Origin: Adineta vaga
Taxonomy: Eukaryota > Animalia > Rotifera
Length of the DNA: 64,000 bases
Assembly (NCBI GenBank): GCA_021613535.1
Contig: CP075492.1
Location: 8,133,653 to 8,197,652, forward strand
Direction of reading: 5' to 3'
Each line of letters opens with the position of its first letter. Within the stretch, counting starts at the first letter, position 1. The position numbers were made by a program, and so were the translations under genes. Positions 1 through 64,000 of the stretch are shown piece after piece. The notes under the pieces were generated by a model, which made no database searches, was not told where the DNA came from, and saw only the letters and a program-made list of their open reading frames with translations.

Positions 1-1234
1 GAATACATCGATAAGAATAAAATGATGAATGAATAGAATGGTTCAAGATTAGAGATCTACTCTTTAGCTTTCGATTAAAATCAATCGATCAATAAATATT
101 CATTCGTAGACAGAAGAAAAACTATTTTACTTAGAAAATCATATCGATCAACTGAATTAACTTGATGTATAATTTCTTGACAATTTATTCATATATGCAT
201 ATATAAAAATGTTTCAAGGTAAATAATAAGAGAAAGATGTTTTTAAAGCGACAATATTATGAAAAAAATACATTTACTTGCCAACATCATTCGTGTAATC
301 GAAAGATAAAGTTGTATTTACTTGTCTCTCTGAATACAATTTTCGTTTCTAATTGGTGGTATTTGTCGACGATAATCCTCATGTTCAGTCCGAATAACAA
401 TGTCGGTATGATTTGATTATAATCAAATAGTCATCATCAATAGAATACTTAATAGTACTTGTCAAAAATCAATGGATGTCATTATTCTGATTAGATTGAA
501 TGGTGACAACAGAAGACAAAAAAAGAAATTATCAAATTTGTAATTATTGAACAATTGTTCTCAACTTTAATAAACTTGTATGAAGATGATAATTAGAAGA
601 GACAATTCTTGCCTTTCATTTCGATTGGAATGGCTTCCAATCAGAGATGATCTTATTTATTTCGAATATGAAACTTTTCTCCACGATAAATTCCATCGAA
701 AAAACGTCGATCTTCAAATACTGTTCGCATTTTTATAAACTAAATTTTCGGTAATTATTAGGTTTGATAGGTCGACTTTTGGTGAATAGTATACTTGGTT
801 CGGTTCGGTTCGGTATCACTCGACATCCTTTTACATTCATACATCTCGGAACGAGTATTCTTGTTTTTGATTCGATAGATCTGCAAAAAAAAGGTGTTCT
901 TTAAGTATATTTTCTCGCTTAGGAAACTGGATGTTTATACGATTGTTTACTAACACATATGTTCGATAAAAAATAGAACGGTTTGTTCCTGTGTTTTAAC
1001 TAAAAAAAACTCTACCATGAATAATCATAATTTTTGTATTTACAGTAGGACGACGTTGGCAACACATATCGCTATTTTATTCCAAATAAATGTTTTTTGA
1101 AAAGAAGACAGATGTTCAGTGTTTTTATCCATATCTAATTTTGCACCTTCTTTCACTAATAGCTCTGAAATGATTTTATTCGATATAGCTATCTTTAGAT
1201 GTGAGTAAATTATCGTTTTTGAAAATATTCTAAC

Positions 1235-2566
1235 ATGGAAATACTATTATTTCTGAAAACTGTACGAGATCAACTGCTTACATGGAATGTCTTTAAATCT
1301 AGATCATCAGATGCATTGGAGATTCGTCAACAGATTTTATCAACTCGTTTGTACATCGTGCTTGTGGCGATTTCTCTGATTATTCTAACAACATACGGCT
1401 TGATTCAGAATCAAACTGAGAAGAAAACTGTTGTCTTACAAAATCAAGCTGCTTACGAAAATCTTCAACAGAGATATAATATTAGTTTACAATGTTTTTG
1501 CAAACAAGACTCGATTGCTTATGGTCAATTTGTTCGAGTAAGCCCACGATTTCATCAAGTATGCTCGAATTTTTTGACTACTCAAAGTTGGATTGATTTT
1601 TTATTTGCTATCGATCGTTCGTTGATTTTGCCCATCGATATACGAACGAGTTTGAGTTCCATATGGCAATTAATTCGAACATTTTGTCGCAACTCAAAAA
1701 ATGTTACAGAAGAAACAATCTTTCAATTTTACAATTCTTTACTGATTGATACGATGTTGTTGACTGAACCAGTTTTAAAAGCACGAGTTCAAGCTACTCT
1801 CGAGCTGTTACGCTATAGCGCGGCATCAAATCTTCTTCAATCGACTACATTTGTGTATCAAATAGCACGAACAAATCAGTTAATATCAGGATTATTAACA
1901 AATTATTTGGTTATTCTAGAACGATATACGTCGTCAGTACAGCAGCCTAATAATCTTAGAGCAACTAATATTTACACTAATATCTATATGCTTCAAAACT
2001 CCACAATAGCTTGTTCCTGTAAAACGAATGATTCATGTCCATTACCTGCCAATATTTATTGGTCCAATGCTGTGAAAAGATTACAGATTTATGATTTGAA
2101 CAAAATTAAAGCCGATGAAAGTTTACCTGGTCTGGTAGTTGATTGTTTACCAATTCAAGCGACATTTTCATCATCATTAGAATGTTTTTATAGCCGATCA
2201 TGTTTAGATGTTCTTCTTTCAGCCTATCCAAGGAAAATATATGTTAGTATTCTCAATCAATCGCTTCCAACTCGTTTTCTTCCTTCGACAAAAATCGAGC
2301 AACTTGTCAACGAACTTTTTCTGGAAGAAATGAACAATGAAACCAGCTACAGTGACTATTATAATCAGTGTTCGCCACATTTCTGCACTTATCTTCGTAT
2401 CCATCGATTCAATTGGATTTCTGTCTTGGTCATTTTCATGAGTCTTATCGGAGGAATAGTCACTGTCTTACGTCTTATTACTTTATTGATTATTAAGATA
2501 ATCTTCTTCGTGAAAAAACGATTCTTTTCAAAGCAATTACAAGTAGAACAACATCCAAGTAAGTAA
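1235..2566 (+). CDS. Cys-rich bitopic (N-terminal TM and C-terminal TM) membrane protein of an unrecognised family, paralog A, 443 aa, apparently single exon
   Basis: ATG at 1235 and an uninterrupted ORF. Hydrophobic segment after ~35 aa (LYIVLVAISLIILTTYGL) and a second near the C-terminus (ISVLVIFMSLIGGIVTVLRLITLLII). Conserved Cys motifs (QCFCK, FHQVCSNF, LRTFC, YNQCSPHFCTY) are shared with the next two ORFs. Confidence 0.55.
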   Translation: MEILLFLKTVRDQLLTWNVFKSRSSDALEIRQQILSTRLYIVLVAISLIILTTYGLIQNQTEKKTVVLQNQAAYENLQQRYNISLQCFCKQDSIAYGQFVRVSPRFHQVCSNFLTTQSWIDFLFAIDRSLILPIDIRTSLSSIWQLIRTFCRNSKNVTEETIFQFYNSLLIDTMLLTEPVLKARVQATLELLRYSAASNLLQSTTFVYQIARTNQLISGLLTNYLVILERYTSSVQQPNNLRATNIYTNIYMLQNSTIACSCKTNDSCPLPANIYWSNAVKRLQIYDLNKIKADESLPGLVVDCLPIQATFSSSLECFYSRSCLDVLLSAYPRKIYVSILNQSLPTRFLPSTKIEQLVNELFLEEMNNETSYSDYYNQCSPHFCTYLRIHRFNWISVLVIFMSLIGGIVTVLRLITLLIIKIIFFVKKRFFSKQLQVEQHPSK

Positions 2567-2832
2567 CGCCGGATAAAAAACAAAGGCATTCATTTCTACG
2601 CTGTTTGATCGCCACTTATTAGATAACGGTATCTCCGATTAACTTTTTTCGTTCTTGTTTAAAGATAGAACGATGAGAATCGTTCGTAAATGAATTCAGC
2701 TTTACTTTTTAGTATCTTTCGAGTTTTATAATATCACCCAGCCGATTCTGTTATTGACTTATCTTTTTAGAATCCAAATTAAATGATCGTCTGAAAAATC
2801 ATCTGAGTAGTATACACGCTAAAATAATCAAT

Positions 2833-4107
2833 TTGAATTTGTATACACGATATTCTGGCGATCCTGAACGTTTTCGCCGAGGTGTTCTCTCCACACGATT
2901 ATACATTTTCCTATTGATTATTTCCATATGGATGACCATTCTATTTTCCGATTTATCCAATCGAATGGAGACCAAGACCTTCTCCAACATCTCTTTGGAA
3001 GATTACGAAAATTTGGAGAAACGATTTTCATCGAAAATAGTGTGTCCGTGTACTAACATATCATCTCACTATCGGGATATTATCAACATTCAAGTGAAAT
3101 ATCATCAGATTTGTTCAAGTGACTTTATTCAACCATCGTGGTATCAGCACTTTTCTATTCCAAGTGCTTCTAACGAGAAACTTGACTTTTTATCCATTGC
3201 TTCATCTTATTTTCAAACGTTGCGAACGTTTTGTCACATCGCAAATTTAACACTCACTGATGTCATTCAACGATTTCTCTCAAGAACTTTTCTTCATACA
3301 CAATTTATTTCCAAAAAATTATTTTATCTACAAATCAATTCAACAATTGATACATTTATTCAATCAACGAAAAGTGAATTTCGCTCCAAAATGTCTTTTA
3401 CTTTGGCAATAATTCAGAGTAATCAATACTTAAGTTATATGAAAACAAGCACTTATCTCCATTCAAAATACTACGATGACGGATCTGGAATGCGCTATAT
3501 AAGGACGACAATAGCACCTACATATAATATCGATAAGAATGGTACTAAACGCTTTTGTATTCTGGAATCCACATATGATATAAATCACGTTATGGAGCAT
3601 CCGAATACTATGCATCACTTTAACGGACAGCTGGAAGGAATACGTGGAGGTTGTTCGGTGACAATTACTACATTAAAATCAACATTATCATGTTGGTTTC
3701 AAAAGAAATGTTTAAAAGACTTAGATAGACTTCTCAGTAGTTTCAACATTTCGATACTTCAACCTGCATCTGCACTGGATCCATCATTACCTAGTATATA
3801 TAATTTGAACACACCAGTCGAACGAATTTTTGATGAAATGATGATTGAACAATGGAATATTTCTTACTCTTTTGAAAAACTTTTTCCACAATGTAAATCA
3901 TCGTTTTGTTCCGTTACTTACGAAGAGAAAATGAATATAATCCACTGGTGCACGATGATCATAGGGCTTATTGGTGGAATTAAGACCGTTCTCATATTGA
4001 TTTCTCCTATTTTAATCACAATTATTCTCCAAATTATTGATAAACTCAAACGAAATACACGATCAAATAACTCAACTATGCAACAAGAAAATCAACGTGA
4101 GTTATAA
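2833..4107 (+). CDS. Paralog B of the same Cys-rich bitopic membrane family; true start uncertain
   Basis: The ORF starts at a TTG, so the real ATG may lie in a small upstream exon (for example ATGAGAATCGTTCG/gtaaat near 2672). It shares STRLYI, a TM segment, VCPCTN, YHQICSSDF, LRTFCHI, EQWNISYS, CKSSFC and a C-terminal IGGIKTVLILI motif with the flanking ORFs. Confidence 0.45.
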   Translation: MNLYTRYSGDPERFRRGVLSTRLYIFLLIISIWMTILFSDLSNRMETKTFSNISLEDYENLEKRFSSKIVCPCTNISSHYRDIINIQVKYHQICSSDFIQPSWYQHFSIPSASNEKLDFLSIASSYFQTLRTFCHIANLTLTDVIQRFLSRTFLHTQFISKKLFYLQINSTIDTFIQSTKSEFRSKMSFTLAIIQSNQYLSYMKTSTYLHSKYYDDGSGMRYIRTTIAPTYNIDKNGTKRFCILESTYDINHVMEHPNTMHHFNGQLEGIRGGCSVTITTLKSTLSCWFQKKCLKDLDRLLSSFNISILQPASALDPSLPSIYNLNTPVERIFDEMMIEQWNISYSFEKLFPQCKSSFCSVTYEEKMNIIHWCTMIIGLIGGIKTVLILISPILITIILQIIDKLKRNTRSNNSTMQQENQREL

Positions 4108-4454
4108 TTAGTTGTAATACTAAGAGGTTGCCTATGCATGGTACTAAAAAAATGTTCGAAATGGTCGTTTTTTCCTATTAGAAGTTCATCGAATCTTTCT
4201 TTATTAGTTTGACGTAAAAATTCAGATACTAGAGAGAGTAAAAAGATACGATGCAATTATAGTCGTTACAGTAGAGAGAGAGAGAGAGAGATGAATTCAG
4301 ATATCCAATCATCCGGTAGCTACACAATATAGTCAATTCTTGGTATTTAACATAAACATTCTTGATCTATTCAAAGACGATTATATAAATGTGAACTGAT
4401 TTTTTAGAGATTGATAGCATAGATACTGCTGAAACCAGTCTACGAACTCGATTC

Positions 4455-5693
4455 ATGAAAAAGATTGAGATGTTCAATGTATTTGAAGATGGTTCAAATG
4501 ATTCTGAGATCGTTCGTCATCAACAGTTCTCTACCAGAGTTTATGTGTTGATATTTTCAATATGTATCTGTAGTATAGCAATTTATATACGATTTTCAAC
4601 ACGAACAATAATAAAATCGTTTCAAAACCCTTCGGATAGTGATTATAATCATCTTTTGGAACTTTATTCTCAATCATTGCAATGTCCATGTGAGAAAATT
4701 GCCATCGAATACAGAGGCTTTATTGAGATGAGGACAACATTTCATTCGATATGCTTCAGTGATTTTGTCGGAACTGAATGGCAAAACTTTTTGATCGGTG
4801 ACTTCTACCAAATGAACTATGATCGTCATGATCTTCGTGGCCATGGTAGTTCGTATTTTTCATTTCTTTCGACCTTTTGTAATATTTCTCGTCGAATAGT
4901 TGCCCATGCAATCGATCAATTTCTTAATGAAACATTTTTTAGTATCGATTTACTCTCCAAGTCGAAATTTGATAACCAAATCAATGATGATATTTTACAG
5001 TTTCAAAGACGTACCGTGACAAAATACTCGGAGATTTTGCAACTTTTTCGTGAAGTTTTAAATGAAAATGCTTTTGTATCTTCTTACGGTTTGAATTGGT
5101 ATTGGGAAAGGGGTGTAAATGAGAATATTGATCGAGTTCTTACTCACGCAGTCATGACAATAAATGGTTGTTTATGTGGAACACGAAGTGATTGTACCAG
5201 TTCAGCGGCAACTTATAATGATGGTTCGCGCGAATACAGCATACCTGGATGGAATATCGGATGTTCAGTTGTCGAAACACTATTACGTTCAACAATGATA
5301 TGCCTATATGATCGACATTGTCTTTCAACATTAATATTTTATCTTGGAAAATCGTCACATGATTTTCGTCGTTCAATTAATGTTTCAGCGCTTGATTTCT
5401 CAAATTCCAGTCGTTTCGAGATAAATACATTAATTCAAAACATAGCAAATGAATTATTTATTGAACAGTGGGAAACTAATATTTCCTATTCATCATTTTA
5501 TAAACAATGTGCTCCTCTTTCTTGTTCCTATGAATCTGTTCCAAATGATTATACTATGTACACAGTTTATGAAATTCTTGGTTTATATGGAGGACTAAGA
5601 ATTGTTTTACGATTGTTTATTCCACTTTTAGTGAAGCTAGTGCTGAAAATACGAAATCGGTTTCGAACGAATTCAGTTACTCCTAATGACTAA
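4455..5693 (+). CDS. Paralog C of the same Cys-rich bitopic membrane family, 412 aa
   Basis: ATG at 4455. Motifs FSTRVYVLIF (TM), QCPCEK, FHSICFSDF, LSTFCNI, IEQWETNISYS, CAPLSCSY and a C-terminal TM (LGLYGGLRIVLRLFIPLL) are co-linear with ORFs A and B. This is a three-gene head-to-tail array. Confidence 0.55.
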   Translation: MKKIEMFNVFEDGSNDSEIVRHQQFSTRVYVLIFSICICSIAIYIRFSTRTIIKSFQNPSDSDYNHLLELYSQSLQCPCEKIAIEYRGFIEMRTTFHSICFSDFVGTEWQNFLIGDFYQMNYDRHDLRGHGSSYFSFLSTFCNISRRIVAHAIDQFLNETFFSIDLLSKSKFDNQINDDILQFQRRTVTKYSEILQLFREVLNENAFVSSYGLNWYWERGVNENIDRVLTHAVMTINGCLCGTRSDCTSSAATYNDGSREYSIPGWNIGCSVVETLLRSTMICLYDRHCLSTLIFYLGKSSHDFRRSINVSALDFSNSSRFEINTLIQNIANELFIEQWETNISYSSFYKQCAPLSCSYESVPNDYTMYTVYEILGLYGGLRIVLRLFIPLLVKLVLKIRNRFRTNSVTPND

Positions 5694-8600
5694 TCACTCA
5701 CTCTTATCACTTAGTATGTGAATAAAAATGGTCTCAAACTAAAATGGAACTACTTCTACATGTATCAATCTTCTAATGATCCCATATAGATTTCTCTATC
5801 AGGAAATATTTATCTTGCTTTATTTTCCTTGAAATAATGGATGTTATCTCTATTTCTGCTACGACCGTTCGTCTTTTTTCGTTTTTGGAATATGTACAGA
5901 TCTGAAACGGAATCTTATTTATAAATGTTAATAATGGATTCTCATATACATACGATATTTGGAATATACTGTTATTGATTTCGTTTGCATATCACGCTAA
6001 TACCGTTTTTACGAATGTACTTTGAATAAGATTTGAGAGATAAAAAATCTGAATAGTTAACGAAATGAATTGAATGTTCTATTTTATTTTTTTCTCAATA
6101 GGTACTGTTCGAAAAAATTGCATCGAATAAAAAAGTTTTTTGTCCACTATTTCCTCCTCTTATTACGTCAATCTTCTCATTTTTTTAAAGCAATTTTTTC
6201 GATTTTCAATTTTTTCCCTTACATTTAACATTTTTATCATTTTGTACTATCCTAGAATGATCAAAATCAACTTTTTTGAAATTCTAGAAATAAAATATTC
6301 ATTGAAACGTTCACAGAGCACCATATATTACCGGAAGTGAATGTACACAAGTTGAACTACAACATAAAGTATAGAAGTAAAAATTGGTTACCTAAGAGGG
6401 ATCGATTTAATATTTTTATTGTATGTTTATGTCAACTAAATTGTGTAACTAAGTTTTTCTTCAGATGAAGACTATTATCAATGACATGGATGACTTTAAA
6501 AATACAAAGCTAGCACAAATCTATTTAAAATTCGTTTTAGAAATATTCAGGAGTATTGCCATCATTGTTTGCCATCGATGATGTGTATTTCAAGGTATTT
6601 TGTTAGGAAGATGGGTGCATCATCTGGTAAATCGTTAAATAAAAGTAATTCATTTGTACACAAGTGATTGAAGAAGAAGTGTCGCATGATGGTAATGAAC
6701 TAAACCTATAATTAAAGAAACTCATAGATTATGGAAATAAAAGATCGTTTTGAAATTTTATTCGATTGTTTAGCATGAAATTAATGTAGAATGTATGTTG
6801 ATATTTTAATAAAAAAGCCGAAAGAACATGGTCCTAATTATACATCTGTACGAATTTATTTGGAGGTTAGAAGTTCATGTGATAAGATTCGAAGAAAATA
6901 AATTTCAATGGATTTGCATATATTAGTAATTGCATCTTTGTAGATAATTATAGTGTTAGTTCAATTGAGAAAACAGGTTTTAATCCAATCATGATGATAT
7001 ATGATACATGTTTATTGTTATTAGGAATTTCAATAGCCTTCATGATGTTATTGTTTTGACTTGTTGAAATTTAAAACACAGACATGTCAAAGAACTGCTG
7101 TAATTTCACTACAAAAGGAAACGTTGCGTAAGTTCACTGGTACATTCATTCTTATGTTCCATATTTTACTTCAAGAAAAATTGTCAAATACTTCTATTAC
7201 GTTGTCAAATTTGACTAAAGACGTTAGTGGAATAGATTTATTGTCATTCGTACTAGTAGTTATATTTACCTACTTAGGATATACGCACACATAAATTCTG
7301 AAGCTAAAACAACGTTAGTATATATTAAATGCTCTTGATTTATTTCATGCTTTAAATTTCGTTTGAAAAAAATGATATGAACTGTCTTGAATGTATCTTG
7401 TTGAATTATATATAACGCAATGATTGAAGGATCTAAAAACTACAAGAATAGGAAAGGCTATGGTTATCTCACACTTCAGCACAACGTCGTTTTATTTCGA
7501 TAGGTTTTCTAAAAGAAACTACTAATTTTTTCTGACAAAATAAATGAACAAATCTTTTGGAAAGAAGAAGTTCAATATAGATGGCGTTCCTCCTTGTCAA
7601 TACTTGTATTACGTTGACAACTTTCAAATTACTTTTTTTCTGAAAAAAAATGACATTTCTTTTCTACAACAAAAGTGAATGAGCCTGGCATTTACATACA
7701 ACCACAATTATTGAAATTTATATTTTTCTCCTATAAAAAAAACAAAATAAAAATATCAATTGATTCCTAAAATTTTTTTGTTGATTCAATGCATTTGCTG
7801 AAATAATTTTAGCTAATAGAGCAAAAGATTGATTCATGTTATTGTATTACGACATTTTTTTTCGAATCTTCTTCGTAGAAGCATTTCTAATATTCACCAG
7901 ATTATTTCAAATCAATTATACTTTCGTTTCTTCTTTTAGATCTACCTCATTAAAGTTGTCATTGAAATGTCATTCTCAAAAATAATTGGCAAAACGTTTT
8001 GTGCGTTGATGTATCCGATATTGTGGAAGTCTGCTAGGCTTTAGCACACTATCTATGAAAGTAAACAGAATGCAACTAATAAAACCAAGAAATGTCTTGG
8101 TATGATAGAAGGTTCAATACTAGATAAACAAAATATTTATCAACTGGAACGACATATATCAAAGAATCCAGATTTGATACTGAGACATAATCAATTAAGA
8201 AATTACGGTAAGACACATTATATTCATTAATCAAAATGCATTATACATATTCTATATAGTATTATCTGGTAGTATTATTTACAATGGAGGTGTTTATTAT
8301 AGTAATATGATTGTGAAACGAATGAATATTATTGATGATAACATTCCTTTAATCAAACGTCCCAAAATTTTATCTGCAACTTCTTACAAATTCAAGTCAA
8401 ATATGTATTGGTGCAAAAAGTTTATCAATGGTCCAACATCGATGCATACTATAGACTAGATAAATTATATGAGTTCAGATATTAATTTATTATCAGGAAA
8501 GACAACCTCTAAGTCAACTCTTTCATTTAAAACTACACTGTGTCTTCTATTCTTTGTTATTTCTTTTTCTTTTCACTTGTTCTTCCCGCATAGATTCATC

Positions 8601-8977
8601 TTTCTTTTGTTTTTGAGGTTGTTCTTCCACTTTTCCAAAACATCCTAAAAAAATAAACATCAAAATGCTATGTAATATTCCTTACAAACATAAACTATGA
8701 ACACAAAAAGAAACTGTCGACTTAAACATATGAGTTGTTCAAGAAAAATAGACAAAATAAATTGCGGACAAATAAAAGGTAAAAATCCGTTCGATTAAAT
8801 CAAATTCAGCGTAAATAACTATAACCATTTACTTTCGACATTTCCTAATTTTTGTAACATCTTTATATATATTTATATATAGAATTGTAACCAATATCAA
8901 CAAAGAAAATAGCTTCCTACAGTTAAATATTTATTTGTAATAATATTTAATATTAAAAGAAAAATTGAAGAAAAGTT

Positions 8978-10116
8978 CTAACTAAAAAATATTTCTGAAT
9001 CATATCGTTCTGCTGGAATTGATGCTCTTCTAATTGTTTTATCAAAAACAGCAAATAAACCAAGAAGAGGTTGATCCTCATCTTGTTGAGTTGCTAATTG
9101 TTCTAAATGATGCTTATTTAATGGGCCATATAATTGTTTTCCATTTGAATGGAATATATAAAGATATTTTGGTTTTAAAACTGTTTTAATATAACTTAAT
9201 ATCTCTTGTTTAGTTGCTATCTCATTGGCTACTGAATCATAATAAAGTATCATATTAAGAATACGTCTTTCATGAAATAATTGTTCAGCTGATCGAAGTA
9301 TATCCATTTCTCCTTCGTCAAAATCGATTTTCAATAAAAAGATGGATGATGGCCATGAAATATCATCTAATCGAATTGATGGCACTTCGACTGGTGGTGT
9401 TGAGTTTTTTCTTATGTCAACGGCTGAATCTAATTCAAGGGTACTATTCGACGTTACATCACTAACTATGTTATGATAGAGATGAATAGATGTTGGAGGA
9501 AATGCATTAATTCGAATTGAAATATTAATAAGAGCAATAAAAGTTGGTTCGATTTCGAACATATAAACCATACAACCACAAGCTGCAGTATAAAGACCAA
9601 AATCACCTGAAATTAACAGACAACATGCCTTCTATGTATGATAATTTATAGAATTTTACCTAGATGAGCACCAATATCAACAACAATTGTCGATGAATCT
9701 TGACGACATTGATCAAATAGATGTAGAACTTCAAATATCATTACTCGTGCATCATCGATAAAAGGCTTAGAACCATTCTTTGTAGCTAATTTATAAGCTG
9801 GTGTTTGTTCATTCATAACAACAATAACTTCAAAAGGAGTTGTGGTTGTCGTTGTTGTTGTTGTAGTTATTGTCGTCGTCGTTTCAATAGTAGTAGTCGT
9901 GATCGATTCCGTTGTCGAATCAGATTGAACCGTATTTCCTACTGCAGAATTTAAGCTTTGCATAGGGATATATGATGAAATAGATTCCAAACTTGGAACC
10001 ATATCATAATAAAATATAGGAATGGCTATAGAAATCAAAGTAAATGATAAAAGTATCCAAAATTTTTCTCGTCGATAATAAACCGAATATATAATATGAG
10101 ATGGAAGAGATTGCAT
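8978..10116 (-). CDS. FkbM-family methyltransferase-like protein with N-terminal TM anchor and poly-Thr stalk (type II membrane topology); 2 exons (10116..9660, 9606..8978), ~361 aa
   Basis: Exon 1 ends ...GAHLG at a G|GTAAAAT donor. A 53-nt intron ends at ttaatttcag. Exon 2 continues DFGLYTAACGCMVYMFEIEPTF. The FkbM signature motifs are VVDIGAHLGDFG...FEIEP and LLKIDFDEGEMDILRSA (compare LKIDVEG.E..VL). The N-terminal hydrophobic segment is FWILLSFTLISIAIPIFYY. A run of about 20 Thr is encoded by ACA/ACT/ACG. Confidence 0.6.
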
Positions 10117-10821
10117 GGAAATAAATCACTTGTGTATTGTACACTAAATCTAGAAAGAAATATTCAAGGATTCAAAAGAATCGATATGCATGATCGAAGG
10201 AAAAACACAAGGTTAGAAGCATTGATATTTGGTAAAGTAAAATGGCTAACACATTAGCAAATGCTACATTGATTCCAGCTTATAACATAAAGATTCAAGT
10301 GGTTCTAAAGAAAAGATCGACATTCAAAATGATAAAAGAATTCAGATGGTAGAGAAGTAACCAAGAAATATATTCATCGATATTCAGACATATATTTAAT
10401 GTATTGATCATGTTAAGTCAGTCATGGTTCAATAATTTCTCTTTTTTTCTCGTTTTCTCTCCTTGCGCATGTGAAATAATTGTAGGATTGACAAATATCA
10501 TACTCCTTGATAAACAATATTTCTTTTCACGGTTATTGTAAAATGAAAAAAGAAGAAAATTTTAAAACGAGAATTGTTTATCAAATATCATGACAAAAAA
10601 ATCATTTGTAGGATTTGATTTAAGTTGTCTTTTTCTTTGCAGTCATTACACCAATTATTTCCTTTTTTTTTCAATCTTATAGAGTGGACTCAATTGTGAA
10701 GTATTTGAAAATAAAAGAAACGTCAAACTTCAGTTTTCCTTTTCTTCAGTTGTTAGAAGAGAAAGAACTCAAACGTATTTCTTATTTGTTTAAACTTATT
10801 CACAAAAAATAGCATAGCATA

Positions 10822-11304
10822 ATGAGCCACGCTCAAGGTACTCTAACAGTAACTATTGTTGAAGGTCGAAATCTCAAAGATGAAGATACGTTCGGTAAGA
10901 ATGATGCTTATGTTGAAATTTATGTCAATGAAGATTACAAACAACGTACAACAACTATTCAAAATACAAATAATCCAACATGGAATCAAAAATTTACATT
11001 GTAGGTTGAAATGATATTCATTTCGAACTAATTGATCATTTGTTTTTTCTTCTTCATTTATTAAAGTTATTTGAAAAAAGGTGAAGATGATCTACATTTA
11101 CATGTCTATGATGAAGATGTTGGCGATAAAGATTCTGTTGGTTCGGCAAAAATTGATTTGAAAAAACATGTATTCGGTAAGAATCGGTATGATCAATGGG
11201 TTAAACTACCAGCAATGTTAGGTCTACGTTCTAATGGTGAAATTCATGTCATCATCGAACATCAAGTAATATATTTATTGTTACTTTCTAGAAATGATTT
11301 CTAA
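10822..11304 (+). CDS. Small single C2-domain protein (~128 aa); exon 1 10822..11000, exon 2 11067..11265, 3' end uncertain
   Basis: ATG at 10822. MSHAQGTLTVTIVEGRNLKDEDTFGKNDAYVEIYV...NPTWNQKFTF then YLKKGEDDLHLHVYDEDVGDKDSVGSAKIDL is a classic C2 beta-sandwich pattern. The donor is ACATT|GTAGGT and the acceptor is ttattaaag|T. The terminal exon/stop could not be resolved unambiguously. Confidence 0.5.
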
Positions 11305-11852
11305 TTTTTCGTCTTCTATTTTAGCTATGAAGTCAAAATTTATTGTTGAACAATATGCATCATTTGAGCATGACTATGTTTTTTTTTCAAATATGCTTTT
11401 AGTAGATTGCAAAAGAGAATGTGTCGTTTGTTTAGAAATAATAGTTTTCTATCGCTTCTAAGACATAAGCATGCTTCTGTTTGTTATTTAGTCGATGCTT
11501 TGATTATAATAAAATATATAACTATATGAAAAAGCTTTCTAACTAACTTTGGTCGGAAGAATAGGAGAATTTTTTTTTCAAATATTTTCAAGAACAAAAC
11601 GATTCTTATTATTGTGTCAGTTACTCAAAAAAAAAGAGGAAAAGGAAGGAACGCATGATATCTCAGCCAACAGAATAAATAATCAACATTAAGAGTAATA
11701 TATAATGGTTGAAAACTCATCAGAGAATATGTCAGCACAGAACAGTCTAGAAAAACTTGAGTTATTTACCTGCTGTGGAAATTTTTTTATTGTTCATACC
11801 AAATTAGATCTCAAAATTAATAGTTGAGAAAGACATACTTGTCAATAAAACA

Positions 11853-12995
11853 ATGAACTCACATTCAAATCATACCGCAACACATGAAATAACAAATTCT
11901 TGCTCATACAACAAAATTATCTTCATAGTAGCGTTCGGTATCACAGCGTTGTACTTTCTTCATCCGTTTGTTTCTGTTGTAAATCGAGAATCTTTCATCG
12001 ACATCGTAGAATTTAGAAAAAAGAAATCGGCATCTCCTTTACAACGGACTCTTGGCTTTATTCGATGGAATAAACCTTATCGTGAGCACATTCCTCTTAT
12101 GGAAAAATATCAATCGTTCTTTGCTCAATTACATTATTCACTGCCAAACTACACAACGAATCTTGATTATAAGATCGATGGATTCGCACATGAAAATACA
12201 CCATACTATGCTGTAAGTGAAGTAATGAAAATTATACTACAACGATATCCATCTATTGAAGGATTACTTTACTTTCATTTTGATGTAAGTATTATCAAAC
12301 TATGACATGAGGGCAGAGTTAGAGTATTCTATTACACCTTTGAATATTATCTTATAAAAGTCTATTTATTTCCTGTTCAGACGTGGATACGACCGTTCAG
12401 ATTTGACGATATAGATTATAAGAAAATTTGGTTTCCTGTTAGAAATAATATACCTTTTCTATGTGAACCATCGACAAGCGTGCGGCAATGGGATATGGGA
12501 TTATTACACAATGCACAGAATTTCTCCAGTGAAGTAATAAGAATCTATATTGGTCGATTCGTAATTGACAAAACTGTATTCTGCAGATCGTAAGATGTAT
12601 TTTTCTATTTGCTTCAATTACAAATAACAATCATTTTTATATTTAGATGGTCCGATATCTATTATATACCTCGACGTTTCTTCAATGACTTTATTGATTT
12701 AAGTGATATATCCTATACAATTAATTTATTTCATGAGATAGCAATTCCAACAATGATCAATATTATAGATCTTAGTCATCGATTAACGCCTTTTCATACA
12801 GTTATTGCTCCACTTTCAGATTGTTTCGGACAATGCTGTTCGTTTGGTACAGGACCAAATGAACTTGTCGAAAGACGATGTGGTCATAGAATAGATTTAT
12901 CAAATGCTACTATTAGAAAATCATTTGCCGATGTATTAGATTTAGAGAATGCTTTTCTCAAAAAACTTTTGTCAAATCAATCAACGTTTTTCTGA
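11853..12995 (+). CDS. Uncharacterised type II membrane protein, 3 exons (11853..12284, 12381..12589, 12647..12995), ~329 aa
   Basis: ATG at 11853 and an N-terminal TM (IIFIVAFGITALYFLHPFV). Donor GAT|gtaagtatt and acceptor tcctgttcag|ACG. Donor TC|gtaagatg and acceptor atttag|ATGG. The splice phases are consistent (0, then 2). No confidently recognisable domain; possibly glycosyltransferase-like. Confidence 0.45.
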
Positions 12996-13815
12996 TGCAT
13001 TTTACTCTCATATTAGTTTAAAAGCAAGAATACAAAAATAAATAAGTAACATTGACATTTTGAGATAATTGGATAAAATGTTAAAGAACGGATGAGGATA
13101 TGATTGAGACAAGAATATTTTTACTGACAACTCGGCCGTTACTTATTCCGAATTCTTACTGAATTTTATGAGAAGAAAATAAAATATTTAAAAAAATATT
13201 TGGCATCAAAAGCTATTCTGGTGTTTTCTCTATTAACGAAAAAGGTGTGTGAATGAAAACTCAGGTATGCATATATAAAAGAACTTAAATCCAAATCCAA
13301 GATATAAATCGTTTGAGTCAAAATTGAAACTTCTGCTATCCAAAACATATACAGAATCTTCATTTTACAACTGTTGATATATGTGAGGAAGTGCATCAAG
13401 ACATCGAAAGAACTCATATACGCATCTCCTTGAAATAGCAGTTCACCAAGTAACTCTAAATTATTCTGCTCGTTTCATGTGAACGCTTAACATGAAAAAC
13501 TGTACATTGATTACACTCGCCTAATAGGGCATTCTCTTTTCATCAAGACAATACATGCTAGAATAAGCACTGAACTTTTAAATCAAACAATCAAAGACAG
13601 AAACTCATATACTGTACCACAGGGTTTACGTCAATGTTCAGTCACTGATTATATTTATTACAAAAAGTTAAAAACTGGATATTTCATTCACAAAAATTCA
13701 AATCACAATTCATATATGAAGTCTCAGTTCTTTTTCACCGGTAATCATCAAATGAAATTCTTCAAACATCTGCACTTCTCAGTCTGGAAAATTCCGCTCT
13801 CTGATCCATATAAAT

Positions 13816-16800
13816 CTATAAACAAAACAATATATTCTTTATAAAACAATCAGTTTTACATACCCTGTCAATTGCTGCTAACAATTCATCGATTTTCCTA
13901 GGAAAATGTTCGATTGGATCAAAGAATAATGAACGCATTCGACGATCTCGTTCAGCATAAACTTCCGATTGACTGCGCTTTCGCAAACCTAAAACAATCA
14001 ATCATTTCCCTCTCTCTCTCTCTCTTTCTCTCTGTTCAATAAACACTTTTACCTGTATATTGTATAAACTTCTTCCACATAAATGATAAAATTATTTGAT
14101 CTTCAATTCTTGTCTCTTTGGCTCGACGAAAACTATCATTGATAATCGAAAGAAACATACTCAAACAAACAAATACAACTACAAAAATAAATAATGTAAA
14201 ACAAAATGGACCAAGAAATGCACCAGCTTCAATCAATTCAGTCGCATCAAATTTCATCAATGTAATTTCAAATAACATTTGTGCTGTACTTAACAAACTT
14301 GAACAGGATGAAAGTTTTGAAACAAATAAAAGATAAAATAAAGTCAAATATGACATATATACAATTGAAAACATCAGAAAGAATTGAATTAATTCATTCG
14401 CAGCTATTCGAAGTGTTTCAGTAAATAATGATACACGATGATTAAAACGAAAGAAATGAACAAATTTTATCATTCCAAAAAAACAACAATAACCAAGTAA
14501 ATATGTTAAAATATCATTTACATATGCTGCAAGTTGTAAATTTATATAAACATAACCATTTGTCTTTTCAAATAAATTACTGACACGAGCACTTTCTCGA
14601 AAACGCCAAATATAAACTCCAACACTTGTCCACGAACAAACAATGATTCCTATTTGAATTATTGACCAAAATTGACGAAAATATCGAGTTTTCAATTGAA
14701 TTACTGATTGAATCTCAACTTTCATGAAATAAATTATAAATAACATACACAATATTGTACAAACAATTTGTAATACTGATGTAAATGCTAAATACAAATA
14801 TTCAAATTACATTCTCTTCTCTATTCAATTACAAACAATAATGAGAAAATACTTACTATAGAAATTAATTGGATCAAAACGAGCTGATGGAAATACTCCA
14901 CCTGTTAATAAGAATTCAGTTAATAATGTCACTGATGTTAATAATTTCACATTTGGATTATATAAAGTCATTTGAATAAATACAGCTCTTGTCTTACTAT
15001 CAATCCATTCTAATTGATGAAGTTGAGAAAGATTCTTTTTCATATCAGATAAACTTCCACGAAATTCATAAACATAACCACCACCTCGATATGTTTCATG
15101 TTCACCAACATAAGCATACGTATCTAACTCATCACTTGAACGATATCGAAATGCTTTCATTATTGATGAACTATACTTTCCCCCACTCATCGTCACCATT
15201 GTTGTTTCATTTATCCATCCTGGTTCAAATGATCGTTTGTCTTCATTAAATATACTATAACTATGTTCACATCTCGTTATAAGACGTTGATCATCACATA
15301 ATTCTGTTTTGATACGAAGTTGTCTCATCATTGCCCAACCAATCAATCGATTCGATTTATCATTCAAATATCCATTCAAATATCGTGCTGCATCACCATT
15401 GTACCATTGTTGTGCACGAAGATTATCAACAAAACTATTCTCTAACCAATTCCAATATTGTTCAATTGTCAAAATCTAAAATTAACATTTTCAAATCATT
15501 ACAGAATAAGAAAAGAAAAAGTCATCATCAACAAACCTTCGTATAATCAACACTACTTTGTCTTGTATTGAACAAATAACTACGAAGATGATTCACTTGA
15601 TGAAAACTATTTGCTTCACGATTTCCATATGTGATCAAAAAGATCAATGTTGCAAAGATGACATAGATGAGAAATTCATGAATTATTGACCACATTTGCA
15701 TTTCTTTTAGACGTTGTTCACGTGCATCTCTGATCTCATTCTCATTCAGTCGTTTGGCACTTTTCATTGTTTGTGGATTAAATATACCATGATTCTAAAC
15801 ACAACATCAAGAACAACATCTCTCATTCATCCCTAATAACATACTTCACTTCCATGAAGATCATTATCACCAGTATCATCGAATTCAATTCGATCATCAT
15901 CAATGTATTCACTTGCTTCTTTGTCATTTGTCGAATTTCGACAAAACAGTGCAAAAAATACTGCTAAACACAAGATCTAAATCAAATCAAACATATATGT
16001 ATGAACGAATGCAAATGACAAATGAGAGAGATAGGCTATGTACTTTGATTGGTTGAGTAAGAAGAATCGATGAAAAGAATCCAGTGAGAACAGATGTTAA
16101 CCATTGTTGAGTTTTGACATCACCAAATTCAATACCTCGTGCAATGATGAAAAGAATCGAAATGGCAATGATCGCAAATGATAGACCATAGGCAATAAAC
16201 AAACACCACCAAGGCAATGTTCTTGGTTGTTTCTTTCTTCGTGTTGATTCAACACTTTCCGAACTACAATGAAAAACAAAAGTGAACAACTCTCACAGAC
16301 GATAAATATAATATATATATACGAACAATGCTCGAGATGCGTTGATTTTATGTAATGCTTGACGTAATGGTGAAGTTTGTTGTCGAGATCGAATGCGACG
16401 AAAGAATTGAACAATAAAAAGACTTGGAATAAGTGTTAACAGTTCAACCATGACTCCAATTCCAATCTAATCACATTAACAAATAACAATATGAACAACT
16501 ATCACATTTCATCAAATGCACAAGCATTGATTTCCAACTGAATGTTGCTCTCTGTCTCTTTCACTCACTTCACTAATTATCTTACCTGTTGTGGTGTGAT
16601 GTAAAGAGGACCGATGACTAAACCATTCGTTTGTGTTTGATTTGCTGATTTGGCTTCATTTGATAAATCATAATACATGATATTGAGTAACATCGATACA
16701 AAAAATAAAACAAAACAGCAAGTACATCGTTGTACACGAGTAAATCGATTCGATGGTGGACGAGAAAAGATCGAAAACCACAAATGACCATCAGATACAC

Positions 16801-19800
16801 TATGATATGCTTTCTTCGATAATACATATGAAAACTCTTGTTTTTCCATTTCACCAGCAACTGGTAATATTCGTTCGATCTATATTCAAATAGAATAAAA
16901 CAATAATCACATTTTCTTTTTCAACTTACTCGTCCATCATCTTGTTCAACTGCCAACCATTTTTGAGCAATAAAATAAAACTTTTCCATTGTTTCAAGAT
17001 CACGAACAATGATATATTTCAAATACCATGATGCTGATGAACCTGCACCTGAATTATCATGCCAAATTCGAATATAATTCAACAATCCCAATGATCTAAA
17101 TATCATTTCATCAATTCTCTTCTTCACATTCATTTGTATTCGAACTTACTTTGGTACTGCCATGACAAAAGCATCAATACCACCACGTTGAAAGATCTTT
17201 CGATGTGGATCAGCTAATGCACGAATCTCTGTTTGATCGTCATCACCTGACAACACAAAATGAACCTAATTAAAAAAGACAATAAACAATCTTTTTCCTC
17301 ATCCATTCTTTTTCTCTCCGACAATCATTTACTTTTGATTCTGTACCAGCATTCGTTCGTTGACCAGTAAAAACAAGAATCTGATAATAATATTGATCAG
17401 ATCTACGATTATCACCCAATGGTGTCACTCCCAACTACAAAACAAAAAGAAAACATTCATTTTCACTTCAACTACTTTACATATTTACTTTTTCAATATC
17501 TTTCTTGTCTTTGAAACGACCATAAATCATTAGAATGATATAAAGTACCGATGTACAAATCATTGTCAAATACACAGTCTTATTTTTCATAAAATCAGCA
17601 TTCGCAAATACATAACTCCAATTGATCGGTGCAGGTAAAACAATAAATCCACCAGCAAATGTTGTCAAATGATTCGATAGACATTCAGTTTCATAATGAT
17701 TCGTCAATGGTCCAACCTATTTATTATTTTATACAAAAAATAAATAAATTAGATTCTCTTCAAATCAATAACAACACTATGACATCATCATCATCATACT
17801 TACAACTAATCCTTCTGATTTCCAATTATTATTCTCATCAAGATAATAACAACCTGATGTATAAATACGTAATTCATAATTCGATGTAAAATTACATTCT
17901 ATGTCTGTCACTGGTACACTACTATTATCTAATGTTTTATTATTCCAACAATATTCATTCATTTCCAAAATACTCAATTCACGTATACCAAATATCAATG
18001 ATTGATGATCTGATGTTTTTTCATTATCAATATAATATTTATACATCTTTTCATCATTTAACACTACAAAACAAAACAATAAATCAACACATCAAATTCA
18101 TACAAATAACTTCATTACTCGAAGGACAAAACATTGTCCATCCATCAATTGACTTGATTGAACTATTCAATTGTGGTGCTTGATCAAATTTATAAATAAA
18201 TAAATAACCTAAACTTTCATTCAATGATCGAATTTCAAAATGAACGGAAATCGAAAGTGAACTTGTGATATTAATATAATGTAAATGAAATAATACATGA
18301 TCAGATGTTGTTTTATTCACTGATGTAGTTACATTTTGAAGATACATTGATGAAATAATGATACTAGGATCACGAGGTATAATAACTTTGATTGGTGTAC
18401 TGCGATTTGTTGAAAATGGAATTTCATTTCCATTATTATCCACAAATGTTAATGCAACTGATCTCGAAAGATTTGTATTAGAAAAATTACCATTCACAGC
18501 AAGTGGATCCATTTTGGACTAAACACAACAACAACAACAGAGCATCAATTATCATCGCACATAAAAAACGAAAAGAAAGAAGAACTTACTCGAAGTGAAA
18601 ATGAACTATGATGATCTGTTGTATTCAATGTGAACTGAGATGGAAGATAAAATGAGGCAGATCCAACTTGTTTAATCGTTTTATTTGATAAAGATTCGAT
18701 CGATATTGTTTCTAATGACATAAATGTTTGTGATGTATTCATGAGTAAATTTTGACCAACATTCAAATGAATATTTAATGAAGATGTGACGAATGAAATG
18801 ATTTGTGTTGATTGAACTTGAATTTCATTGGCTAATTTCTTTTGATAATATAGATTTCGTCTTTGTTCAATTGAACTACTATCTGTACTATCGCTAGAAC
18901 CTGCATTTTGAAATGGAGACAAAATGAAACAATCCATAATGGTAATTGCAAATAATCTTACTTATACTTGACCATTCCGATTCAATGTCAGTATCATAAT
19001 CAGTTGAGATTGCATTGGCTCGTGACATATCCAAATCAAGTGAAAGTGTTCGTTCTTGTAATGGCCCATTGACACTCTAAAACGATCACAAATTCATCAT
19101 ATATTATCGTCATTTAAATCGAGTGGAAAGAAACACTTTCGATTTTCTTTTATACACAACGAACTAATCGAATTATGAATAGTGAATAAAGATATGTACT
19201 TCTCAACTATCAAAATATCTCTACTACCGTCAAGATGTTCGAAGCACATTGAATTAGTTGATTCGCTGCCACTTCCACATCTTCATACGGGATCTTTTGA
19301 GCCATCGAATACAGTACAACAGCTAAATCATAACATCTATTAGATGCAACTGTCTAAAATCATATGTGCCACATTCTTTCCTTTCATGTTTACAAATCAT
19401 CTTACCAAAGCTGATCTTGTCAACTGATTTGTTGATTGAGTCATTTGTGCTAATGTCGACGCTTGAAGTTTAATACTATTCGATGTTGTGATTGCAAGAT
19501 TTGTTACATATGATATCACATAATCTCTCATATTTGCTTGAGAATTCACTTCTTTACTATATTCAGCTAATGCAGATGCATTCACTGATGATGATGTCAC
19601 AGACTATTCAAATACACAGAAATCATCAAATCAAAACATATCTACTTTGACTTTGACTTACTCCATTGCCTCCTGAATTTGAGCTTCCCAATGATGATAT
19701 GGATACACTTGCAGCTGGTACTCCATCTAAACGAACAAACAAAAAGCAAGTGACGAACATTGTTTGCATCTCTAATCATTGTATCCTAATATATATATAT

Positions 19801-22800
19801 ATATATTCAATGAGATTTACTTGATATTGCTTTTTCACTACTTTCACTTTCCATCTGATTGAGTTGTTGTGAAAGTGATGTAAGAACTTGTCCAACAACA
19901 TTCTGATTTCCACTTGAAAGTAATTGTACCATTGGATTATTTGACAATGCTGCATCCGATGAACTCATTTGTACATTACTCATCAAATCATTCATGCTAA
20001 CACTATCAACAATCACTTGAACAGATGACATATTCACTTCTGTCACACAATCAACAAGATCTCGAACATAAATAATCATATGTAATAATGATGTTTGTTC
20101 ATCTCCAGCTGGTAACCGAACTTGAAATTGAGAAACAGATGAAAATGCAACCATTACTTTCTTTGATATATCACTTGTCCATACTACAATCATCATTTTA
20201 TACAAACATACATACATACATTGATCATATTCACAAACTTCTCTACATACCATATAATGAATAATCTTTGACTCCATCTTCATCATACCAATTGGGACAT
20301 GAAACAGTAAATGAACTTGTTGTTGTTCCATTCTTTGGATTCATCGTGCATGAACCATTCGAAGGCGATTGATTGATAACAAAATTCAATGCACTTGTAC
20401 TTGATTCATTTGCAAATTGATAAACAACTTCGAATCGCCATAATCGAATACTTGGATTATCAACAAATAAACGATATGATGCTGTAAAGTTACTTGTATT
20501 GCTTCCTAAAAAAACAAATGCATTTTCATTTTCATTCACACAAAACAACAACAACAACATCTTTACCAAAAAACCAAATATTCTCATATGTAATCATTCG
20601 ATCGAACAAAGTCCATTGAGTAGAATTCGAAGATGAATTACTATCACTTTTATAAATATTCCAATGAATATCGACAAGATTTTCACAAACTCCAACACAA
20701 AATGCAAACAATGCAACTTGTGTTGTTGGATTGACTAGTTGAAATTCAAGATTTGGTGAACATAATGTTGATATCACACAACTACAAGTACATGAAAACA
20801 GATCATCACATATATCTAACACTTAATCATTGAAATGACTTTACCCAATAACAACCAATTTTGGAAGTGTATCTTCGATTGTCACAGTAACAAAGCCTGT
20901 GGCTTGAATCGAAGCATTCTTGCGATTTTCCATATAAACCATGAATTGATACATTTGATTCGATTGAAGAGTACCAGACAGAAGTGTTAACGATGATTTT
21001 GGTGAAGAAGTCAAATTACCAAAGATTAAACCTGTTCCATTATCTTTATTTCAATATAAAATGAAAATAGATAGAAATTCTCATCAATCTCTATTCACCA
21101 TTCCTACCTGACCGATCCGACAAGCATGATGGATTCAATGGATCACTTTTCGAATTTTCAATTGTTAACAATCGTCCTTGACTATTTGGAAAATTATATG
21201 AACCATACCATCGACAATAATAGTCATATTTCCATTTCTAAACCAAAATAAAACATCATTTCATGCAATAAATACTCCTACAAATTCCAATAAACAACAA
21301 TCAATTCTTATCTACACGAATAACTGAGCATTGCCAAGCACAAATCTGCTCTTATCAATGATTGACTTACAAATGATCATCATTATCTACTAACATTCAT
21401 TTCAGTATAAAAATGTTAATTTATGACGATAGATTTCTATGCATGATCAAAAGATGACTGTTACTTACACTTGCATCGAATGCATCTTCATCAGGATCAA
21501 CTGAATACGATCCTGGATCAAGTTCAAGATCTTGTTCTTTACCACGTGTGATCATCGATGTTCCCAATGGAACAGGATTTGCTGTAATTCCTGATGGAGT
21601 TATCATGACATGAACTGAAGAAGATGATTTTGCACTTGGAAACTGTTTCATTGATACAGTTAAAGTCAGTTCATACATTCCATAAGCAAAAGTTCTTGAT
21701 GGAGCATAGAATTCACTCAACGTTGTACGGATCTTGTCACTCAATCCAATTCGATAGAGACATGAAGTCGAAGTACAATTCTTCACTGACCATTGTATCA
21801 GAGTTGTAAGTGATGCATTACAACGAAACTGAATTGTTGAACTGATGGAAAAATCTTGATTTCGTCGATATTGCAGTGGTGATGTCAAAGATGATCCACC
21901 AGGAATAAGTGTAATCGTCGGTGAATAACAAACTAATATTCAAATAACAAACATATACAGTCATAGTTTATGTCTTGCTACTGTAATATAATAATGTCAG
22001 ATATAGTTACCTTTGAACTCTTCTGTTGTTGTTACTGATGTTGTGGTTGACATTGGGTCATCTAAAAAGAATATATAGATATTTTCAGAGAGAGACACAA
22101 TGAACAACTATTTCAAGATAAATGAAAGTGATTAACATACCGGTAGACGTAATAGATGTAGTAGATGTTGCGGTGGATGTTGAAGTGGATGTAGTGGACG
22201 TGCTAGTAGACGTGCTGAATGAGGTGGTGGACGTGCTAGACGTGGTGGTGAATGTGCTGGTGGACGTGGCGATAGTAGTACTGGTGGACGTTGAAGTGGA
22301 TGTACTGGATGTGGTGGAAGACGTCGTAGTGGACGTGCTAGACGAGACGGTGGACGTACTGGACGTGGTGGTAGACGTCGTACTGGACGTGCTCGTGGAC
22401 GTTGAAGTGGATGTTGAACTGGATGTGATAGTGAATGTACTGGACGTGGTGGTAGAAGTACTGGTGGACGTTGAAGTGGATGTAGTGGACGTGGTGGTAG
22501 ACGTCGTAGTAGACGTGCTGAATGAGGTGGTGGACGTGCTAGACGAGATGGTGGATGTACTGGATGTGGTGGAAGACGTCGTACTGGACGTGCTCGTGGA
22601 CGTTGAAGTGGATGTTGAACTGGATGTGATAGTGAATGTACTGGACGTGGTGGTAGACGTCGTAGTAGACGTGCTGAATGAGGTGGTGGACGTGCTAGAC
22701 GAGATGGTGGATGTACTGGATGTGGTGGAAGACGTCGTACTGGACGTGCTCGTGGACGTTGAAGTGGATGTTGAACTGGATGTGGTGGTAGACGTGCTAG

Positions 22801-25800
22801 TTGAGGTACTGGATTGTGTTGCACTTGTCATCAAACTCGTTTCTTGCATATTATTTGTTCCAGTAGCTACTGTTGTTGGCACGCCAGATGTAAAAGGCAT
22901 CATACTCGTTTGAATCGTCGTCGGTGAGCCTGCAAATAATTAAGTTTAGACAGGTATTTCTTCACTCTAACACAGAACTAGTTGCTCAATATCACTTATT
23001 ATCTCTCTTTCAACAACTATGATATTCTCACTACTACTTCTTCCTCACAACAATTACTTACTACAATTCGTTTTCTGAGCAGAAAACATTTGAATTCGAC
23101 TATTATTTCGATCAGCAACATACATATTCCCATAACTATCAAATGCCATACTTTGTGGAAATGACAATTGACTTGCACTTGAACCACTAATACCATTACA
23201 ACCAACAATACATCGAAATCCATAAGGACCTGATCCAATGATTCGATGATTATAACTATCCACAATAAATAAATAACCGCTTTTATCCATCACAACTCCA
23301 CTAGGACAACGCAAAGTCATATCTCCGGATGATGAACCATTGCCAACAACAGTCTCTGCACTCATTTGTCCTATTGCTGACATACGCTGAATTCGATCAT
23401 TTCCACAGTCTGCAACATACAAGTTCATATTGCTATCCACATAGATTCCTTGAGGAAAACTAAGCATATTCGATGCTGATCCTGCACTTCCATTTCCTAA
23501 TATCACCCATGGAATACTTGTACCATTATTCAGTGAAACTTGTACTACTTGATGAATATCACGAAGTGAACAATACAAAGAATTATTACTATCAACAAAT
23601 AAACCATAACAACTTCCGTTCACCTTCATTACAGTCGTTACAATTGATGAATTAAATGAAAACTTATCTACTCGACCATTTGCATATCCATTATCAACAT
23701 AAACATCACCAGCCAATGAAACAAAAGTACTGTATGGACGATTCAAATTACCAGAGTTATTTCTTGTTGGTGTACTATCATACTGTGACCATATTAAAAC
23801 AATGTTATTCGATTGACTTGCAACATAAACAGTATTGATTCCATCAATGAAGATACCATAGGGTAATGAACCAATAGTAGTACTCGATGCAAATGTTGAT
23901 GCATTGGCAAACCATGAAGCATCGAAACAAAAGTTTGGTTGATTGTATGAAATACCTAGATGGACAAATGCATCAATTACCATTACAATAAAGTGTCTAC
24001 ATCAAAGAACGAATAGAAAACATCACTCACTACATGAATTGCTTGCTAAGAGAAACTTTTGAACTCGATAATTGACTTGATCAGCAACAAAGATATTTCC
24101 ATAACTATCGAAACTGAATTCTCGTGGACTATTCAGTTGACTAGATGATGAACCTGCAACTTTTGTACAACCAAACAAACATCGAAATCCATATGGACCT
24201 GATCCAATGAGTCGATTATTGTAGTTATCAGTTACAAATAAATATCCATTACCATCAAATGCAATATCATTTGGACAGTCAAATGTAAAGGTACCTGGTG
24301 CACCATTACCAGCTATGGTAATAGCATTCATTTGTCCCAAAGGAAACATTTGAATTCGATCATTACCACAATCTCCAACATATAAATTAAACTGATAGTC
24401 AACATAAATTCCACAAGGATAGTAAAGATCGCTTGCAGCTGAACTAGCACCACCTGTACCAGCTGCTATTGTATTAGTTGTGTCATTATTAGACAACCAT
24501 TTCTTTGCAACTCGATGACTGCCAGTCATTGAACAGTAGAGAGTATTAGTTGTGTCGACAAACAGATCATAACATTGTGCAGTAATTGTCATAGCCGATA
24601 TACCACTCGTGGAACTTGGACCCCATTTGTCTACTCGACCGTAACTGAGACCATTATCAAGATAAATATCACCGGAAAGTGTTGCGAAAATACTTAATGA
24701 TCCATCCATTCCACCAGTCAAATTTCTGTCAGGAAGAATACTTCCTTCTCTCCATACATATGATTGATCATTTAGCCAGCTAGGTATATAAACAGTATTA
24801 TTAACATCAACGAAGACTCCATAAACATAAGTATTAAGTATTCGAGTGTCTGCAAAAGTAACACCATCAGTATACCAAGTGGCGGATGGACAAAACTTCG
24901 GCTGATTGAAAGAAAAAGCTAGAATGAAACAAATAAAACTTAATGAGAAGAAAAATCACTACCTTCATGTCATGTCATCAATGTTTAAACATAGTTTTCA
25001 ACAAAGACTCAATTATAAGAAATCGTTCGTGAGATCAAAATCGACCACTCATTCGCATCATCAATATCGCTCATTGAACAGTCGATATATTCACAACTAT
25101 CTATCACCCTATTACTGAGTACATCATACTTACGATAAGTCGTATTTGGTTGTAGAATAAACTTTTGTATACGATAATTAATTCGATCAGCGACATAGAT
25201 ATTTCCATAGCTGTCAAAACTCATAGTTGATGGCAAATACAAACCACTTGATGTGCTACCAGCAGCGCCTGTACATCCAACTAAACAACGAAAACCATTC
25301 GATCCTGATCCAACAATACGATGATTACTACTATCCAAAATGAACAAATATCCATCACCGTCCAGCATCACATCACTAGGACAACTGAGTGAAATGGTCC
25401 CTGCGGCTGATGCACCTGCTATTGTAGTTGCAACTAATTGCCCTGATTGAAAGAGTTGAACGCGATTATTGCCACAATCAGCAACATACAGATTGAGAGA
25501 AGTGTCTACAAAAATCCCACGAGGCAAATAAAGCTTATTAGCAGTTGAACCAGAACAGTATGTTCCAGCACCGATAGTCCACATCGTAGAATTGTTATTT
25601 AACGATGTCATTGCAACTTGATGATAATCATACAATGAACAATAAAGATTGTTGCTGACATCAATAAAAATATCATAACATATATATTTAACAGACATGA
25701 CTGATGTTCGTATTGTTCCATTTGATGTATATTTATCAACACGCTTATATGAATATCCATTATCAATATAAATATCACCTGTTACTGTAGCAAAAATACT

Positions 25801-28800
25801 ATATGTATAGCCCACATCAGTTGTTATAGTACGACTAGGTGTAGTGCTTCCTTCGAGCCAAATTTGAATCTTGTTATCACCTCTATTTGCAACGTAGACA
25901 GTATTGTTTTTATCGACAAAAATACCAAAGGGTTCGACGCCCACTGTTGTACTCGTAGCGAATGTAATTGCATTTCCACTCCATATTGCATATGGACTAA
26001 ATTTTGGTTGATTGTATGAAATAACTATAACAAAATCACATTATATTTGGTTTTCATCGGGAGTTTTTTGACAACTGTGAAATTCTTCTACCTCAAAGTT
26101 ACTCATATAAGTCCTGTTGCGACGAAAACTGCATCATCATGATGCATATCATCGTTCTTTTATAAATAATCGAAATCAACAAAAGAGGAAATAGAAAAAT
26201 ACATGCATGTGTATGATTTATGTTGTCTCTTTCGACGACGAAATGAGTAGTGAATCTGATGAGAAACTTGCAATATCAATCTTTTTGTCCTTGTCATCTC
26301 TAATAGTAGAATAGATGATATAGATCATATAGTATCAGTGTTTGTCATAAGCTTTCTTACAAACGATGATCTATCATGTCAACTGAAACGGTAGTCTTAT
26401 TATTCGTAATCTCGCATGTATCATATTGTTAACGTAGCAGCTCTCGGAATTCTATCTTTTTCTCTCTCTCTCTCTATCTACCTTGTTATCTTTGTTTTCT
26501 ATTCTTCTATACATATATATATATATGTGTGTTCTTGTATGAAGAGGTTAGTTAGGTTTTTATTTTATATAAATAAACATCGTCAGCTCGAATACGAGCT
26601 AACATATTGGTGCCGTGACCGGTCTTTTTCTATTTTTTTCCATCGAAAAAGAATCAAGTACCAGGTCTTTATAAACTCATCCTTCATCAGGAAAGAGTGA
26701 TTATTATTTCATCCGTGACGGAAAGAGAGTCAGGTGAATTCATCAATCAAAATTATTAATTATAATTACTGAAATTATTCAGTCGAAGAAGGTATAGTAT
26801 TCTTCACATATACGATTCGCTTTCATTCTTTGAAAATATCTATACGAACACGGCTGACGGCATTCGAAGAAGAACAAAGAGAATAAGTGCAAACCTTTAT
26901 CCATACGAAATAATAACGTAATCATCAAAACAAACACGTCGGCAAAACACACGAAAAATTTGTCTATACACAACATGACGAAAGACACCGCATTAAACAA
27001 TACCTCGACGAACGAAACGCACTCGGACGATACGATGACGAAAAACACCTCGATGCTGATGGGAGCAACGAAAAATACCTCGACCGATGTGAACCCGATG
27101 GAACTTCGACAATTACATTCCAGTCAACAGGAAGCCATGAAGAAAATTAATGAGTATTCGGGAGAATCTAATGAATTGGATATTGATGAATGGTTATATG
27201 ATCTAACTAATTTATTCTCGCTAATGCAATTACAAGATGAAACAAAAATATTGTTGACGATGGGAAAATTAACCGGATCAGCATTACGATGGTATCAAGG
27301 AAATTTAACATCATTTGGTGATTGGAAGGAAGCAGAAGAAGCATTACGAGATCGATTCAAAACATTCACGTCAGATGGTCAATTAGTACAAGAATTCTTC
27401 CAGCTTCGACAAGAAGAAGATCAATCAACTACAGCATTTTACGATATGGTTATGCGCAAATATCGAAAAGCAAGTGGATTAGTTACTGAAAAACAAATCA
27501 TTACGGTACTACAAGCAGGTGTGAAACATTCATTGAAGGAACAATTAATTCGAAATGAAGTTAATATCTCGAAACCCGAAGAATGGCTGCTGATGGCAAG
27601 GGAAGAAGAACATATACAACGACGAATTCAACAACGCAATACACCACCACGAGCAGCAACACAAATACCATATTTCGAATCAACATTACCGACGGCAACA
27701 ATTCAACAATCATCATCGCATCGCCGATACGCACAACAACATGCCGGTGGAAATCAACAGGAATATCAACCATATGAACGACGTTCAAGTACAGTACGAC
27801 AACAACCAAATAATCGACGGAATACGACTCAACGGTCGAAACCATGTTTAATCTGCAATCGAACGAACCATTCGACGATGCAATGCTTCTATAAGAAGGA
27901 AGATGGTTGCTTTAGATGTGGACAGTCAAATCATCGAATACGTGATTGTCCGCAACGTTATTTTTTCGAGTAAAGGGATCGGTTGATGGCGACGATCCTT
28001 GTGGACTTCAAAAGTCATCATCATCGACAACAACATCAACATCATCACTTACAACAACAACTGAAACATACAATCCAATCTTTGTCAAAATCTTATGCAA
28101 TAATACTCCACAAGAAGCACTAATCGATACAGGATCGGCCATCACAATAATTCACAAACGTCTATTGAACAAGATCCCGCACAAACAATTTATACCACGA
28201 CTAAAGAATCATCTATCAGCCAGTTGCTCAGCAGTGAACATTATCGGCGAAGTAACATTATTCATCAATATCGAAGGAATTACGACTCAAGTGACTGCTG
28301 ATGTAGCAACAAATCTCGTTACAAATTTAATACTTGGTAGTGATTGGATTCAAACAAACAATGTATACATATTAACTCCCGAAAAGCGAATTATGATGAA
28401 AAAACGAGGTAGAGAAGTATCAACTCCTTTTATAAAACCACCAATTTTGAACTATCCAGCAACACTTGTTAATTATATTACACTTTCTCCTTTTTCAGAA
28501 CACATTATAGAAGCTCAACTGCAACAAGAAAAGATAGTCGATGCATTATTTGAACCAAATCCTCATTTACAACGTAAAGCATTATTTATGGCATGTACAT
28601 TACTTAACATCAACGACGGAAAAGCAACGATCAGTATCATAAATGCAACGAATCGACGACAAACACTTTCGGAAGGCACACGGATTGGTATGGTGACACA
28701 GATGGCAAATTCGGTTAATCTTATAGTACCATCGAACCATCCCGATGAACGCATTCCGAAAGGAAAAGCGTGTGAACAGCTCATTCCGAAAGGAAAAGTA

Positions 28801-31800
28801 GCGAATGAAGGAATTAGCAATGCCAGTTCGGAACATCGACAGACAACAACAACAGACAACACCGAGCACAAATGTCGAAACTGTTCACAACGATTCGTCG
28901 CAAAGAACGATTTATTCAAACACCTGCGTGAACAATGTTATCCTGATGAAATACGGGAACAAATTGGAAAATTAACTTCACATATTTCCGACGATACGCA
29001 ACGAAACAAGATCACGAATGTCCTATGGAGATACGGAAATTTATTCGATCTTCGACAACCATCAAAGATTGACATTATTTTGAAGAATGCAATCGACACA
29101 GGTATTCATAGACCAGTACATACTCCACCATATCGCAAATCCAACAGAGACCAAGAAACATTACGTGAAGAAACACAAAAACTACTGGAAAATGATATTA
29201 TTGAACATTCAACGTCGCCATGGTCATCACCTGTAGTACTAGTTAAAAAGAAAGATGGAACAACAAGATTTTGTGTAGATTATCGTCGACTCAATCAAAT
29301 TACAACTAAAGATGCTTTTCCATTACCACGAATTGATGATATTTATGATCAATTAACCCAAGCAACATATTTTAGCAAATTTGATTTCAAAGCAGGTTAT
29401 TTTCAAGTACCATTAGACAAAGCCGATCGACCAAAAACAGCATTTTCTACAAGAGATGGTCATTTCCAATTCAAAGTATTACCACAAGGACTTACAAATG
29501 GACCACCAACTTTTCAACGAATTGTCAATCAAATACTCGGTCCGAATCGATGGAAGCACATGTTGGCATACATCGATGATATTATAATATATTCACGAAC
29601 ATTTCTTGAACATGTACAACATATTGAAGAAGTATGTTCATTATTGCATGACGCAAATTTCAAGTTAAATATAGTAAAATGTGAAATCGCACGTACAGAA
29701 ATATTATTTCTCGGACACATCATCAAGCAAGGTACAATTCAACCAGATCCAGAAAACATCCGTGATTTAGCAGATGTTCGTGAACCAACATCAGCAGAAG
29801 AGGCATTCCGATTCGTCAAAGCTGCGGAATATTATCGCAAATTCATTCCAAAATTCTCGATCATTGCAGCACCACTACACAAATATTCACCAACAACATT
29901 ACAACAGCAGAAGAATAACAAGAAAACAAAATTCGAAATAACAGAAGAAGCACGAACAGCATTTCATCAACTGAAGCACATCTTAACAACGGATCTTATC
30001 CTCAATTTACCTGATGATGATATGCAATTTAAATTACAAACGGATGCAAGTGTCGATGGAATTGGTGCTGTTCTATTACAAATTACACCAAACGGTGATC
30101 GACCACTAGCATACATGTCGAAGAAATTAACCAAAACACAAATTAACTGGCCTACCATCGAACAAGAATGTTATGCAATTGTTCAAGCTGTGGAGAAATG
30201 GGACAAATATCTTCGTGGACAGGAATTTATTTTAGAAACAGATCATGAACCATTAGTCCACTTCAACAACAAAGAACAACTGAACAAAAGGTGTGAACGT
30301 TGGCGATTGCGACTAGCTGAATATCGATTCAAGGTGAAGCATATACAAGGTAAGAAGAATAATATGGCAGATTATTTATCTAGATCACCGGTGGAAATAG
30401 CTCATGAAGATAACGACGACCGACTTCAATATGAAACGAAATCAACACAAACAGAAACATCATCACCAACGTCCAACCATGAACATCCACCTGTACGAAT
30501 AATCACAGCTATTACACGAGCTCAAGCAAAATTACAACAGCAGAATGAGCTCATCCCGCAAGGGAAAGAAGCGAAAACTCAATCGGAGGATGATCCGAAT
30601 CGGATCATACCCTTCGATTTGGACGATCTCAGGGAAGCACAGGAACGAGATGATGTCGTGAAACAAATTAAAACCAACATCAACAAACAAAAGCAATATA
30701 CAATAGAAGACGGATTATTATTACGAAGACAAAAATCATCAATTTTAGCAGTACCATTTGTTTCACAGGGAAGAATGCGTGCTGATATTTTGAAAATTTA
30801 TCATGATACACCTGGTAATGGTGCACATTTTGGTCGTGACAAAACAGTACGAAAAATACAAGAACGATATTACTGGCCAACAATGACAGCAGATATTGAA
30901 AATCATGTCAAATCCTGTTTACCATGTGCACAGAACAATCATCGTCGTCAAAAACCACCAGGAAAATTACAACCAATACCACCACCTGATGGAATATGGA
31001 AAGTACTTAGTATGGATTTCCATGGACCAATAAATCCAACAACACGACGAGGTAATCGATACATTATATCATTAACCGATGTCTTATCAAAATTCGTCAT
31101 AACAAAAGCAGTTCGCGATTGTTCAGCAAAAACAACAGTTGATTTCCTTACCAACGATGTTATCTTGAAATATGGAACACCAACATGCATTTTAACTGAT
31201 AATGGTACTCACTTCACAGCAGAAACAACGAACAATTTACTTATGAAACTTGGTGTCACTCATTTATATACAACAGCTTATCATCCACAAACAAATGGAC
31301 AAATTGAACGTTTTAATGCAACAATGGATGGTAAAATAGCATCATTATGCAACGAACAACGTACAGATTGGGATGAAATGTTACAATTCGTTACATTTAA
31401 TTACAACACATCCATACATGCAACAACAAAACATACACCATTTGAAATGATGCACGGTCGACAAGCTAGTCTTCCATTCGATCAACAACGGACACTTATT
31501 TCACTTACAAACGACACTGAACATGGAGAAAAACTTCGAAATTACCTGGAAAAATTAACAGATGATGCACGGAAAAATATTCATAAATCTCAGCAACAAT
31601 ATAAGACTCGATATGATCAACATCGACAAGAATTATCGATCAAAATTAATGATTTAGTCCTGATTAAAACCAGAAGTTTTCGAAACAAATTCGATATTAG
31701 GTACGAAGGTCCATTTCGAATTATCGAACAATTAGGAAGAAAAACATTCATTGTACAACATGTGAAGAAAACAACATTAACAAAACAAGTTACAATGGAT

Positions 31801-34800
31801 GTCATCGTTCCATTAGTAGAACGATGGAATTTACATGACTAAACACATCCCACTAGGGAAAGGTGTAAATCGACTGTGAACATAATTGACTTCATTAAAA
31901 TGTATATTTATATTTATATGAATAAAATACATGAATTTGATTTAGCAGATCATGTCGGGGAGATAGGTTTCCCCTTCTCACTGATAAGATGGGGCTATCA
32001 AAGATATATATATATATCACATAGTCATATATGTATAAGCGACATCTATTTTTTTCTATTCATATGAACATTTAATCGATATATCATGGCGATCACGTGC
32101 AGACGACATGATACGACGGATGATCCATATGGACGAAGCCGATTACCTTACAAGAACACGACACGGTCGATCTCACCACATCACAGAACAGGAAAGAAAA
32201 AGATGTAAACAAGATCATATAGTCATGCCACTTTCATCTATACGCGTATATGACGACGCGAGTATTTATATATATATATATACCCAGGTCGAAAAATCCG
32301 AGCCGGATCCGGTCGGAACCAAAATATTCCGGTCATTTCATGGAAGCAGGATTCCGACCCGGATATTTTCGGATTTTTCCACTCGCTTCTGACTAACTTC
32401 CAGTAAGTTCCAGTCGGAAAACGACTGGAATTCACCAGAACAGTCCGAGAAATTCCGATCGGAATACTGCTTCCACTCTCCTTTGTTTTCCGGTTGGAAC
32501 CTTTTGGAACTAGCTGAAACCGTCCGGAATATCCTCGGAAATGCGTGATTTCTGGCAGGTTCCTTTCGGATCCGGAGGCCGGAACGTCCGTTCTGGGTAT
32601 AACGGACAGGAAAGAAAGAAAAAAGGACAACAAAGGAATGAAAAATTTTAGGAAACGAAAAACAAAAGCATGGAAAATTACGAAGAAAAACAGAAGAAAG
32701 AAGAACGAAAGGATAACCTTTCACCGGAGTGACCGTCGCCAGACTATCAAGTAAATCACTTTATTTACTTTATTTATTTTCTAATAGTAGAATGCACTCA
32801 ACAAAATCACCAAAATCAAGCTGGATGAGAAACCAACGACAGATGGAGAAGAATGAAGAACTTCGAGGATTACATCCCGAATATCGTCCATCAGCAAATC
32901 TCGAAATTGTCCACGTACATCATCGATCGACCATACAATCAATCGAAGAATTAATAAAAAAGGCAATACAAACAAGAAGATTCGTCGTCGATACAGAATC
33001 TCAATGGAAAATATTACGAAAAGGTGAACCTCGAACAAATGGAGCTTTGATCCAAATCCAGATGATACATTCACCAAGCAAGTCAACAGTGGTCCTCATC
33101 GAAACATGTTATCTACCAGGCACAACATCAACGTTATACAAGAAAATCAAACAATTGTGTGACACCATCTTCGACAACAACAATGAAATTATCACATGGG
33201 GACCAATCGAGCAAAAATTTGAGCCTTTTCATCATTTAAATTTCATTCATTTAGGAGCAATTCGTGAATGTGACTTGCAATTCTACATTAGCAATCCAAG
33301 TCAAATTTATGATTCGCATCCAGAAATGGAAAGGCGAGAGACAACCGGAAATGTGTCGATGGAAATCAACACACCTGGTGATGAACTTATCGTCCATGTG
33401 GACGAGGATGATTTGTGGAACTTCGACGATAATCTCGGTAATTTTCGAAAAAAAGAAAAATTGAATCCACCTTTAGGTTTACAAGCCGTCGTGGCCGAAA
33501 ACTTCAACAAATTTCTGGACAAATCGTACACAAAAAATGAATGGAACTGTGGATTAGATCTTCATTTAGGAACATGGCAAGAAAAACGATTTAGCAAAGG
33601 TCAATATGATAAATATCAAGAACAACAAGAACGTACAGAAATGATACGATATGCCGTCAACGATTGTGCATCGGTTGCTGAACTTTACTTTGAAAAATAT
33701 CCGGAAACAACGAACGATTACTTGACACCACCAGAAACGCCAACAACAACAATCATTCAAATTTCACACCTGAACACAATCTCCTCTTCGAATGAACAAG
33801 AATTAAGTCAACGATCAAAATCAAATCATGGTGAGACATTGACTAAAAAAGAAATATATTTAGATCGACCAGATTTGTTATTCAAAATGAACGAAGATGA
33901 ACTTGTACAATTTCAACAACCAGTATTCGACAAAGTGGAAGAACCAGTTCAACAAGCACAACAACCAGTTCCACAACAATTTCAACGAACACCTGAAGAA
34001 GAACATCAAAAGAAGAAAGAAAGACAAAGGAAGAAGAACGAAAAATACAAGGAGAAGAAAAGAACTCGTCCAGATTTTATAAATCGTCTAACAAGACCCA
34101 TCTACTACAAATACAACTACCAAAAAATTCGAGCTCAACTGATAGACGATGAAATACATCACACACATCAAATCAACATTAATGAAGACAAAGATGCAGT
34201 GACGATCAACTTCAAGTCCCGAGAGTTACTTGAAGCAGCAAGAACAAAAATGCGGGTGAATTATTTTTCAGAAAATCAATACTACAGGAGATGGGGAAGA
34301 AGAAAAGAAGAAAAAAAGAAGAATTAGTGGTGGTGGTGATTCACATGTGTGAGGACACACGATCTCATACTGGTGGGGAAGAATGTTAACGTAGCAGCTC
34401 TCGGAATTCTATCTTTTTCTCTCTCTCTCTCTATCTACCTTGTTATCTTTGTTTTCTATTCTTCTATACATATATATATATATGTGTGTTCTTGTATGAA
34501 GAGGTTAGTTAGGTTTTTATTTTATATAAATAAACATCGTCAGCTCGAATACGAGCTAACACATATGATTTGTGAGATCTATGCATTGATCAACTATTCA
34601 AAAGTATGATTGTCTCTCATACTCTTCTCAACTTGTTTTTTTTCCTTGATCGATTTTCATCAATCATTCTCACTGACCTTTCCAACAACTTATTCATAAT
34701 TCACTATCGATATTTGCACCCTTAGAATTATAGTTCAAAAGATCTGTACGAAAAAGTACACTAAACAATCAGATTACCATTTGAATAAGAACTTGGCACA

Positions 34801-36262
34801 GAGGATGCACTTGTTGGAATGATGCTCGATGATGCTGTTACTAAAAAAGGATAAAAGCAATTGTTTATCAATATCGAAATGAGAATGAGAGTGTGATTAA
34901 CATACCAGTAGCAGTTGTTGTTGTAGTTGACGTTCCATCTACAATAAATAAACTTGCCTTTAATTGTCATATTAAGATCGCTGATAAAGACAGATCTAAC
35001 TGATGAACTATCTAAGCTATTCTCATTTGGAATATACAAATAGTTCTATTCTAATAAACAAAGTCTCAATCAAGTCTGAACAGTATCTTGCAGAGAAATA
35101 ATTGTACTTACTACAAACATTTGTTGATATAAGAAATTTTTGAACTCGATTGTTATCTCGATCAGTGATAAATATGTTTCCATAAGTATCGAAACTGAAA
35201 CTCGATGGACTATCTAATTGAGAAGATGATGAGCCACTTCCACTGCATCCCAACACGCAGCGAAAACCATACGGTCCAGAACCAACAACCCGAAAATTCT
35301 CGCTATCGAGAATAAAAAGATAACCATCAGCATCAAGTGCTACATCTGTAGGCGAATTGAGTGTAATAGTTCCTGCAGCTGAAGCACCTGCTACAGCTGT
35401 TCCAGTCAGTTGACCATATGCATACAATTGAATTCGATGATTGCCTGAATCCGCAAGATATAAATTCAGATTGATATCAACAAAGATTCCGCGTGGATAA
35501 CAGACTGTTGTCGTTGTGGATCCGCAAGCAGCTGTACCTGCTACAATGCTCCAAAGATTTAAACGATTAGTCAGTGAATTGCTGGAAACTTGATGATTAT
35601 CATACATAGAACAGTAAAGATTATTATTCGTATCAATGAAGAGATCATAACATGTTCCACATGTATACAACGCTGGGATGCTGTCAGTAGAATTCGTTTG
35701 CCATCGATCAACTCTATTATTTGTTTGGCCATTGTCAACAAAAATATCACCATTATCAGTGGCAAACACACTATATGGAAGATTTAAACCACTCGAAAGA
35801 TTTCGAATAGATGTTGTACTTCCTTCTAACCACACATGAACTCGACTGGATTCGCGATTTGCTATATAAACGGTATTGTTGGAGTTGACAAAAATACCAT
35901 TAGGAGTTGAGCCAACAATTGTATTTGTTGCAAATGTTAAGGCCGTTGCATTCCATGATGCATTCGGACAAAATTTTGGTTGATTGTACGAGATAGCTGA
36001 AAAAGAAAAAAATGACAATTTTCGCTCTAAACAAATTACTCATATCAATCTTTTCTAACTGATCCATTTCTCTCCTCATATTTGTCTCTCATGAGAATTG
36101 TTCAGTACAAATCTCTCGACAAAAACTATGACTATTATCAGCAACATCTATCTCATTTTGACAATGAAAACAAGAAAACACAATCTTTCAAAGATACTTA
36201 CCAACTGCTCCATCAATAATCAACAAAAAACACCAGAAAGTGAGATGATGAAATCTTGCCAT
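13816..36262 (-). CDS. Very large multi-exon gene for a secreted polycystin-1/REJ-like (PKD1-like) receptor-channel with four N-terminal NHL beta-propeller modules; spans the LTR retrotransposon, which sits in one of its introns
   Basis: Exon chain traced by eye. Signal-peptide exon, then NHL1, two S/T linker exons, an intron containing the LTR element, then NHL2, NHL3, NHL4. These are followed by the S/T tandem-repeat exon, a 51-nt exon, the REJ-region exons, GPS+TM1, PLAT, TM exons, the polycystin extracellular domain, the 6TM channel and a C-terminal tail. All N-terminal exons checked are phase 1-1 with canonical GT/AG. Exon boundaries in the REJ/TM region were not all traced. Confidence 0.6.
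14036..14797 (-). CDS. PKD-channel (TRPP-like) pore-forming transmembrane exon
   Basis: Multiple TM helices with the polycystin cation-channel pattern (FFRFNHRVSLFTETLRIAANELIQFFLMFSIVYMSYLTLFYLLF...GPFCFTLFIFVVVFVCLSMFLSIINDSF). The C-terminal tail exon at 13816..14001 probably ends the gene. Confidence 0.6.
   Translation of the reverse strand: MYLAFTSVLQIVCTILCMLFIIYFMKVEIQSVIQLKTRYFRQFWSIIQIGIIVCSWTSVGVYIWRFRESARVSNLFEKTNGYVYINLQLAAYVNDILTYLLGYCCFFGMIKFVHFFRFNHRVSLFTETLRIAANELIQFFLMFSIVYMSYLTLFYLLFVSKLSSCSSLLSTAQMLFEITLMKFDATELIEAGAFLGPFCFTLFIFVVVFVCLSMFLSIINDSFRRAKETRIEDQIILSFMWKKFIQYTGKSVY
14825..15472 (-). CDS. Polycystin (PKD1/PKD2) extracellular loop domain exon
   Basis: TIEQYWNWLENSFVDNLRAQQWYNGD...YVGEHETYRGGGYVYEFRGS...QLEWIDSKTRAVFIQMTLYNPNV, the conserved polycystin-domain pattern between channel TM1 and TM2. 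Confidence 0.6.
   Translation of the reverse strand: MTIEQYWNWLENSFVDNLRAQQWYNGDAARYLNGYLNDKSNRLIGWAMMRQLRIKTELCDDQRLITRCEHSYSIFNEDKRSFEPGWINETTMVTMSGGKYSSSIMKAFRYRSSDELDTYAYVGEHETYRGGGYVYEFRGSLSDMKKNLSQLHQLEWIDSKTRAVFIQMTLYNPNVKLLTSVTLLTEFLLTGGVFPSARFDPINFYSKYFLIIVCN
16921..17133 (-). CDS. PLAT/LH2 domain exon of the PKD1-like protein
   Basis: IRIWHDNSGAGSSASWYLKYIIVRDLETMEKFYFIAQKWLAVEQDDGRV, the typical polycystin-1 PLAT signature (WHDNSG...SWYL...V.DL.T...F.....WLAVE.DDG). Confidence 0.65.
   Translation of the reverse strand: MNVKKRIDEMIFRSLGLLNYIRIWHDNSGAGSSASWYLKYIIVRDLETMEKFYFIAQKWLAVEQDDGRVS
17477..17707 (-). CDS. GPS motif plus first transmembrane helix of the PKD1-like protein
   Basis: ECLSNHLTTFAGGFIVLPAPINWSYVF (C-x-C/H-L-T-x-F-A...L GPS consensus), followed by VYLTMICTSVLYIILMIYGRFKDKKD. 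Confidence 0.6.
   Translation of the reverse strand: MTNHYETECLSNHLTTFAGGFIVLPAPINWSYVFANADFMKNKTVYLTMICTSVLYIILMIYGRFKDKKDIEKVNM
21421..21965 (-). CDS. REJ-module exon of the PKD1-like gene (approximate bounds)
   Basis: Acceptor tattag|TTTGTTATTCACCGACG. The sequence SPLQYRRNQDFSISSTIQFRCNASLTTLIQWSV...YGMYELTLTV matches the REJ (receptor for egg jelly) module pattern. Further REJ-region exons run between ~18000 and 21250 (ORFs 18084..18512, 18545..18937, 19807..20331, 20243..20587). Confidence 0.5.
22141..22929 (-). CDS. Mucin-like Ser/Thr-rich exon (789 nt, phase 1-1) of the PKD1-like gene
   Basis: Acceptor ttatttgcag|GCTCACCGACG. Almost pure S/T composition with about five copies of a 52-aa unit. 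Ends ...ACC G|GTATGTTAATCAC. Confidence 0.6.
22200..22830. repeat. Tandem repeat, period 156 bp (52 codons), ~4-5 copies, encoding the S/T mucin-like region
   Basis: The string gacgtgctgaatgaggtggtggacgtgctagacgagatgg recurs at ~22516 and ~22672 (156 bp apart). Diverged copies lie at ~22213 and ~22360. Confidence 0.7.
23062..23955 (-). CDS. NHL beta-propeller cassette exon 4 (894 nt, phase 1-1)
   Basis: A 75-nt intron ends at ccatctag|GTATTTCATACAATCAACC, giving SISYNQPNFCFDASW. NHL blades are present (YGNMYVADRNNSRIQMF, GYLFIVDSYNHRIIGSGPYGFRCIVGC). It ends ...TNC+A at a |GTAAGTAATTG donor. Confidence 0.65.
24031..24918 (-). CDS. NHL beta-propeller cassette exon 3 (888 nt, phase 1-1)
   Basis: Acceptor ttcattctag|CTTTTTCTTTCAATCAGCCG gives (P)FSFNQPKFCPSATW. 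NHL blades are present (YGNIFVADQVNYRVQKF, GYLFVTDNYNNRLIGSGPYGFRCLFGC). It ends ...NSC+A at a |GTGAGTGA donor. Confidence 0.65.
25134..26024 (-). CDS. NHL beta-propeller cassette exon 2 (891 nt, phase 1-1)
   Basis: Acceptor ttgttatag|TTATTTCATACAATCAACC gives IISYNQPKFSPYAIW. NHL blades are present (YGNIYVADRINYRIQKF, GYLFILDSSNHRIVGSGSNGFRCLVGC). It ends ...PNTTY+C at a |GTAAGTATG donor. Confidence 0.65.
26427..26604 (+). repeat. 5' LTR (178 bp, TG...CA)
   Basis: Matches 34384..34561 exactly by eye. Contains (CT)7 and (AT)7 microsatellites. The six-frame ORFs 26416..26700 and 34349..34609 are simply the two LTR copies read through. Confidence 0.8.
26608..26619 (+). promoter_or_regulatory. 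Primer-binding site complementary to the 3' end of tRNA-His
   Basis: TGGTGCCGTGAC lies 3 nt after the LTR. Its reverse complement GTCACGGCACCA equals the canonical eukaryotic tRNA-His 3' terminus (...GAGTCACGGCA-CCA). Confidence 0.6.
26975..27973 (+). CDS. gag (capsid/nucleocapsid) with two CCHC zinc knuckles
   Basis: ATG at 26975. Zinc knuckles CLICNRTNHSTMQC and CFRCGQSNHRIRDC lie near the C-terminus. The stop is at 27971..27973. Confidence 0.75.
   Translation: MTKDTALNNTSTNETHSDDTMTKNTSMLMGATKNTSTDVNPMELRQLHSSQQEAMKKINEYSGESNELDIDEWLYDLTNLFSLMQLQDETKILLTMGKLTGSALRWYQGNLTSFGDWKEAEEALRDRFKTFTSDGQLVQEFFQLRQEEDQSTTAFYDMVMRKYRKASGLVTEKQIITVLQAGVKHSLKEQLIRNEVNISKPEEWLLMAREEEHIQRRIQQRNTPPRAATQIPYFESTLPTATIQQSSSHRRYAQQHAGGNQQEYQPYERRSSTVRQQPNNRRNTTQRSKPCLICNRTNHSTMQCFYKKEDGCFRCGQSNHRIRDCPQRYFFE
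27946..31842 (+). CDS. pol polyprotein: aspartic protease, reverse transcriptase, RNase H, integrase (Ty3/gypsy order)
   Basis: Protease LIDTGSA. RT motifs FSKFDFKAGYFQ and YIDDIIIYS. RNase H TDASVDGIGAVL. Integrase zinc finger H-x4-H...C-x2-C (HDTPGNGAHFGRDKT...CLPCAQN), DDE core (SMDFHGP ... LTDNGTHFT ... E) and a GPF/Y-like tail (RYEGPFRIIEQLG). Confidence 0.85.
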   Translation: MSATLFFRVKGSVDGDDPCGLQKSSSSTTTSTSSLTTTTETYNPIFVKILCNNTPQEALIDTGSAITIIHKRLLNKIPHKQFIPRLKNHLSASCSAVNIIGEVTLFINIEGITTQVTADVATNLVTNLILGSDWIQTNNVYILTPEKRIMMKKRGREVSTPFIKPPILNYPATLVNYITLSPFSEHIIEAQLQQEKIVDALFEPNPHLQRKALFMACTLLNINDGKATISIINATNRRQTLSEGTRIGMVTQMANSVNLIVPSNHPDERIPKGKACEQLIPKGKVANEGISNASSEHRQTTTTDNTEHKCRNCSQRFVAKNDLFKHLREQCYPDEIREQIGKLTSHISDDTQRNKITNVLWRYGNLFDLRQPSKIDIILKNAIDTGIHRPVHTPPYRKSNRDQETLREETQKLLENDIIEHSTSPWSSPVVLVKKKDGTTRFCVDYRRLNQITTKDAFPLPRIDDIYDQLTQATYFSKFDFKAGYFQVPLDKADRPKTAFSTRDGHFQFKVLPQGLTNGPPTFQRIVNQILGPNRWKHMLAYIDDIIIYSRTFLEHVQHIEEVCSLLHDANFKLNIVKCEIARTEILFLGHIIKQGTIQPDPENIRDLADVREPTSAEEAFRFVKAAEYYRKFIPKFSIIAAPLHKYSPTTLQQQKNNKKTKFEITEEARTAFHQLKHILTTDLILNLPDDDMQFKLQTDASVDGIGAVLLQITPNGDRPLAYMSKKLTKTQINWPTIEQECYAIVQAVEKWDKYLRGQEFILETDHEPLVHFNNKEQLNKRCERWRLRLAEYRFKVKHIQGKKNNMADYLSRSPVEIAHEDNDDRLQYETKSTQTETSSPTSNHEHPPVRIITAITRAQAKLQQQNELIPQGKEAKTQSEDDPNRIIPFDLDDLREAQERDDVVKQIKTNINKQKQYTIEDGLLLRRQKSSILAVPFVSQGRMRADILKIYHDTPGNGAHFGRDKTVRKIQERYYWPTMTADIENHVKSCLPCAQNNHRRQKPPGKLQPIPPPDGIWKVLSMDFHGPINPTTRRGNRYIISLTDVLSKFVITKAVRDCSAKTTVDFLTNDVILKYGTPTCILTDNGTHFTAETTNNLLMKLGVTHLYTTAYHPQTNGQIERFNATMDGKIASLCNEQRTDWDEMLQFVTFNYNTSIHATTKHTPFEMMHGRQASLPFDQQRTLISLTNDTEHGEKLRNYLEKLTDDARKNIHKSQQQYKTRYDQHRQELSIKINDLVLIKTRSFRNKFDIRYEGPFRIIEQLGRKTFIVQHVKKTTLTKQVTMDVIVPLVERWNLHD
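27961..27967 (+). other. Putative -1 ribosomal frameshift slippery heptamer UUUUUUC at the gag/pol overlap
   Basis: In the gag frame it reads T TTT TTC, 4 nt before the gag stop. pol is open in the -1 frame from 27946 and continues FFRVKGSVDGDD... through the heptamer. Confidence 0.5.
32280..32610. other. GC-rich island inside the retrotransposon, between pol and ORF3, dense in CCGGA/TCCGG/GGAAC/GTTCC motifs
   Basis: Local GC is far above the window background. It holds more than 15 occurrences of the CCGGA(A)/(T)TCCGG core, several as inverted pairs (ccggatccgg, tccggaggccgga). It is flanked by (TA)n runs and contains a CAG|GTAAGT-like donor at ~32404. The antisense ORFs 32238..32633 and 32338..32724 are artefacts of this composition. 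Confidence 0.5.
32792..34327 (+). CDS. ORF3 of the LTR retrotransposon: DEDDy-type 3'-5' exonuclease domain with a Lys/Arg-rich C-terminal tail (~511 aa)
   Basis: The ATG at 32792 sits directly after an acceptor-like tttattttctaatag. Exo I is FVVDTES (D-x-E) and Exo III is RYAVNDCASVAELYF (Y-x3-D), about 240 aa apart. Candidate Exo II acidic residues lie at HVDEDDLWNFDD. The C-terminus is basic: KKKERQRKKNEKYKEKKRTRPDF...RRWGRRKEEKKKN*. The stop lies 45 nt before the PPT. Confidence 0.55.
   Translation: MHSTKSPKSSWMRNQRQMEKNEELRGLHPEYRPSANLEIVHVHHRSTIQSIEELIKKAIQTRRFVVDTESQWKILRKGEPRTNGALIQIQMIHSPSKSTVVLIETCYLPGTTSTLYKKIKQLCDTIFDNNNEIITWGPIEQKFEPFHHLNFIHLGAIRECDLQFYISNPSQIYDSHPEMERRETTGNVSMEINTPGDELIVHVDEDDLWNFDDNLGNFRKKEKLNPPLGLQAVVAENFNKFLDKSYTKNEWNCGLDLHLGTWQEKRFSKGQYDKYQEQQERTEMIRYAVNDCASVAELYFEKYPETTNDYLTPPETPTTTIIQISHLNTISSSNEQELSQRSKSNHGETLTKKEIYLDRPDLLFKMNEDELVQFQQPVFDKVEEPVQQAQQPVPQQFQRTPEEEHQKKKERQRKKNEKYKEKKRTRPDFINRLTRPIYYKYNYQKIRAQLIDDEIHHTHQININEDKDAVTINFKSRELLEAARTKMRVNYFSENQYYRRWGRRKEEKKKN
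34384..34561 (+). repeat. 3' LTR (178 bp)
   Basis: Same sequence as the 5' LTR. Preceded by the polypurine tract GGTGGGGAAGAA (34372..34383) and followed by the CATAT TSD. Confidence 0.8.
34778..34840 (-). CDS. 63-nt Ser/Thr/Pro linker exon (VTASSSIIPTSASSVPSSYSN, phase 1-1)
   Basis: Acceptor ccttttttag|TAACAGC ... CAAATG|gtaatctg donor. It lies immediately upstream of the LTR retrotransposon's 3' LTR. Confidence 0.4.
34906..34938 (-). CDS. 33-nt Thr-rich linker exon (phase 1-1)
   Basis: Acceptor ttattgtag|ATGGAACGTCAACTACAACAACAACTGCTACTG|gtatgttaatcac donor. The donor sequence is the same as the one after the large S/T repeat exon at 22141. Confidence 0.4.
35112..35996 (-). CDS. NHL beta-propeller cassette exon 1 (885 nt, phase 1-1)
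   Basis: Begins (A)ISYNQPKFCPNASW after the acceptor cag|. It contains repeated NHL blades (YGNIFITDRDNNRVQKF, GYLFILDSENFRVVGSGPYGFRCVLGC). It ends ...NVC+A at a |GTAAGTAC donor. Confidence 0.65.
36202..36262 (-). CDS. Exon 1 of the PKD1-like gene: signal peptide MARFHHLTFWCFLLIIDGAV
   Basis: ATG on the minus strand at 36262. A 20-codon hydrophobic leader is followed by a G|GTAAGTA donor. An intron of ~200 nt ends at tttttctttttcag, just before the NHL1 exon. Confidence 0.55.
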
Positions 36263-39200
36263 TTGTATATCTAAAAGAGATATGGAGTTAGAGACTACGA
36301 TTAATAATCAGACTCGATCTAAGAAGTAGAAAAGTAAGGTAGATTAGATTAAATCATTCTAATTTTATTTGCATCTCCTATTTCTCAGTTACTTTCTCAA
36401 ATAACTAGTGAGTCTATTACTAATTCCTCATCACAGCATATCTTCGTTTTAGTTCTCTTCTTATGGTCATATGAGCATGTAGAAGAAAGGATGTAAAAGG
36501 ATCTTTCATTAACATACATAGATATATTTTACATCGGCAAAATCTCTGCTCTATTTATGTTTGTTGACGTGAACATTAGAATAAAAGATCTCACAATCAT
36601 ATCATCAGTACTGATGCATACAAATAAAAAGAACATTTTTCTCTCTTTGATCAAAAGATATCTCTCGTAATCATCTAGAACGAATACAAGGAAGATATTA
36701 ACTCTTATCTTTTCGCATCCATTGAATCAATAGTGTATGGTTCTACATAATATCGGTGAATTAAAATCACTTACTTAAACTTCATCTTTTAACATTCCAA
36801 TATGCTGCATCTTAAAGATAACATCACTACCTTAGATATTCTTCTCTTGATCTCTCTTAAATTTATTAACAAAATTCAAGTTCGTATTTATTCGATATCG
36901 CCTTGAATTCTTATTTTTGTTTCTATTCAGTTGTAACATTAGTTGTTTTTATCAAGAAAAATAACTTTATGCCTTACCTTTGATATGCAAAAGAAACAAA
37001 TGCGATTACATTATGAAAAATTACCAAAGAGCAACAAAGAGAAGATTTTTTTCTCTCTCATCTCATTAACAACACAGTTCATATTAGTGCTCTAAAAATG
37101 ATGACGTTCGTCAAAAACTACTACCGTATTCATCATGACGAAGAATATTTCTCTCGATCAAGCTCTCATATCGAACTTTGACTCAGAACTGTATCAAGAT
37201 AGTTTAGTCATCCGATAATATTATTCAATAGAGAAAATCATTACTGTTTAGTTTTTGAAAGACACATATCATCTAATGACACTATTTGTTTCGAGTATTT
37301 TCACAATCATTCCTTAGATGAGAATATCTTCGTCTAGGACGATTTTACTTTAATTATTTGTACGTGTCTTATTTTATTGTTACGAATTGTACATGAAAAA
37401 GTAATAAATAAATATCAAAAAACTTTCGCCTATTTATTATTCAACCTGAAGTTTATTACTAAAAGTGTTTCCATTATACAATATGCATATGTTTTTGGGA
37501 ACCCATCTGCGCAATGAGAACGTACTTTTCCCTTTTTCTCGCATCATCAAATGATTTTTTTTTAGACATCTACGTCATAGAAAAGATGACGAAAGAGTGA
37601 GAAAATATATTTACCTAACTGGAAAATTTTTCCATAGGTCATGCATTACATTCTTCATATGCGTAATCACTTGACAAATCAAGTTTGTCCAAGTGTTAGA
37701 TGATGCGATCGATTGATTGTAGTTTAATCATTCTTGACTAGAACTTAACTTATTGATACATTATTCGTAACATTTCTATTCTCTTTCTCGTACTGAAGAG
37801 TTTTGCAAGAACAAATTGTTTACTTTTCTGTCGGTACTTTACTGATTAGTGTAAAAATAAAAGGAAAAATGTTTTTATAGAAATTGAACGAGAGGTAATT
37901 GGAGTCAAGGAATTCGAATCTGGTGTTAGTTTTTCAAAGTTCCATAAATGAAGAAAGAGTTCTCGAACGAGCGTTACTTGTTGACCATAGATCACACAGA
38001 ACACTTCTTTAATTAACGAACAACAACTAACTAATGTTAGATGAGTATATGTACCATTGTCAAACGGATAGAATCAAGATGTTGAGTGTTACGCTGTCGT
38101 GTACAAGCAATAGAGGCTCATATTAAATACAATGGACTACTATAACTACATAAAATGATGATCTACATATAATTCAATTGAATGTACTTGCAGCAATCGG
38201 ATACTCGATATCGAATGTAAAAAATATTAATAATGGATGAATATGTACCAGATTTACAGTCAAATATATTGGACAAGCAGTTTTACATAGATAATATTAG
38301 AAAACTTGTAACTTAGCTCGTATATCGAACACGATCAAGATGAAAAGAATAGGTAATGTGTTTTATCTCGAAAAATAATAAGATAGTGATGTATGATGAA
38401 CTGATCTAGTTTTTAATAATTTAAAATGTAGATAAACATTTTCCAATGAAAAAAACGAATTATTATATATGATTTTATCCAAGAGAATCTGGTTTTGATT
38501 TGTTGAATTTATATCACAAAATTTGTCTCGTTTTTGTTTTTTCAATTTAGAATTACATTTATATAGAAAAGCAATGTATATTCATACAGATTGATTTGTG
38601 AATTTGAAGGTAAATATTCTCACTTCTACTATATTTCTTCAATAATTTCTGTGACAAGGTAATCATAAATAAAAACAAATTTCTTGCATTCAATTAAAAC
38701 ATTTTCCCATGAAATTGTATGGGAAATATAAAACTAAAAGATATTCTTCAAAGTTTAATACATGATGCATAGATACCATGATACTATCTTTCGATCAATA
38801 AAAATCAAGAAGTTCACTGATATCGAATGTTTTAAACATGTAAAAACAATTGATCAATGTAATGCTACACATGTTAACAAATATATTAATTCAAAAAACA
38901 CTTGTTTTTTGTTCGCAAAAAAGGTAATTAAGTTGGGATGATTGTTACTAATGACTCATTTACCTCGTAAATAAAATATGCGATTGAAACGAGGCTCTCC
39001 TTCCGATTTTTAACGAACGATACAATAACAGTATGACGAAAGAGTAATGAATCGAAGCCTATGATGGCGACATTAAACTGATGCATTTAACATGTGTCCT
39101 GTAAATATTGCGAGTATGTAGATAGAAAGAGTGTGCACATGCGAAATGATAATGATTTATAGACAGTAAGATTTTATACAATGGAATTACCAAACACTGA

Positions 39201-39814
39201 ACAATTCTGAATAAGTATCCCTTTGTAAGAAAACTTCTATCTTTTTTTGAATTTTTCAGAAGTACTCGTATATTTTCTGATGGTTTTATTAAAACATCAG
39301 CTATTTTATCTCGCACATATACTAAATATATTACTAGGTACAAACTACCATCATTCATCGATTTTTCCCTGCGAAAAAGTCGTCACCTGGACAAAATATT
39401 GCAGTGATTATATTTTCGTATCGACGCAACATCAGCGCGCATATTCGCATAGAAAAAAACTCTATCGAAAGTAGCCGAAGTTCATGTTAGGGAACACTCA
39501 TCATTGGATGCGATTGTTAAAAAGATCAGAAGTCCAACAGAGAGTATGTTTGATATGAGCGCAAACCTAGGTATAAGCTGAAGTGACATGATGCGAGTGG
39601 ACGAATGTGTATGTAATGTAAGTTAGATTTGCACGTAAGCATATTCGCTAGCCACTTCATCCTGTTCGTCTTCACGTATGGTTTTACTGTCAGTGTCAGC
39701 GAATCCTACAGCCTTCTTCTCACAAAGATCTGCACATTGATTTTCGCAATATTTTGTCCGGTCAACGATTTTTTATAGGTAGTTTACAATGTTTTTTTTT
39801 CAATTTTAGATCTG

Positions 39815-41977
39815 ATGACGAAAGATTTAGAAAAAAATCAGGTTGGAAAACCTGATGTTTTGAAATTCTATATTGATTCTGAGATGACTCAGTTTGAAGA
39901 AGTTGGTGGAACATGTTCCAATCGAGATAATTTCGACGAACCTTGTTGTACAGTTCGAAGTGTTGTCATAGGACTAATATTCGTCATTGCTACATCTTAT
40001 CTTCATCAATGGACTGTTTACACATTTAGTGATACATATATTGGACCGATGTTAGTTATTCTATTGATCTATCCAGTTGGCCGTCTTTGGGAATATATCG
40101 TACCCAATTCAAAACCATTTACTCAAAAAGAACATGGGTTTGCATTGATTATGACAAATGTTTCTTGGATCTTTTTTCTACAATTTAATTTCGCTACATC
40201 TGCAGCGTTACCATTATTGGAAAATGATAAACTTAATTTTGCCAATTATTTTTTTCTTGTCTTAGCATTTCAATTTCTTGGCTTTGGACTAGCAGGTATG
40301 TCTTGTCTTTTATCTAAATTAGAATTTTTTAGCAATAGATTTTTTCTAATATTCTTTATAGGTGTTTTACGTCGATTTCTAGTCTGGCCAACTGAAGTGA
40401 TATGGCCCCAAAATTTACCTTTAATTGCTATTTTACGTACTTTACATGAACGTGAAACAAGTGCTAAAGAAACAACATATGGAAATGTAAAAACTCGCAG
40501 TTGGAAGGAAGTCTTATATCAGAATAAATTACTCTTCTTTTTTCTTGTTGTTCTCGTTGGATTCATTTATGAATGGTTTCCACTATTTATTATGCCATTC
40601 TTGTCTGTTTTCTCATGGATGTGTATGTTTGACATAAATAATCATTTACTTGGTCAACTAACTGCTGTTCGTGGTCTATCATTAGCTGGTGGTGGACTTA
40701 CACTTGAATGGATGAAAATAACACAATATCTTGGTTCCCCACTTATTCTACCTGGCTGGGCTTTAATTAATATTGGATTTGGTTTTGTATTAATTATTTG
40801 GTTTATTGTACCCATTATCTATGGATCTAATGTTCGAAATATCAAATCTCGTCCTATCGCAGGAGTCATGTTTTCCGGTATAACAGCAATGAATCTTGTA
40901 ACATCATTTACTTCGTTCGCTTACTTACCAGCTATATTTGTACATACAGCCCTTTTTCATGGTTACGATCTTTGGCAACAACTTCGATCGAAATCGTTAA
41001 ATAATATGGGTAATGATATGCATAATCGACTGATGTCAGCTTATGCAAAAGTTCCAGATTGGTGGTATTTTATCTTATTTTCAATATCTTTAATTGTCAT
41101 TTGTGTTATTTGCAATCATAATGGTTGGCTAGCATGGTATCTAGTACTTCTAACTCTTGTTATTAATATGTGTCTCGTACTTCCTGTTGGACTTGTTTCA
41201 TCTATCACCGGACAATTTCTTCAAAATGCACCGGTCTATTATCTAAACGTTATCGTTACACAAGGATTATCATTGGGAAATGAATCAAAACCAACTTATA
41301 CATTTATCGTAGTTGGTTATATGCTTTTTGTTCAATCACTTGCTCTCATTCAAGATATGAAATTAGGGCATTATATGAAAATTGGTCCACGTCCAATGTT
41401 CGCTGCTCAATGTCTTGCAGGTGTGATATGTTCTATATTTAGCATTGGTATTCAATATATGAATTTCAATAAACATGGAATTAATAATGAATTTGATTCA
41501 AGTTTTTCCATCTTTGATTATACATTACTTGGTGGAAGTGCTTTTAATGATAAAGAAGGTTTCTTCTATGGTGATAATACTGCCAATCGTGGTTTACTAT
41601 GGGCTTTCTTAGTTGGAGCATTATTACCTATTCCTGGTTGGTTTTTATCACGTTTACCACGTTTTAGTTGGTTGAAACATCTACATTGGCCTCTTATTTT
41701 AATATCATTTAGTTGGATGCCTGCTCTTTTATCAGCTGGTGCACTTTTTACATGGCTTCTTATTGGTCTTGGAGTTTATTTTACAATTGGAAAATTTAGC
41801 TGGAGTCAACGTCATATATATTTAACTTCTGGTGCACTCGATCTTGCTTTAAATCTGATATTAATCATTGTAAATACAGCATTTATTAATCCAGAACGAA
41901 AATTTCCAAGTTGGAGAGGAACTGTAACTAACAATGGATGGGACAGTTGTAAACAAGCATTAATAGGAAAGTCCTGA
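39815..41977 (+). CDS. OPT-family oligopeptide transporter (720 aa), intronless
   Basis: ATG at 39815 and a single ORF. About 15 predicted TM helices. OPT signature motifs NSKPFTQKEHGFAL (NPGPF..KEH) and KLGHYMKIGPRPMF (K.GHY.KIPPR). No introns, although neighbouring metazoan-type genes are intron-rich. Confidence 0.7.
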   Translation: MTKDLEKNQVGKPDVLKFYIDSEMTQFEEVGGTCSNRDNFDEPCCTVRSVVIGLIFVIATSYLHQWTVYTFSDTYIGPMLVILLIYPVGRLWEYIVPNSKPFTQKEHGFALIMTNVSWIFFLQFNFATSAALPLLENDKLNFANYFFLVLAFQFLGFGLAGMSCLLSKLEFFSNRFFLIFFIGVLRRFLVWPTEVIWPQNLPLIAILRTLHERETSAKETTYGNVKTRSWKEVLYQNKLLFFFLVVLVGFIYEWFPLFIMPFLSVFSWMCMFDINNHLLGQLTAVRGLSLAGGGLTLEWMKITQYLGSPLILPGWALINIGFGFVLIIWFIVPIIYGSNVRNIKSRPIAGVMFSGITAMNLVTSFTSFAYLPAIFVHTALFHGYDLWQQLRSKSLNNMGNDMHNRLMSAYAKVPDWWYFILFSISLIVICVICNHNGWLAWYLVLLTLVINMCLVLPVGLVSSITGQFLQNAPVYYLNVIVTQGLSLGNESKPTYTFIVVGYMLFVQSLALIQDMKLGHYMKIGPRPMFAAQCLAGVICSIFSIGIQYMNFNKHGINNEFDSSFSIFDYTLLGGSAFNDKEGFFYGDNTANRGLLWAFLVGALLPIPGWFLSRLPRFSWLKHLHWPLILISFSWMPALLSAGALFTWLLIGLGVYFTIGKFSWSQRHIYLTSGALDLALNLILIIVNTAFINPERKFPSWRGTVTNNGWDSCKQALIGKS

Positions 41978-43457
41978 ATAGAAGGAGCATTACATACGAT
42001 TGTTGAAAAAAAATGCAACTCCTAACATTATATCACTCAGTAGATATCTAAATATTAAATGTTTTAAATTTTTTTGTTTTCTGCACAAAAACTTTTTTAT
42101 TTATTTTACAAAATAAAGTAATAAATAAAAACAAACTTCTAAGTTTCTACAAGATTTCAAGCGAGAAATATCATCGATACTCTATGACGCATAATCTTGA
42201 TGATTTACTTTAGAAATTATAAAAAGAATAAACAATTATCGAAACAAAACTGTATCTTTTCTTGTGCTTTACGTTATTTTCTGTAACACTTTCTAGTGTA
42301 TTTTAATGTATCATATGAAAACTTCTTTCATACTTCTCTATTGACTTTCAAATAGTCATTGATCTAAATAGTTTTCTACCATGAAAAACTAACCGACATA
42401 CAAAATTGATCACACCCGAGATGTTTACTTTTTTACGGAAACGGTAACATTGTATTTTCTGCTAAAATTTGTTTAACATTATCACTGAATATTTACACTA
42501 GATGTGATTATGTTCAAAAACATGGAAGAAAATGACCGATTTCCATGGTACTGTTATTCAATGAAAAACATCTCCACTAAGTTTCTTTTTTTGTAAAATC
42601 CATATAAAGGACAGACAAGCAAAAACATACCATTTCATTTTTAGTTAGAAAAAATAGAGGATCAGATTGCTTTGAATAAAGACATACTTCAGACGAGTTA
42701 TTGAATTTCTTAAACATCGAGCAGGTATCGTTATGAATATGAGTTAGAGATAATTTTTTTGTCTATTGCTCAGATTTTTCAAAAAACAATTTTTATCTTT
42801 ATTTTATATATTTCCAGAGAGAACAATCCTTCAAGAAACCTTTGGTCAATAATAAATATTTACATCTATGACATACGATAGCTAAATTTTGAAATTTTTC
42901 TAATATTACAAGTCATATAATATTTATTAATATTTATATATTGTCAAAACAGACTGAGATTTCTTCTATTAACGTGAAGAATAACGTCATAGGTTGTCTT
43001 TTCCTTCGATTAATACTATGCTTTTAAGAGTTTTTGTGACATACTATAACTTTTTAATAGATAAATCATAAACGTCAGCATTCACCCATTTCAATAGTAT
43101 TTACTTTCCACCTATGATTTCTGTATGAGATTTGACATTATTTCGAGGAAAACTTTGTGTATTAACGTTCTCAATTCTAATATTTGCACACATTCTGTAT
43201 GCATAGAAAGAAAATAATTCTCTTTTTAATCTTCTATTTTCATAAATAGTCACTTTCACAGAATCTCTGAACTTATATTCTCATAAAAATTCATATTTAT
43301 GAACAGTTAAAAGGTCGTGTATTTAACACAAATGACGTATAGAAGATCATATTTCAAAATCTTCAAGATTACAAAAAGTTTTTAAAAATTTTGTTTTTAG
43401 AATACTAAGTGCATTTGGTGCTAGAAAAATCTTGGAAATCAACCGATAACAATCAGC

Positions 43458-44006
43458 ATGGCTCATCAGAAACAAATTACAACACAACAACCAACAAATC
43501 ACGGAAGTTCAAGCAATCCGTTTCTTGTACCAACCGTACAATGGTCAGCTGGATTATATGACTGCTGTAATGACATGAGTGAATGTATGTATTCCTTTTA
43601 TATCAGATGAAATAGTAGAATAAAGAAAGTAACAACTTCTAAGACATAAATGAACATTAGAGTGAGTGACAGATCAACTTTTAAAATGATTCCTATGTCG
43701 TTAGGTTGCTATGCATACTTATGTCCATGCTGTTTTATGCATTCTTTGGGTAAAAGTATCAATGAAGAATCATTATGTGGCTGTTGTATTCCAAATCAAG
43801 CGGGAGTTTATCGTATGAAAATCCGAACGGCTCTTCATATTGAAGTATGTTTCTATTCTTTACAACAATAGAAAGATAAACAAAAAAACATTTGAATTAA
43901 TTTACATTAGGGTACGGCAATGAACGACTGCTTTACTGTTGCTTTCTGTGGAGTCTGTGCTGCTGTTCAAATGAAACTTGAATTAAAAAATCGTGGTCTG
44001 GCCTGA
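43458..44006 (+). CDS. PLAC8 (cornifelin/FW2.2-like) Cys-rich domain protein, 3 exons (43458..43588, 43673..43844, 43911..44006), ~132 aa
   Basis: QWSAGLYDCCNDMSEC...YLCPCCFMHSLGK...ESLCGCCIPNQAGVYRMKIRTALHIE...MNDCFTVAFCGVCAAVQMKLELKNRG is the PLAC8 CC/CxxC pattern. Donors GTATTC and GTATGT, acceptors gtgacag| and ttacattag|. Frame-consistent. Confidence 0.55.
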
Positions 44007-44327
44007 TTCTACCATCAAATTTATATAAAATCTTTGAACACTCTTTAAAAATATGACACACATTATTAATCATTCGAAATAAATATTCTATTATTGACTA
44101 AGATTGAAATCATAAAGAAACAATTGTTCAATGACGATCGTACATTGAGAGTCGATAGAATCAAAACAAAAGGACGAATACATCATATATACATTCATTC
44201 TTTTTCTCATATCCTTCATAAGAACAACAATCATTTACTCACGTGTTCCATAGCGTGTCTAATACGACCAAAAGAATATATCAAGAAAGCTATTCATGCA
44301 TATTTTCTTTGAAATTTTCGAGTTCAA

Positions 44328-45398
44328 ATGATTTTCATCATTTTCTTATGGATTTTAATAATAAAGATCATCTATGACAATGAACAATGTCATTCTATTA
44401 CAAAATCAATATCATTTCATAGGACTCGAAATCTTTCATCAAATCAATCGATGATTGATTCACGATTAAAACTTCATCATATGACTATTCTTGGTACTCA
44501 TAATAGTTATCATAAAGCAACACGATTTTATAAATATAAACATTCAAATCTTGACGTACAATTAATGTCTGGTATTCGACAAATTGAATTAGATATTCAT
44601 ATAATGGCGAAGAATTATGTTGTTTATCATTTACAATTTCTTGATGATCAAACAAATTGTTATTGTTTTAAGGATTGTTTATTAAAAATTCGACAATGGA
44701 GTGAACAAAATCAAAATCATTATCCAATTTTTTTATTTATCGAAATCAAAGAACGATTTTATGAAGATTTTCTCACAGCATTTCATGGTGGTCTTCAATG
44801 TCAACATTTTCAATCGATGAAAGAGCAAATTTTACAAATCTTTCCATACGATTTCTTAATCTTACCCGATTTCATTCGTGGACATCATCATTCAATTAAT
44901 ATTGCTTTAAAACACCAACGACAAGATGAAAGCCGTGGAAATTATGTTTATAAAAACTACGGATGGCCTCCAGTCTCATTGTCATTAGGAAAAATTTTAA
45001 TTAGTTTCATTGATGATCAATATAATTTAGTTGCTGATTTAATATCAACATGTCAACCATTATACAATTTCTTTTTCATAGTTCAAGAAAATGTTAGTCG
45101 TCCCTATGCATCAATTATTAACATACGAAATCCATTAGGAAATGAACAACTCATTCTTTCTAGTCAAAATCATGGACAAATAACTCGAACATTAATCGGT
45201 CATGGTAATAAACAAGCGTTCTATCGATATATTCAAGCACGAAGATATGGTGTTCATATAATTAGTACTGATTTTGTTCAATGTAATCATTCATGTTTAT
45301 GTGAAAGTATTCGAAATGATTTTCAAAATTCATCATCAAATTTATGTAATCAGATTGTTGCTCCATCATTTTGTTATTTAACGAATTCATTTCTTTGA
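44328..45398 (+). CDS. PI-PLC X-domain-like (PLC-like phosphodiesterase TIM-barrel) protein with an N-terminal hydrophobic leader, 356 aa, intronless
   Basis: ATG at 44328. N-terminal IFIIFLWILIIKII. MTILGTHNSYH matches the catalytic-His motif of PI-PLC X domains. A second His region is IRQIELDIHI. Confidence 0.5.
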   Translation: MIFIIFLWILIIKIIYDNEQCHSITKSISFHRTRNLSSNQSMIDSRLKLHHMTILGTHNSYHKATRFYKYKHSNLDVQLMSGIRQIELDIHIMAKNYVVYHLQFLDDQTNCYCFKDCLLKIRQWSEQNQNHYPIFLFIEIKERFYEDFLTAFHGGLQCQHFQSMKEQILQIFPYDFLILPDFIRGHHHSINIALKHQRQDESRGNYVYKNYGWPPVSLSLGKILISFIDDQYNLVADLISTCQPLYNFFFIVQENVSRPYASIINIRNPLGNEQLILSSQNHGQITRTLIGHGNKQAFYRYIQARRYGVHIISTDFVQCNHSCLCESIRNDFQNSSSNLCNQIVAPSFCYLTNSFL

Positions 45399-45485
45399 TA
45401 AATTACATTTTTCCTTGTCATTTTATCAAACAAAGATACTAAAAAGAAAACAAAACAACAACAAATAAACATCTCGATAAATTCA

Positions 45486-47039
45486 TTCTAAGAAATAAGT
45501 TGTTTTGATTTCAATTGAGATTTGGCTGTAGCAAGACGTCGTTCTAAATATTCAATATCTCTTTCAAGTTCATCTTCTTCATCTTCTTGATTCGTTGAAA
45601 GAATCTTTCGCATTGGACTATTTGGAAGTGTTGGATGATGAAGAACTAAAAATACATAGATGAAGAAATTTTTGTTTTGAAATATGAAGGAAAAAAAACC
45701 TATTTACATTCAGAACGTTCGAAATTTTGTAGAAATGTTTTTGTCATTGCTAATTCAAGTTTAAGTTCATTTTGACGATGTTTTAATTGTATTAATCGTT
45801 GTTGATGAGTTGATTTATCCGAAATCTAATTATATAAATTAGAAGATAGACATTTTTTGTATTGTTTCCTAATCGAATACTTACGATTGGACTATTCCAA
45901 GAACCGTTACTATTCGTTCGTCGATCTTCTAAAACAAACAAATAAAGGTTAAGTATTTCCATTTGAATTCATTTATATTTACCTTTCCGTATGGATTTAT
46001 TACGTGTTTTAACTGAATTATTTGCATTTGTAATATTTGTTGGCATTGACGCGAGCATTTCTTCGAGTATTGTATTACCCATTGATTCATAACCACTTGA
46101 ACTGGCACGACCAGATGCTGATGAAGCTGTACTACTTGTTGTTAATGGCATTAGATCATCATGAGAATCTAATGTTACTGTTAATGGTGATATTAAAGGT
46201 GATGATGGTGGTGATTGAATAACAATCGTTGGTTGAGGTTGTTGGGATGAACGTAAACCGAATAAACGTTGCAAAATTGATGGACGAGATGTTGTTTCAG
46301 CTAGACTGGTTGTACGTAAAGGTATTTGAGGTTTTTTTGTTGATGTACGTGAACGTCGTGTTCTTGGAATAATAAAAGGTGAATTGGGTACTGATGGATG
46401 AGAATTATCCATGGAAAGAATTTTATCAAAACGTGTAGGAGAAACAATTCGTGATAGTCGTTTCGTTTTCTCATCGGTAGACATTAAGGATGATAAATGA
46501 TCAATACGATTCAATGATTTACTCATTGTTGATTGACAATCAGGTGAATGTGGTACAATAGGTGATGGTACTAATAATGTTTCTAAAGTTTTTTCTAACA
46601 TTTCTAAATCATCATTTAATTTATTTGTACTTAGTTTTAAATTTAATTTTGATGAATCAGTTATCATTAAAGGTTTAGGTTTCGTCGGCAATTGACTTGA
46701 ACGAAATGGTAGTAATGAATGATCTTTAAATACGGGTAAGACAGGTAGATGACAATGTGAACTAACAACAGATTCAGTATCGAAATTATTGGATGAAATG
46801 TGATCTTCTTGATCATATGGAGAATATGAGGAAAGTTTAGCTTTAATATGCATCGGTTTTGAACGATGTTTCGGAGTTGATCTATTGGAAGAGATTTTTG
46901 GTGAACAAGGAACGAATTGACGTGGACCATCGATCCAAATTTCTTTTTTATGATGTGAAGCACTTAGTGGGCCATCAACCCAAATTTCTTCATGAGGACG
47001 ATTTATTACTGTTTCAATCGAAGTTGAATCACGCGACAT
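45486..47039 (-). CDS. Multi-exon gene for a Ser/Pro-rich, probably disordered protein with two EIW(V/I)DGP motifs and a C-terminal coiled coil
   Basis: ATG on the minus strand at 47039. The large first exon (to ~45969) contains EIWVDGPLSASHHKKEIWIDGPRQF. Downstream exons encode coiled-coil heptads (ISDKSTHQQRLIQLKHRQNELKLELAMTKTFLQNF; EDEEDELERDIEYLERRLATAKSQLKSKQLIS*). Exon borders are not fully traced. Confidence 0.4.
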
Positions 47040-47099
47040 CTAAAAAAGCGATCAATTATCACATTTTAGATGTATATATATATTCTTACTTTCGATTGA

Positions 47100-48858
47100 T
47101 TTCTTCGTAGTTTAAGTAATCGGTGAATTTTCGAATAGGATTTCAATTGTTTATCGTTTGTGATAGTTGCTAATATATACAAAAAATGTTCTTCAATATT
47201 AATCACGTATTCATGGAAGATTGATGTTAAAGAGAATAATGATTGTTCGTGACTATTGCGTGGACTATTATACAAAAAAAAGAAGAAGAAGAATATGCTT
47301 AGTAGACATATATGTACATGTGTTAAAAACATTAACGAAGAAGAAAGACATATGTATAATAATGTAATTAGTTGAAGATGGCATCGAAGTAAAACTTACT
47401 TAGATGAATGGAACGATTGTTTCTGTCTATTTGACGGTAAAGATAATGACAATGACATGAGAAGATTAGAAAATTCTTCGAGATTTGCTCTTTCAGCATA
47501 GTTATCATTTGTTGAAAGTATATGAAGTTGTACGCAATGCTTATTGGATGAACGATTTATAAGATGAAATGTTATTAATAGAGGATAAGATTGATGATCT
47601 ATACACAGTTGTTTCAAATAATCAGATGTTTCAATTGGACAAACAATTGAATAATCACTGGGTAATAAAATAAATTTTCCTATTCGAAACGAGAAAAGAA
47701 AACATTCGATCGTTGGATAAAAAAATCATTATTAAAAAAAAAAGAAATACCTCTTGCTGTAAGATTGTCACTTGGAAATTCTTGTATACTAACACGAAGC
47801 AAAAGACTTTTATTTTGTTCGTTAATGAAACGATGTAAAGCGATTAATGTTAATGAAATAAGAGTAGTTTGCAATTGAATAACTATAAACAAAAATTATA
47901 TCATCAGAAAAGATAACTATCTTTTCTTTTACTTACTTTCACAAGATTGACCAGAAAGGATAATTAATGTATTGATATAATTCGTTGTTATACGTGAAAT
48001 ATATTGCTCAAATATACATTCACTAATGTTCGTTGTCTGTTCATTACAAGAAAAGATCTGCTCGAATGGTTGTTGTTGCTTGTCATCTAATGAACACAAA
48101 CATCGTAGACCGAGTCTAATCTAAACAATGCGACACGTATATATATATATGTATATAGAATTATCATTATCATCATCAGACAGAGGATTCACTTGGGATA
48201 TTATTCGTCTCAAAAGTCATTGTCAATTCGATTCGGACAGAGTCTTTTTTACTGATGCATCCGTTTTCTTATGTGTCCAGTCGATAGAGACAAAATTGAA
48301 TGAACAGAGACCAATTATCATATTTGGTTACATCGGTCATCCAAAAGAAGAAAAAGAAGAGAATTGTTTCTATAATCGATGTCTGTATCTGATTATGGAC
48401 AAGAGGAAAGCATATACGTATAACATCGATTTTTTTCCTTCTTCCCTCTTCTCTCTGTTTAGTTTTTTTTTATGATTTCATAATTGCTCTGTATAACATT
48501 CATTCAAGGATCATATTCAATTGATATCTATCTATATAACGACGTAACAAGAGTCACGGGCTATTTGTCACACATAGATGTGCATTAGGTCGAAGGACTT
48601 CTAACATATATATGTGTATGATAATAGTAGATCAACATAGGTTTTTTTTCTTACTCGTGATGATGAAGCGGATTTTTTTTGTGTCAATTGGAGATGATGG
48701 TTATTATCATAAATAGTCAAACTAGATGACTGAAGATGATTGACGGATGATGAAGAAGGAGAAGAAATCGATGGCGGTTGAAGCGGCATTGGTTGCGTAA
48801 GTCCGATCGTATACTTATGGTCATCGTTGATCATCATTCGTTGTAGCGATGAGGGCAT
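47100..48858 (-). CDS. Uncharacterised multi-exon gene (first exon 48650..48858, then a ~520-nt intron, then exons at ~48118..47934, 47892..47750, 47680..47399, 47332..~47100)
   Basis: ATG at 48858 (MPSSLQRMMINDD...). Donors CGA|gtaagaaaaaaaacc, A|gtaagtaaaag, G|gtatttc, AA|gtaagtttt. Acceptors ttgtttag, ttgtttatag, tcgaatag. No recognisable domain. The plus-strand ORF 48128..48475 lies inside its long intron and is probably spurious. Confidence 0.35.
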
Positions 48859-51800
48859 ACTGAAAAAAAAAGGAATCGTTGAGAAAGAGAAAAGACATAG
48901 CTCTAATTTCTTCTTGATTAAACAAAGAGATGTGTCATCATTTTCTTTTTCGATGTGTTAGAGAGAATGACGCAAGGATATGGTTATGTCGAATACATTG
49001 AAGTATTAGAAAAGCAAATACACATCACATCTGTATATATTGAACACTGATCTGCAAGGTTAGACATGATCTCTTCTGACATATTCTACAATTTCATTCG
49101 ATGATATACATATTAAAAGAGGAGAAGAAGAAGAAAAAAAAAGGAGAAAAGAGCGATGACTCGATCAATAGGATGTTGTATGTAAATATCTGATTCTCGT
49201 TCTTTTTTTTTTGATGTACAAATGACACACTTGTCCTGTAATCCGGTTCCGGTATGCGTCTACCTCGTATGCATACTAATGAAGACGATTTGTTTTTTTT
49301 TCTTGCTGAAATGTCTATTAAATTAATTATCAATTTTGTCTATGTCTTCTTTGCTAATAAAATTATCTCATCTTCGGAGACGACTATGATAAGAAAAACT
49401 AAGAACTACAAATGATTTGATTCCTTTTTTTTCTCTTCTCTATTAATTCATACCAATTAAAAAGTAAGGCATATGGTGTTATCTTCAATTGTCACTTGAC
49501 TATGTTATGTTTACTTCAATTCACGGTCAATTAGAAACAAGTATATATGTTCGAAACTCCGCCTTTTTCTTACACATATATTCCCTCAATTGTATGTTCA
49601 TCATTAACGAAAAGAATCTCTTATTATAACAATGATCTAGCGTGACCATCTGTCCTTCTCTGACAAGAAAAGAAGAAAGTTTAATTAATTTTAGCTTACA
49701 AATCAACAATATCAAGGTTGACGTTATCCAATGAAAAGGTTTACTAAACGTTTTTCTTTTTTAGAACAAAAAAAAGTCAAATGAATGAATTAGAAAAGTA
49801 AAGGAAGCATATGTCTCGCATTGATGAAGAAGAAGAAGAATTTTCTTTTTCAATCTTACCTTAAAGTCAATAAGAGAAACTGGAACGTAGTCAGTCAATG
49901 AAAATGATGTAATCAAGCAGAGTAGTTGGCTGAGCACGGCACATCCGGCTTCAAAGCATCTTTTGATTTAACGAATAGAGAAGAAAAATGGAAGAGAGAC
50001 AGAGAAAAGTATGCATACACGAGAACGAGAGAAAGAAGGTGTCACATAAAGGACCCAATGCCTAACTAATCATCAGCACACACTTCTCTTGTCTACTTAC
50101 TGATTGAATAGAGAATGAAAATGAACGAAGAAGGATAAGAATGGTCAGTAGAACAAATATGTACCGGAATTGCTTTTAGCTTCTATTCATTACAAAAGAA
50201 ACTGAATATACGGGTTTTTTTTCTTCTTCTTCTATATATTTAAGCTAAAAAAAAGAACACTGAATATATTCTTGATATGAAAAGAATGTAGAGATAGTAA
50301 TGATCTATCATCAATCAATGACCTTTTACATTCTCATAAGATATCTGACAAGAATTAATTCAATAAATTAACTCACTCCGCCCGTTTTTTTCCTCTCTTT
50401 TTGTTTTCTAATGTGAAGTTTAAGACTAGACATACTTGCTGAGAAGTGTTAATGACAATAATTATCAGAAAGAATGTTTGGATCATCAGGAAGTTATGTC
50501 GGAAAAGTTCAAAAAGAATGAAGTCTGGCAAGAAAAAACAGCTGACCTTGCTTATTCAATCTATTCCTTTCTTACTTGTGATTGTCTCGACCACTGAAAT
50601 AGATAACATAGACATATATATCATCATCGTATTGTCTAAAGATCAACACTTACGATGTCATTCGTTGATGATGTCTTCGTTTCATATTTGACGTGAGAAT
50701 GATGGGTCGAAAATAAAATGTAGTGACAGGTAACGAAGGTAAATGACGATACTAAAATAACAATTTATGTAATAAAAACGAGACAAATATTTGAGCATCC
50801 AAGGTGAATGTATAAGAAAAGAAAAATGACAAATATATATATATTCTACATGAGGACAGAGAAGAGAAAAAAATTATGATTGACAATATCAAATTGGCTT
50901 CACTCTACATGTTTTCTTTCTCATGGAAATAGACATATCAAAATGGATTGGATACGGTGACTTACATCAATTGAATAATTGAAATTTGTATTCCGGTTTT
51001 GTTTGGAACTAAAAAGATATATAATCTTTGATTGAAATATTTGTATCTTGTACATATTTATGAAATAAGAGAAAAGATCATTATTGACTGTCTTCTCGAA
51101 CGAAAAAAGAAAAAAAAAGAACGATCGTTTTTGATTTTCAAGGATATCATTTTTTTTCTCGTGGTTAAACTTACCTCATTACTGAATACAATTGTGATTG
51201 TAACTAAATTATCTTCTATGTTTGTCGTTTTTATCGATTTCTATCCTCCAGATGTTATATGAGACAATACCTTGTCTTATCTTTGTTCTCCTATTGTCAA
51301 TTGTTTTATATGAAGAAATCTTCCGTGCACTTGAATAATATAAAACTTCTGTTCAATTCAACTGACTAATATTACGTATTCACTCACACATAGGTATAAG
51401 AGAACGAACAGATTTAACATGTCATATATATATAGACATCGAACGGTACAAGATGTTGCCTTCAATGTAGAAAAAATGAACATATCACGAACGAAAGATT
51501 CTTTCTTAATTGTTCTGATCATGTACTTTAAGATGACATACAAGCATTCTTTTTTTGTAGGTGTTGTCACTGAGCCTATCTTTCGTTGTAGGAATTATCG
51601 TTTTTGTTTCTGAATACGAAATTGAATTATAGATCACTACATATATATATATGTATTACACTCTGTTGCACAATTGAACTTCTTTTATTCATATGTCTAT
51701 TGAGTATTTTCCAGCTGTTGCCTGTCTTCTATTTCAAATCAAATTGAACATTGTTATATCAAACATCTATTAGATTTTTCTTTGTTGATCTGTTAATGCT

Positions 51801-52502
51801 TTTCAAATAAGCATGTGGAGACATTAACACTTTTTATTTCTATTGTAATAACATCAATGAGAAATAAGAGCAAGAATGATTTAAACATTACTATTTAACA
51901 ACTAAAACAAAACTAGATTCTATTCATTTAGATACATTCAGATGTGATATATTTGTACTAAATCATGTTTATGATCTACTTAGAATAGTAACAATTAAAT
52001 TCAAGTAAACTTCAAAACATAGTTTCATGCAAAAACAACTTCGTAACATCATTTTTCACTGCTGTTATCTATTTTAACATTTGAACTATCTCTACACATT
52101 TCCGTTTCCAATTAACTATTCATTTAGAAGTGAAATGTTCTGTGAACAAAATACCTACCTACCTATATGCAAAGAGCGTGTATTTTCACCCTTATTTCAA
52201 TGTTTTTGATTGCACTGAGAAAATTCGTGTACTCCTCGTTTAGGTCACACTGTTACTTTGATTTCTCGATGTAAACAAGTAGTTTCAAGACAAATTCGTC
52301 TATTGCAAAATAATTTTTAATTTAAATGTAGAACGAAACATAATAGAAAATTTCAGACGATATATATTGATGAAATTGACAAGGTGATGCATATTTGTTT
52401 TTTTTCGGTCGAGAATTTTATTTCTTTTTTTAACATGTTTAAATAATGCAGGCGAAAAAATATAACTACTTATTAAAATGCAAAAACAAAACATCTACAC
52501 AG

Positions 52503-53756
52503 TTAATTAAGTCTAACACTTGTTTGATGTCTTCTAGCAATGACATTTATATTTTGAATATCAAGTTCATATGTATCAGACATAGCTGATATTGGATTGA
52601 AATTTACAGGAATTGATACTGGATGACAATGAAATTGTTCATTCATAGATGATGAATGTGAAAGATTCGATTTCTTATTAAATGCATGAGAAACAATTGA
52701 AGAATCAATAGACATTGGAATATAATGTGTTCCCGATGGATGTAAAACAAATATGGGAACTTTCGTTTTTTCAATGGAATTTTCTTCATCATCAATGGAA
52801 AATTGAAAAATATTATCATGATCATGAACTGTTTGAACATTAGATATTGTACACATATGTTCATCCGAATTTGATGGTCTTGGTTTTGAATCGAGAAGTT
52901 TTTTTCTCTCTGGTAAAACTAAAATCAAAAACAAAATGAATTCTATAAATCAATAGTTTTCAATTGATTACTAACGAGTTAAATCTGTTAATTCAATTTC
53001 TTTTTCGGTACTGAATTGAATGAAATCAGGAAGAATTCGATTGTGAGGAGGATGTTTTTCAAGATATTCATATGTATCACATATACTATTGTAATAACCA
53101 GAACGATATGCATCGAGTTTCATAAGCGATTGTTTTTCAGGATTGATCGATTCTGTTGAATAGAAATAGATTCAAAGGAATGAAAAAATGTACTTAGATT
53201 ACCTGCTTTTTGATTCGAGGAAACTAAATTACGAATATGTGTAATGGCCATTTCAATAATTTCAGTTTTTTCGATACGTCTCTGATTCTATGATGAAAAT
53301 ATGTATGCTATGAATGGAATTTAGAGATATTACTTCGGATCGTTTATGAGGTATTAGTTCTAATAGACTACCAAGACTAGTATTCATTCGATCACGGCGA
53401 CGTTTTTCAATTAATCTGTGTGGTTTAGGAGTCTAGATTGAATTAAAAAGAACGATTCTTCTTTCTATCATTATCTTCATAACTAACTTTATGTGTCGAT
53501 CGTTTTCGTCGTTGTTGTTGTTGTTGATTCTGTTGATCTTTTGTTGTACTCGTTTTTCGATGTCTATGGAGAAAGAAGCATTCATATAAGACATGAATTT
53601 CTTTGTAAGATCAACGTACTCTGTTTGATCACTAAAATCATCGAACATTGAATCGCACTCTGAATGATCATCAAGGATAATCTGTAAATGTGATGAAGAT
53701 GATAAGCATTCGTGCGATACTATTTCACTATTAACAGCACATCTTCTAGCTGACAT
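52503..53756 (-). CDS. Hairy/E(spl)-related bHLH-Orange transcription factor (Hes/Hey-like), multi-exon
   Basis: The basic-HLH reads TPKPHRLIEKRRRDRMNTSLGSLLELIPHKRSE | NQRRIEKTEIIEMAITHIRNL (compare KP..EKRRR.RIN.SL.QL; KLEKA.ILE.TV.HL). It is split by an intron at GAA|gtaatatc...atcatag. The downstream region contains an Orange-like helix pair. No C-terminal WRPW was seen in the terminal ORF (ends ...RHQTSVRLN*). Confidence 0.55.
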
Positions 53757-56322
53757 GGTCAGAAAATCTTCAAGAGTGGCTTGTGTTAAAGAACTGATGT
53801 TCTAATAATTCGCTGATAATACTAGAAAAAAGAGAAAAAGAGTGTTTTTTTGTTTGTTTAATAAACATTGAATGCAAAACAAACGACAATGTACATATAT
53901 ATCATTTAAAAGAAATATAAAGGATATAAATATGTATATTTTGATTCTTTTCTGTTTTATAAACTAATCATCACATGTGTTACCTACATTTTTATTTTTT
54001 TTCCTTATTTATCTATGACATAGTCCGTACGTATACTCATATAGATGGCTATATACATTATCTAATCTTGGCGTTAAGAAAAAAATATGCGCCTATTTAC
54101 TCGAAGAAAAGAGACATAAACTCACGAGATAAGATATTTCGTTTAATGTACGCAAAATTTTTTCTAAACTTCTCTACACTGTTGAGTTCACAAGGATAAA
54201 TAATAACAATTGTTTGAAGTATTTGTAAATATTCAATAATGTTTGCAATATTACAGTGGATAAAAGCTAGAAATAGTAGCTGTTTCATTAACATAGAAGT
54301 GAATAAATCGTTGAAATTCGTTCATTTACTATTTTTTTAATTTCCATATTGTCCAAGTAAAGAGAAAAATTAGACTACGAACTAATGTATTAATAACTGG
54401 TATTATCTGACAGAAAAAAATCCTATTCTGTAATACTTATCTCAGGTGTGAATAACACGAATCGGTTGCAAGAAAAAGCTGAAGTGAGAAAAAAGAATTG
54501 CATTGATTGTTTTTTTTTCCTTTCTTTTTAAATAGCATATATGTCAATTTGACCCGATTGATTATTTACATGGCACAACTCACGAGTCGAATTCTTATGT
54601 CACATTGAAACTTTATTTGCATATTCGACGCGCGTAGAAGAATTTTCTTCTCAATTCTTTCGAACCATAAAAATAGAAAATGGTAGACTCGTCTATTGTG
54701 TATATATTTCGAGAGATATAACTATCCCTATGAAGGTTACTAACGATATATACGTGACAGACACGTGCTATCGACTTTGTCTTTATGAAAAGCTAATCAA
54801 TTGTCTCTTTACCTATCGTCTATGTCAAACTGAAAAGAAAGTTCAAAAAGACATATTATATTTACCGTAATAGTTCTAAATGAAAATGAAATCTTTTCTT
54901 TATATGTTTTTCAAATAATAAATGAGATGGGAGAAATTATTTACTCGATAATAGAAAAAAAGAATGGTATCAAGTCCAGTTATGTGACGTTTCGTTTTTT
55001 GTTCTTATCGTCAAAGTCTATATGCATGATACTCGTCCTATTACCTGTTTGTCTAACTCATGAATCTGTATCAATAAGTTTTTTATATGCTGATAAAAAG
55101 ATACTAACATGCAATAAGATTTTCTTCGAGAAATTTACGAATGGATAGCATTCATTTAGATTGAGAATTGCACGAGATTCTATTTGAATAATTGATGACA
55201 AGAGAACTTAGTAGGATGACGTATTTCTTCATTCTTTTTGCTTGTTCATTTCATTATTGAACAGATGTACAATAGGATAACATTGATTGAAACATATTCT
55301 CAACGTACTTCTCTCTCTCTCTCTATCAGTTAACGATGATGAAGGATAATCAAACATCAGGTGTATATAAACCTTATTTTCTTGGTTCATTACTTAATTG
55401 AATAGTACATAACGAATTTTTAGTGATACTATTTAATATACCTATGAAACATCAAATACTATCTTCTTCAGTTATTCTTGTAGGTTCTCATTTAAAAACT
55501 GTTAAATCGAACGATAATTTCTTTTTCATTCATCACGTGTTTTGTTTAACTAACTTTGTCATAGTTACTATTTATCTATTTCGCTCTTTTACTGAGTACA
55601 AAAGACTTTGTCATGTATAACTGAAGTGCAATTATTTATCGAACTATATCCTTTGACTAGTTATACATAGACATGAATGATGTAGTTGAATATTAGAGTA
55701 TAATATCGTTCTTTAATGAAAAAAAAAACTTTGGTGATGCATTTTCATAAATTATGGAGATAAAAGAACTGAAATTTACGTTTTTGCCTATAGTAAGTAA
55801 AGAAATATCTTGTTTTCAAGGTTAATATGAAGCAAAACAATCAAGCATTTCGAGATGAATAAAAAAAACGTGATCAATTTCTTTTGGCATACTTTTCTTA
55901 CTACTAAAACTATCAATATCAAAAAAATACATTAACAAAATGATACGATTAATGAAAGTGAGAAAAAAGGATGACTGACAGCGATATTATCAAATTTTTT
56001 ATTTGATATACTTGACTAAACACGTATTCATAAATATACCAATGGACGAATGATAATACACAATATTTTTCTCATGTTGAGATCGTATTTATACAGAAAA
56101 AACAAAGACTTTTCATGTAAGATCTATTTGAATAAATTCTGTCAGTTCATATAATAGATCATTTTTAAATATATCATCAATAAATAACATAAACATTCTA
56201 TGGGATATTAGAATAACAATATATTACAGATTTACATCCCAAATTTTAGTTTAGTTTTGTATCAAACTGTTTTTTGAAGAATATTGACTTGTATGTTGAT
56301 AGGGAATAATGATTATCCATCA

Positions 56323-57664
56323 GATGGTAAATCAATTTGACTAGTTGATTGTATACTACTGCTTATGTTATTTCGATCATTTTCATCTTGTTCCATAGGA
56401 ATAATTTGAGGTTGATGAGCTGTACGAAACTAAAAAAAAACGATAAAAAGAAATGAAATTCGATTTCTAGTCGTTTTTTTTTCGTATACCTCATCTGTAT
56501 AAAGAGAAGATTTATTATAATAATGCATCGTATGTTGAGATAATAAACTATTTGCAATCATTTCTCGTCCTCCAACACTAATTCGGCAAGAATCAAGTGC
56601 ACCGAGAAAACGTGGCGCATCATCTTTGATATATTTCAAACAAGTTAACATTGATCTATCCAATCTTTGTAAACCATTATCTGAAAGATTCAATTTTCGG
56701 ATCGTTTCATCAGTAACAGGTTCATATTCACAAATTGTATATCGTTCACCATAAGGTAACGATTGTTGATTATCATAAACTGATTCCTCTTTAATCATTA
56801 TCGTACTCCATTTATCAGAACAACGTTCATCATTTCCAATAAGATAGATTCGTATAAGTGCTAATTTTTTAAGAAGATGACAAATCTTCTCATTTTCTTG
56901 TGTTATAAAAGCTTAGTACTTCATTGGGCATATTGTCAAAGGATTCATCACAACAAATATAATCGAAAAGTGTACAAACTCTTGGTTCAAATTCATCACA
57001 TAATTCTGTAACTAAAAATAAAACATACAACATATGGTAATCGGGATAATACATGTATGTATATGTATATCTTTACCAAATTCAATAAACTCTTGTTGAA
57101 ACAATCGTAGATTTTCATTATCTGCGTATATTGGAATGATTAGTACATCACACGCTTCTACCTATATGTATTGATTGTTGATTTTCATGTTGATCTAAAG
57201 AAAATCTTAATAAATACCTTGTTATTTATAATTAACCATCGTTTCAAATCAATGCCTTTTTGTTCCCAAACCATTGCATCACCTTGATCATTCTTGGCAA
57301 ACAAATCTCGAGATGTTAATTCAGAAGCACGTATAGCATGTAATGTTGTCAATAATGTTATACGACGTCTTGGAAGATGATAGACATTTCGTTGGTTATT
57401 GACTAAATTACTCATTTGATTTGTACAAATAAAAATGATAACAATATTTCTCGAATCTCCTTTTGAATTCAAGAGTATATCGATATTCTGACCAAATAAA
57501 TCAAACATAATGAGGATGAATTTCACATCTTTCGACTGAGTATTGATATATTGTTGAATAGCATTTGTATCAAATAAAATTTTGAAAGGTATAGGTAAGC
57601 ACCATTCACTATTTGTTATACTATCGGAAGTACCACGCACGATTATTTTTAATTCAAACGGCAT
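56323..57664 (-). CDS. Uncharacterised multi-exon gene (at least 4 exons)
   Basis: ATG at 57664 (MPFELKIIVRG...). Exons join with 55-65-nt introns (for example G|gtaaagatatac...ttatttttag; AAT GAA G|gtactaagc...aaaaattag|CACTT), giving a continuous frame through ...ALIRIYLIGNDERCSDKWS...SVGGREMIANSLL.... No domain recognised. Confidence 0.35.
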
Positions 57665-58544
57665 AACATATCAGACTTATAAACAATACAAATTGTTAAA
57701 AAAAACGGCACCCTTTCGATGTAAGATCAGCGTAAATTCTGATCACGACGATTTTTATGAAAAAATACTCTTGTCGGCTTTTGTTTTTTTAGAGAAAGAA
57801 AAAAATATACGACAACGTTACCAATCCTTTTTACAAAGTGTAATAGTAAAAAATCAACCGTTATGCATCTAAACGGACTTATAGTTTTTTGACGAAATTT
57901 TGTAAAACGTGTATTTTATTTTTTCTTATGTTGCCATGAATTTTGAGTTATTATTTTATTAAAACCATTCTATATCTATCATTGCACATGTAGTTTTTTA
58001 TTTCAAAATCGAAAGTTGTTATTTTTCTTACTCTCTCATATGTATTGTTTATATTTAACTGAATTATTCATCATATGAGAGTGGGTTTGATCAGATTGTT
58101 TTTCTTAGCATTTCATATTTAGAAAAATTTGATTAATGTTGTTTTCAAATGAACCTACGTAGGATGATAGAACCTGATCTAACTGAAAATTCGAATTAAA
58201 ATATTATAAGGAGCAAGAATAACTTATTACATATTCAAGTTAGTTTTAACTTTGGGTTCTATACACTACGATTATCAACAATAAACATCATTCCATCATT
58301 AACGACATCTGTTATTCATTTAGAACTGACCAATAAATGAATCATACGATAATTTATTGACGTCAAGAATGATTCATATTCTTTCACGAGACCTCAGGAT
58401 CAATCCTCTCTTCTCGAATGAATCTTAATCATATTTACAAAAGACTCTTCTTTTTCTTCATCTTTTCCTCGATTACTCACTGATTATATATGTATTTAAG
58501 TTTCTATAAGAAGACATCATGGTTTCATTTCTTTTCAGAATAAA

Positions 58545-60587
58545 ATGGCTACAATGAGTGCATTATTTCAAAAATTTCGTCCCAGACCAGAAGCTACAGC
58601 AACTAGTCTTAAACGTGAAACAAATGACTATATACAACGTGCAACTGCTCTTGAAAAAAACCAGCAATACGATGAAGCATCTGTTCTCTATAAACGTGTA
58701 ATATCATTGATCAGTTCACATGAAGGTACATCTGCCGTTGATGAAGAATTAAATGTAATTAAACGCAATGCTAATCAACGATTACTTCAATCATCCTTAC
58801 ATCAAAATCGATCAACAGATTCAAATGGAATTTATCAAAATATGGTCAGACAATTATCCGATCATGTTCCTCAACCAGTCAATGAACAAGATTTAACTGA
58901 AATGGGTGAACAAGTCTTTGAAGATCCATCTGCATTTGAATCCGTAACAAGCGATAATACACAAGAAAGAAGCAATGCAACTGTCCTATTTCAATTAGAT
59001 GAAGGTGCACGACTTTTCTATATTGCTAAAGATGGATCAATTCAAACAACATCTGAATCATTACCATTAACAGTTTTCGAAATGAAGTATGTCATATGAT
59101 AAGAAAAGAAAACAAAATAGATCTGCAATGAATTTATTTATTTTAGTGAAGGAGGTGAAACATGTGGTCTATTAAAATTAGGCAGTTGGATTTATCCATT
59201 ACATCCCAAAGTTTCTCCAGCATTTAAAACAGGATATGATGCCTATATCTTCCCAAATAATACATCCGTTGGTAAGGATATATTGAAATGAAATTTCAAT
59301 TTTTGATTTTCGTCGATTGTTCTAGGTGAATTCGTTGGTCTTATGTTTGATGAATCCATCATACCAGATGTTCGTCATTTTTTCGAAGATGTTCTTTCTA
59401 AACTTTCTGTTTTCATGGCTCAACACGGTACACCAACTGTAAGTGTTTAATTTTGTTTATAATTTCAAGCTACCTTTCTCATTTAGTATGGTGAATCATT
59501 AACTGCTGCTCCAACAACAGGTGCTGTTAAACTAACTGAACAATCTGCATCAAATCAAGTAGAAAAAATCGTTTCTACACCTCGTCAAACAACGGATGCA
59601 TCAAGTAAAAAAGCAGAAATCATTGGAGAAGATGAAGTTGCTGCTGAAGAAGAACTTCCTTATGATACAACAACAGCAACAGGAAAACTTGCTGCAGCTC
59701 TTATTACAGGTACGAATCATACTATTCATATTTTCATAAGAATAACAAAACTCGAATTTAGGAACAAAATTTTTAACAAAACAATTAGCAACTGGTGTTA
59801 TTATGGCTGAAAATTTAATTGAACAAGTATCAAAAAATGTTCATGACAAAATAGTACCTAATGCTGAACCAACAAAAGTTAGTAAGGGTTTACATGTAAC
59901 TGCTCGTGGTTTACGTACAACGTCAGGTGTAGCAGTAAAAGCAAGTAATTATGTTGGTAAGAATTCACAAAAATAAAGTTGATTTATTCATAGTTTTTTT
60001 TCTCTTATGATTTGTTTAGTATCGAAAGTCGGTGCAATGACATTAGGATTAGCACGAACATTTGCTCCAAATCTTGGCAAAGTCGAGAAAAAAGTCAAAC
60101 CAGATGGTACTATAGAAATCGTTAAATTAAGTGGTATTCGAGGTCTTGGCCATGCTGGATTAACAAGTAAGTTCAAATGATTATTTGAATCGTTGTAACT
60201 ATTGGAATTTTGATAATTTGTTTCTTCAAAAAGGTTTTGGTGTAATGTATGAAAGTTGTGAGAATGCTGCAAAACATTTAGCAACAAATATTGCTAATGA
60301 AAGTGTCGGTGTTGTTAAACATAAGTAAGAAAATGATGTTCGAAAGACAAGTAATTATCGAGTATTTTGCAGATATGGTGAAGATGCTTCAATATTAACC
60401 GAAAATGCAGCATATGCACTTGGTAATAGTGCATTAACAGCATATTATGTTGGAGGACTTGGTCCAAAGGCGGTAAGAAGATGACAATGATTTGTATCTG
60501 GATCTGAAATTTTCTTTTCTCTTCTAGATTGCTCGAAAAGTTGTTAAACAAACCGCAAAAGAAACGGCGAAAAACGCATTCACATAA
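58545..60587 (+). CDS. Spartin-like protein: N-terminal MIT domain plus C-terminal senescence domain, ~9 exons
   Basis: Exon 1 has the MIT-like helix YIQRATALEKNQQYDEASVLYKRVISLI. Later exons (59147.., 59330.., 59490.., 59770.., 60020.., 60230.., 60370.., 60530..60587) encode ...GLHVTARGLRTTSGVAVKASNYV / VSKVGAMTLGLART... / YALGNSALTAYYVGGLGPKA / IARKVVKQTAKE..., the senescence-domain pattern. Introns are 50-70 nt, GT..AG. Confidence 0.5.
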
Positions 60588-61144
60588 ACCATGAAAATCT
60601 CGAGAATGATATTTTTGTCTTCCACCTTTTTTCTGTCTATTATTCGCGCATTTTTTAATTTGCTATTATCTGTATTTTTTATTCGATGTAGAACAAAGGG
60701 GTCGTAAATAAATATACATATATAGCTAGAATATACGAACATAAACACTGATATTTTTCGGTTAATATGAACTAGTTGAATGGTATACTATATTAAACTC
60801 AATTTGAAATAAAGATCGAATTCTTTGATATATTTTATATAAGCTATGTGCGCCATCTATCGACATAATGAAATTCATCGGAAAATTCTCGCATGAATGA
60901 TGATTGATTTAGAAAAATAAATTCGAACATTAGTTTATATGAATGAATCTTTTTGAATTTCAAGGAGGAATCAAAAGAGTTCCTAATCGAATTGGAATCA
61001 ATATTAACCATTCAATAAATCAACTGAGTCATCATTATTTCTAAATAAAACAATTCATTCATCTTATTCGCATTTTTTCCTTGATAATTTTCATCTCTGG
61101 ACTACACATCTATCTATCTATCATTCTAGATCTTCGATCAGACA

Positions 61145-61584
61145 ATGACTCGTGTCAAATGTTCAAAATTACGTGGCAAAAAGCCAGGTATGTTTGTCTA
61201 CTCATATGAAAATCTTCATCAATTGTTGTTTCTTCTATTCAATTCGTTTTAGATGAACTTCAAAAACAATTGGTAGAATTACGTCAAGAATTAAACACTC
61301 TTCGTGTTGGTAAAGTCACTGGCAGCGGTGGTGCACAAAAACTTGGCAAAATTCGTAATGTCCGCAAATCAATTGCACGTGTTCTTATTGTTACACATCA
61401 AACAACAAAAGATAATTTACGTGCTTTATATCATGGTAAAAAATACAAGCCAAAAGATTTACGACAACGTAAAACACGAGCTATTCGACGTTTATTATCA
61501 CCCAAGGAAAAGTCTGCTAAATTGAAGAAACTTCAACGACGACAATCGGCTTTTCCAAAACGTACATATGCTGTTAAAGCTTAA
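61145..61584 (+). CDS. RPL35: 60S ribosomal protein L35 (uL29), 2 exons (61145..61187, 61253..61584), 124 aa
   Basis: [14 protein letters not shown]|[47 protein letters not shown]...[37 protein letters not shown] aligns co-linearly with eukaryotic RPL35. The intron runs from G|gtatgtttg to tcgttttag. Confidence 0.85.
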
Positions 61585-61800
61585 ATAAGAAGAGAAAACA
61601 GTTGGCGAGAAAAAAAAAGAAATTCGCAAAAAAAAACATCATTGAGATGATTTTTGTCATCGATTGTTTAAGATCAAGTTTAATAAAAATAAAAAAACAA
61701 ACATATTTTCAAAGATTTATTTTCCATTTCAATTGTCATGATCGAGAAGAACAAATAGATTATTAAATATGAAAGATTGAAGAACAAAAAATAAATAAAT

Positions 61801-61871
61801 GGGCCCGAACGGTGATCGAAACCGGAGCCTCTCGCACCCAAAACGAGAATCATACCGTTAGACATCAAGCC
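61801..61871 (-). tRNA. tRNA-Pro (anticodon UGG), 71 nt
   Basis: The minus-strand sequence GGCTTGATGTCTAACGGTATGATTCTCGTTTTGGGTGCGAGAGGCTCCGGTTTCGATCACCGTTCGGGCCC has an anticodon arm (TCTCG-TTTTGGG-TGCGAGA) nearly identical to metazoan tRNA-Pro-UGG. The T-loop TTCGATC is canonical. The acceptor stem pairs with two G-U pairs. There is one C-U mismatch at the base of the T-stem. A TTTTTT Pol III terminator lies 12 nt downstream. Confidence 0.55.
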
Positions 61872-62242
61872 TTACTGGTTCAGTAAAATGACAAAATTTC
61901 CATTTGACCTTTTTTTTTCATCGGAGAGATCATAAGATAGTTCAACTAGAGCCTATATATAATCACTTTGTTTGTCTACATATATCAACAGCATAATCTT
62001 CTGGTTGAAATTCTTTTTACAATATGTATGTCAGGCCTGATTATCTCACTGTGAAATTATGCTGTAAATAAAAGGATAATAAATAAGTAAGTAGTTTTTT
62101 AATTATTACTATCATTCTATTCTTGAAATTCAATTAAAAAGTTAATCGACTTACGAAATAAATAATAAGATTTGATGTAGGTCGAAAAGGAGAACTATTA
62201 TATATAAATACTTATACTCAAAGATTGTTTCTTTTGAAAAAA

Positions 62243-63531
62243 ATGAACACGACAACAAGCGCGACATCAAGAAATACCACACTATCATGGGCATTGTCTC
62301 TATCAAATCCAGTACTAGTTAATCTATTCTATCAAATTGGTTATTCAGTAATATTTTTACTTGGTTTTCCAGGTAATACTGCTAGTTTTTTAACATTTTC
62401 ACGCGTAACATTACGAAAAGTTTCAACCGGATGTTTATTTGTTGTTTTGGCTGTTTTCGATACTCTGTATTTACTTATGTGTATCTTTGATTATCTCGAA
62501 TTTGGTTTCTCGGTAATAAACTCAGATAATAAAGAGAAATAGAACAACTTCTTTCTTTTATTCTTTTTAGGTTCCCTTTTCCAATCTGGTTTCATATAGT
62601 GAATTCTGTCGGTTTCGATACTTTGTTATGTCTATTTCGCAGTTTGCATCAGCATGGATCCTAGTGCTTGTTTCCGTTGATCGATGGGTCCGAACACGAT
62701 TTCCATTTAAATCAGGCACAATTTGTACACCACGAAAGGCATTAATATCAGTTGGTATACTACTAATTATTGATATCACTTTACATGCTCATTTGCTCAC
62801 CCCTTGGTTCGGAGTGTTTTTTCCTGGACTTTCAATCGCTGCCTGTGGACCAGGCTCTCGTTCCTTTACATACATAACTTTTTACTTCTTCACATGGAAT
62901 ATAATCCAGGTCAGTAGAAACTTGGCTAAAAAGTGAAAGCTCATATAATACGATATAACCGGATTTTCTAATCAGATTAATTTTCAATACTTTTTCTAAT
63001 TTAGATATTTACAACATGTATAGTTCCAGCAACGATCATGTCAGTAATTGTTGTTGATATATCAATTAATATACGGTTTCGTAAGAATGCAGTTGCTCAA
63101 CGTAATCAAACATTGAAATTAGATAAGAATGCTCGACGAAAACTGTTACTTCAAAAACAAATGTTTATATTAATGTTTGGAAGTGTTTGTATATTTCTTA
63201 TAACGACACTTCCTGTTGGAATCTATAAAATTATTTCACCACGAGATGCGAATCTAGCAAAAACGTATATGTCGATAATTACAATCTGGACAGGTTTAGG
63301 ATGGTTTCAAAGTTTATTGTATGGAGTAAGTCAATATATGATGCATTTATTCGTCAATTGGAATAATAATTTTCTATTTAGATTAGTTTTTATGTCCATT
63401 GCTTGAGTTCAAATCTATTTCGAAAAGAATTTCAATTACAAGTGAAACATTTAATGGGCGGAAATCCATCTCGAGTACATACAATTGAATTAACGCAAAG
63501 GGACCGACGTACTATGACTCTGCATACATAA
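62243..63531 (+). CDS. Rhodopsin-like (class A) GPCR, 4 exons (62243..62512, 62571..62909, 63005..63325, 63382..63531)
   Basis: Seven hydrophobic helices. GN in TM1 (GFPGNTASF), D in TM2 (LAVFDTLYL), DRW at the end of TM3 (VSVDRWVRTRF), W in TM4, a basic third intracellular loop, and F...W..P in TM6. The TM7 motif is degenerate. Every exon is a multiple of 3 nt with phase-0 GT/AG junctions. Confidence 0.55.
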
Positions 63532-64000
63532 TGAAAATTTTCGGGTTTTTCAAACCAAATATGTATATTTTAATAACATTTATCAATATTGTATTTGAAA
63601 TTGTATAGTAAATGTTGTTTTAAGTGTAGAAAGAATTCCTTTGTCAACTATTTTATCCATATACGAACATCTTTTAATTGATCCAATTTGCTTCTGCTAA
63701 CCATAACAATTCTGATGCAAAACATCTTCTAAAACTCAATAATTTGATTTAGAACTAAATTTATCAGTAGCTTTTTAGTTACATGCCAATATATATATTC
63801 TGATTCATAAGATCTATCAGTCGACATCAGTTGCTATTTTTGGCAAATTGTTCGACAGTTTTATGTGTTCTACATCTTCCTCGTTCAGACACGAGATATG
63901 AAATCTATAATAATAGAAAATATCTAATTCACCTTTTGAATTATCAAAATAATTAAATTTCTGACACTTGTGACGCGCATGAAATGTAGCAGGTGTACAC

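Follow-up and report, generated by a model that had tools for sequence, protein, structure and literature searches.

A predicted polycystin-1-like receptor/channel with four tandem NHL propellers of Adineta vaga, a bdelloid rotifer

The 64,000-nt stretch of Adineta vaga contig CP075492.1 analyzed here (the window) carries a gene of 35 exons that runs from 36262 to 13762, with all of its features on the minus strand, and translates into 3619 aa with zero internal stops when the open frame is followed across all exons (Table 1). The region from 22141 to 36262, in which a first-pass annotation had placed the modular N terminus of a polycystin-1/REJ-like receptor, is the 5' half of this single protein-coding gene, whose product is a polycystin-1-like (PKD1L/PKDREJ-type) 11-transmembrane receptor/channel subunit. 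From N to C terminus, the protein is ordered as a signal peptide, four NHL propellers, a Ser/Thr stalk, REJ, GAIN/GPS, TM1, PLAT, TM2-6, the polycystin (TOP) domain, a TRPP-type pore, and a short conserved tail. Intron 4 measures 8753 nt because it harbors an 8.1-kb LTR retrotransposon; all the others range from 40 to 231 nt (median, 67 nt). The exon joins, above all the one across intron 4 (8.75 kb), are predicted from frame logic and homology, and several exons of the REJ-GAIN portion were placed by dynamic programming and then refined against a metagenome homologue (L004), so that small errors may persist there. No second copy of the gene was found elsewhere in the 64-kb window when it was searched.

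Table 1. Exons of the receptor gene and the retrotransposon inserted in its fourth intron (coordinates are those of the window; a slash marks the splice junction or the GPS motif position)
Feature	Coordinates	Strand	Details
Exon 1: start codon + predicted signal peptide (MARFHHLTFWCFLLIIDGAV)	36202..36262	-	61 nt, phase 0->1, ATG...GTT G/gtaagt
Exon 2: NHL cassette 1	35112..35996	-	885 nt, phase 1-1, aa 21-315; Pfam, AlphaFold, Foldseek
Exon 3: Thr-rich linker	34906..34938	-	33 nt, phase 1-1
Exon 4: Ser-rich linker	34778..34840	-	63 nt, phase 1-1
Exon 5: NHL cassette 2	25134..26024	-	891 nt, phase 1-1, aa 348-644
Exon 6: NHL cassette 3	24031..24918	-	888 nt, phase 1-1, aa 645-940
Exon 7: NHL cassette 4	23062..23955	-	894 nt, phase 1-1, aa 941-1238
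Exon 8: mucin-like Ser/Thr exon	22141..22929	-	789 nt, phase 1-1
Exon 9: linker (DDPMSTTTSVTTTEEFK)	22011..22061	-	51 nt, phase 1-1; final symmetric exon ahead of REJ
Exons 10-22: REJ + stretch up to GAIN/GPS	17804..21932	-	aa 1519-2557, mixed phases; Pfam REJ, L004 alignment
Exon 23: GPS motif (ECLSNHL/TTFAGG), stalk, first transmembrane helix	17489..17716	-	
Exons 24-26: PLAT/LH2, first cytoplasmic loop	16930..17434	-	Pfam; aligned to 6A70_B
Exons 27-31: transmembrane helices 2-6 + loops	15537..16879	-	Hydropathy, L004 collinearity, 6A70_B match
Exon 32: polycystin (TOP) extracellular domain	14857..15475	-	Pfam Polycystin_dom
Exon 33: TRPP-type channel helices, last five transmembrane segments + pore region	14053..14787	-	Pfam PKD_channel; PKD2L1/PKD2 structures
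Exons 34-35: conserved cytoplasmic tail + stop (...IDRIYMDQRAEFSRLRSADV, stop)	13762..13988	-	Tails of A. steineri P0001, P0003, P0005, P0008 match
Ty3/gypsy-type LTR retrotransposon, antisense within intron 4, not part of protein	26427..34561	+	8135 bp
Retrotransposon gag	26960-27973	+	
Retrotransposon pol	27946-31842	+	
Retrotransposon ORF3	32729-34327	+	

The downstream part of the protein places the gene in a known family. Pfam profile searches of the 2007 aa downstream found all four modules expected by the first-pass annotation: REJ, GPS, PLAT, and a TRPP channel. The REJ match (PF02010; E value, 6.6e-37) spans profile positions 2 to 450 of 452. The GPS match lies barely over the cutoff (22.7 versus 22.5 bits), with an intact C...HL/T motif that sits, as ETECLSNHL/TTFAGG, about 30 aa ahead of TM1 and is kept in L004. 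PLAT (64.6 bits) follows directly after TM1 and aligns to the polycystin-1 structure 6A70_B, and the C-terminal region matches Polycystin_dom (E value, 2.7e-37; 1.9e-38 in a separate Pfam search) and PKD_channel (E value, 9e-37; 1.1e-38 in the separate search). A crude Kyte-Doolittle scan of the sequence after the signal peptide gave 10 transmembrane helices at >=1.6 and an eleventh (LTYLLGYCCFFGMIKFV) just under this threshold. Among solved structures, human polycystin-1 is the nearest relative (6A70_B; E value, 2.4e-66 across TM1-PLAT-TM2-5), and the last six helices match structures of PKD2L1, PKD2, and PKD1L3 (E value of ~1e-56 for PKD2L1/PKD2). With REJ, GPS, PLAT, and the 11-TM/TOP arrangement all present, the predicted protein belongs to the polycystin-1-like (PKD1/PKD1L/PKDREJ) 11-TM receptors.

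The upstream part consists of modules of a different kind. Exon 1 ends in phase 1, and its product, with a hydrophobic segment at aa 4 to 22 (KD score of 1.67 in a hydropathy scan), is probably a signal peptide. The four near-equal cassette exons have exactly the sizes first reported, with splice junctions read from the sequence, and begin with (A)ISYNQPKFC, (V)ISYNQPKFS, (P)FSFNQPKFC, and (S)ISYNQPNFC for NHL1 to NHL4, as had been described. Their proposed common ending, R(V/I)QKF...C plus 1 nt, holds in part: the end of NHL2 is ...NTTY+C, with no Cys codon, and RIQMF stands in NHL4 where QKF was proposed. Likewise, only the 33- and 63-nt linker exons actually split cassettes (NHL1 and NHL2), since the 789- and 51-nt exons come after NHL4, and NHL2/NHL3 and NHL3/NHL4 are separated by introns alone, of 215 and 75 nt. 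The 51-nt exon falls barely outside position 22141, at which the feature had been taken to start. Each cassette exon encodes one complete six-bladed propeller: Pfam NHL (PF01436) matches all four (E values of 7.8e-22, 3e-20, 2.6e-9, and 9.7e-20 for cassettes 1 to 4), and the AlphaFold2 model of NHL1, to which NHL2 to NHL4 are 49 to 56% identical, is six-bladed with ~24 strands (pLDDT, 93.1; pTM, 0.91). The best Foldseek matches of this model are the six-bladed NHL propellers of Pizza6, PknD, Thin, and TRIM71 (TM, 0.7 to 0.78) and of TRIM2. The cassettes are more alike than the 35 to 45% identity first estimated, as pairwise alignment gives 46 to 56% for protein and 58 to 64% for DNA. Each contains 7 to 9 Cys residues and 3 to 9 N-x-S/T sequons, consistent with an extracellular setting.

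All eight exons after exon 1 are phase 1-1, as claimed, with AG acceptors and GTAAGT, GTGAGT, GTATGT, GTAATC, or GTAACT donors, while intron phases are mixed in the 26 exons downstream. The cassette boundaries (ag/NN...C+1 nt/gtaag) are kept in 6 of 7 homologous loci (L001 to L003 and L005 to L007) in a tblastn-anchored extraction. Eight straight 1-1 exons against mixed phases downstream, together with identical boundaries in homologous loci, argue that the exon pattern is not due to chance, and cassette boundaries that coincide with introns of equal phase agree with the exon-shuffling geometry recognized at first. Such symmetry raises the question of whether the cassettes might be alternatively spliced, mutually skippable units yielding receptor isoforms. 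Any subset of the eight exons could arithmetically be removed without a frameshift, and paralogues bear 2, 3, or 4 cassettes. However, the variation observed is between genes rather than between isoforms, and skipping is impossible in L004, which has lost the introns NHL2/NHL3 and NHL3/REJ, so that it cannot be essential to the family. We therefore consider isoform production by cassette skipping quite unlikely for the predicted gene.

Between NHL4 and REJ, exons 8 and 9 encode 280 aa with 84% Ser+Thr, no Cys, and nested tandem repeats, a segment that is mucin-like as judged by composition, repeats, and setting. Open frames within the Ser/Thr exon were rejected as genes, both strands being open owing to the repeat. 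The A. steineri counterpart of the 789-nt exon (at locus L003) measures 837 nt, is likewise phase 1-1, and is joined in frame to NHL4 and REJ via canonical introns.

Do the NHL exons and the REJ-channel exons belong to one gene? It could be argued that a secreted multi-NHL protein (exons 1 to 7 or 1 to 8) lies head-to-tail with a REJ-PLAT-channel gene and that the continuity of frame is incidental, since stand-alone multi-propeller NHL models of 600 to 1100 aa are very numerous in bdelloid genomes and the A. steineri annotation splits L003 into two genes set 30 nt apart, the first for a 1306-aa NHL protein and the second for a 1101-aa REJ+channel protein. The NHL exons of A. vaga, however, run through REJ, GPS, PLAT, and channel in one open frame, with eight successive phase-1 junctions reaching a phase-1 REJ acceptor without a stop, and a separate REJ gene would be left without its own signal peptide or a plausible first exon. 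The split annotation was rejected as evidence for two genes, because L003 itself has the identical in-frame join. In L004, NHL2-NHL3-REJ form one uninterrupted ORF of 742 aa, so the fusion does not depend on the splice model used here, and NHL is joined to REJ in five independent public models (P0128, P0167, P0179, P0229, and P0233), all unnamed products in bdelloid proteomes. Two neighboring genes are hence very unlikely, and we hold it highly probable that a single gene encodes a bdelloid polycystin-1-type receptor/channel with four tandem NHL propellers. This confidence covers the single-gene architecture alone; the functional steps considered below (cleavage, partner, ligand binding, and sensory role) would rate lower.

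Homology searches, one with the channel domains and another with NHL4+REJ as query, yielded named best matches exclusively from bdelloid rotifers, led by A. steineri (63 to 71% identity) and followed by A. ricciae, Rotaria species, and A. vaga. L004 is collinear with residues 21 to 3521 of the model protein at 43 to 49% identity, and a Rotaria locus (L006) is collinear from NHL through the channel. The family is large, with 330 channel-domain clusters at an E value of <=1e-20. Besides the number of cassettes, the presence of the mucin exon varies among paralogues, and an EGF-like stretch between NHL cassettes and REJ was seen in the R. socialis locus only. Other public models pair NHL with EGF or 7tm_1; the 7tm_1+NHL model may merge neighboring genes, since a 7tm_1 ORF lies directly upstream in L004. 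The combination of NHL propellers with a polycystin-1 core thus recurs in predicted genes across bdelloid rotifers. Literature on bdelloid NHL proteins, rotifer or bdelloid polycystins, NHL+REJ, and invertebrate PKD1/TRPP domain architecture contained no account of an NHL-REJ-channel combination, bearing out, for the searchable literature, the initial suspicion that it is undescribed. The architecture is new as a variant of a known receptor family and is already represented, uncharacterized, in public rotifer proteomes.

NHL3 and NHL4 group with the same-position cassettes of A. steineri genes and not with each other. This positional orthology supports the earlier proposal of old tandem duplications, which can be dated by means of the orthologues in a second species: a phase 1-1 cassette, in which one exon equals one propeller, would have been duplicated before the Adineta paralogues diverged. 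The locus is a very clean case of module duplication via symmetric phase-1 exons, with one domain per exon.

The retrotransposon in intron 4 has identical LTRs of 178 nt and a perfect 5-bp target-site duplication (CATAT), so its insertion is very young. Its ORF3 had zero Pfam matches and zero PDB sequence matches; motifs spotted by eye, read alongside PMC5408684, offer a lead that it may be DEDDy-like. The element could impair splicing or separate exons 1 to 4 from the remaining exons, which raises another possibility, namely, that the architecture is real but this copy is disabled, a pseudogene in the making whose signal peptide and NHL1 have been severed. An 8135-bp element among introns that otherwise stay so short would fit such a fate, as would the existence of truncated paralogues in A. 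steineri and the size of the family, in which single copies may be dispensable. Yet all 35 exons are intact without a stop or frameshift, an intronic antisense retrotransposon is often tolerated, and the identical LTRs mean that the insertion is too recent to show decay either way. Decay of this copy is thus unlikely. Elsewhere, some paralogous loci, for example in A. steineri, look truncated, so part of the receptor family may be decaying; the locus of P0221, a public model with NHL and channel domains, proved on inspection to be a truncated copy.

How does the rotifer protein compare with known systems? It shares with human polycystin-1 (PKD1), PKD1L1 to PKD1L3, and PKDREJ the REJ domain, the GPS HL/T motif, TM1, PLAT, further TM helices, the TOP domain, and TRPP-like last six helices. 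In the vertebrate members, REJ is preceded by LRR, WSC, PKD-Ig repeat, C-type lectin, or LDL-A modules or, in PKDREJ, by next to nothing, and to our knowledge NHL propellers are found in none of them; the rotifer pre-REJ region instead consists of four NHL propellers and a mucin stalk, without PKD-Ig repeats. Compared by description, sea urchin suREJ and Caenorhabditis elegans LOV-1 resemble the rotifer protein in having a lineage-specific ectodomain before a conserved REJ-GPS-PLAT-TM core. suREJ1 carries EGF and C-type lectin modules, while LOV-1 has no propeller but a Ser/Thr-rich, mucin-like N-terminal region that, again by description, is similar to the rotifer stalk between NHL4 and REJ. 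A six-bladed extracellular NHL propeller on a membrane-spanning signaling protein is also known from the sensor of Mycobacterium tuberculosis PknD and from the teneurin NHL domain. The best structural matches noted above include PknD (1RWL/1RWI) and the Pizza6 designs derived from it, at just 20 to 27% identity, and Pfam TEN_NHL gives subthreshold to marginal matches in the cassettes. However, PknD is a bacterial kinase with just one propeller, and teneurin is a YD-shell protein in which one NHL domain is embedded, as opposed to four propellers in tandem on an ion-channel-type receptor here. Within bdelloids themselves, the cassettes are 45 to 65% identical to NHL models of Adineta and Rotaria that number in the hundreds and share the phase-1 exon boundaries. 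One study (PMC3846280) counts NHL as a repeat family with lineage-specific expansion in A. vaga but names it in a list only, with no link to a polycystin-type receptor and no account of a one-exon-one-propeller cassette.

By analogy with the polycystin-1 family, the NHL/mucin/REJ part would lie outside the cell, GPS cleavage and pairing with a PKD2-like subunit are probable, and the propellers on their mucin stalk would probably serve a sensory receptor as its tip, at which a ligand or surface is bound. It is possible, although we advance it tentatively and with considerable doubt, that bdelloids hold a large lineage-specific set of polycystin-1-type receptor channels whose ligand-binding tips are variable NHL stacks (2 to 4 propellers in each gene, in some cases along with mucin or EGF modules). 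On this view, phase-1 cassettes that were duplicated, lost, and shuffled would have built up and diversified the set, which would serve in environmental, chemosensory, or non-self recognition, with skipping possibly adding isoforms.

Bdelloid annotations fragment these genes of more than 3,000 residues into "NHL" and "PKD" pieces, and published gene-family counts of NHL and PKD are probably distorted because such genes are split. Polycystin-1 relatives have been studied mainly for kidney disease, left-right patterning, sour/acid sensing, and sperm-egg recognition, and the ligands of their large ectodomains are still poorly understood. In the rotifer branch, which has multiplied to many copies, four NHL propellers on a mucin stalk stand in place of the usual modules, a natural experiment in which the sensing end was rebuilt while the REJ-GPS-PLAT-channel core was kept. 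If the broader proposal is true, these proteins would represent a new class of sensory receptors in a group of animals about whose sensory molecules next to nothing is known.

Splice junctions of exons 1 to 9 of the receptor gene were determined base by base from the sequence. The window is AT-rich (~30% G+C), with 36 to 40% G+C across 22 to 36 kb, and from 13.8 to 36.3 kb the long open frames are on the minus strand. The sizes of exons 2 to 9 agree exactly with those of the first-pass annotation, and all eight exons are phase 1-1. All four long exons match Pfam NHL (E 3e-9 to 8e-22). The AlphaFold model of NHL1 is confident (pLDDT 93.1, pTM 0.91), and the structures that it matches best are NHL propellers with six blades, at TM-scores of 0.7 to 0.78 (PknD-derived Pizza6 designs, Drosophila Thin, Mycobacterium tuberculosis PknD, TRIM71, and TRIM2); hence, one cassette exon encodes one complete propeller. 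Symmetric linker exons had been proposed between all cassettes; they do follow NHL1 (33 and 63 nt) and NHL4 (789 and 51 nt), but NHL2, NHL3, and NHL4 are parted by introns alone (215 and 75 nt). The common ending R(V/I)QKF...C needs similar amendment, since NHL2 has no terminal cysteine and NHL4 has QMF instead of QKF. Mutual identity of the cassettes is 46 to 56% for protein and 58 to 64% for DNA, the protein value being somewhat higher than the 35 to 45% guessed earlier.

Coordinates of features in and around the receptor gene (positions along the window).
Feature	Position	Strand	Details
Three tandem ORFs, 412-443 aa, apparently intronless	1235-2566, 2833-4107, 4455-5693	+	
FkbM-type methyltransferase-like ORF, 197 aa	8978-9571	-	Methyltransf_21, weak match, E 6e-6
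REJ	downstream part of receptor	-	Pfam E 6.6e-37
GPS	downstream part of receptor	-	Pfam 22.7 bits, barely over cutoff
PLAT	downstream part of receptor	-	Pfam 64.6 bits
Polycystin_dom	downstream part of receptor	-	Pfam E 2.7e-37
PKD_channel	downstream part of receptor	-	Pfam E 9e-37
Linker exon, 51 nt	22061-22011	-	AG...GT bounded, phase 1-1
S/T (mucin) exon, 789 nt	22929-22141	-	AG...GT bounded, phase 1-1
NHL4 exon, 894 nt	23955-23062	-	AG...GT bounded, phase 1-1
NHL3 exon, 888 nt	24918-24031	-	AG...GT bounded, phase 1-1
NHL2 exon, 891 nt	26024-25134	-	AG...GT bounded, phase 1-1
Target-site duplication CATAT, 5 bp	26422-26426 and 34562-34566		flanks retrotransposon
Ty3/gypsy-type LTR retrotransposon, complete	26427-34561	+	antisense within intron 4
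Retrotransposon ORF3, 532 aa	32729-34327	+	
Linker exon, 63 nt	34840-34778	-	AG...GT bounded, phase 1-1
Linker exon, 33 nt	34938-34906	-	AG...GT bounded, phase 1-1
NHL1 exon, 885 nt	35996-35112	-	AG...GT bounded, phase 1-1
Exon 1, signal peptide, 61 nt, MARFHHLTFWCFLLIIDGAV	start codon at 36262	-	ends G/gtaagt, phase 1
OPT oligopeptide transporter, 720 aa, intronless	39815-41977	+	Pfam E 1.5e-90; upstream of receptor gene
Ca2+-dependent PI-PLC, intronless	44328-45398	+	PI-PLC-C1 E 5e-33; upstream of receptor gene

The 51-nt exon makes a phase-1 join to the exon beginning VCYSPTITLIPGG, the start of the REJ domain. Downstream exons were chained by a dynamic-programming script and then corrected against an intron-poor metagenome homologue (L004) and Adineta steineri protein tails. 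The final model has 35 exons with a median intron of 67 nt and encodes 3,619 aa with zero internal stops, ending at 13762; intron phases are mixed from exon 10 on, whereas exons 2 to 9 are uniformly phase 1. Pfam profile searches detected each of the REJ, GPS, PLAT, and PKD_channel domains predicted downstream of the NHL exons. The GPS motif ETECLSNHL/TTFAGG directly precedes the first transmembrane helix, and a hydropathy scan gave ten clear helices past the signal peptide and an eleventh slightly under threshold. The top sequence match among solved structures is human polycystin-1 (6A70_B, E 2.4e-66), across TM1-PLAT-TM2-5, and for the last six helices the PKD2L1, PKD2, and PKD1L3 structures rank next. 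Together, the domains, helices, and structural match identify the predicted protein as a polycystin-1-type 11-TM receptor/channel subunit.

Do the NHL and channel exons belong to one gene? Public automatic models already fuse NHL and REJ in A. steineri (P0128 and P0229), Rotaria sp. (P0233), and a metagenome (P0167), and a Rotaria socialis model (P0179) joins NHL and REJ plus EGF. Model P0221 combines NHL and channel domains, but it derives from a truncated copy where the channel C terminus comes straight after the cassettes. The contig bearing P0167, L004 (ENA ERZ778023 NODE_3974; 13.3 kb, 31% G+C), is collinear with residues 21 to 3521 of our model at 43 to 49% identity. It has three NHL cassettes, and its NHL2-NHL3-REJ stretch is one unbroken 742-aa ORF, so the fusion there is independent of splicing inference. 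The P0167 protein cluster has 42 members from ENA and JGI assemblies, including 1,240-aa members. A Rotaria locus (L006) is also collinear from NHL to channel, though annotated as five fragments. Two separate genes are what the annotation of A. steineri locus L003 implies, with a four-cassette "NHL" model and a "REJ+channel" model 30 nt downstream; yet when L003 is spliced at canonical sites, NHL4 (phase 1) continues in frame into a phase 1-1 S/T exon (837 nt) and on into the REJ exon, and we regard the split as an annotation artefact. These models, the L004 ORF, L006 collinearity, and the L003 read-through make it highly probable that the NHL-to-channel exons form a single gene.

Named best matches to the protein come only from bdelloid rotifers: A. 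steineri (69 to 71% identity in the channel part, 63 to 65% in the NHL part), Adineta ricciae, several Rotaria species, and A. vaga. No ORF of the window has an identical entry in the protein collection. The channel region alone retrieved 330 clusters at E≤1e-20, and by this sequence count the receptor family is large. The cassette boundary pattern, ag/NN-[ILF]-S-[YF]-N-x-P ... C + 1 nt/gtaag, also occurs in three A. steineri loci (L001 to L003), a Logan contig (L005), and two Rotaria loci (L006 and L007); L004 retains it at NHL1, and its NHL2/NHL3 and NHL3/REJ introns are gone. In a neighbor-joining tree with A. steineri cassettes, NHL3 and NHL4 cluster with the third- and fourth-position cassettes, respectively, of the same two tandem A. 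steineri genes, and NHL1 clusters with one A. steineri first cassette. This grouping by position indicates that the cassette duplications are older than the divergence of these genes, bearing out their proposed antiquity. Cassettes number four in the receptor gene and L003, three in L001 and L004, and two in L006 and L007. The receptor gene and L003 have a mucin exon; L006 and L007 have a short one, L004 has none, and in L007 (R. socialis) an EGF-like stretch separates NHL from REJ. Such differences match the expectation for gain and loss of symmetric exons and are not a demonstration of alternative splicing.

Several copies depart from this layout. Apparently truncated copies occur at the A. 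steineri loci: L001 (9917 to 14579) has its three cassettes followed by a 118-aa REJ stub alone, L002 (10212 to 13914) has a channel C terminus straight after the cassettes, and in L003 (1 to 15247) a REJ region skips from model residue 2407 to 3331. L003 also contains two NHL-PKD genes in tandem. It seems that either the NHL-PKD family turns over quickly or the A. steineri assemblies collapsed. L004 lacks most introns, with one 1,187-aa ORF spanning GPS to the channel end, and its type recurs in many ENA and JGI metagenome assemblies, pointing to an abundant rotifer-like organism, unsequenced or unlabelled, in environmental samples. A 7tm_1 (rhodopsin-type GPCR) ORF of L004 (2187 to 3089) runs in the same direction as the first NHL cassette and lies immediately upstream of it; A. 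steineri model P0209 (7tm_1 plus NHL) may therefore be merged neighboring genes and not a true GPCR-NHL fusion. The mucin exon in the window is open in several frames of either strand, which yields spurious 230- to 272-aa ORFs. It contains tandem repeats, nested within one another, whose periods are 201, 156, 75, 45, and ~21 to 24 nt, and for this reason the exon probably varies in length from allele to allele and among paralogues.

Intron 4 owes its 8,753 nt to an LTR retrotransposon inserted on the opposite strand. The 178-nt LTRs (TG...CA) are mutually identical, gag is intact (Retrotrans_gag plus zf-CCHC), and so is the 1,298-aa pol (protease, RT, RNase H, and integrase). ORF3 had zero matches in Pfam and PDB searches; motifs picked out by eye are DxE ("VVDTES") and Y-x3-D ("YAVNDC"). 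Bdelloid Juno/Vesta elements carry extra ORF3s of DEDDy type (PMC5408684), of which these motifs are, by eye, reminiscent. The insertion is very recent, and its presence is the main reason to entertain the possibility that the receptor allele in the window is impaired.

The three tandem ORFs share ~26% identity (E 4e-38 and 8e-44), and each has a hydrophobic segment at both termini and conserved cysteines. None of the three matches a Pfam family, and by sequence they look like an uncharacterized local gene family. Bdelloids are known for horizontally acquired genes. OPT and Ca2+-dependent PI-PLC families occur more typically in fungi and bacteria, making these two genes candidates for horizontal acquisition; the FkbM-type methyltransferase (Methyltransf_21) family is mostly bacterial.

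How the receptor might work can be sketched from established polycystin-1 relatives. The signal peptide would send the N terminus outside the cell, where the four propellers (7 to 9 cysteines and 3 to 9 N-glycosylation sequons each) would be held above REJ and GAIN/GPS on a stalk that is 84% Ser/Thr between NHL4 and REJ, presumably O-glycosylated and extended. The protein is probably cleaved at HL/T with the halves staying associated, and its 11-TM part probably forms complexes with PKD2-like subunits. Binding likely takes place on the propellers, an arrangement resembling PknD, a bacterial kinase with an extracellular NHL sensor domain that is among the closest structural matches, and likewise the NHL domain of teneurins.

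Known polycystin-1 family members carry LRR, WSC, PKD-Ig, C-type lectin, LDL-A, EGF, or a mucin-like region (LOV-1) before REJ. The receptor core here is standard, but the pre-REJ region departs from these members, and the searchable literature yielded no description of NHL propellers linked to a REJ/polycystin protein. One paper names NHL in its list of expanded A. vaga repeat families (PMC3846280). Public databases list the proteins themselves solely under the names "unnamed protein product," "NHL repeat containing protein," and "PKD/REJ-like domain-containing protein." Given its copy number and variability, the family may serve in sensing or recognition.

Follow-up and report, generated by a model that had tools for sequence, protein, structure and literature searches.

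The 64-kb window analysed here (64,000 nucleotides of the bdelloid rotifer Adineta vaga) contains a polycystin-1-like gene and, on the opposite strand, an LTR retrotransposon that seems to interrupt it. The question arises as to what kind of element this is, whether it truly lies within the gene, and how long it has been there. Our reading, which we hold with high confidence, is that of a full-length, autonomous element of 8,135 bp, belonging to the bdelloid-specific Juno1/Juno2 type (Ty3/gypsy-like, Metaviridae-like), which has recently inserted in antisense orientation into a 613-bp, phase-1 intron of the polycystin-1-like gene. The element is of an already-described kind, and ordinary for the A. 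vaga genome.

Anatomy of the element

The features of the element and its flanks are as follows (positions in the window):
26422-26426, plus strand: left copy of the target-site duplication, CATAT, read directly; the same pentamer follows the 3' LTR
26427-26604, plus strand: 5' LTR, 178 bp, TG..CA, 0/178 differences from the 3' LTR
26608-26622, plus strand: primer-binding site (PBS), complement of the tRNA-His 3' end
26975-27973, plus strand: gag, 332 aa (Pfam, motif scan)
27946-31842, plus strand: pol reading frame, 1298 codons (Pfam, motif scan)
27961-27967, plus strand: slippery heptamer T_TTT_TTC for a -1 frameshift, read directly
28381-28710, plus strand: dUTPase-fold domain in pol, aa ~146-255 (AF2 model, Foldseek)
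28873-28938, plus strand: C2HC zinc finger in pol, aa 310-331
32279-32601, no strand assigned: nested 323-bp block, MITE/foldback-like, in the pol-ORF3 spacer (inverted repeats, fold)
32792-34327, plus strand: ORF3, an open reading frame of 511 aa from the first ATG
33215-33217, plus strand: ORF3 Lys142, codon AAA (Glu in 31 of 32 relatives, Asp in one)
34372-34383, plus strand: polypurine tract (PPT)
34384-34561, plus strand: 3' LTR, 178 bp, no difference from the 5' LTR on alignment
34562-34566, plus strand: right copy of the target-site duplication, CATAT, read directly

The direct LTRs enclosing the element both start with TGTTAACG and end with GCTAACA, and the original prediction that they are identical was borne out by a base-by-base alignment, microsatellite tracts included (100% identity). 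The 30-mers taken from both LTR ends occur at two sites only in the window, where none would be expected by chance, and the clean 5-bp duplication that had been announced falls within the 4-6 bp expected of a Ty3/gypsy LTR element. (CT)n, (AT)n and (GT)n microsatellites are present in the U3 part of the LTR, and an AATAAA lies about 30 nt before the LTR end, followed by an AGCTCG-loop-CGAGCT hairpin. The 3' 45 nt of the LTR are kept in four relatives, in which U3 is not conserved.

Both priming sites, described as intact from the outset, stand where such an element should have them: the PBS (TGGTGCCGTGACCGG) follows the 5' LTR after a 3-nt TAT spacer, and the PPT (GGTGGGGAAGAA) adjoins the 3' LTR. 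The first 12 nt of the PBS agree (12/12) with a published primer (PMC11662652) that complements human tRNA-His-GTG at its 3' end, CCA included. The PBS is invariant among all relatives examined; used as a search pattern, it brought up 22 loci in metagenomes, of which about 13 belong to the family. Purine-rich equivalents of the PPT are present in two relatives, L001 and L002.

All three reading frames, gag, pol and ORF3, are free of stops, as had been claimed. Gag contains a Retrotrans_gag/Ty3 capsid-like domain and zf-CCHC (Pfam), and the motif scan found two CX2CX4HX4C zinc knuckles, CLICNRTNHSTMQC at aa 291 and CFRCGQSNHRIRDC at aa 312. The slippery heptamer lies 3 nt before the gag stop, with a stem, AGGGATCG...CGATCCTT, downstream of it (27974-28000). 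The energy of this stem alone is not significant (z = -0.56); the frameshift block is about 90% conserved in L001 and L002, against about 72% elsewhere. Pol, downstream of gag, has the PR-RT-RNaseH-IN order of Ty3/gypsy (Metaviridae-like) elements, with Pfam matches to gag-asp_proteas (aa 48-136), RVT_1 (433-593), RT_RNaseH (691-793), Integrase_H2C2 (943-1000) and rve (1020-1114). The motif scan places the protease DTG at aa 61, the YIDD of reverse transcriptase at aa 542, the integrase HHCC at aa 953 and a GPF at aa 1255; RNase H spans aa 666-793, and the integrase core comes after HHCC.

Pol contains two further domains. Sequence-profile searches for a dUTPase were negative, and the dUTPase domain is recognised by fold only: the AF2 model has a pLDDT of 81, and the top 50 Foldseek matches are all dUTPases, that of FIV included (prob 1.0). 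Its canonical motif-3 Asp is seemingly replaced by an invariant Asn, which makes catalysis doubtful. The zinc motif between protease and reverse transcriptase, CRNCSQRFVAKNDLFKHLREQC, has the finger-like spacing C-X2-C-X12-H-X5-C and not the CX2CX4HX4C of a knuckle.

We infer the replication steps, for the most part from the canonical LTR-retrotransposon cycle. The transcript would start in the 5' LTR and end past the AATAAA of the 3' LTR, close to its terminus. It would be translated into Gag and, where ribosomes shift by -1 at U_UUU_UUC, into Gag-Pol. Minus-strand cDNA would be primed at the PBS by host tRNA-His and the plus strand by the PPT, and reverse transcription primed at these two sites would regenerate two identical LTRs. 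The integrase (HHCC, DDE, GPF) would then cut the target with a 5-bp stagger and join the cDNA to it, which would account for the duplicated CATAT. The message for ORF3 would presumably be subgenomic or spliced, and the protein might act on 3' ends of the element's RNA or cDNA.

The host gene and its intron

The host gene runs on the other strand, as the original prediction stated (slashes mark splice positions here and below):
14036-36262, minus strand: polycystin-1-like gene (Pfam, exon reading; ATG at 36262)
26025-34777, minus strand: phase-1 intron holding the element; donor G/GTAATC at 34778/34777, acceptor TTATAG/TT at 26025/26024

The 5' part of this gene consists of a signal-peptide exon, a first NHL propeller and two S/T linker mini-exons, and is followed by the intron that bears the element; beyond it come NHL propellers 2-4, an S/T-rich region, a REJ region, a Polycystin domain and the PKD channel. 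The intron is now 8,753 nt long, was 613 nt long before the insertion, and has the element 211 nt from its donor. The element may have an effect on host splicing; in animal and plant genes, intronic transposable elements that are tolerated typically lie antisense.

An intronic position can be questioned, since the public A. vaga model, P0117 (I4U23_013323, 99% identity), reads through the proposed donor and ends ...SYSNGNLIV*, breaking at the element. The element could then be intergenic, between a short secreted single-NHL-propeller gene, as modelled in I4U23_013323, and a separate polycystin-like gene downstream. Two further observations go the same way: at 613 bp the intron would be the longest of the gene, the others measuring 55-200 bp, and a weak candidate start (MHVFFYFLF, near 26205) lies in compatible phase upstream of NHL exon 2. 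However, hand-splicing across the element keeps phase 1 (...SYSN/V/ISYNQPKF), and three proteins of Adineta steineri (P0085, P0096 and P0092) are contiguous at this very junction, ...SYSNV/IS(Y/F)NQPKF; BLASTP of the hand-spliced protein gives 61% identity over 642 aa, through the junction. The orthologous A. steineri intron is itself unusually long, at about 690 bp, with the same phase and the same split Val codon. Moreover, among A. vaga proteins none covers the NHL2 or polycystin exons, as would be expected if masking of the transposable element had broken one gene model, and NHL exon 2, which opens at the acceptor site, shows no convincing signal peptide. An intergenic position is therefore unlikely; comparison with the orthologues supports insertion into an intron of the polycystin-1-like gene, and the exon boundaries first proposed, 34778 and 26024, are right to the base.

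Integrity and age of the insertion

The element had also been called intact. This holds for its LTRs, target-site duplication, PBS, PPT and reading frames, with reservations as to ORF3, which carries a substitution at a conserved site (E142K), and as to the pol-ORF3 spacer, which carries the 323-bp block; both of these had been missed earlier. The block is flanked by TA and has imperfect terminal inverted repeats (TATACCCAGG.../...CCTGGGTATA-like), its 22-nt termini being 73% complementary, together with nested inverted repeats (I5, I7, I3, I4). It folds end-to-end as one hairpin, at -74.6 kcal/mol as DNA compared with -42.9 for shuffles (z = -7.66). Terminal inverted repeats and a single hairpin are what characterises MITE/foldback elements, and the block looks foreign, as if such an element had been inserted between pol and ORF3. 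L001, L002, L016 and L019 do not have it, and their spacers fall short of this one by about 360 bp; neither the rest of the window nor any of the 25 loci fetched contained a further copy. The left-hand TA belongs to an (AT)n tract, so that the target-site duplication of the block is ambiguous, and with relatives about 72% identical the exact empty site is unalignable. It is conceivable, though improbable, that the nested foldback element is propagated by reverse transcription, as the passenger of an active LTR element.

That the insertion is young was part of the original prediction, and the evidence supports it. The absence of differences between the LTRs bounds their divergence at 1.7% by itself, LTRs of 178 bp dating only coarsely, but the three ORFs add 6,405 nt of stop-free coding sequence in which 5.8% of random substitutions would produce stops, and the joint 95% bound is a divergence of about 0.41%. 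An old insertion could nevertheless have kept its LTRs identical by LTR-LTR gene conversion, gene conversion being common in bdelloids, or 178 bp could simply be too short to show a difference; a nested block of foreign look and the change of an almost invariant catalytic residue might also suit an older copy. Against this stand not only the open frames but also the (CT)n, (AT)n and (GT)n microsatellites, which mutate fast and are yet the same in both LTRs here, whereas the LTRs of relative L001 differ in microsatellite length. The target-site duplication is perfect, and ORF3 deviates at 6 of 100 conserved positions, inside the family range of 0-13. Furthermore, in most A. vaga LTR elements the two LTRs differ little or not at all (Rodriguez, Kenefick & Arkhipova 2017; PMC5408684), and LTR insertions are polymorphic within bdelloid species (PMC7943196). 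We regard great age as distinctly unlikely, and a recent insertion as the supported reading. The element is possibly still active; neither a second copy nor a solo LTR or an empty site turned up that would show it to be mobile, and both E142K and the nested block speak against its being a pristine master copy.

ORF3 and comparison with known elements

ORF3 occupies the place of an envelope gene, as third ORF and 3' of pol, and envelope was how the ORF3s of Juno and Vesta were first classed (PMC5408684). If it were one, the element would be endogenous retrovirus-like and potentially infectious. We give this next to no credence: ORF3 has no envelope-type Pfam match, 19 of its 33 relatives match PF01612, and DEDDy ORF3s are without transmembrane or coiled-coil domains (PMC5408684). 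ORF3 is not an envelope but a predicted DEDDy 3'-5' exonuclease (Nibbler/mut-7/WRN/RNase D-like), the domain spanning aa ~20-305 and having an RNase H-like alpha/beta fold; a basic helix and a conserved C-terminal alpha/beta domain (aa ~400-500) follow. The ExoI (D67/E69) and ExoIII (Y287/D291) motifs are invariant in the relatives. A DEDDy enzyme has four acidic metal ligands, the D and E of ExoI, the D of ExoII and the D of ExoIII, as well as the ExoIII Tyr; in this copy D67, E69, Y287 and D291 are present, and Lys142 stands at the putative ExoII metal ligand of the family's 'DEED-y' motif, E142 being taken as that ligand from the alignment and from the DEED that replaces DEDD in these ORF3s (PMC5408684) and not from structural superposition. 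With Lys in place of the acidic residue, ORF3 of this copy may be catalytically impaired. For no retroelement DEDDy ORF has exonuclease activity been demonstrated (PMC5408684).

Compared with cellular DEDDy exonucleases (Nibbler/mut-7, WRN exonuclease, RNase D, Rrp6), ORF3 is only 15-17% identical, differs at the ExoII acidic residue (Glu in its family, Lys here), includes a 50-residue disordered insert, has the basic helix and alpha/beta domain instead of HRDC, and is encoded by a retroelement and not by a host gene. It is highly improbable, though conceivable, that ORF3, with its conserved C-terminal alpha/beta domain, is a Nibbler/mut-7-like factor of counter-defence or small-RNA modulation that trims or sequesters small RNAs of piRNA type, or the precursors of these; in that case copies with Lys at ExoII would be catalytically dead RNA binders like EXD1 or Maelstrom.

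Juno1 and Juno2 were reportedly described as LTR retrotransposons of bdelloid rotifers by Gladyshev, Meselson and Arkhipova in 2007. We assign the element to them by its agreement with published diagnostic features, as distinct from phylogeny or alignment with a named reference. About 15 bdelloid contigs of environmental origin carry full-length relatives with the same gag-pol-ORF3 layout (65-78% nucleotide identity), and the proteins nearest to pol come from Adineta ricciae and, again, from environmental sequence.

According to the 2017 survey (PMC5408684), a dUTPase lies between PR and RT in Juno, Vesta and TelKA and is absent in Mag; Juno1/2 have a second, adjacent gag knuckle and, in pol between dUTPase and RT, an additional Zn knuckle; GPY/F is present in Juno1-4; ORF3 is DEDDy with DEED; and bdelloid LTRs are TG..CA sequences of 159-551 bp. 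Like Juno1/Juno2, the present element has an Adineta host, two adjacent CCHC gag knuckles, a -1 gag-pol frameshift, the order PR-dUTPase-Cys/His motif-RT-RNaseH-IN with GPF after the integrase (the dUTPase by fold only), a DEDDy ORF3 with DEED at the level of the family, and identical TG..CA LTRs of a length within that range. It differs, Juno being compared by description, in the C2HC finger spacing of the pol Zn motif, which is a Cys/His motif at the right place, in the Lys at the ExoII Glu and in the 323-bp block, the latter two being unmentioned in the literature consulted. The dUTPase between PR and RT and the DEDDy ORF3 are also shared with Vesta2/Vesta5, likewise bdelloid-specific, whose ORF3s have a Cys-His-Cys motif; however, GPY/F is reduced to a single Pro in Vesta1-5, which have a single gag knuckle (PMC5408684), so that the GPF and two knuckles found here disfavour this assignment.

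The dUTPase beta-barrel inside Pol recalls those of retroviruses (FIV DU; non-primate lentiviruses and betaretroviruses) and of fungal retrotransposons, basidiomycete Ty3/gypsy elements having it between PR and RT as well, but it differs from them in being invisible to sequence profiles and in the apparent replacement of the motif-3 Asp by an invariant Asn. As to the insertion, the nearest case is an 8.1-kb polymorphic LTR retrotransposon insertion in Rotaria magnacalcarata, for which the empty-site homologue was demonstrated (PMC7943196): it too is a recent element of about 8 kb within a bdelloid gene, but it lies in coding sequence, whereas the A. vaga insertion is intronic.

Structure and age of the inserted element

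A repeat search of positions 25500-35500 returned a single long direct repeat, and base-by-base comparison of its two copies, proposed as a check in the original prediction of a very young LTR retrotransposon, revealed 0 differences between the 178-bp LTRs. Both copies start with TGTTAACG and end with GCTAACA, and 30-mers from either LTR end occur only at these two sites within the 64-kb window, against a chance expectation of zero. The other predicted hallmarks are likewise in place: a CATAT TSD, a PBS for tRNA-His, a PPT, and an interior filled by three long plus-strand ORFs, gag, pol and ORF3, all of them open.

Features of the element (window coordinates)
26422-26426 and 34562-34566: TSD, CATAT, directly before the left LTR and directly after the right LTR
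26427-26604 and 34384-34561, plus strand: the two LTRs
26608-26622, plus strand: PBS, TGGTGCCGTGACCGG, 3 nt past the 5' LTR
26975-27973, plus strand: gag, with a Retrotrans_gag/Ty3-capsid domain and two CX2CX4HX4C knuckles
27961-27967, plus strand: heptamer T_TTT_TTC, 3 nt upstream of the gag stop
32279-32601, in the pol-ORF3 spacer: nested 323-bp block, TA-flanked, with imperfect terminal inverted repeats
32792-34327, plus strand: ORF3, 511 aa
34372-34383, plus strand: PPT, GGTGGGGAAGAA, adjoining the 3' LTR

Zero differences in 178 bp bound the LTR-LTR divergence at 1.7% (95%). Across the 6,405 coding nt, 5.8% of substitutions would introduce a stop, and none is present; taken with LTR identity, this brings the joint bound down to about 0.41% divergence per copy, assuming neutral decay and no LTR-LTR conversion. 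Identity extends across the (CT)n, (AT)n and (GT)n tracts of the A. vaga LTRs; the two LTRs of L001, a diverged related element in an environmental contig, differ in such tracts. With identical LTRs, open ORFs and this joint bound, the insertion is recent, as had been proposed. That the element is intact holds for the LTRs, TSD, PBS, PPT and ORFs, but not without reservation, given a lysine at position 142 of ORF3 and the nested 323-bp block.

Related elements have a pol-ORF3 spacer about 360 bp shorter than that of the A. vaga element; the excess coincides with this block, which is missing from all of them. The block forms a single end-to-end hairpin (-74.6 versus -42.9 kcal/mol, z = -7.7) and, judged from one copy, resembles an inserted MITE or foldback element. 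No other copy of the element, solo LTR or second nested block was found elsewhere in the 64-kb window, and no tRNA-His gene in the window or in the 16 loci searched. An element-free junction at the insertion site would read ...GCATGTATCATAT|GATTTGTGAG; the metagenome collection contained no exact copy of the 24-nt reconstructed empty site.

Position relative to the polycystin-1-like gene

The element had been placed in an intron of a polycystin-1-like gene, which reads on the opposite strand.

Parts of the host gene (window 14036-36262)
Minus strand, 5' part: signal-peptide exon (ATG 36262), NHL propeller and two S/T linker mini-exons
Minus strand, after the element: a further three NHL propellers, S/T-rich stretch, REJ, Polycystin domain and PKD channel

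Upstream of the element, the NHL exon matches the public A. vaga protein I4U23_013323 (20.35-Mb contig) at 99% identity. This 352-aa model stops just before the element, the splice donor being read through (around 34770-34778) to give …SYSNGNLIV*, and the database has no A. vaga protein for the NHL2-4/REJ/polycystin-channel exons, none exceeding 80% identity. A public model that ends just short of the element and downstream exons covered by no A. vaga protein made an intergenic, rather than intronic, position a real alternative. However, splicing by hand from AAT G|gtaatc (34778|34777) to ttatag|TT ATT TCA (26025|26024) keeps phase 1 and yields …SYSN-V-ISYNQPKF…, and the junction …SYSNVISFNQPKF… is contiguous in three A. 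steineri proteins, within the order signal peptide-NHL1-S/T linker-NHL2(-NHL3 or REJ). The hand-spliced product aligns by BLASTP with the A. steineri orthologue (P0085) at 61% identity over 642 residues, through the junction, and the corresponding A. steineri locus has at this junction an intron of about 690 bp that splits the same Val codon. The element therefore lies inside a host-gene intron, antisense to the gene, as originally read, and the exon boundaries 34778 and 26024 are both confirmed. I4U23_013323 appears to represent a truncated part of a far larger signal-peptide/NHLx4/REJ/polycystin-channel gene, split at the masked element.

Before insertion this intron measured 613 bp, the remaining introns of the gene being 55-200 bp long; since its A. 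steineri counterpart is also long, the 613-bp intron is an ancestral long intron. The two orthologous introns do not align at the nucleotide level. The distance from the element to the donor is 211 nt.

Some other features of the window can be mentioned. At 22085-22913, the most GC-rich stretch of the window (GC 0.41), both strands carry long open ORFs; the host-strand reading is an S/T-rich, mucin-like linker running from the fourth NHL propeller to the REJ domain. Two uninterrupted plus-strand ORFs encode an OPT oligopeptide transporter (39815-41977; 720 aa, E = 1.5e-90) and a Ca2+-dependent PI-PLC-like protein (44328-45398; 356 aa); both intronless genes are candidates for horizontal acquisition. 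ARAGORN called a tRNA-Pro(TGG) at 61801-61871 on the minus strand, and Rfam at gathering thresholds gave zero matches over the whole window, tRNA model included.

Coding capacity of the element

The pol frame overlaps gag and lies in the -1 frame relative to it. The heptamer and the stem downstream of it show about 90% conservation in relatives whose identity elsewhere is about 72%. Taken alone, the folding energy of this stem is not significant, being no better than that of shuffles, and support for a stimulatory stem therefore comes from conservation.

Protease (DTG), RT (YIDD), RNase H, integrase (HHCC and core) and GPF are all recognised in pol. Between protease and RT lies a 290-residue region with no Pfam match beyond weak zinc-finger hits, and its family profile found no match among PDB sequences. 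An AlphaFold model of its first 110 or so residues reached a pLDDT of 81, and the top 50 Foldseek matches were dUTPases only, including that of FIV. This segment (pol aa 146-255, window 28381-28710) is a predicted dUTPase-like domain, recognised by fold only. A family-invariant Asn (…IINA…) seems to occupy the place of the canonical motif-3 Asp, which suggests that the domain is non-catalytic. It is followed by a C-X2-C-X12-H-X5-C motif.

Searched alone, ORF3 has no significant Pfam match (a faint PF01612 hit, E = 0.055), and its family profile found nothing among PDB sequences; its assignment needed member-by-member Pfam searches plus structure. PF01612 (3'-5' exonuclease) is matched by 19 of the 33 aligned family members, and D67/E69 (DTES) and Y287/D291 (YAxxDC) are invariant in the alignment. 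ORF3 is thus classed as a putative exonuclease and not as env, an identity rejected on the member-wise Pfam matches and the structural model. Among its 69 homologues, every one with a named organism is bdelloid (Rotaria, Adineta), and the remainder are environmental sequences.

Within the ExoII segment (WGPxxxE[FIL]), residue 142 is the sole acidic position to be conserved: 31 relatives out of 32 have Glu there and one has Asp; the A. vaga copy has Lys (AAA, 33215-33217), GAA being one transition away. Judging from the alignment, this residue may be the ExoII metal ligand, in which case the ORF3 of this copy may be catalytically dead. Altogether, the A. vaga copy departs from the family at 6 of 100 conserved ORF3 positions (family range, 0 to 13). 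At the C terminus (aa ~400-500, 33989-34291), a Lys/Arg-rich helix precedes a family-conserved, confidently modelled beta-alpha-beta-beta-alpha domain, for which whole-model searches, dominated by the exonuclease domain, returned no fold family.

Relatives and comparison with known bdelloid elements

ORF3 homologues and the PBS-plus-leader pattern led to about 15 related elements in environmental contigs, 65-78% identical at the nucleotide level and sharing with the A. vaga element its gag-pol-ORF3 layout, its PBS and a conserved LTR 3' end; none is close enough to be a second copy of the same family. Among four diverged relatives, conservation covers the last 45 or so nt of the LTR (26560-26604, 34517-34561; AATAAAC…AGCTCG-loop-CGAGCTAACA), the PBS and the TCTTCTTC leader but leaves out U3, a pattern that implies a putative R/U5 of very short length whose terminal hairpin is conserved. 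The two closest full-length relatives, both from metagenome assemblies, have no matching TSD: L001 (LTRs 4052-4249/11776-11959) is flanked by GAAAG versus GCTCC, and L002 (LTRs 26-211/7615-7796) by TAATT versus ATGAC. The L001 LTRs differ from each other in microsatellite length. Chimeric assembly of different copies, or recombination between elements, may have produced both sequences.

The element belongs to a known type of bdelloid LTR retrotransposon, here as a young copy in a well-studied genome. It leaves current understanding unchanged, and its value is local: it yields, as by-products, a corrected model of the host gene, the nested hairpin block, the ORF3 C-terminal domain and E142K, a natural variant of a retroelement exonuclease at a residue that is putatively catalytic. 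With its 8.75-kb intron bearing an antisense TE in an ancient asexual, the locus is also a candidate for hemizygosity and splicing tests.

The Juno, Vesta, TelKA and Mag families of A. vaga, with near-identical LTRs and an exonuclease ORF3, are already published (PMC5408684; PMC7943196). Bdelloids are documented to have LTR insertions that are recent and polymorphic, among them an 8.1-kb in-gene insertion with an empty-site homologue (Nowell et al. 2021, PMC7943196). [quoted passage not shown] A second gag knuckle is found in Juno1 and Juno2, which also carry an additional Zn knuckle upstream of RT, GPY/F is retained in Juno1-4, and an RNase D-like DEDDy ORF3, with DEDD changed to DEED, occurs in Juno1/2 and Vesta2/5 (PMC5408684). 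Named from these published descriptions, the A. vaga element matches the Juno1/2 type, whose feature set it fits with a single reservation, which concerns how the zinc motif in pol is spaced.

Follow-up and report, generated by a model that had tools for sequence, protein, structure and literature searches.

Open reading frames (ORFs) coding for RNase D-like exonucleases of the DEDDy type have been known since 2017 as third ORFs (ORF3s) of the bdelloid LTR retrotransposons Juno1/2 and Vesta2/5 (Rodriguez, Kenefick and Arkhipova 2017, Viruses 9:78; PMC5408684), and are also carried by the Athena/Terminon Penelope-like elements (PMC5408684; Arkhipova and Yushenova 2019, PMC6431247). In phylogeny, these retroelement ORFs cluster apart from the cellular RNase D, Mut-7, WRN and Rrp6 proteins (PMC5408684). 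Juno1 and Juno2 further combine two gag knuckles, an extra Zn knuckle in pol, a GPY/F motif and a DEDD-to-DEED change in the exonuclease, and all Juno elements carry a dUTPase (PMC5408684). According to the same authors, nuclease activity was undemonstrated and intragenomic evolution proceeded without departure from neutrality; they raised an analogy with Maelstrom/EXD1.

The locus described here, found in a 64,000-nucleotide stretch of Adineta vaga DNA (the window, to which all positions refer), is a further, divergent example of a retrotransposon-encoded DEDDy exonuclease. Very probably, it represents a recently inserted, intact Juno1/2-like Ty3/gypsy element whose ORF3 is the typical accessory DEDDy-exonuclease gene of that group. 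The original prediction, made from the sequence, had called such an ORF3 unusual, which no longer holds in the sense of new, this type of gene having been published in 2017; its statement that bdelloid LTR elements carry exonuclease-like extra ORFs was correct, as Juno and Vesta attest (PMC5408684).

Anatomy of the element

The Ty3/gypsy-type LTR retrotransposon is structurally intact, measures 8,135 bp and occupies positions 26427-34561. Its LTRs, 178 bp each, are 100% identical and have TG...CA ends, resembling in this the short, mutually identical TG...CA LTRs of the published bdelloid elements and falling inside their reported range of 159-551 bp (PMC5408684); the insertion appears to be recent and very young. 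Its boundaries and gag-pol core comprise the following features:

26422-26426, forward strand: left target-site duplication CATAT; the same 5-mer lies directly outside the other LTR
26427-26604, forward strand: 5' LTR, 178 bp, TG...CA; same sequence as 34384-34561
26608-26622, forward strand: PBS TGGTGCCGTGACCGG, 3 nt downstream of the 5' LTR; kept in the leaders of L001, L002, L006 and L012
26789-26797, forward strand: conserved leader motif AGAAG/GTAT, candidate splice donor
26960-27973, forward strand: gag, 337 aa; Pfam Retrotrans_gag 1.6e-7, zf-CCHC 2.8e-5
27946-31842, forward strand: pol ORF, with PR, an extra C2HC zinc finger, RT, RNase H and an integrase with GPF motif
27961-27967, forward strand: slippery heptamer T TTT TTC for -1 frameshifting, where gag and pol overlap, as read from the sequence
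34372-34383, forward strand: PPT GGTGGGGAAGAA, adjoining the 3' LTR
34384-34561, forward strand: 3' LTR, identical to the 5' LTR
34562-34566, forward strand: right target-site duplication CATAT, 5 bp, abutting the 3' LTR

At the leader motif, AGAAGGTAT is shared unchanged by the window element, L002, L006 and L012, L001 having diverged there. The reading frame of pol is -1 relative to gag, and its Pfam matches include RVT_1 (7.9e-37), RT_RNaseH (1.9e-34), Integrase_H2C2 (4.1e-20), rve (3.1e-11) and gag-asp_proteas (3.6e-5). As in Juno1/2, there are two gag zinc knuckles, adjacent CX2CX4HX4C motifs at the C-terminus (CLICNRTNHSTMQC and CFRCGQSNHRIRDC), an extra zinc finger upstream of RT (C-RN-C-x12-H-x4-C, pol aa 308-328; weak Pfam zf-C2H2, E 0.05-0.45), and a GPF integrase motif close to the pol C-terminus (IRYEGPFRIIEQ). 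Unlike in Juno, the window pol gives no Pfam dUTPase signal: the region between PR and RT (pol aa ~155-386) yielded no such match even at E<=10. The length of this interval would suit a dUTPase, and a divergent domain may be present. Judged by hallmarks rather than by a pol tree, the element would thus be classed as Juno1/Juno2-like. Neither further copies of it nor solo LTRs occur within the 64-kb window, and when the entire element was scanned against Rfam (E<=1), only three sub-threshold chance matches came up.

ORF3 as an internal gene

Downstream of pol, which ends at 31842, and upstream of the PPT, ORF3 runs from the ATG at 32792 to the stop at 34327, exactly where a 511-codon ORF had been predicted. 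A longer, GTG-initiated reading from 32729 exists, but the start of the homologues corresponds to the ATG. The product is organised as follows:

32792-34327, forward strand: ORF3 (511 aa), with a DEDDy-type exonuclease domain followed by a disordered linker, a basic helix and an RRM-like domain
32879-33721, forward strand: exonuclease (DnaQ-like/DEDDy) domain, aa ~30-310, from the AF2 model and Foldseek
32990-32998, forward strand: Exo I, D67-T-E69, within VVDTES (aa 65-70); strand 63-70
33215-33217, forward strand: K142 (AAA) at the putative Exo II acidic position; alignment column of 85 relatives
33650-33664, forward strand: Exo III, Y287-A-V-N-D291 (aa 287-291); helix 274-302
33983-34078, forward strand: basic alpha-helix, aa 398-429; AF2 helix, 44% K+R, conserved RQRxKNxK motif
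34079-34300, forward strand: RRM-like beta-alpha-beta-beta-alpha domain, aa 430-503

Does this ORF belong to the element at all? The search for homologues returned 69 proteins (E from 3e-204 to 8e-34), the named ones all being bdelloid (Adineta or Rotaria) and the more distant named ones including Didymodactylos, and a profile search of a library of 1.84 billion proteins gave 758 representatives at 50% clustering. The closest full-length sequences share 61-62% identity with the window ORF3 (a partial match reaches 75%), and by its sequence the latter is a new lineage. Against two related elements, dN/dS is ~0.18-0.19 for ORF3, 0.13-0.14 for pol and 0.19-0.31 for gag, approximate values with dS (1.15-2.27) near saturation. 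Among these three elements pol is equidistant at 73-74% identity, whereas ORF3 identity is 66% versus 50%. A chance ORF is ruled out by the homologues, by dN/dS and by the recurrent synteny of gag-pol and ORF3, and the same three observations led us to reject an adjacent host gene. The usual place of DEDDy exonucleases among cellular genes is all that would speak for a host gene adjoining, or recently trapped in, a single copy of the element, a scenario that is hardly conceivable given that ORF3 lies inside both the LTR pair and the target duplication, that gag-pol is followed by an ORF3 homologue in all nine informative related loci with six distinct homologues (L001, L002, L006-L009, L010/L011 and L012, from different assemblies and metagenomes), that the homologue P0001 was found on 16 contigs, twelve of which are 5-10 kb long, approximately the length of the element, and that retroelement DEDDy ORFs stand apart from cellular ones in phylogeny (PMC5408684). 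ORF3 belongs to the element as one of its internal genes and is under purifying selection across related elements. As in Juno1/2, it sits between pol and the 3' LTR, is RNase D-like and DEDDy, belongs to a family with DEED, and is restricted to bdelloids.

This location between pol and the 3' LTR is also that of env, and an env-like role was noted as a formal possibility for such ORFs (PMC5408684). Could ORF3 be an env substitute, that is, a membrane-active or entry/exit protein conferring infectivity? The longer relatives of ORF3, which join the DEDDy part to a GDSL-like (GDSL-lipase-like) segment followed by the same RRM-like C-terminus, would fit such a role. However, ORF3 has no hydrophobic segment (the maximum of the Kyte-Doolittle 19-residue mean, KD19, is 0.99), no signal peptide and no transmembrane-like helix is seen in either structure model, the folds that are present are those of a nuclease and an RRM, and the published ORFs are devoid of coiled-coil (CC) and transmembrane (TM) domains (PMC5408684), ORF3 resembling those of Juno and Vesta in lacking these env features. 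An env substitute is therefore very unlikely, and for want of a hydrophobic segment we rejected an env-like function, in agreement with the original view of ORF3 as neither env-like nor part of the gag-pol core.

Exonuclease fold and catalytic signature

In the AlphaFold (AF2) model, the block-mean pLDDT of the exonuclease domain is mostly 85-97, outside an acidic low-confidence insertion of 47 residues (aa 174-220) and a dip at aa 71-80. Foldseek searches against the PDB retrieved Nibbler EXO (4.5e-6), RRP6 (1.4e-5), RNase D (4.9e-5) and WRN-exo (1e-4), these with a probability of 1.0, and the top 24 matches are all DEDD-type, mostly DEDDy, exonucleases, including NrnC (E 4.5e-6 to 3.7e-4, probability 0.99-1.0); the fold overlap amounts to a TM of ~0.6 when normalised to Nibbler or WRN. 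With Nibbler/Mut-7, RNase D, RRP6 and WRN-exo (PDB 7jw2, 1yt3, 3saf, 2fbx), ORF3 shares the DnaQ-like fold, the Exo I D-x-E and the Exo III Y-x3-D, and with RNase D also an LDKS...W block. It differs from them in an identity of only ~10-15%, in a family Glu instead of Asp at Exo II and in being retroelement-encoded; it differs, moreover, by its acidic insertion and by having no HRDC domain, its C-terminus being RRM-like instead.

At the level of sequence profiles the signal is weak. The Pfam family PF01612 (DNA_pol_A_exo1), the profile proposed originally as a check, matched 23 of 33 close homologues (E<=0.1, best 1.5e-5); the window ORF3 itself stayed below threshold (E=0.055, 13.7 bits against a cut-off of 23.6), the Exo III region alone being aligned. 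The family HMM found no solved exonuclease among PDB sequences at E<=1, its sole match being a spurious one to CsuE (E=0.61), and hhalign, given E. coli RNase D as a lone sequence and family alignments of 33 or 85 members, aligned just the LDKS...W block (E ~0.04-0.08), which is insufficient for a residue-level mapping of Exo II. The assignment is hence drawn from family and fold: ORF3 is predicted to fold as a 3'-5' exonuclease of the RNase D/Mut-7(Nibbler)/RRP6/WRN DEDDy type, and the model thereby agrees with the two motifs, VVDTES and YAVND, from which a DEDDy exonuclease had first been proposed.

Conservation of these motifs, likewise suggested as a check, is pronounced. D67 (32990-32992) and E69 (32996-32998) of Exo I are invariant in 33/33 close homologues, as are Y287 and D291 of Exo III, and in distant homologues the respective residues are retained in 48/52, 49/52, 49/52 and 48/52 sequences. 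As for Exo II, we infer that it corresponds to alignment column 142 from the topology (strand 132-135 followed by helix 139-149), the E-h-x-x-F pattern, conservation, co-loss with other catalytic residues and the DEED described in PMC5408684. Among the 85 relatives this column holds E in 79 and D in one; a Lys is found in the window copy alone. Since all five signature residues, D-E-E-Y-D, are kept in 76 of the 85, the family signature appears to be D-E-E-D-y rather than D-E-D-D-y. The window copy, by contrast with Juno1/2, carries E142K and so lacks an acidic residue at the putative Exo II site; a single transition, GAA to AAA, separates the two codons. In P0004 and P0005, the nearest relatives of this copy, position 142 is occupied by E, so that K142 seems private to the copy and not the state of the family. 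With the presumed Exo II carboxylate replaced by Lys, the window ORF3 may be catalytically impaired.

Is, then, ORF3 altogether a catalytically dead DEDD derivative in the manner of Maelstrom/EXD1, with no other task in the retroelement RNP than RNA binding or chaperoning? The Lys of the window copy, a C-terminus built from a basic helix and an RRM-like domain, the loss of several catalytic residues in a few relatives (P0138, P0165, P0169/P0194 and P0200) and the fact that the analogy was raised in PMC5408684 for proteins of undemonstrated activity would all be in keeping with this reading. Nevertheless, it is doubtful and rather unlikely, for retention of D-E-E-Y-D in those 76 relatives at ~40% overall identity is hard to explain without catalysis, and the change seen in the window seems confined to it. 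Sequence conservation instead suggests that the enzyme of the ORF3 family is likely active.

C-terminal module, spacer RNA and proposed role

The C-terminus had originally been described as a Lys/Arg-rich region of ~90 aa. The last 90 aa are indeed basic (K+R 26%, pI 10.1), but truly polybasic stretches are limited to aa 398-429 and the last 8 aa, and instead of a mere polybasic tail or nuclear localisation signal we find a basic helix and, after it, an RRM-like fold, both joined to the exonuclease domain by the disordered linker. In the helix, N416 is conserved in 74 of the 77 residues present. Residues 430-503 are conserved and folded, and match solved RRMs (ferredoxin-like beta-alpha-beta-beta-alpha-beta). 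Pfam RRM gave no match in 23 members at E<=1, nor did the Pfam scan yield any consistent C-terminal family; a canonical RNP1/RNP2 consensus is absent, strand 1 (RPIYYKY) and strand 3 (VTINFKS) carrying aromatics. For lack of this consensus and of a Pfam RRM match, the domain, which is common to the whole ORF3 family, is termed RRM-like only. A search of the viral fold collection BFVD with the C-terminal domain produced nothing at E<=0.001, its weak top matches being again RRM proteins.

The spacer that separates pol from ORF3 is likewise structured:

31843-31871, forward strand: hairpin CACATCCC-N4-GGGAAAGRTGTG, directly 3' of the pol stop codon; present in 7/7 aligned spacers
31936-32006, forward strand: stem-loop of ~70 nt, conserved and covarying in 6 elements
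32151-32270, forward strand: non-coding conserved block with CCACATCACAGAACAGGAAAG, upstream of ORF3; candidate splice acceptor or promoter
32283-32597, no strand assigned: foldback (MITE-like) insertion, 315 bp, with nested inverted repeats

Across the 6 elements, 94% of the cells of the stem-loop are paired and compensatory changes affect 8 of its 23 pairs, which was matched by 0/500 shuffles, slid controls scoring 0-4. The conserved block shares 78% identity over 120 nt with the Adineta ricciae loci L003/L004, and the ORF3 protein of those loci, P0027, has just 41% identity with that of the window. In L001 and L003/L004, the conserved blocks on either side of the foldback (MFE -137.5 kcal/mol, z = -8.3, with TA repeats on its flanks) follow each other without it, and by this comparison it is a nested insertion and no part of the ancestral element. 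As it lies between the conserved block and ORF3, the ORF3 of this particular copy is possibly poorly translated. ORF3 would probably be translated from a spliced subgenomic mRNA, as retroviral env is, with AGAAG/GTAT in the leader as candidate donor and CACAG/AACAG in the conserved block as candidate acceptor.

What might the C-terminal module do? It would bind RNA, the likeliest target being the transcript or RNP of the element itself, and position the exonuclease to trim the 3' ends of RNA or single-stranded cDNA as the element replicates. An RRM is also found in L1 ORF1p. The ORF1p of CR1/L2-type non-LTR retrotransposons carries an esterase (PMC5408684), and with such accessory proteins ORF3 and its longer relatives share a build in which basic or helical segments accompany an RNA-binding fold of the RRM type or an esterase of the GDSL/SGNH kind. 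By this analogy, and only tentatively, since we consider it possible but unlikely as a whole, the basic helix and RRM-like domain could form a portable, ORF1p-like RNA-targeting module that brings varied enzymes to the element RNA or RNP, the hairpin at 31936-32006 being a possible binding site or a control of ORF3 expression, and the exonuclease a targeted trimmer of retroelement RNA/cDNA 3' ends or, Nibbler, a trimmer of piRNAs and miRNAs, being its best match in fold, of host small RNAs. The enzymes seen together with the module are DEDDy alone or DEDDy plus the GDSL-like hydrolase segment.

The text of PMC5408684 makes no mention of the RRM-like domain, the hairpins of the spacer or the nested foldback; beyond that text, the locus contributes the RRM-like domain, a structured spacer RNA and the E-to-K variant, all in a clean, fully delimited reference copy. 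The RRM-like domain gives the nuclease a plausible means of finding its substrate, and, should the ORF3 protein be assayed, the E142K copy could be used as a natural, built-in negative control.

A complete LTR retrotransposon and its third gene

ORF3 is the third gene of a Ty3/gypsy-type LTR retrotransposon (26427-34561) that is complete and comprises the following parts:

26427-26604 and 34384-34561: LTRs of 178 bp, TG...CA, direct repeats, 100% identical
26608-26622: primer-binding site TGGTGCCGTGACCGG, after the 5' LTR
26960-27973: gag, matching Retrotrans_gag and zf-CCHC (Pfam)
27946-31842: pol, with Pfam protease, RVT_1 (7.9e-37), RT_RNaseH, Integrase_H2C2 and rve
27961-27967: slippery heptamer T TTT TTC in the gag/pol overlap, pol being in the -1 frame
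32792-34327, + strand: ORF3, 511 codons, from ATG (32792) through the stop codon (last base 34327)
34372-34383: polypurine tract GGTGGGGAAGAA, abutting the 3' LTR

A perfect 5-bp duplication, CATAT, lies on both flanks of the LTR pair, and the 64-kb window holds no second copy of the element. This layout therefore places ORF3 downstream of pol and upstream of the polypurine tract, as the original prediction had it. The insertion lies between tandem paralogous genes (23054-25944 and 35023-36018, - strand; 22085-22913 is also listed) that appear NHL-repeat-like by eye; two repeats, 25939-26048 and 35911-36020, share 71% identity, a low-complexity ORF rich in Ser/Thr is found near the insertion, and the gene adjoining a related element (locus L002) gives a weak Pfam NHL match.

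Could ORF3 be a chance ORF or a neighbouring host gene? A search of a 5.8-billion-protein collection returned 69 homologues (E 3e-204 to 8e-34; best full-length identity 61-62%), every named match being from a bdelloid rotifer, Adineta or Rotaria, and among 1.84 billion cluster representatives a profile search gave 758 family members at E<=1e-3, 201 of them at E<=1e-30, the named distant relatives all being bdelloid (Rotaria magnacalcarata, Adineta steineri, Didymodactylos carnosus). Where flanking DNA was informative, gag-pol is followed by an ORF3 homologue in the same orientation (loci L001, L002, L006-L009, L010/L011 and L012); only the Adineta ricciae loci L003/L004 were left out, because their ORF lies at a contig end. 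Nei-Gojobori dN/dS for ORF3 is 0.19 against L001 and 0.18 against L002, pointing to purifying selection, with 0.13-0.14 for pol and 0.19-0.31 for gag in the same comparisons, all approximate because dS is close to saturation. Homologues, synteny and dN/dS rule out both alternatives and show ORF3 to be a conserved, selected component of the element lineage. Pol is equidistant among the window element, L001 and L002 (73-74% amino acid identity), whereas ORF3 is 66% identical between the window and L001 and only 50% between either and L002, which hints that the two histories differ, consistent with modular exchange.

A DEDDy ORF3 resembling RNase D has been acquired by the bdelloid Juno and Vesta LTR retrotransposons (Rodriguez, Kenefick and Arkhipova, Viruses 2017, PMC5408684), so the original suggestion that such elements capture exonuclease-like ORFs was correct; related DEDDy ORFs occur in Athena/Terminon Penelope-like elements (PMC5408684). 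The window element has all four traits diagnostic of Juno1/Juno2 (PMC5408684): gag has a second zinc knuckle, pol has an extra one upstream of RT, the integrase carries a GPY/F motif, and ORF3 is of the DEDDy type. The one discrepancy concerns the dUTPase, which all Juno, Vesta and TelKA elements are reported to carry (PMC5408684): between PR and RT (pol aa ~155-386, window 28400-29100) no Pfam dUTPase appears even at E<=10, suggesting that the dUTPase has either diverged strongly or been lost.

The exonuclease fold and residue 142

The predicted Exo I and Exo III motifs are present (VVDTES, aa 65-70; YAVND, aa 287-291), and D67, E69, Y287 and D291 are invariant in all 33 close homologues. The Pfam profile PF01612 proved equivocal for the window copy itself, which scores below the 23.6-bit cut-off (13.7 bits, E=0.055; alignment limited to the Exo III region), but it matches 23 of the 33 aligned homologues (best E 1.5e-5). 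With the ORF3 family HMM no solved exonuclease was found by sequence; in hhalign, an LDKS...W block preceding Exo III aligns the family with E. coli RNase D. The 33-sequence alignment was used for an AlphaFold2 model (mean pLDDT 74.7; exonuclease core 85-97 in most 10-residue blocks) whose best Foldseek PDB matches are the Nibbler EXO domain (4.5e-6), RRP6 from human (1.4e-5), RNase D of T. brucei and of E. coli (4-5e-5) and the WRN exonuclease (1e-4), each at probability 1.0, with a TM-score of ~0.6 normalised to Nibbler or WRN. The fold evidence from this model is clear for a DEDDy exonuclease type, a reading that the family PF01612 matches and the conserved signature also support. Catalytic activity of DEDDy ORFs is undemonstrated according to the original authors (PMC5408684), the idea of 3'-end processing is repeated in a 2019 review (PMC6431247), and the literature searched yielded no later functional study.

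H43 (32918-32920), H176 (33317-33319), C253 (33548-33550) and C292 (33665-33667) do not vary among the 33 close homologues but do so in distant ones; together they might make up a zinc site, likened here to the Cys-His-Cys motif described in Vesta2/5 and Maelstrom.

Which residue, then, supplies Exo II? Column 142 is the probable candidate because it opens the helix that follows strand 4 (strand 132-135, helix 139-149), holds the sole conserved acid of the segment and tends to be lost with other catalytic residues: four of the five other sequences lacking this acid have lost further ones (P0138 DKKYD, P0165 DEKSR, P0169/P0194 AEAYI). Its hydrophobic pattern, E-F-x-x-F, mirrors D-L-x-x-F of RNase D, and Glu here agrees with the published DEDD-to-DEED change in DEDDy ORF3s (PMC5408684). 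Of the 85 aligned sequences, distant members among them, 76 read D-E-E-Y-D across the five signature columns and one reads D-E-D-Y-D; only the window ORF3 is changed at column 142 alone. Its Lys codon (AAA, 33215-33217) is one transition from GAA, and Glu occupies the position in the closest relatives, P0004 (a partial match, 75% identical) and P0005. Should column 142 be the Exo II metal ligand, the nuclease of this copy would be impaired; its gag, pol and LTRs look intact. Since the LTRs are identical, E142K may date from the round of reverse transcription that generated this copy.

The C-terminal module

The predicted ~90-residue Lys/Arg-rich end stands as an overall composition (26% K+R over the last 90 residues, pI 10.1) and not as a uniform tail, the basic residues being concentrated in aa 398-429 (44% K+R) and the last eight residues. 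The former make up a basic helix, followed by an RRM-like domain (aa 430-503). Helix and domain together are kept throughout the wider family, with N416, R435, L450, I472 and F492 nearly invariant, and recur in relatives of 650-840 aa (P0105, P0107, P0114, P0117, P0125 and others) that carry, by eye, a GDSL/SGNH-like segment (SDSHGK..., GTNS) between exonuclease and C-terminus and match the DEDDy+GDSL fusion ORF3 already in the literature. The C-terminal module is what these retroelement accessory ORFs have in common; the text of the 2017 paper makes no mention of an RRM (PMC5408684).

The absence of any hydrophobic segment from ORF3 (maximum KD19 0.99) speaks against an env-like role, in line with the original reading of an ORF that is not env-like; the DEDDy ORFs of bdelloid retroelements are described as having neither TM nor coiled-coil domains (PMC5408684).

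Candidate signals between pol and ORF3

The pol-ORF3 spacer measures 949 nt, compared with 487-736 nt in the five relatives whose pol stop is intact (L001, L002, L006/L007, L010), largely because of a 315-bp foldback. Three non-coding spacer blocks are conserved among elements whose ORF3s are only 40-66% identical. The features of spacer and leader are:

26789-26797: candidate splice donor AGAAG|GTAT in the leader, identical in 4/5 elements
31843-31871: hairpin CACATCCC-N4-GGGAAAGRTGTG, starting one base after the pol stop codon, kept in 7/7 aligned elements
31936-32006: stem-loop of ~70 nt, conserved across six Juno-like DEDDy-bearing elements, with covariation support
32151-32270: conserved non-coding block, 78% identical to A. 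ricciae, containing CCACATCACAGAACAGGAAAG
32176-32192: candidate splice acceptor CCACATCACAG/AACAG, within that block
32283-32597: foldback, 315 bp, nested inverted repeats (MFE -137.5 kcal/mol, z = -8.3)

In the stem-loop (six sequences), pairing covers 94% of cells and compensatory changes are seen in 8 of 23 pairs, a level reached by none of 500 shuffles, slid controls giving 0-4. The purine-rich 3' arm of the hairpin resembles a polypurine tract. The foldback, flanked by TA repeats and without a second copy in the 64-kb window, sits between two blocks that are contiguous in L003/L004 and is absent from L001; a MITE-like element inserted into the retrotransposon is the probable explanation, since the homologous spacers lack it. 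Were the ORF3 mRNA to include it, it would lie in the 5' UTR. The leader and acceptor motifs look like a candidate donor/acceptor pair for a subgenomic ORF3 transcript, and the conserved blocks and leader motif may be signals for such a spliced mRNA or for RNA-protein recognition.

The window ORF3 and its element are a new, fairly divergent example of an already published phenomenon, and what they add lies in the RRM-like module, the conserved RNA structure of the spacer and the E142K allele rather than in the exonuclease ORF itself.

Follow-up and report, generated by a model that had tools for sequence, protein, structure and literature searches.

A GC-rich island between pol and ORF3 of an Adineta vaga Ty3/gypsy retrotransposon is very probably a nested foldback-type MITE

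Here we show that a GC-rich block in the pol-ORF3 spacer of a bdelloid LTR retrotransposon is a member of a repeat family with defined termini and a short target duplication, that it is absent from related retrotransposons, and that copies of it are present at unrelated loci. The palindromic build of the block, its sharp TA-flanked ends, its absence in relatives, the copies elsewhere, and the terminal inverted repeats with their 2-bp duplication together indicate a nested foldback-type MITE. We are accordingly highly confident that the island is a nested insertion of a ~300-bp non-autonomous cut-and-paste element, whose family is dispersed in bdelloid genomes. The original prediction, made on the 64-kb window (the whole 64,000-nucleotide stretch of A. 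vaga DNA analysed here), had read the same block as an internal promoter or enhancer, or as an RNA element of the export or IRES type, serving the expression of ORF3.

Results

Composition and structure of the island

The GC content of positions 32285-32615 is 0.49, compared with 0.369 for the LTR element and 0.319 for the 64-kb window. The original prediction had set the LTR element at ~30% GC, lower than measured, but the GC-enriched, motif-dense block that it placed between pol and ORF3 is real, with 49% GC and motif counts above those of dinucleotide shuffles, and the motifs that it quoted were located at 32303 (CCGGATCCGG), 32488 (TTCCGGTTGGAACC), and 32571 (TCCGGAGGCCGGAAC). Against a baseline of 2000 dinucleotide-preserving shuffles of the island, GGAA/TTCC occurs 20 times (7.5 expected), TCCG/CGGA 22 times (6.5 expected), and CGGAA/TTCCG 10 times (2.4 expected), counts reached in none of the shuffles; for CCGGAA/TTCCGG, with four occurrences against 0.8 expected, 29 of the 2000 were as high. 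Motif density thus exceeds what composition predicts, in the comparison with shuffled sequence that had been proposed along with the prediction.

The identity suggested for these cores, ETS-like or heat-shock-element-like, did not hold. A pattern count found no heat-shock units (TTCnnGAA/GAAnnTTC) in the island, and its three ETS cores ([AC]GGAA[GA]) compare with 2.1 expected, which is no enrichment; a promoter or enhancer built as a cluster of such sites was dropped on these counts. The true repeat unit is a palindrome, TTCC-N2-4-GGAA, present three times against 0.13 expected (0 of 2000 shuffles), which the repeat-family analysis of the island gives as TCCRRTYGGAA in four copies. The GC richness, the density of CCGGAA/TTCCGG, and the partial palindromes are traits of the MITE family and not of retrotransposon regulatory design.

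The prediction of a discrete block stands, with a measured length of 315 bp instead of ~330 bp; a (TA)n tract adjoins it on the left but not, as had been said, on both sides, and just TATA follows on the right (Table 1). The other such tract, a (TA)7 at 32004-32018, lies 265 nt upstream of the island. Both ends are sharp (CCCAGGTCGAA...CTGGG, with TA on either side), and inverted-repeat analysis pairs the arms at 32279-32320 and 32558-32601. The island as a whole is one long imperfect palindrome, covered over its full extent by nested inverted repeats, and its alignment to its own reverse complement scores 100, compared with -8 +/- 17 for shuffles. Predicted folding energies for the two strands are -137.5 kcal/mol (z -6.4) and -139.8 kcal/mol (z -7.1); since both strands fold equally strongly, an inverted repeat at the DNA level is indicated. 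Open reading frames across the island gave no Pfam match.

Table 1. Coordinates in the window of the host retrotransposon, the island, and the spacer features
Feature	Position	Strand	Remarks
5' LTR of the Ty3/gypsy host element	26427..26604	+	178 bp, TG...CA; 99% identical to 34384-34561
gag ORF	26960..27973	+	capsid and CCHC zinc knuckle; PF03732 1.6e-7, PF00098 2.8e-5
pol ORF	27946..31842	+	protease/reverse transcriptase/RNase H/integrase; 1298 aa, unbroken
Conserved non-coding block, TGTCGGGGAGAYAG...CTTYTCACTGAYAGGGAGGGG-TTGTC	31944..32000	+	~100 nt past the pol stop; window, L001, L009, L012
(TA)8 tract	32267..32282	.	adjoins the insertion on its left; final TA (32281-32282) is the putative left 2-bp target duplication
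GC-rich island, CCCAGGTCGAAAAAT...CGTTCTGGG	32283..32597	.	315 bp; very probably a nested foldback-type MITE copy
Left terminal inverted repeat region	32283..32320	.	first 13 nt as in family consensus
Inverted partner of conserved core, TGGAAGCAGGATTCCGA	32341..32357	.	inverted-repeat pair
22-nt core, best-conserved part of the family, TCCGATCGGAATACTGCTTCCA	32454..32475	.	contains one TTCC-N4-GGAA palindrome
Right terminal inverted repeat region	32558..32597	.	diverged from consensus; ending CGTTCTGGG common to A. ricciae copy
Right putative TA target duplication copy	32598..32599	.	
Purine-rich (A/G) host spacer tract	32606..32711	+	outside the MITE; AT skew up to 0.74
Conserved host block, RATAACCTTTNACCG...	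32712..32738	+	55-80 nt upstream of ORF3 ATG; window, L001, L009, L010, L011
Pyrimidine-rich tract ending AG, acceptor-like	32760..32787	+	4 nt before ORF3 ATG
ORF3, DEDDy (RNase D/WRN-type) 3'-5' exonuclease-like	32792..34327	+	511 aa, predicted
3' LTR	34384..34561	+	polypurine tract GGTGGGGAAGAA (34372-34383) before, CATAT after

The island belongs to a dispersed repeat family

The translated ORF of the island matched 17 representative "proteins", and a profile built from those matched 151. Among these matches a common segment (PRSNIPATGS...ARIFRPG) sits in unrelated flanks, and the 22-nt core reads as an invariant "GSSIP" in 15 translated copies; the apparent homologues of the island ORFs are translated repeat copies. 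The A. vaga protein P0071 could not be assigned to a DNA locus. Two DNA copies lie among host genes. One, from Adineta ricciae (L016), is 83-97% identical to the island, is internally deleted, and sits between a PhzF-family gene and a ribosomal protein S11 gene. The other (L017), ~70% identical, comes from a 3.3-Mb ENA contig, where its neighbours include genes for V-ATPase subunit H and for chitin-binding (CBM_14) proteins. The 22-nt core is identical in the window and in both of these copies, and 82 metagenome contigs match it exactly. An exact two-arm pattern (CCGGATCCGNNNGGAACC...GGTTCCNNNCGGATCCGG) gave no matches over the metagenome contigs, being too specific to the diverged window copy, and a blastn search with the whole spacer as query located the island just once in the 64-kb window.

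Across 44 aligned copies, similarity begins and ends exactly at 32283 and 32597, with a mean pairwise identity of 0.69 within the element versus 0.32 and 0.35 in the two flanks. The family consensus is 296 nt long with 53% GC, contains 22 GGAA/TTCC and seven CCGGAA/TTCCGG motifs, and folds as a single hairpin (DNA z -15.3); its terminus CCCAGGTCGAAAATTACGGG matches the reverse complement of the other, CCCAGGTCGAAGATTACGGC, at 18 of 20 positions as a terminal inverted repeat. With this metagenome-derived consensus the window copy shares only 65% identity, and its right terminus is diverged. Most copies measure 240-330 bp, and a few shorter ones are internally deleted.

A 2-bp target duplication was recognisable in 14 of 28 unique copies, the other 14 having none, where 3.65 were expected and none of 2000 permutations gave as many. 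TA is the commonest duplication (4 of 14), the others being TT, AA, AG, AC, TG, TC, and CA. Copies ending in CCTGGG/TCTGGG, the most window-like, carry TA at every right flank and at most left flanks. The 84 loci that bear the MITE, covering 260 kb, contain no gag, pol, or ORF3 of the host retrotransposon, and a search of the window and of 99 loci found neither a long autonomous element with matching termini nor a transposase.

The host retrotransposon and its pol-ORF3 spacer

The island is hosted by a known type of bdelloid retrotransposon, Juno/Vesta-like and Ty3/gypsy, whose ORF3 is predicted to be DEDDy-exonuclease-like. A 5-bp target duplication, CATAT, at 26422-26426 is repeated after the 3' LTR, a primer-binding site (TTGGTGCCGTGACC) directly follows the 5' LTR, and pol matches RVT_1 (7.9e-37), RT_RNaseH (1.9e-34), Integrase_H2C2 (4.1e-20), and rve (3.1e-11). 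With LTRs 99% identical and three ORFs open, the element is young and otherwise intact. Bdelloid LTR retrotransposons of the Juno and Vesta kind, described with a third ORF of DEDDy type by Rodriguez et al. (2017, PMC5408684), share with it the Ty3/gypsy gag-pol, the short LTRs, a third ORF that is here predicted to be RNase D/WRN-like, and ORF3 homologues in Rotaria and Adineta; the likeness is at the level of type, any placement with Juno or with Vesta specifically being tentative. The host element differs from them in the extra 315-bp MITE and the expanded purine tract of its pol-ORF3 spacer.

The comparison set comprised 15 loci (L001-L015) from related LTR elements that share the gag-pol-ORF3 layout. 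In three relatives with an ORF3 identity of 45-62%, pol and ORF3 are separated by 584, 520, and 573 nt, compared with 950 nt in the window; the island has no blastn match in any of the fifteen loci at E<=0.01 and forms a single clean gap in a three-way MAFFT alignment. These "empty-site" relatives represent different families (ORF3 at most 62% identical over its full length, with one partial homologue at 75%), and global alignment to L001 and L010 gave ambiguous results for the precise empty site, owing to excessive spacer divergence and to internal repeats, so that absence rests on the spacer lengths, the MAFFT gap, and the lack of a blast match.

Two stretches of the spacer outside the island are conserved among relatives (Table 1). 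The block at 31944-32000 resembles the element's own 3' polypurine tract and LTR start; the L009 and L012 versions, with a G-rich stretch and then TGT, look like the 3' PPT-LTR junctions of those elements, the window version being more diverged. Purine runs are shorter in the relatives than the tract at 32606-32711.

ORF3 has 69 homologues, and those with a species name all come from Rotaria or Adineta. Its PF01612 score of 13.7 bits (E 0.055) lies under the cut-off of 23.6, as does that of P0001 (17.6), while the homologue P0010 scores above it (25.3). On these homologues and domain matches the product is predicted to be a DEDDy 3'-5' exonuclease-like protein and not env-like. The acceptor-like site itself is present as quoted, tttattttctaatag followed by tagaATG, with AG at 32786-32787 and ATG at 32792. 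A pyrimidine tract with AG 4-21 nt upstream of the ORF3 ATG is also found in L001, L010, and L011 but is absent near the ATG in L009 and L012, and acceptor-like sites have a background density of 1-3 per kb. Presence in three of five related lineages makes use as a splice site plausible. The arrangement recalls the spliced subgenomic mRNA of retroviral and errantiviral env in having an acceptor-like pyrimidine tract and AG upstream of the ATG, and differs in that ORF3 is not env and that no donor was found, splice use here being a prediction from sequence. Spliced-leader trans-splicing is known in rotifers and would be an alternative use of the site. ORF3s of LTR retrotransposons are typically expressed via spliced messages (Rodriguez et al. 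2017, PMC5408684).

Discussion

Several traits place the island family among MITEs and foldback elements (Stowaway-like, Tourist-like, and Foldback): a small, non-coding unit of ~300 bp, terminal inverted repeats, a short target duplication, many dispersed copies with fixed termini, some of them internally deleted, and a hairpin spanning the whole element. Nesting in other transposable elements is likewise frequent among them. The family differs from them in being GC-rich (53%) in a genome of ~30% GC. Its 2-bp duplication extends beyond TA, so that it is not a clean Tc1/mariner-Stowaway member, and a Tc1/mariner-derived (Stowaway-like) origin for the whole family was rejected because strict TA fails (4 of 14 duplications). 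CACTA-group elements make 2-3-bp target duplications. CACTA/EnSpm- and Ac/Ds-type elements also repeat a short motif in both orientations inside their termini, as TTCC-N4-GGAA is repeated here, a likeness to be taken as a lead, and one set against family termini that read CCCAGG and not CACTA.

In the mechanism that we propose, a transposase supplied in trans would recognise the ~20-bp terminal inverted repeats (CCCAGGTCGAAAATTACGG) and probably also the repeated subterminal TTCC-N4-GGAA palindromes. The element would have inserted into the non-coding pol-ORF3 spacer of the young Juno/Vesta-like Ty3/gypsy element, duplicating a TA dinucleotide, and the insertion would be neutral for ORF3 expression.

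Three other readings have to be weighed against a nested MITE. That the island evolved as an integral cis-regulatory module for ORF3, be it internal promoter, enhancer, IRES, or export element, has in its favour a strongly structured sequence between pol and ORF3, ~200 nt upstream of the ORF3 ATG, and the need of ORF3 for some expression route (PMC5408684). A module of this kind should not be missing from all 15 related loci with the same ORF3 while homologous copies sit at unrelated loci devoid of retroelement genes, nor fold equally well on both strands; together with the transposon hallmarks, the lack of heat-shock motifs and of ETS enrichment, and conservation that falls elsewhere in the spacer, this makes the regulatory reading of the original prediction extremely improbable. 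Better candidates for ORF3 expression signals are the conserved blocks at 31944-32000 and 32712-32738 and the acceptor-like site. We give no more credence to the idea that the dispersed family consists of structured ncRNA genes (for example precursors of long-hairpin or miRNA-like type), and that the retrotransposon captured one of them when reverse transcription switched template. The long hairpin fold would suit such genes, as would weak matches to mir-957 (E 0.061) and MIR7504 (E 0.43) at 32342-32474. At 22 bits, these best matches fall far under the gathering thresholds of 66 and 83 bits, so that an Rfam scan of 31800-32900 returned nothing at threshold and a known Rfam family was rejected; moreover, terminal inverted repeats, 2-bp duplications at many loci, and internally deleted copies are transposon signatures, and the TA flanks on both sides of the window copy suit integration, not template switching.

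A MITE origin followed by co-option is very unlikely, with a slim chance of being right. The insertion would then provide ORF3 with a promoter or transcription-factor sites, or place a hairpin of about -137 kcal/mol in the genomic RNA that feeds small-RNA silencing. The element that carries it is young and in other respects intact, the hairpin has very high stability, subfamilies ~65% identical elsewhere have kept the 22-nt core together with its inverted partner, and bdelloid LTR elements are covered by small RNAs (PMC5408684). Against this, one copy is known, transposase binding explains the conservation of the core equally well, and MITE insertions are mostly neutral. Just as doubtful is the specific form in which the ~315-nt near-perfect hairpin acts as a built-in dsRNA trigger, or the core and its partner act as a small-RNA or transcription-factor site driving ORF3. 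If co-option were true, a MITE would have rewired retrotransposon regulation in an ancient asexual animal.

Bdelloid MITEs have been reported only in bulk (Nowell et al. 2021, PMC7943196), and we found no published description of the family to which the island belongs. Adineta carries this family, which is also abundant in metagenome contigs. Overall, the nested MITE is an ordinary finding, a transposon inside a host element of known type, and it is useful above all as a correction: what looked like a regulatory island is a second transposon nested in the first, which is a common arrangement. It also flags many "hypothetical proteins" in databases as translated MITE copies, and with termini, consensus, and 2-bp target duplication now defined for a GC-rich foldback MITE family, it could improve the annotation of repeats in bdelloid genomes.

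A transposon nested in a bdelloid LTR retrotransposon

The island, a GC-rich and GGAA/TTCC-dense block between pol and ORF3 of a Ty3/gypsy LTR retrotransposon, is itself a transposon: a nested MITE of the foldback type, from the class of non-autonomous DNA transposons that move by cut-and-paste. The host element matches the Juno/Vesta-type bdelloid LTR retrotransposons, which carry a DEDDy-exonuclease ORF3 (Rodriguez et al. 2017, PMC5408684), and its ORF3, for which the original prediction drew a splicing parallel with retroviral env, is therefore not env-like. All species-named entries among 69 ORF3 homologues belong to two bdelloid rotifer genera, Rotaria and Adineta; the window ORF3 scores below threshold for PF01612 (3'-5' exonuclease), and one homologue, P0010, exceeds the gathering score.

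The primer-binding site is near-identical across all element lineages examined, and is conserved after the 5' LTR in three related elements (L009, L012, and L013) although their LTRs have diverged. The retrotransposon lies within a minus-strand tandem array of paralogous ORFs, with repeat families D2-D8 spaced ~970 and 1100 nt apart, and again ~9970 nt across the insertion. A further locally GC-rich region with 9-12-nt periodic repeats and long ORFs on both strands resembles a minisatellite or low-complexity repeat-coding sequence.

Features of the host retrotransposon, the island, and their surroundings
Feature	Window position	Details
Locally GC-rich region	22085-22913	46.6% GC, GC skew +0.44
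Paralogous ORF array	23054-25944, 35023-36018	~310-aa ORFs, minus strand
Ty3/gypsy LTR retrotransposon	26427-34561	8.1 kb
LTR pair		178 bp each, TG...CA, 99% identical to each other
Target duplication of LTR element		CATAT, 5 bp, flanks both LTRs
Primer-binding site	26607-26621	TTGGTGCCGTGAC(C/T)GG
gag	26960-27973	Retrotrans_gag, zf-CCHC
pol	27946-31842	protease, RT, RNase H, integrase
Conserved block after pol	31944-32000	TGTCGGGGAGAYAG...CTTYTCACTGAYAGGGAGGGG-TTGTC
Island (MITE copy)	32283-32597	315 bp; TA|CCCAGGTCG...GTTCTGGG|TA
Purine-rich (A/G) tract	32606-32711	~105 nt, degenerate 21-28-nt repeats
Conserved block before ORF3	32712-32738	RATAACCTTTNACCG(N)GTGACC
ORF3	32792-34327	511 aa

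Composition and palindromic structure of the island

The predicted GC-rich, motif-dense character of the island is real: its GC content is 0.49, against 0.37 for the host element, which had been put at ~30%, and 0.32 for the AT-rich window. Set against 2000 shuffles that kept the island's own dinucleotide composition, GGAA/TTCC (20 observed, 7.5 expected), TCCG/CGGA (22, 6.5), and CGGAA/TTCCG (10, 2.4) reached counts attained by 0/2000 shuffles, while the longer CCGGAA/TTCCGG (4, 0.8) was matched by 29/2000. The proposed heat-shock-like or ETS-like identity of these motifs did not hold, as there are zero TTCnnGAA units and ETS cores are not enriched (3 observed, 2.1 expected). The recurring unit is instead the palindrome TTCC-N2-4-GGAA (3 observed, 0.13 expected), seen as TCCRRTYGGAA in four copies. 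As for the (TA)n tracts said to bracket the island, a (TA)8 abuts its left end, and no run abuts the right.

The whole island forms a single long imperfect palindrome of nested inverted repeats (32279-32320 with 32558-32601, 32341-32364 with 32452-32475, and 32398-32422 with 32485-32509), and aligns to its own reverse complement with a score ~6 standard deviations above shuffles. An RNA element for ORF3 expression had been among the original proposals; both strands fold equally well (z -6.4 for plus, -7.1 for minus), and such equal folding is expected of a DNA-level inverted repeat rather than of a strand-specific RNA element.

Absence from related elements and dispersal at unrelated loci

The closest elements fetched (L001-L015) share the gag-pol-ORF3 layout, with ORF3 45-62% identical, and blastn with the island found no match among them. 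Pol-ORF3 spacers measure 584, 520, and 573 nt in relatives versus 950 nt in the window element, and where three elements were aligned, the relatives have one clean gap in place of the island, between conserved spacer blocks. The purine-rich tract between the MITE and the downstream block is a second, independent length expansion, because the purine runs of the relatives are much shorter here.

No second copy was found within the window, and therefore a 131-aa minus-strand ORF across the island, open by chance, was translated and searched against protein collections. It matched 17 cluster representatives, and a trimmed profile built from these matched 151 "proteins" sharing one segment, PRSNIPATGS...ARIFRPG, between mutually unrelated flanks; the end codons of this segment match the island termini CCCAG and CTGGG. 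These "hypothetical proteins", including two named entries from Adineta vaga and A. ricciae, are gene-prediction artefacts. Well over 100 database entries (P0071-P0194) are translated copies of the MITE family; a separate entry, P0070 (1259 aa), consists of tandem 56-residue (168-bp) units and is weakly similar to the island translation.

The closest copy found, L016 of A. ricciae, lies between a PhzF-family gene and the ribosomal protein S11 gene. It has an internal deletion; identity to the island is 97% across the left 36 nt and 83% across the right 156 nt. About 140 nt of interior is absent from it (L016 10083-10093 against window 32308-32457). Two TCCG(R)TCGGAA copies meet at the junction, a sign that the interior may have been lost between short repeats of the element itself. 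A further copy, L017 (TA|CCCAGGTCGAAAAAT...TTCGACCTGGG|TA), is part of a 3.3-Mb contig where its neighbours are ordinary host genes, V-ATPase subunit H and chitin-binding (CBM_14) genes among them. None of 84 repeat-bearing loci (260 kb) encodes proteins resembling those of the host retrotransposon (0/84).

A 22-nt block, TCCGRTCGGAATACTGCTTCCA (window 32454-32475), is conserved between the island, L016, and L017, and 82 metagenome contigs contain it exactly; many of these break close to the repeat. This core is identical among subfamilies otherwise ~65% identical (window, L016, L017, and L018-L099), and its translation is an invariant "GSSIP" in 15 copies; its inverted partner, TGGAAGCAGKATTCC, is likewise conserved.

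Across a 44-sequence alignment, conservation jumps at window position 32283 and falls after 32597, with mean pairwise identity of 0.69 within the element versus 0.32 and 0.35 in the flanks. The 296-nt consensus (53% GC) ends in terminal inverted repeats that match at 18/20 positions and contains 22 GGAA/TTCC words, seven CCGGAA/TTCCGG, and four TTCC-N4-GGAA palindromes; it folds as a single hairpin (z -15). Matching flank dinucleotides occur in 14 of 28 unique full copies (3.65 expected; reached by 0/2000 permutations), and no signal of 3-bp or 4-bp target duplication was seen among them. TA is the commonest duplication in this set, but others occur too, and a strict, TA-only Tc1/mariner assignment of the whole family was rejected. 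A search of the window and 99 further loci for a longer element with matching termini, as a candidate autonomous partner, found none.

Candidate signals around ORF3

The original prediction also placed a splice acceptor at the ORF3 ATG. A pyrimidine tract does end in AG (32786-32787) 4 nt upstream of the ATG, and equivalent sites lie 15-21 nt upstream in L001, L010, and L011; L009 and L012 have no equivalent, and the background density of such sites is 1-3 per kb. Alternatively, the site could serve spliced-leader trans-splicing, a process found in rotifers. The acceptor as first proposed is plausible, agreeing with the general statement that ORF3 expression uses spliced messages (PMC5408684).

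Two spacer blocks, conserved across lineages, are better candidates for host-element signals. The first, non-coding and ~100 nt past the pol stop, is shared by four diverged lineages (window, L001, L009, and L012, the last with ORF3 45% identical). In L009 and L012 it reads as a G-rich stretch then TGT, like their own 3' polypurine tract joined to the LTR start, which makes the block a candidate central polypurine tract; the window version is more diverged. The second, 55-80 nt upstream of the ORF3 ATG and common to the window, L001, L009, L010, and L011, is a better candidate than the island for an ORF3 expression signal.

Origin of the island

The MITE inserted into the non-coding pol-ORF3 spacer, with a putative duplication of TA. 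Its repeated TTCC-N4-GGAA palindromes and terminal repeats most likely bind the transposase, a role suggested by the subterminal repeats that Ac/Ds and CACTA elements carry. A present-day role for the hairpin as a source of dsRNA or a trigger of small RNAs, or in driving ORF3 as a promoter, we regard as very improbable. The insertion appears tolerated, because gag, pol, and ORF3 are all intact and the LTRs nearly identical. No published description of this MITE family was found; bdelloid MITEs have been reported in bulk only (PMC7943196). Neither MITEs nor transposons nested in one another are unusual, and the GC richness, motif density, and partial palindromes of the island are all inherited from its MITE family.

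What the first reader, a model, noticed from the sequence alone, without database searches (positions are those of the whole stretch)
39815..41977. Intronless OPT-family oligopeptide transporter in an animal-type gene neighbourhood: horizontal gene transfer candidate
The OPT family (NPG-PF..KEH and K.GHY.KIPPR motifs, both present here) is characteristic of fungi, plants and prokaryotes and is generally absent from metazoans. Here a full-length 720-aa OPT with ~15 TM helices is encoded as one uninterrupted exon. Flanking metazoan-type genes have many 50-70-nt introns. Its codon usage looks adapted to the host (AT-rich), which points to an established rather than contaminant sequence.
Basis: partly seen in the sequence, partly recalled or inferred. 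Interest (0 to 1): 0.7.

Follow-up and report, generated by a model that had tools for sequence, protein, structure and literature searches.

The report
Foreign-derived peptide transporter gene in rotifer
This is a fungal-type OPT oligopeptide transporter gene of the bdelloid rotifer Adineta vaga, acquired by ancient horizontal transfer and since domesticated (it has one hidden 66-nt intron); this is an expected and already catalogued kind of gene in bdelloid rotifers.

Summary
The 720-codon ORF at 39815-41977 (+) is real and is an OPT-family transporter (Pfam PF03169, E=1.5e-90). It is not intronless. Window 40296-40361 is a canonical 66-nt GT...AG intron that is in frame and stop-free, so the real protein has 698 aa (A. 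vaga I4U23_013324). The same intron site occurs in Adineta, Rotaria and Didymodactylos homologues.

The window is Adineta vaga, on a 20 Mb contig. The gene is collinear with its A. ricciae orthologue, has host-like codon usage (GC3 0.20) and is under purifying selection (dN/dS about 0.09-0.16). It is therefore neither a contaminant nor a pseudogene.

Among named hits, the only animal homologues are bdelloid. All bdelloid OPTs (at least 4 copies in A. vaga) form one clan with 100% NJ bootstrap, on a long stem inside the fungal/plant peptide-transporter radiation. Mortierellomycota are nearest by profile score, but the sister group is unresolved.

HGT is well supported. "Intronless" is wrong, and "animal-type neighbourhood" is only partly right: a gene 2.3 kb downstream is a bacterial-type PI-PLC. 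Bdelloid OPTs already appear as foreign in published HGT tables (Eyres 2015; a 2025 A. vaga annotation). Verdict: ordinary for a bdelloid genome and already known.

The parts
39815..40295 (+). OPT gene exon 1 (start codon to codon 161, first base); encodes residues 1-160 including the FEEV and NSKPFTQKEH motifs
   Evidence: ORF list. Exact exon mapping of the annotated A. vaga protein P0001 onto the window. Alignment A1.
40296..40361 (+). Spliceosomal intron: 66 nt, GTATGT...TTATAG, phase 1, in frame and stop-free, 19.7% GC
   Evidence: The 22 residues are absent from P0001 and all orthologues. Sequence read. Same site and phase in A. ricciae (56 nt), A. steineri (87 nt) and R. magnacalcarata (69 nt), and in D. 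carnosus copy 1. GC content and shuffle test.
40362..41977 (+). OPT gene exon 2 (to the stop codon); encodes residues 161-698 including the RRFLVWP and KLGHYMKIGPR motifs
   Evidence: The spliced CDS is 2097 nt with a single terminal stop.
39781..49408 (.). Block collinear with the Adineta ricciae locus L002 (OPT, PLAC8, PI-PLC-like gene, multi-exon minus-strand gene); collinearity stops just upstream of the OPT start codon
   Evidence: tblastx of window against L002. A. ricciae gene calls.

Best explanation
The feature is gene I4U23_013324 of the bdelloid rotifer Adineta vaga. It has two exons, encodes a 698-aa membrane protein of the OPT family (TC 2.A.67), and belongs to the eukaryotic peptide-transporting branch otherwise known from fungi and plants.

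Origin. An ancestor of living bdelloids acquired a eukaryotic (fungal-type) OPT gene by horizontal transfer. The donor was most likely an early-diverging, zygomycete-grade soil fungus or something close to one. This happened before the split of Didymodactylos from Adineta and Rotaria. The gene then gained a spliceosomal intron at a CAG|GT site, duplicated into several paralogue lineages (at least 4 copies in A. vaga), drifted to host codon usage and stayed under purifying selection.

Mechanism (inferred from family membership, not tested). It is a proton-coupled importer of tetra-/pentapeptides and/or glutathione-like peptides across a cell membrane, plausibly for nutrient uptake. This would give bdelloids a transport capability that other animals lack.

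Shown here: gene structure, family membership, host integration, restriction to bdelloids among named animal hits, monophyly of the bdelloid clan, and purifying selection. Inferred: direction and single origin of the transfer, donor identity, substrate and tissue.
For: Family: PF03169 E=1.5e-90; TIGR00728 above its cutoff.

Organism and integration:
- 100% exon identity to the A. vaga protein on a 20.35 Mb contig.
- The downstream gene I4U23_013326 lies on the same contig.
- Collinear with A. ricciae over 9.6 kb.
- Polycystin channel and PLAC8 genes lie in the same window.

Domestication:
- A conserved intron at an identical site in four bdelloid genes, plus D. carnosus.
- GC3 of 0.196, like the neighbouring ORFs.
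- dN/dS of 0.087-0.16 against the Adineta orthologues.

Taxonomic distribution:
- Named hits in two word-index searches, and 20 named top representatives of an exhaustive HMMER search of 1.84 billion proteins, are bdelloids, then fungi, then plants. No other animal appears.
- Eyres et al. 2015 Tab 9 lists a Rotaria OPT transcript with metazoan bit score 1 and HGT index 77.2.
- A 2025 A. vaga annotation flags an OPT paralogue as 'HGT'.
- Gomolplitinant & Saier 2011 found no OPT in animals.

Phylogeny:
- The bdelloid plus metagenome clan has 100% bootstrap support under five distance corrections.
- All 24 clan members score best against a Mortierellomycota HMM.
- The 27 best named non-bdelloid hits are nearly all Mortierellomycota.
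Against: - The donor is not resolved. The NJ sister group is unstable: chytrids, Kickxellomycotina, Dikarya or Mortierellomycota, each below 65%. The stem is longer than the fungus-plant distance.
- The Mortierellomycota HMM is also a rather central profile for other groups, and its margin is small for the deepest bdelloid copies (586 vs 578 bits).
- A published BLAST for another A. vaga paralogue ranks the amoebozoan Planoprotostelium first. I could not include any amoebozoan sequence.
- Two Mortierellomycota genes have their single intron at a different site, so there is no shared-intron evidence for that donor.
- Absence from other animals rests on named top hits and the literature, not on an exhaustive taxon-labelled scan.
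- No expression, splicing-read or transport data for this gene were examined.
- It falls below the TIGR00727 equivalog cutoff (246 vs 438.7), and both signature motifs are altered, so its substrate may differ from fungal Opt1/Isp4.
Confidence: 0.85

Rival explanations
1. Same horizontal transfer, but the donor was not a fungus. It was an amoebozoan or another unsampled protist carrying a fungal-like OPT, possibly itself a secondary recipient.
For: - The published annotation of A. vaga paralogue FUN_000199 lists Planoprotostelium fungivorum (Amoebozoa) as its two best hits, ahead of the fungus Bifiguratus.
- The bdelloid stem is very long, and no sampled fungal clade is a supported sister.
- Saier's survey found a Dictyostelium OPT clustering with the fungal ones.
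Against: - In my searches the best named non-bdelloid hits are consistently Mortierellomycota and other zygomycete-grade fungi.
- All 24 clan members score best against the Mortierellomycota HMM.
- No amoebozoan sequence was recovered among the named hits, although the word-index search can miss them.
Confidence: 0.25
2. Vertical inheritance. OPT was present in the opisthokont ancestor and was retained only in bdelloid rotifers among animals, with losses everywhere else.
For: - Fungi (also opisthokonts) and amoebozoans have the family.
- The bdelloid clan is monophyletic, very divergent and not nested with support in any one fungal clade.
- The family is old within bdelloids: 35% identity between deep copies.
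Against: - It requires many independent losses across Metazoa and their unicellular relatives. No non-bdelloid animal appears among named hits, and the literature reports none.
- Bdelloids are known to carry roughly 10% non-metazoan genes (quoted).
- A gene 2.3 kb away is independently foreign-looking, with bacterial affinity.
Confidence: 0.04
3. Contaminant or chimeric assembly: a fungal or microbial sequence mis-joined to rotifer DNA.
For: Only the prior consideration that OPT is a non-animal family, and that synteny with A. ricciae stops just upstream of the gene.
Against: - It sits in the middle of a 64-kb window of a 20 Mb contig.
- It is collinear with an independently assembled A. ricciae contig through three downstream genes.
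- Orthologues and paralogues occur in at least 8 bdelloid assemblies.
- It has 30% GC and rotifer-type short introns at a conserved site.
- It is only about 30% identical to any fungal protein.
Confidence: 0.01
4. A decaying relic of a transfer (pseudogene) whose long ORF survives by chance.
For: - Both signature motifs are altered.
- It falls below the equivalog cutoff of TIGR00727.
- No expression data for this copy were examined.
Against: - The 2097-nt spliced CDS is intact.
- dN/dS is 0.087-0.16 against orthologues at near-saturated dS.
- About 60 columns are invariant across bdelloid copies that are only 33-68% identical, including KE(H), RRFLVWP and K.GHY.K...R.
- The motif variants are shared by the whole clan, so they are ancestral rather than decay.
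Confidence: 0.03

Closest known systems
Fungal peptide-transporting OPTs (S. pombe Isp4, S. cerevisiae Opt1/Hgt1 and Opt2, C. albicans Opt1; TC 2.A.67, NCBIfam TIGR00727 ISP4_OPT)
   Same: - Same Pfam family, matched end to end (PF03169 profile positions 112-619 in the best stretch).
- Similar length (about 700 aa) and many hydrophobic segments.
- Recognisable versions of the two family motifs and of RRFLV(W/Y)P.
- By inference, proton-coupled oligopeptide or glutathione import (established knowledge of the family, not tested here).
   Different: - Only about 27-31% identity.
- Scores 246 bits against an equivalog cutoff of 438.7.
- NPG is replaced by NSK and KIPPR by KIGPR.
- Encoded in an animal genome, with a rotifer-type 66-nt intron.
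Mortierellomycota OPTs (e.g. Podila horticola BG000_005351, Mortierella claussenii EDD11_005115, Linnemannia elongata)
   Same: - They are the best-scoring named non-bdelloid relatives (530-584 bits against the bdelloid profile).
- Their HMM is the best-matching group profile for all 24 bdelloid-clan proteins.
- Similar length (720-730 aa) and only one intron per gene.
   Different: - Their intron lies after residue 75-76 in phase 2, not at the bdelloid LGFGLA|G phase-1 site.
- A sister relationship is not supported in NJ bootstraps.
Catalogued horizontally acquired genes of bdelloid rotifers (HGT screens of Adineta and Rotaria; Eyres et al. 2015, PMC4632278; the A. vaga annotation used in PMC12220480)
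   Same: It fits the general pattern:
- A non-metazoan gene family that is physically linked to animal genes.
- Host-like introns and codon usage.
- Shared across bdelloid genera (an 'ancient' transfer).
- OPT transcripts or genes are already listed as foreign there.
   Different: I found no paper that discusses the OPT family specifically, its monophyly, copy number or conserved intron. This exact copy was not seen in the truncated tables I could read.
Dictyostelium discoideum OPT (Ddi1), proposed by Gomolplitinant & Saier 2011 to be a fungus-to-slime-mould transfer
   Same: A microbe-eating eukaryote outside fungi and plants that carries a fungal-type OPT attributed to HGT.
   Different: - The recipient belongs to a different eukaryotic supergroup.
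- It is a single copy, against a multigene family in bdelloids.
- It was not compared directly here.
SLC15/POT (PepT1/PepT2) peptide transporters, the native animal route for peptide uptake
   Same: Analogous physiological role: proton-coupled peptide import (established knowledge).
   Different: An unrelated family (MFS fold, di- and tripeptides). The window protein gives no Pfam hit to it.

Membership tests
OPT oligopeptide transporter family (Pfam PF03169 / TC 2.A.67) | Significant full-length match to the family profile, above the curated threshold | tested here: met
   PF03169 at 305.1 bits against cutoff 25.8, E=1.5e-90. TIGR00728 OPT_sfam at 209.6 against 128.35.
OPT oligopeptide transporter family (Pfam PF03169 / TC 2.A.67) | Conserved NPG motif (NPG-PF..KEH) | tested here: not met
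   The strict pattern is absent. The variant NSKPFTQKEH lies at residues 98-107 of the spliced protein. K-E are invariant and H nearly so across the bdelloid clan.
OPT oligopeptide transporter family (Pfam PF03169 / TC 2.A.67) | Conserved KIPPR motif (K.GHY.KIPPR) | tested here: not met
   The strict pattern is absent. The variant KLGHYMKIGPR lies at residues 494-504. K494, H497, Y498, K500 and R504 are invariant in the bdelloid clan.
OPT oligopeptide transporter family (Pfam PF03169 / TC 2.A.67) | 16 (or 17) transmembrane segments | tested here: inconclusive
   The Kyte-Doolittle scan gives about 13-15 distinct hydrophobic peaks. The AlphaFold2 model is all-helical but low-confidence (mean pLDDT 48). 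No dedicated TM predictor was available.
OPT oligopeptide transporter family (Pfam PF03169 / TC 2.A.67) | Proton-coupled transport of oligopeptides, glutathione or metal chelates | not testable with these tools
   This needs heterologous expression and uptake assays.
ISP4/Opt1-type small oligopeptide transporters (NCBIfam TIGR00727, equivalog) | Score above the equivalog cutoff | tested here: not met
   246.4 bits against cutoff 438.7. It is related to this subfamily but is not an equivalog-level member.
Horizontally acquired genes of bdelloid rotifers | No homologue in non-bdelloid Metazoa; best hits are non-metazoan | tested here: met
   All named animal hits are bdelloids, followed by fungi and plants. 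Published metazoan bit score is 1 and HGT index 77.2 for a Rotaria OPT transcript. Limitation: only the top-ranked hits carry names.
Horizontally acquired genes of bdelloid rotifers | Physical linkage to host genes in an independent assembly (not contamination) | tested here: met
   A 20.35 Mb contig. Collinearity with A. ricciae. Polycystin and PLAC8 genes in the same window.
Horizontally acquired genes of bdelloid rotifers | Phylogenetic nesting within a donor clade | tested here: inconclusive
   The bdelloid clan has 100% support, but the sister group is unstable in NJ bootstraps. Profile scores favour Mortierellomycota. No ML software was available.
Horizontally acquired genes of bdelloid rotifers | Signs of domestication (spliceosomal introns, host codon usage, purifying selection) | tested here: met
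   A conserved 56-87-nt intron (longer in D. carnosus). GC3 of 0.196. dN/dS of 0.087-0.16.

The most novel reading that the evidence does not exclude
The bdelloid OPT family is a single, very ancient acquisition that predates the bdelloid crown group. It expanded to four or more lineages per genome and gives these animals a transport function that no other animal has: high-affinity import of glutathione or tetra-/pentapeptides, as in yeast Hgt1/Opt1. This function might feed their unusual antioxidant and desiccation/radiation tolerance, or their nutrition. A tandem, more fungal-like second OPT on a related contig (L001) hints at either a less-derived survivor of the original transfer or repeated acquisition.
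Probability: 0.12. Interest if true: 0.5.

Novelty: already known. Interest (0 to 1): 0.22.

Why it matters
It matters little as a discovery. Bdelloid rotifers are the textbook case of large-scale gene acquisition in animals, and OPT genes are already listed as foreign in their HGT catalogues.

It has modest value as a worked example:
- A long open reading frame in an intron-poor foreign gene can hide an in-frame, stop-free intron, so 'intronless' cannot be read from the ORF alone.
- The transfer can be dated as older than the bdelloid crown group, from a shared intron site and clan monophyly.
- For transporter biology, it is a documented exception to the statement that OPTs are absent from animals. 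It could be tested functionally in yeast opt mutants.

Tried and rejected
- Look-ups of the genomic loci of the A. vaga proteins P0001 and P0004 found nothing on record. Context was taken instead from A. ricciae, A. steineri, Rotaria and D. carnosus loci.
- A sequence search of PDB chains found no solved OPT relative.
- An AlphaFold2 model from the 16-sequence bdelloid alignment had mean pLDDT 48 and pTM 0.48. That is too poor for fold searches, so none were run. The Pfam evidence made this unnecessary.
- NJ trees with 131 and 73 taxa and five distance corrections could not place the bdelloid clan. The frequent chytrid sister is probably long-branch attraction and was not accepted.
- I tested whether the intron was inherited from the donor by mapping introns in two Mortierellomycota genes. 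The positions differ, so that idea was rejected for those fungi.
- My exact exon mapper failed on the partial D. carnosus model. tblastn was used instead.
- Literature searches for 'PF03169 + rotifer' returned nothing. 'bdelloid + HGT + oligopeptide transporter' returned only irrelevant text matches. The Nowell 2024 supplements had no OPT entry in the files held.
- Contamination, pseudogene and vertical-descent readings were considered and given low weight, as set out under the rival explanations.
Full report
**1. The observation**

The window has a single ATG-to-stop ORF of 720 codons at 39815..41977 on the + strand, exactly as reported. Its translation matches Pfam OPT (PF03169) at E=1.5e-90, 305 bits against a gathering score of 25.8. 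It also passes the NCBIfam OPT superfamily model TIGR00728 (209.6 vs 128.35). It falls short of the equivalog model for Isp4/Opt1-type transporters, TIGR00727 (246 vs 438.7).

The strict patterns NPG.PF..KEH and K.GHY.KIPPR do not match. A hydropathy scan gives about 13-15 hydrophobic peaks. This is compatible with, but does not prove, the 16-17 TMS topology described for the family (PMC3061005).

**2. The gene is not intronless**

The best database hit is Adineta vaga hypothetical protein I4U23_013324. It is identical to the ORF translation except that it lacks 22 residues, giving 698 aa instead of 720. All other bdelloid homologues lack the same 22 residues, and the Pfam match splits into two stretches there.

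The corresponding DNA, window 40296..40361, is a 66-nt GTATGT...TTATAG element in phase 1 with 19.7% GC, against 33.6% for the exons. It is a multiple of three long and has no in-frame stop. That is why a reader working from sequence alone saw one exon. About 26% of composition-matched shuffles are also stop-free, so this needs no special explanation.

Exact exon mapping shows an intron at the same codon and phase (LGFGLA|G) in several homologues:

| Gene | Intron length | Note |
|---|---|---|
| A. vaga (this window) | 66 nt | in frame, stop-free |
| A. ricciae orthologue | 56 nt | breaks the frame |
| A. steineri orthologue | 87 nt | – |
| Rotaria magnacalcarata, more distant paralogue | 69 nt | – |
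| Didymodactylos carnosus copy 1 | about 420 nt (from HSP coordinates) | tblastn breakpoints place its single intron at the same motif |

By my knowledge of bdelloid taxonomy, D. carnosus belongs to Philodinavidae, the deepest-branching sequenced bdelloid lineage. The intron therefore goes back to the ancestral bdelloid OPT gene.

Some copies read straight through the site (P0014, P0015, P0016, P0033, P0288). This implies later intron losses or, less parsimoniously, parallel gains at what is a perfect CAG|GT proto-splice site.

Two Mortierellomycota OPT genes have their single intron elsewhere, after residue 75-76 in phase 2. The bdelloid intron was therefore not inherited from a donor like them.

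**3. Organism, integration and selection**

- The exons are 100% identical to an A. vaga protein on a 20,354,754-bp contig.
- The ORF at 44328..45398 is 100% identical to I4U23_013326 on the same contig.
- From about 35 bp upstream of the OPT start codon (39781) to 49408, the window is collinear with an independently assembled A. ricciae contig. The order is OPT, PLAC8, a 356-aa PI-PLC-like gene, then a 779-aa minus-strand gene with about 1 kb of intron sequence. Collinearity stops immediately upstream of the OPT.
- The window also carries clearly animal-type genes, such as the polycystin domain and PKD channel exons at 14036..15472.
- GC3 of the spliced CDS is 0.196, within the range of neighbouring ORFs (0.14-0.30).
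- Nei-Gojobori dN/dS is 0.087 against A. ricciae and 0.16 against A. steineri. dS is about 0.8-1.1, close to saturation, so the ratios are approximate.
- About 60 alignment columns are invariant across bdelloid copies that share only 33-68% identity.

Together these points exclude contamination, chimerism and pseudogenisation for practical purposes.

**4. Relatives and phylogeny**

I ran three searches: a word-index search with the protein, an exhaustive HMMER search of 1.84 billion cluster representatives with a bdelloid profile (2686 hits at E<=1e-3), and a second word-index search with a profile that includes the deepest bdelloid branches. They give the same picture.

- **Bdelloids:** close and distant homologues occur in A. 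vaga (four copies: P0001, P0004, P0007, P0289), A. ricciae, A. steineri, several Rotaria species and D. carnosus. They also occur on unnamed metagenome contigs with animal-type neighbours (7tm_1 GPCRs, Hint, NHL on L003).
- **Next tier:** the following named hits are fungi. They are overwhelmingly Mortierellomycota (530-584 bits), with Zoopagomycota, Kickxellomycotina and chytrids.
- **Further out:** Dikarya and plants.
- **Other animals:** none appears among the named hits.

In bootstrapped neighbour-joining trees (no ML program was available), the 22-24 bdelloid and metagenome sequences form one clan at 100% support under p, Poisson, Kimura and two gamma distances. None of 75 unnamed representatives falls inside it.

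The clan sits on a long stem. Its mean Kimura distance to any outside group is 1.5-1.7, against about 1.0-1.2 between fungi and plants. Its sister group changes among replicates: chytrids (most likely long-branch attraction), Kickxellomycotina, Dikarya or Mortierellomycota.

As a test less sensitive to tree artefacts, I scored all 24 clan members against group-specific HMMs. All 24 score best against Mortierellomycota.

| Group HMM | Mean score of the 24 clan members (bits) |
|---|---|
| Mortierellomycota | 424 |
| Basidiomycota | 385 |
| Kickxello/Zoopago | 376 |
| Ascomycota | 367 |
| Plants | 330 |
| Chytrids | 321 |

Two caveats apply. The margin is small for the deepest copies (586 vs 578 bits), and the Mortierellomycota profile also scores relatively high for sequences of the other groups.

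A published annotation of another A. vaga OPT paralogue lists the amoebozoan Planoprotostelium as the best BLAST hit, and I could not retrieve such sequences. My conclusion is that this is a eukaryotic, fungal-type OPT. It is probably from a zygomycete-grade fungus, and plants are unlikely. The donor is not established.

**5. What is already known**

- Gomolplitinant & Saier (2011, PMC3061005) state that eukaryotic OPTs occur only in fungi, plants and one slime mould. They call the absence from animals surprising.
- Eyres et al. [quoted passage not shown] Its best bit scores are metazoa 1 (none), fungi 61.2 and plants 78.2, giving an HGT index of 77.2.
- The annotation table supplied with a 2025 A. 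vaga transcriptome paper (PMC12220480) flags the OPT gene FUN_000199 as 'HGT' and gives read counts for it.
- A 2026 preprint summarises the field's view that about 10% of bdelloid genes are of non-metazoan origin.

I found no paper that discusses the OPT family in bdelloids beyond such tables. The finding is therefore a correct re-discovery of a catalogued class of gene. The conserved intron, the clan monophyly and the presence in D. carnosus are details I did not see described.

**6. Mechanism**

- **Shown:** a two-exon, conserved, selected gene of the OPT family in the A. vaga genome.
- **Inferred from established knowledge of the peptide-transporting OPT branch** (fungal Opt1/Hgt1, Isp4; plant OPTs): a proton-coupled importer of tetra-/pentapeptides and/or glutathione.
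- **Speculative:** the site of action (e.g. gut epithelium) and any link to bdelloid stress tolerance.

The altered NPG and KIPPR motifs are shared by the whole clan, and the protein is below the equivalog cutoff. Its specificity may therefore differ from the fungal models.

**7. Neighbourhood**

- The PI-PLC-like gene 2.3 kb downstream (PF16670) has homologues only in bdelloids, and then in soil bacteria (Acidobacteriota, Janthinobacterium) at 23-27% identity. It is a second, independent HGT candidate and is syntenic in A. ricciae.
- An FkbM-type methyltransferase domain lies at 8978..9571.
- An 8.1-kb LTR retrotransposon with 99% identical LTR cores spans 26427..34564.

The OPT thus lies in a mosaic region, as is commonly described for bdelloid foreign genes (my knowledge of the literature; not tested genome-wide here).

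**8. Verdict**

- Observation: partly confirmed. The ORF and the family assignment are right. 'Intronless' and the exact motifs are not.
- Interpretation: partly supported. HGT and establishment in the host hold. The donor clade is unresolved, the gene is not intronless and the neighbourhood is mixed.
- Novelty: already known.
- Interest: low, about 0.2.

Noticed in passing
window 44328-45398 (+): An intronless 356-aa ORF (NCBI model I4U23_013326) with the Pfam PI-PLC-C1/PI-PLC-X domains. Its homologues are bdelloids only, then soil bacteria (Acidobacteriota such as Edaphobacter, Terracidiphilus and Acidisarcina; also Janthinobacterium) at 23-27% identity. No animal hit appears. It is a second, bacterial-type HGT candidate 2.3 kb from the OPT, and it is syntenic in A. 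ricciae.
   Followed up: partly
window 26427-34564: An LTR retrotransposon of about 8.1 kb. Direct repeats of at least 181 nt lie at 26427-26607 and 34384-34564 (99% identical, suggesting a recent insertion). They flank a gag-like ORF (26960-27973), a 1298-aa pol ORF (27946-31842) and a third 532-aa ORF (32729-34327) with no Pfam match.
   Followed up: partly
L001 3640-6093 (ENA ERZ25067493 contig, organism unnamed): A second, multi-intron OPT gene lies directly downstream of a bdelloid-clan OPT (P0033). It scores higher against Mortierellomycota and Kickxello/Zoopago HMMs (416 and 409 bits) than against the bdelloid-clan HMM (270 bits). It may be a deep paralogue or an independent acquisition.
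   Followed up: partly
window 8978-9571 (-) and 9646-10116 (-): The ORF at 8978-9571 has an FkbM-type methyltransferase domain (PF05050), a family I know mainly from bacteria. It may be another foreign gene. The adjacent upstream ORF has a Thr-rich low-complexity stretch.
   Followed up: no
window 1235-5693 (+): Three tandem paralogous ORFs of 412-443 aa lie here. Each has hydrophobic segments near both ends and conserved cysteines, and the one scanned has no Pfam match. This looks like a lineage-specific tandem gene family.
   Followed up: no
window 23054-25944 (-) and 35023-36018 (-): Four NHL-repeat beta-propeller ORFs of 232-331 aa lie here. NHL-repeat genes also sit next to OPT paralogues in Rotaria (L005) and on the metagenome contig L003.
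   Followed up: no
window 22085-22913 (both strands): A Ser/Thr-rich low-complexity repeat region is open in several frames on both strands. The 22-24 kb region it lies in has the highest GC in the window (0.41).
   Followed up: no
window 36100-39800: A 3.7-kb stretch upstream of the OPT has no ORF longer than 99 codons. Collinearity with A. ricciae ends here; in A. ricciae the upstream neighbour is an RRM/SPOC gene instead.
   Followed up: no
window 40296-40361: Because the A. vaga intron is a multiple of 3 long and stop-free, retaining it would add 22 residues without a premature stop. Such transcripts could therefore escape nonsense-mediated decay. No transcript data were examined.
   Followed up: no
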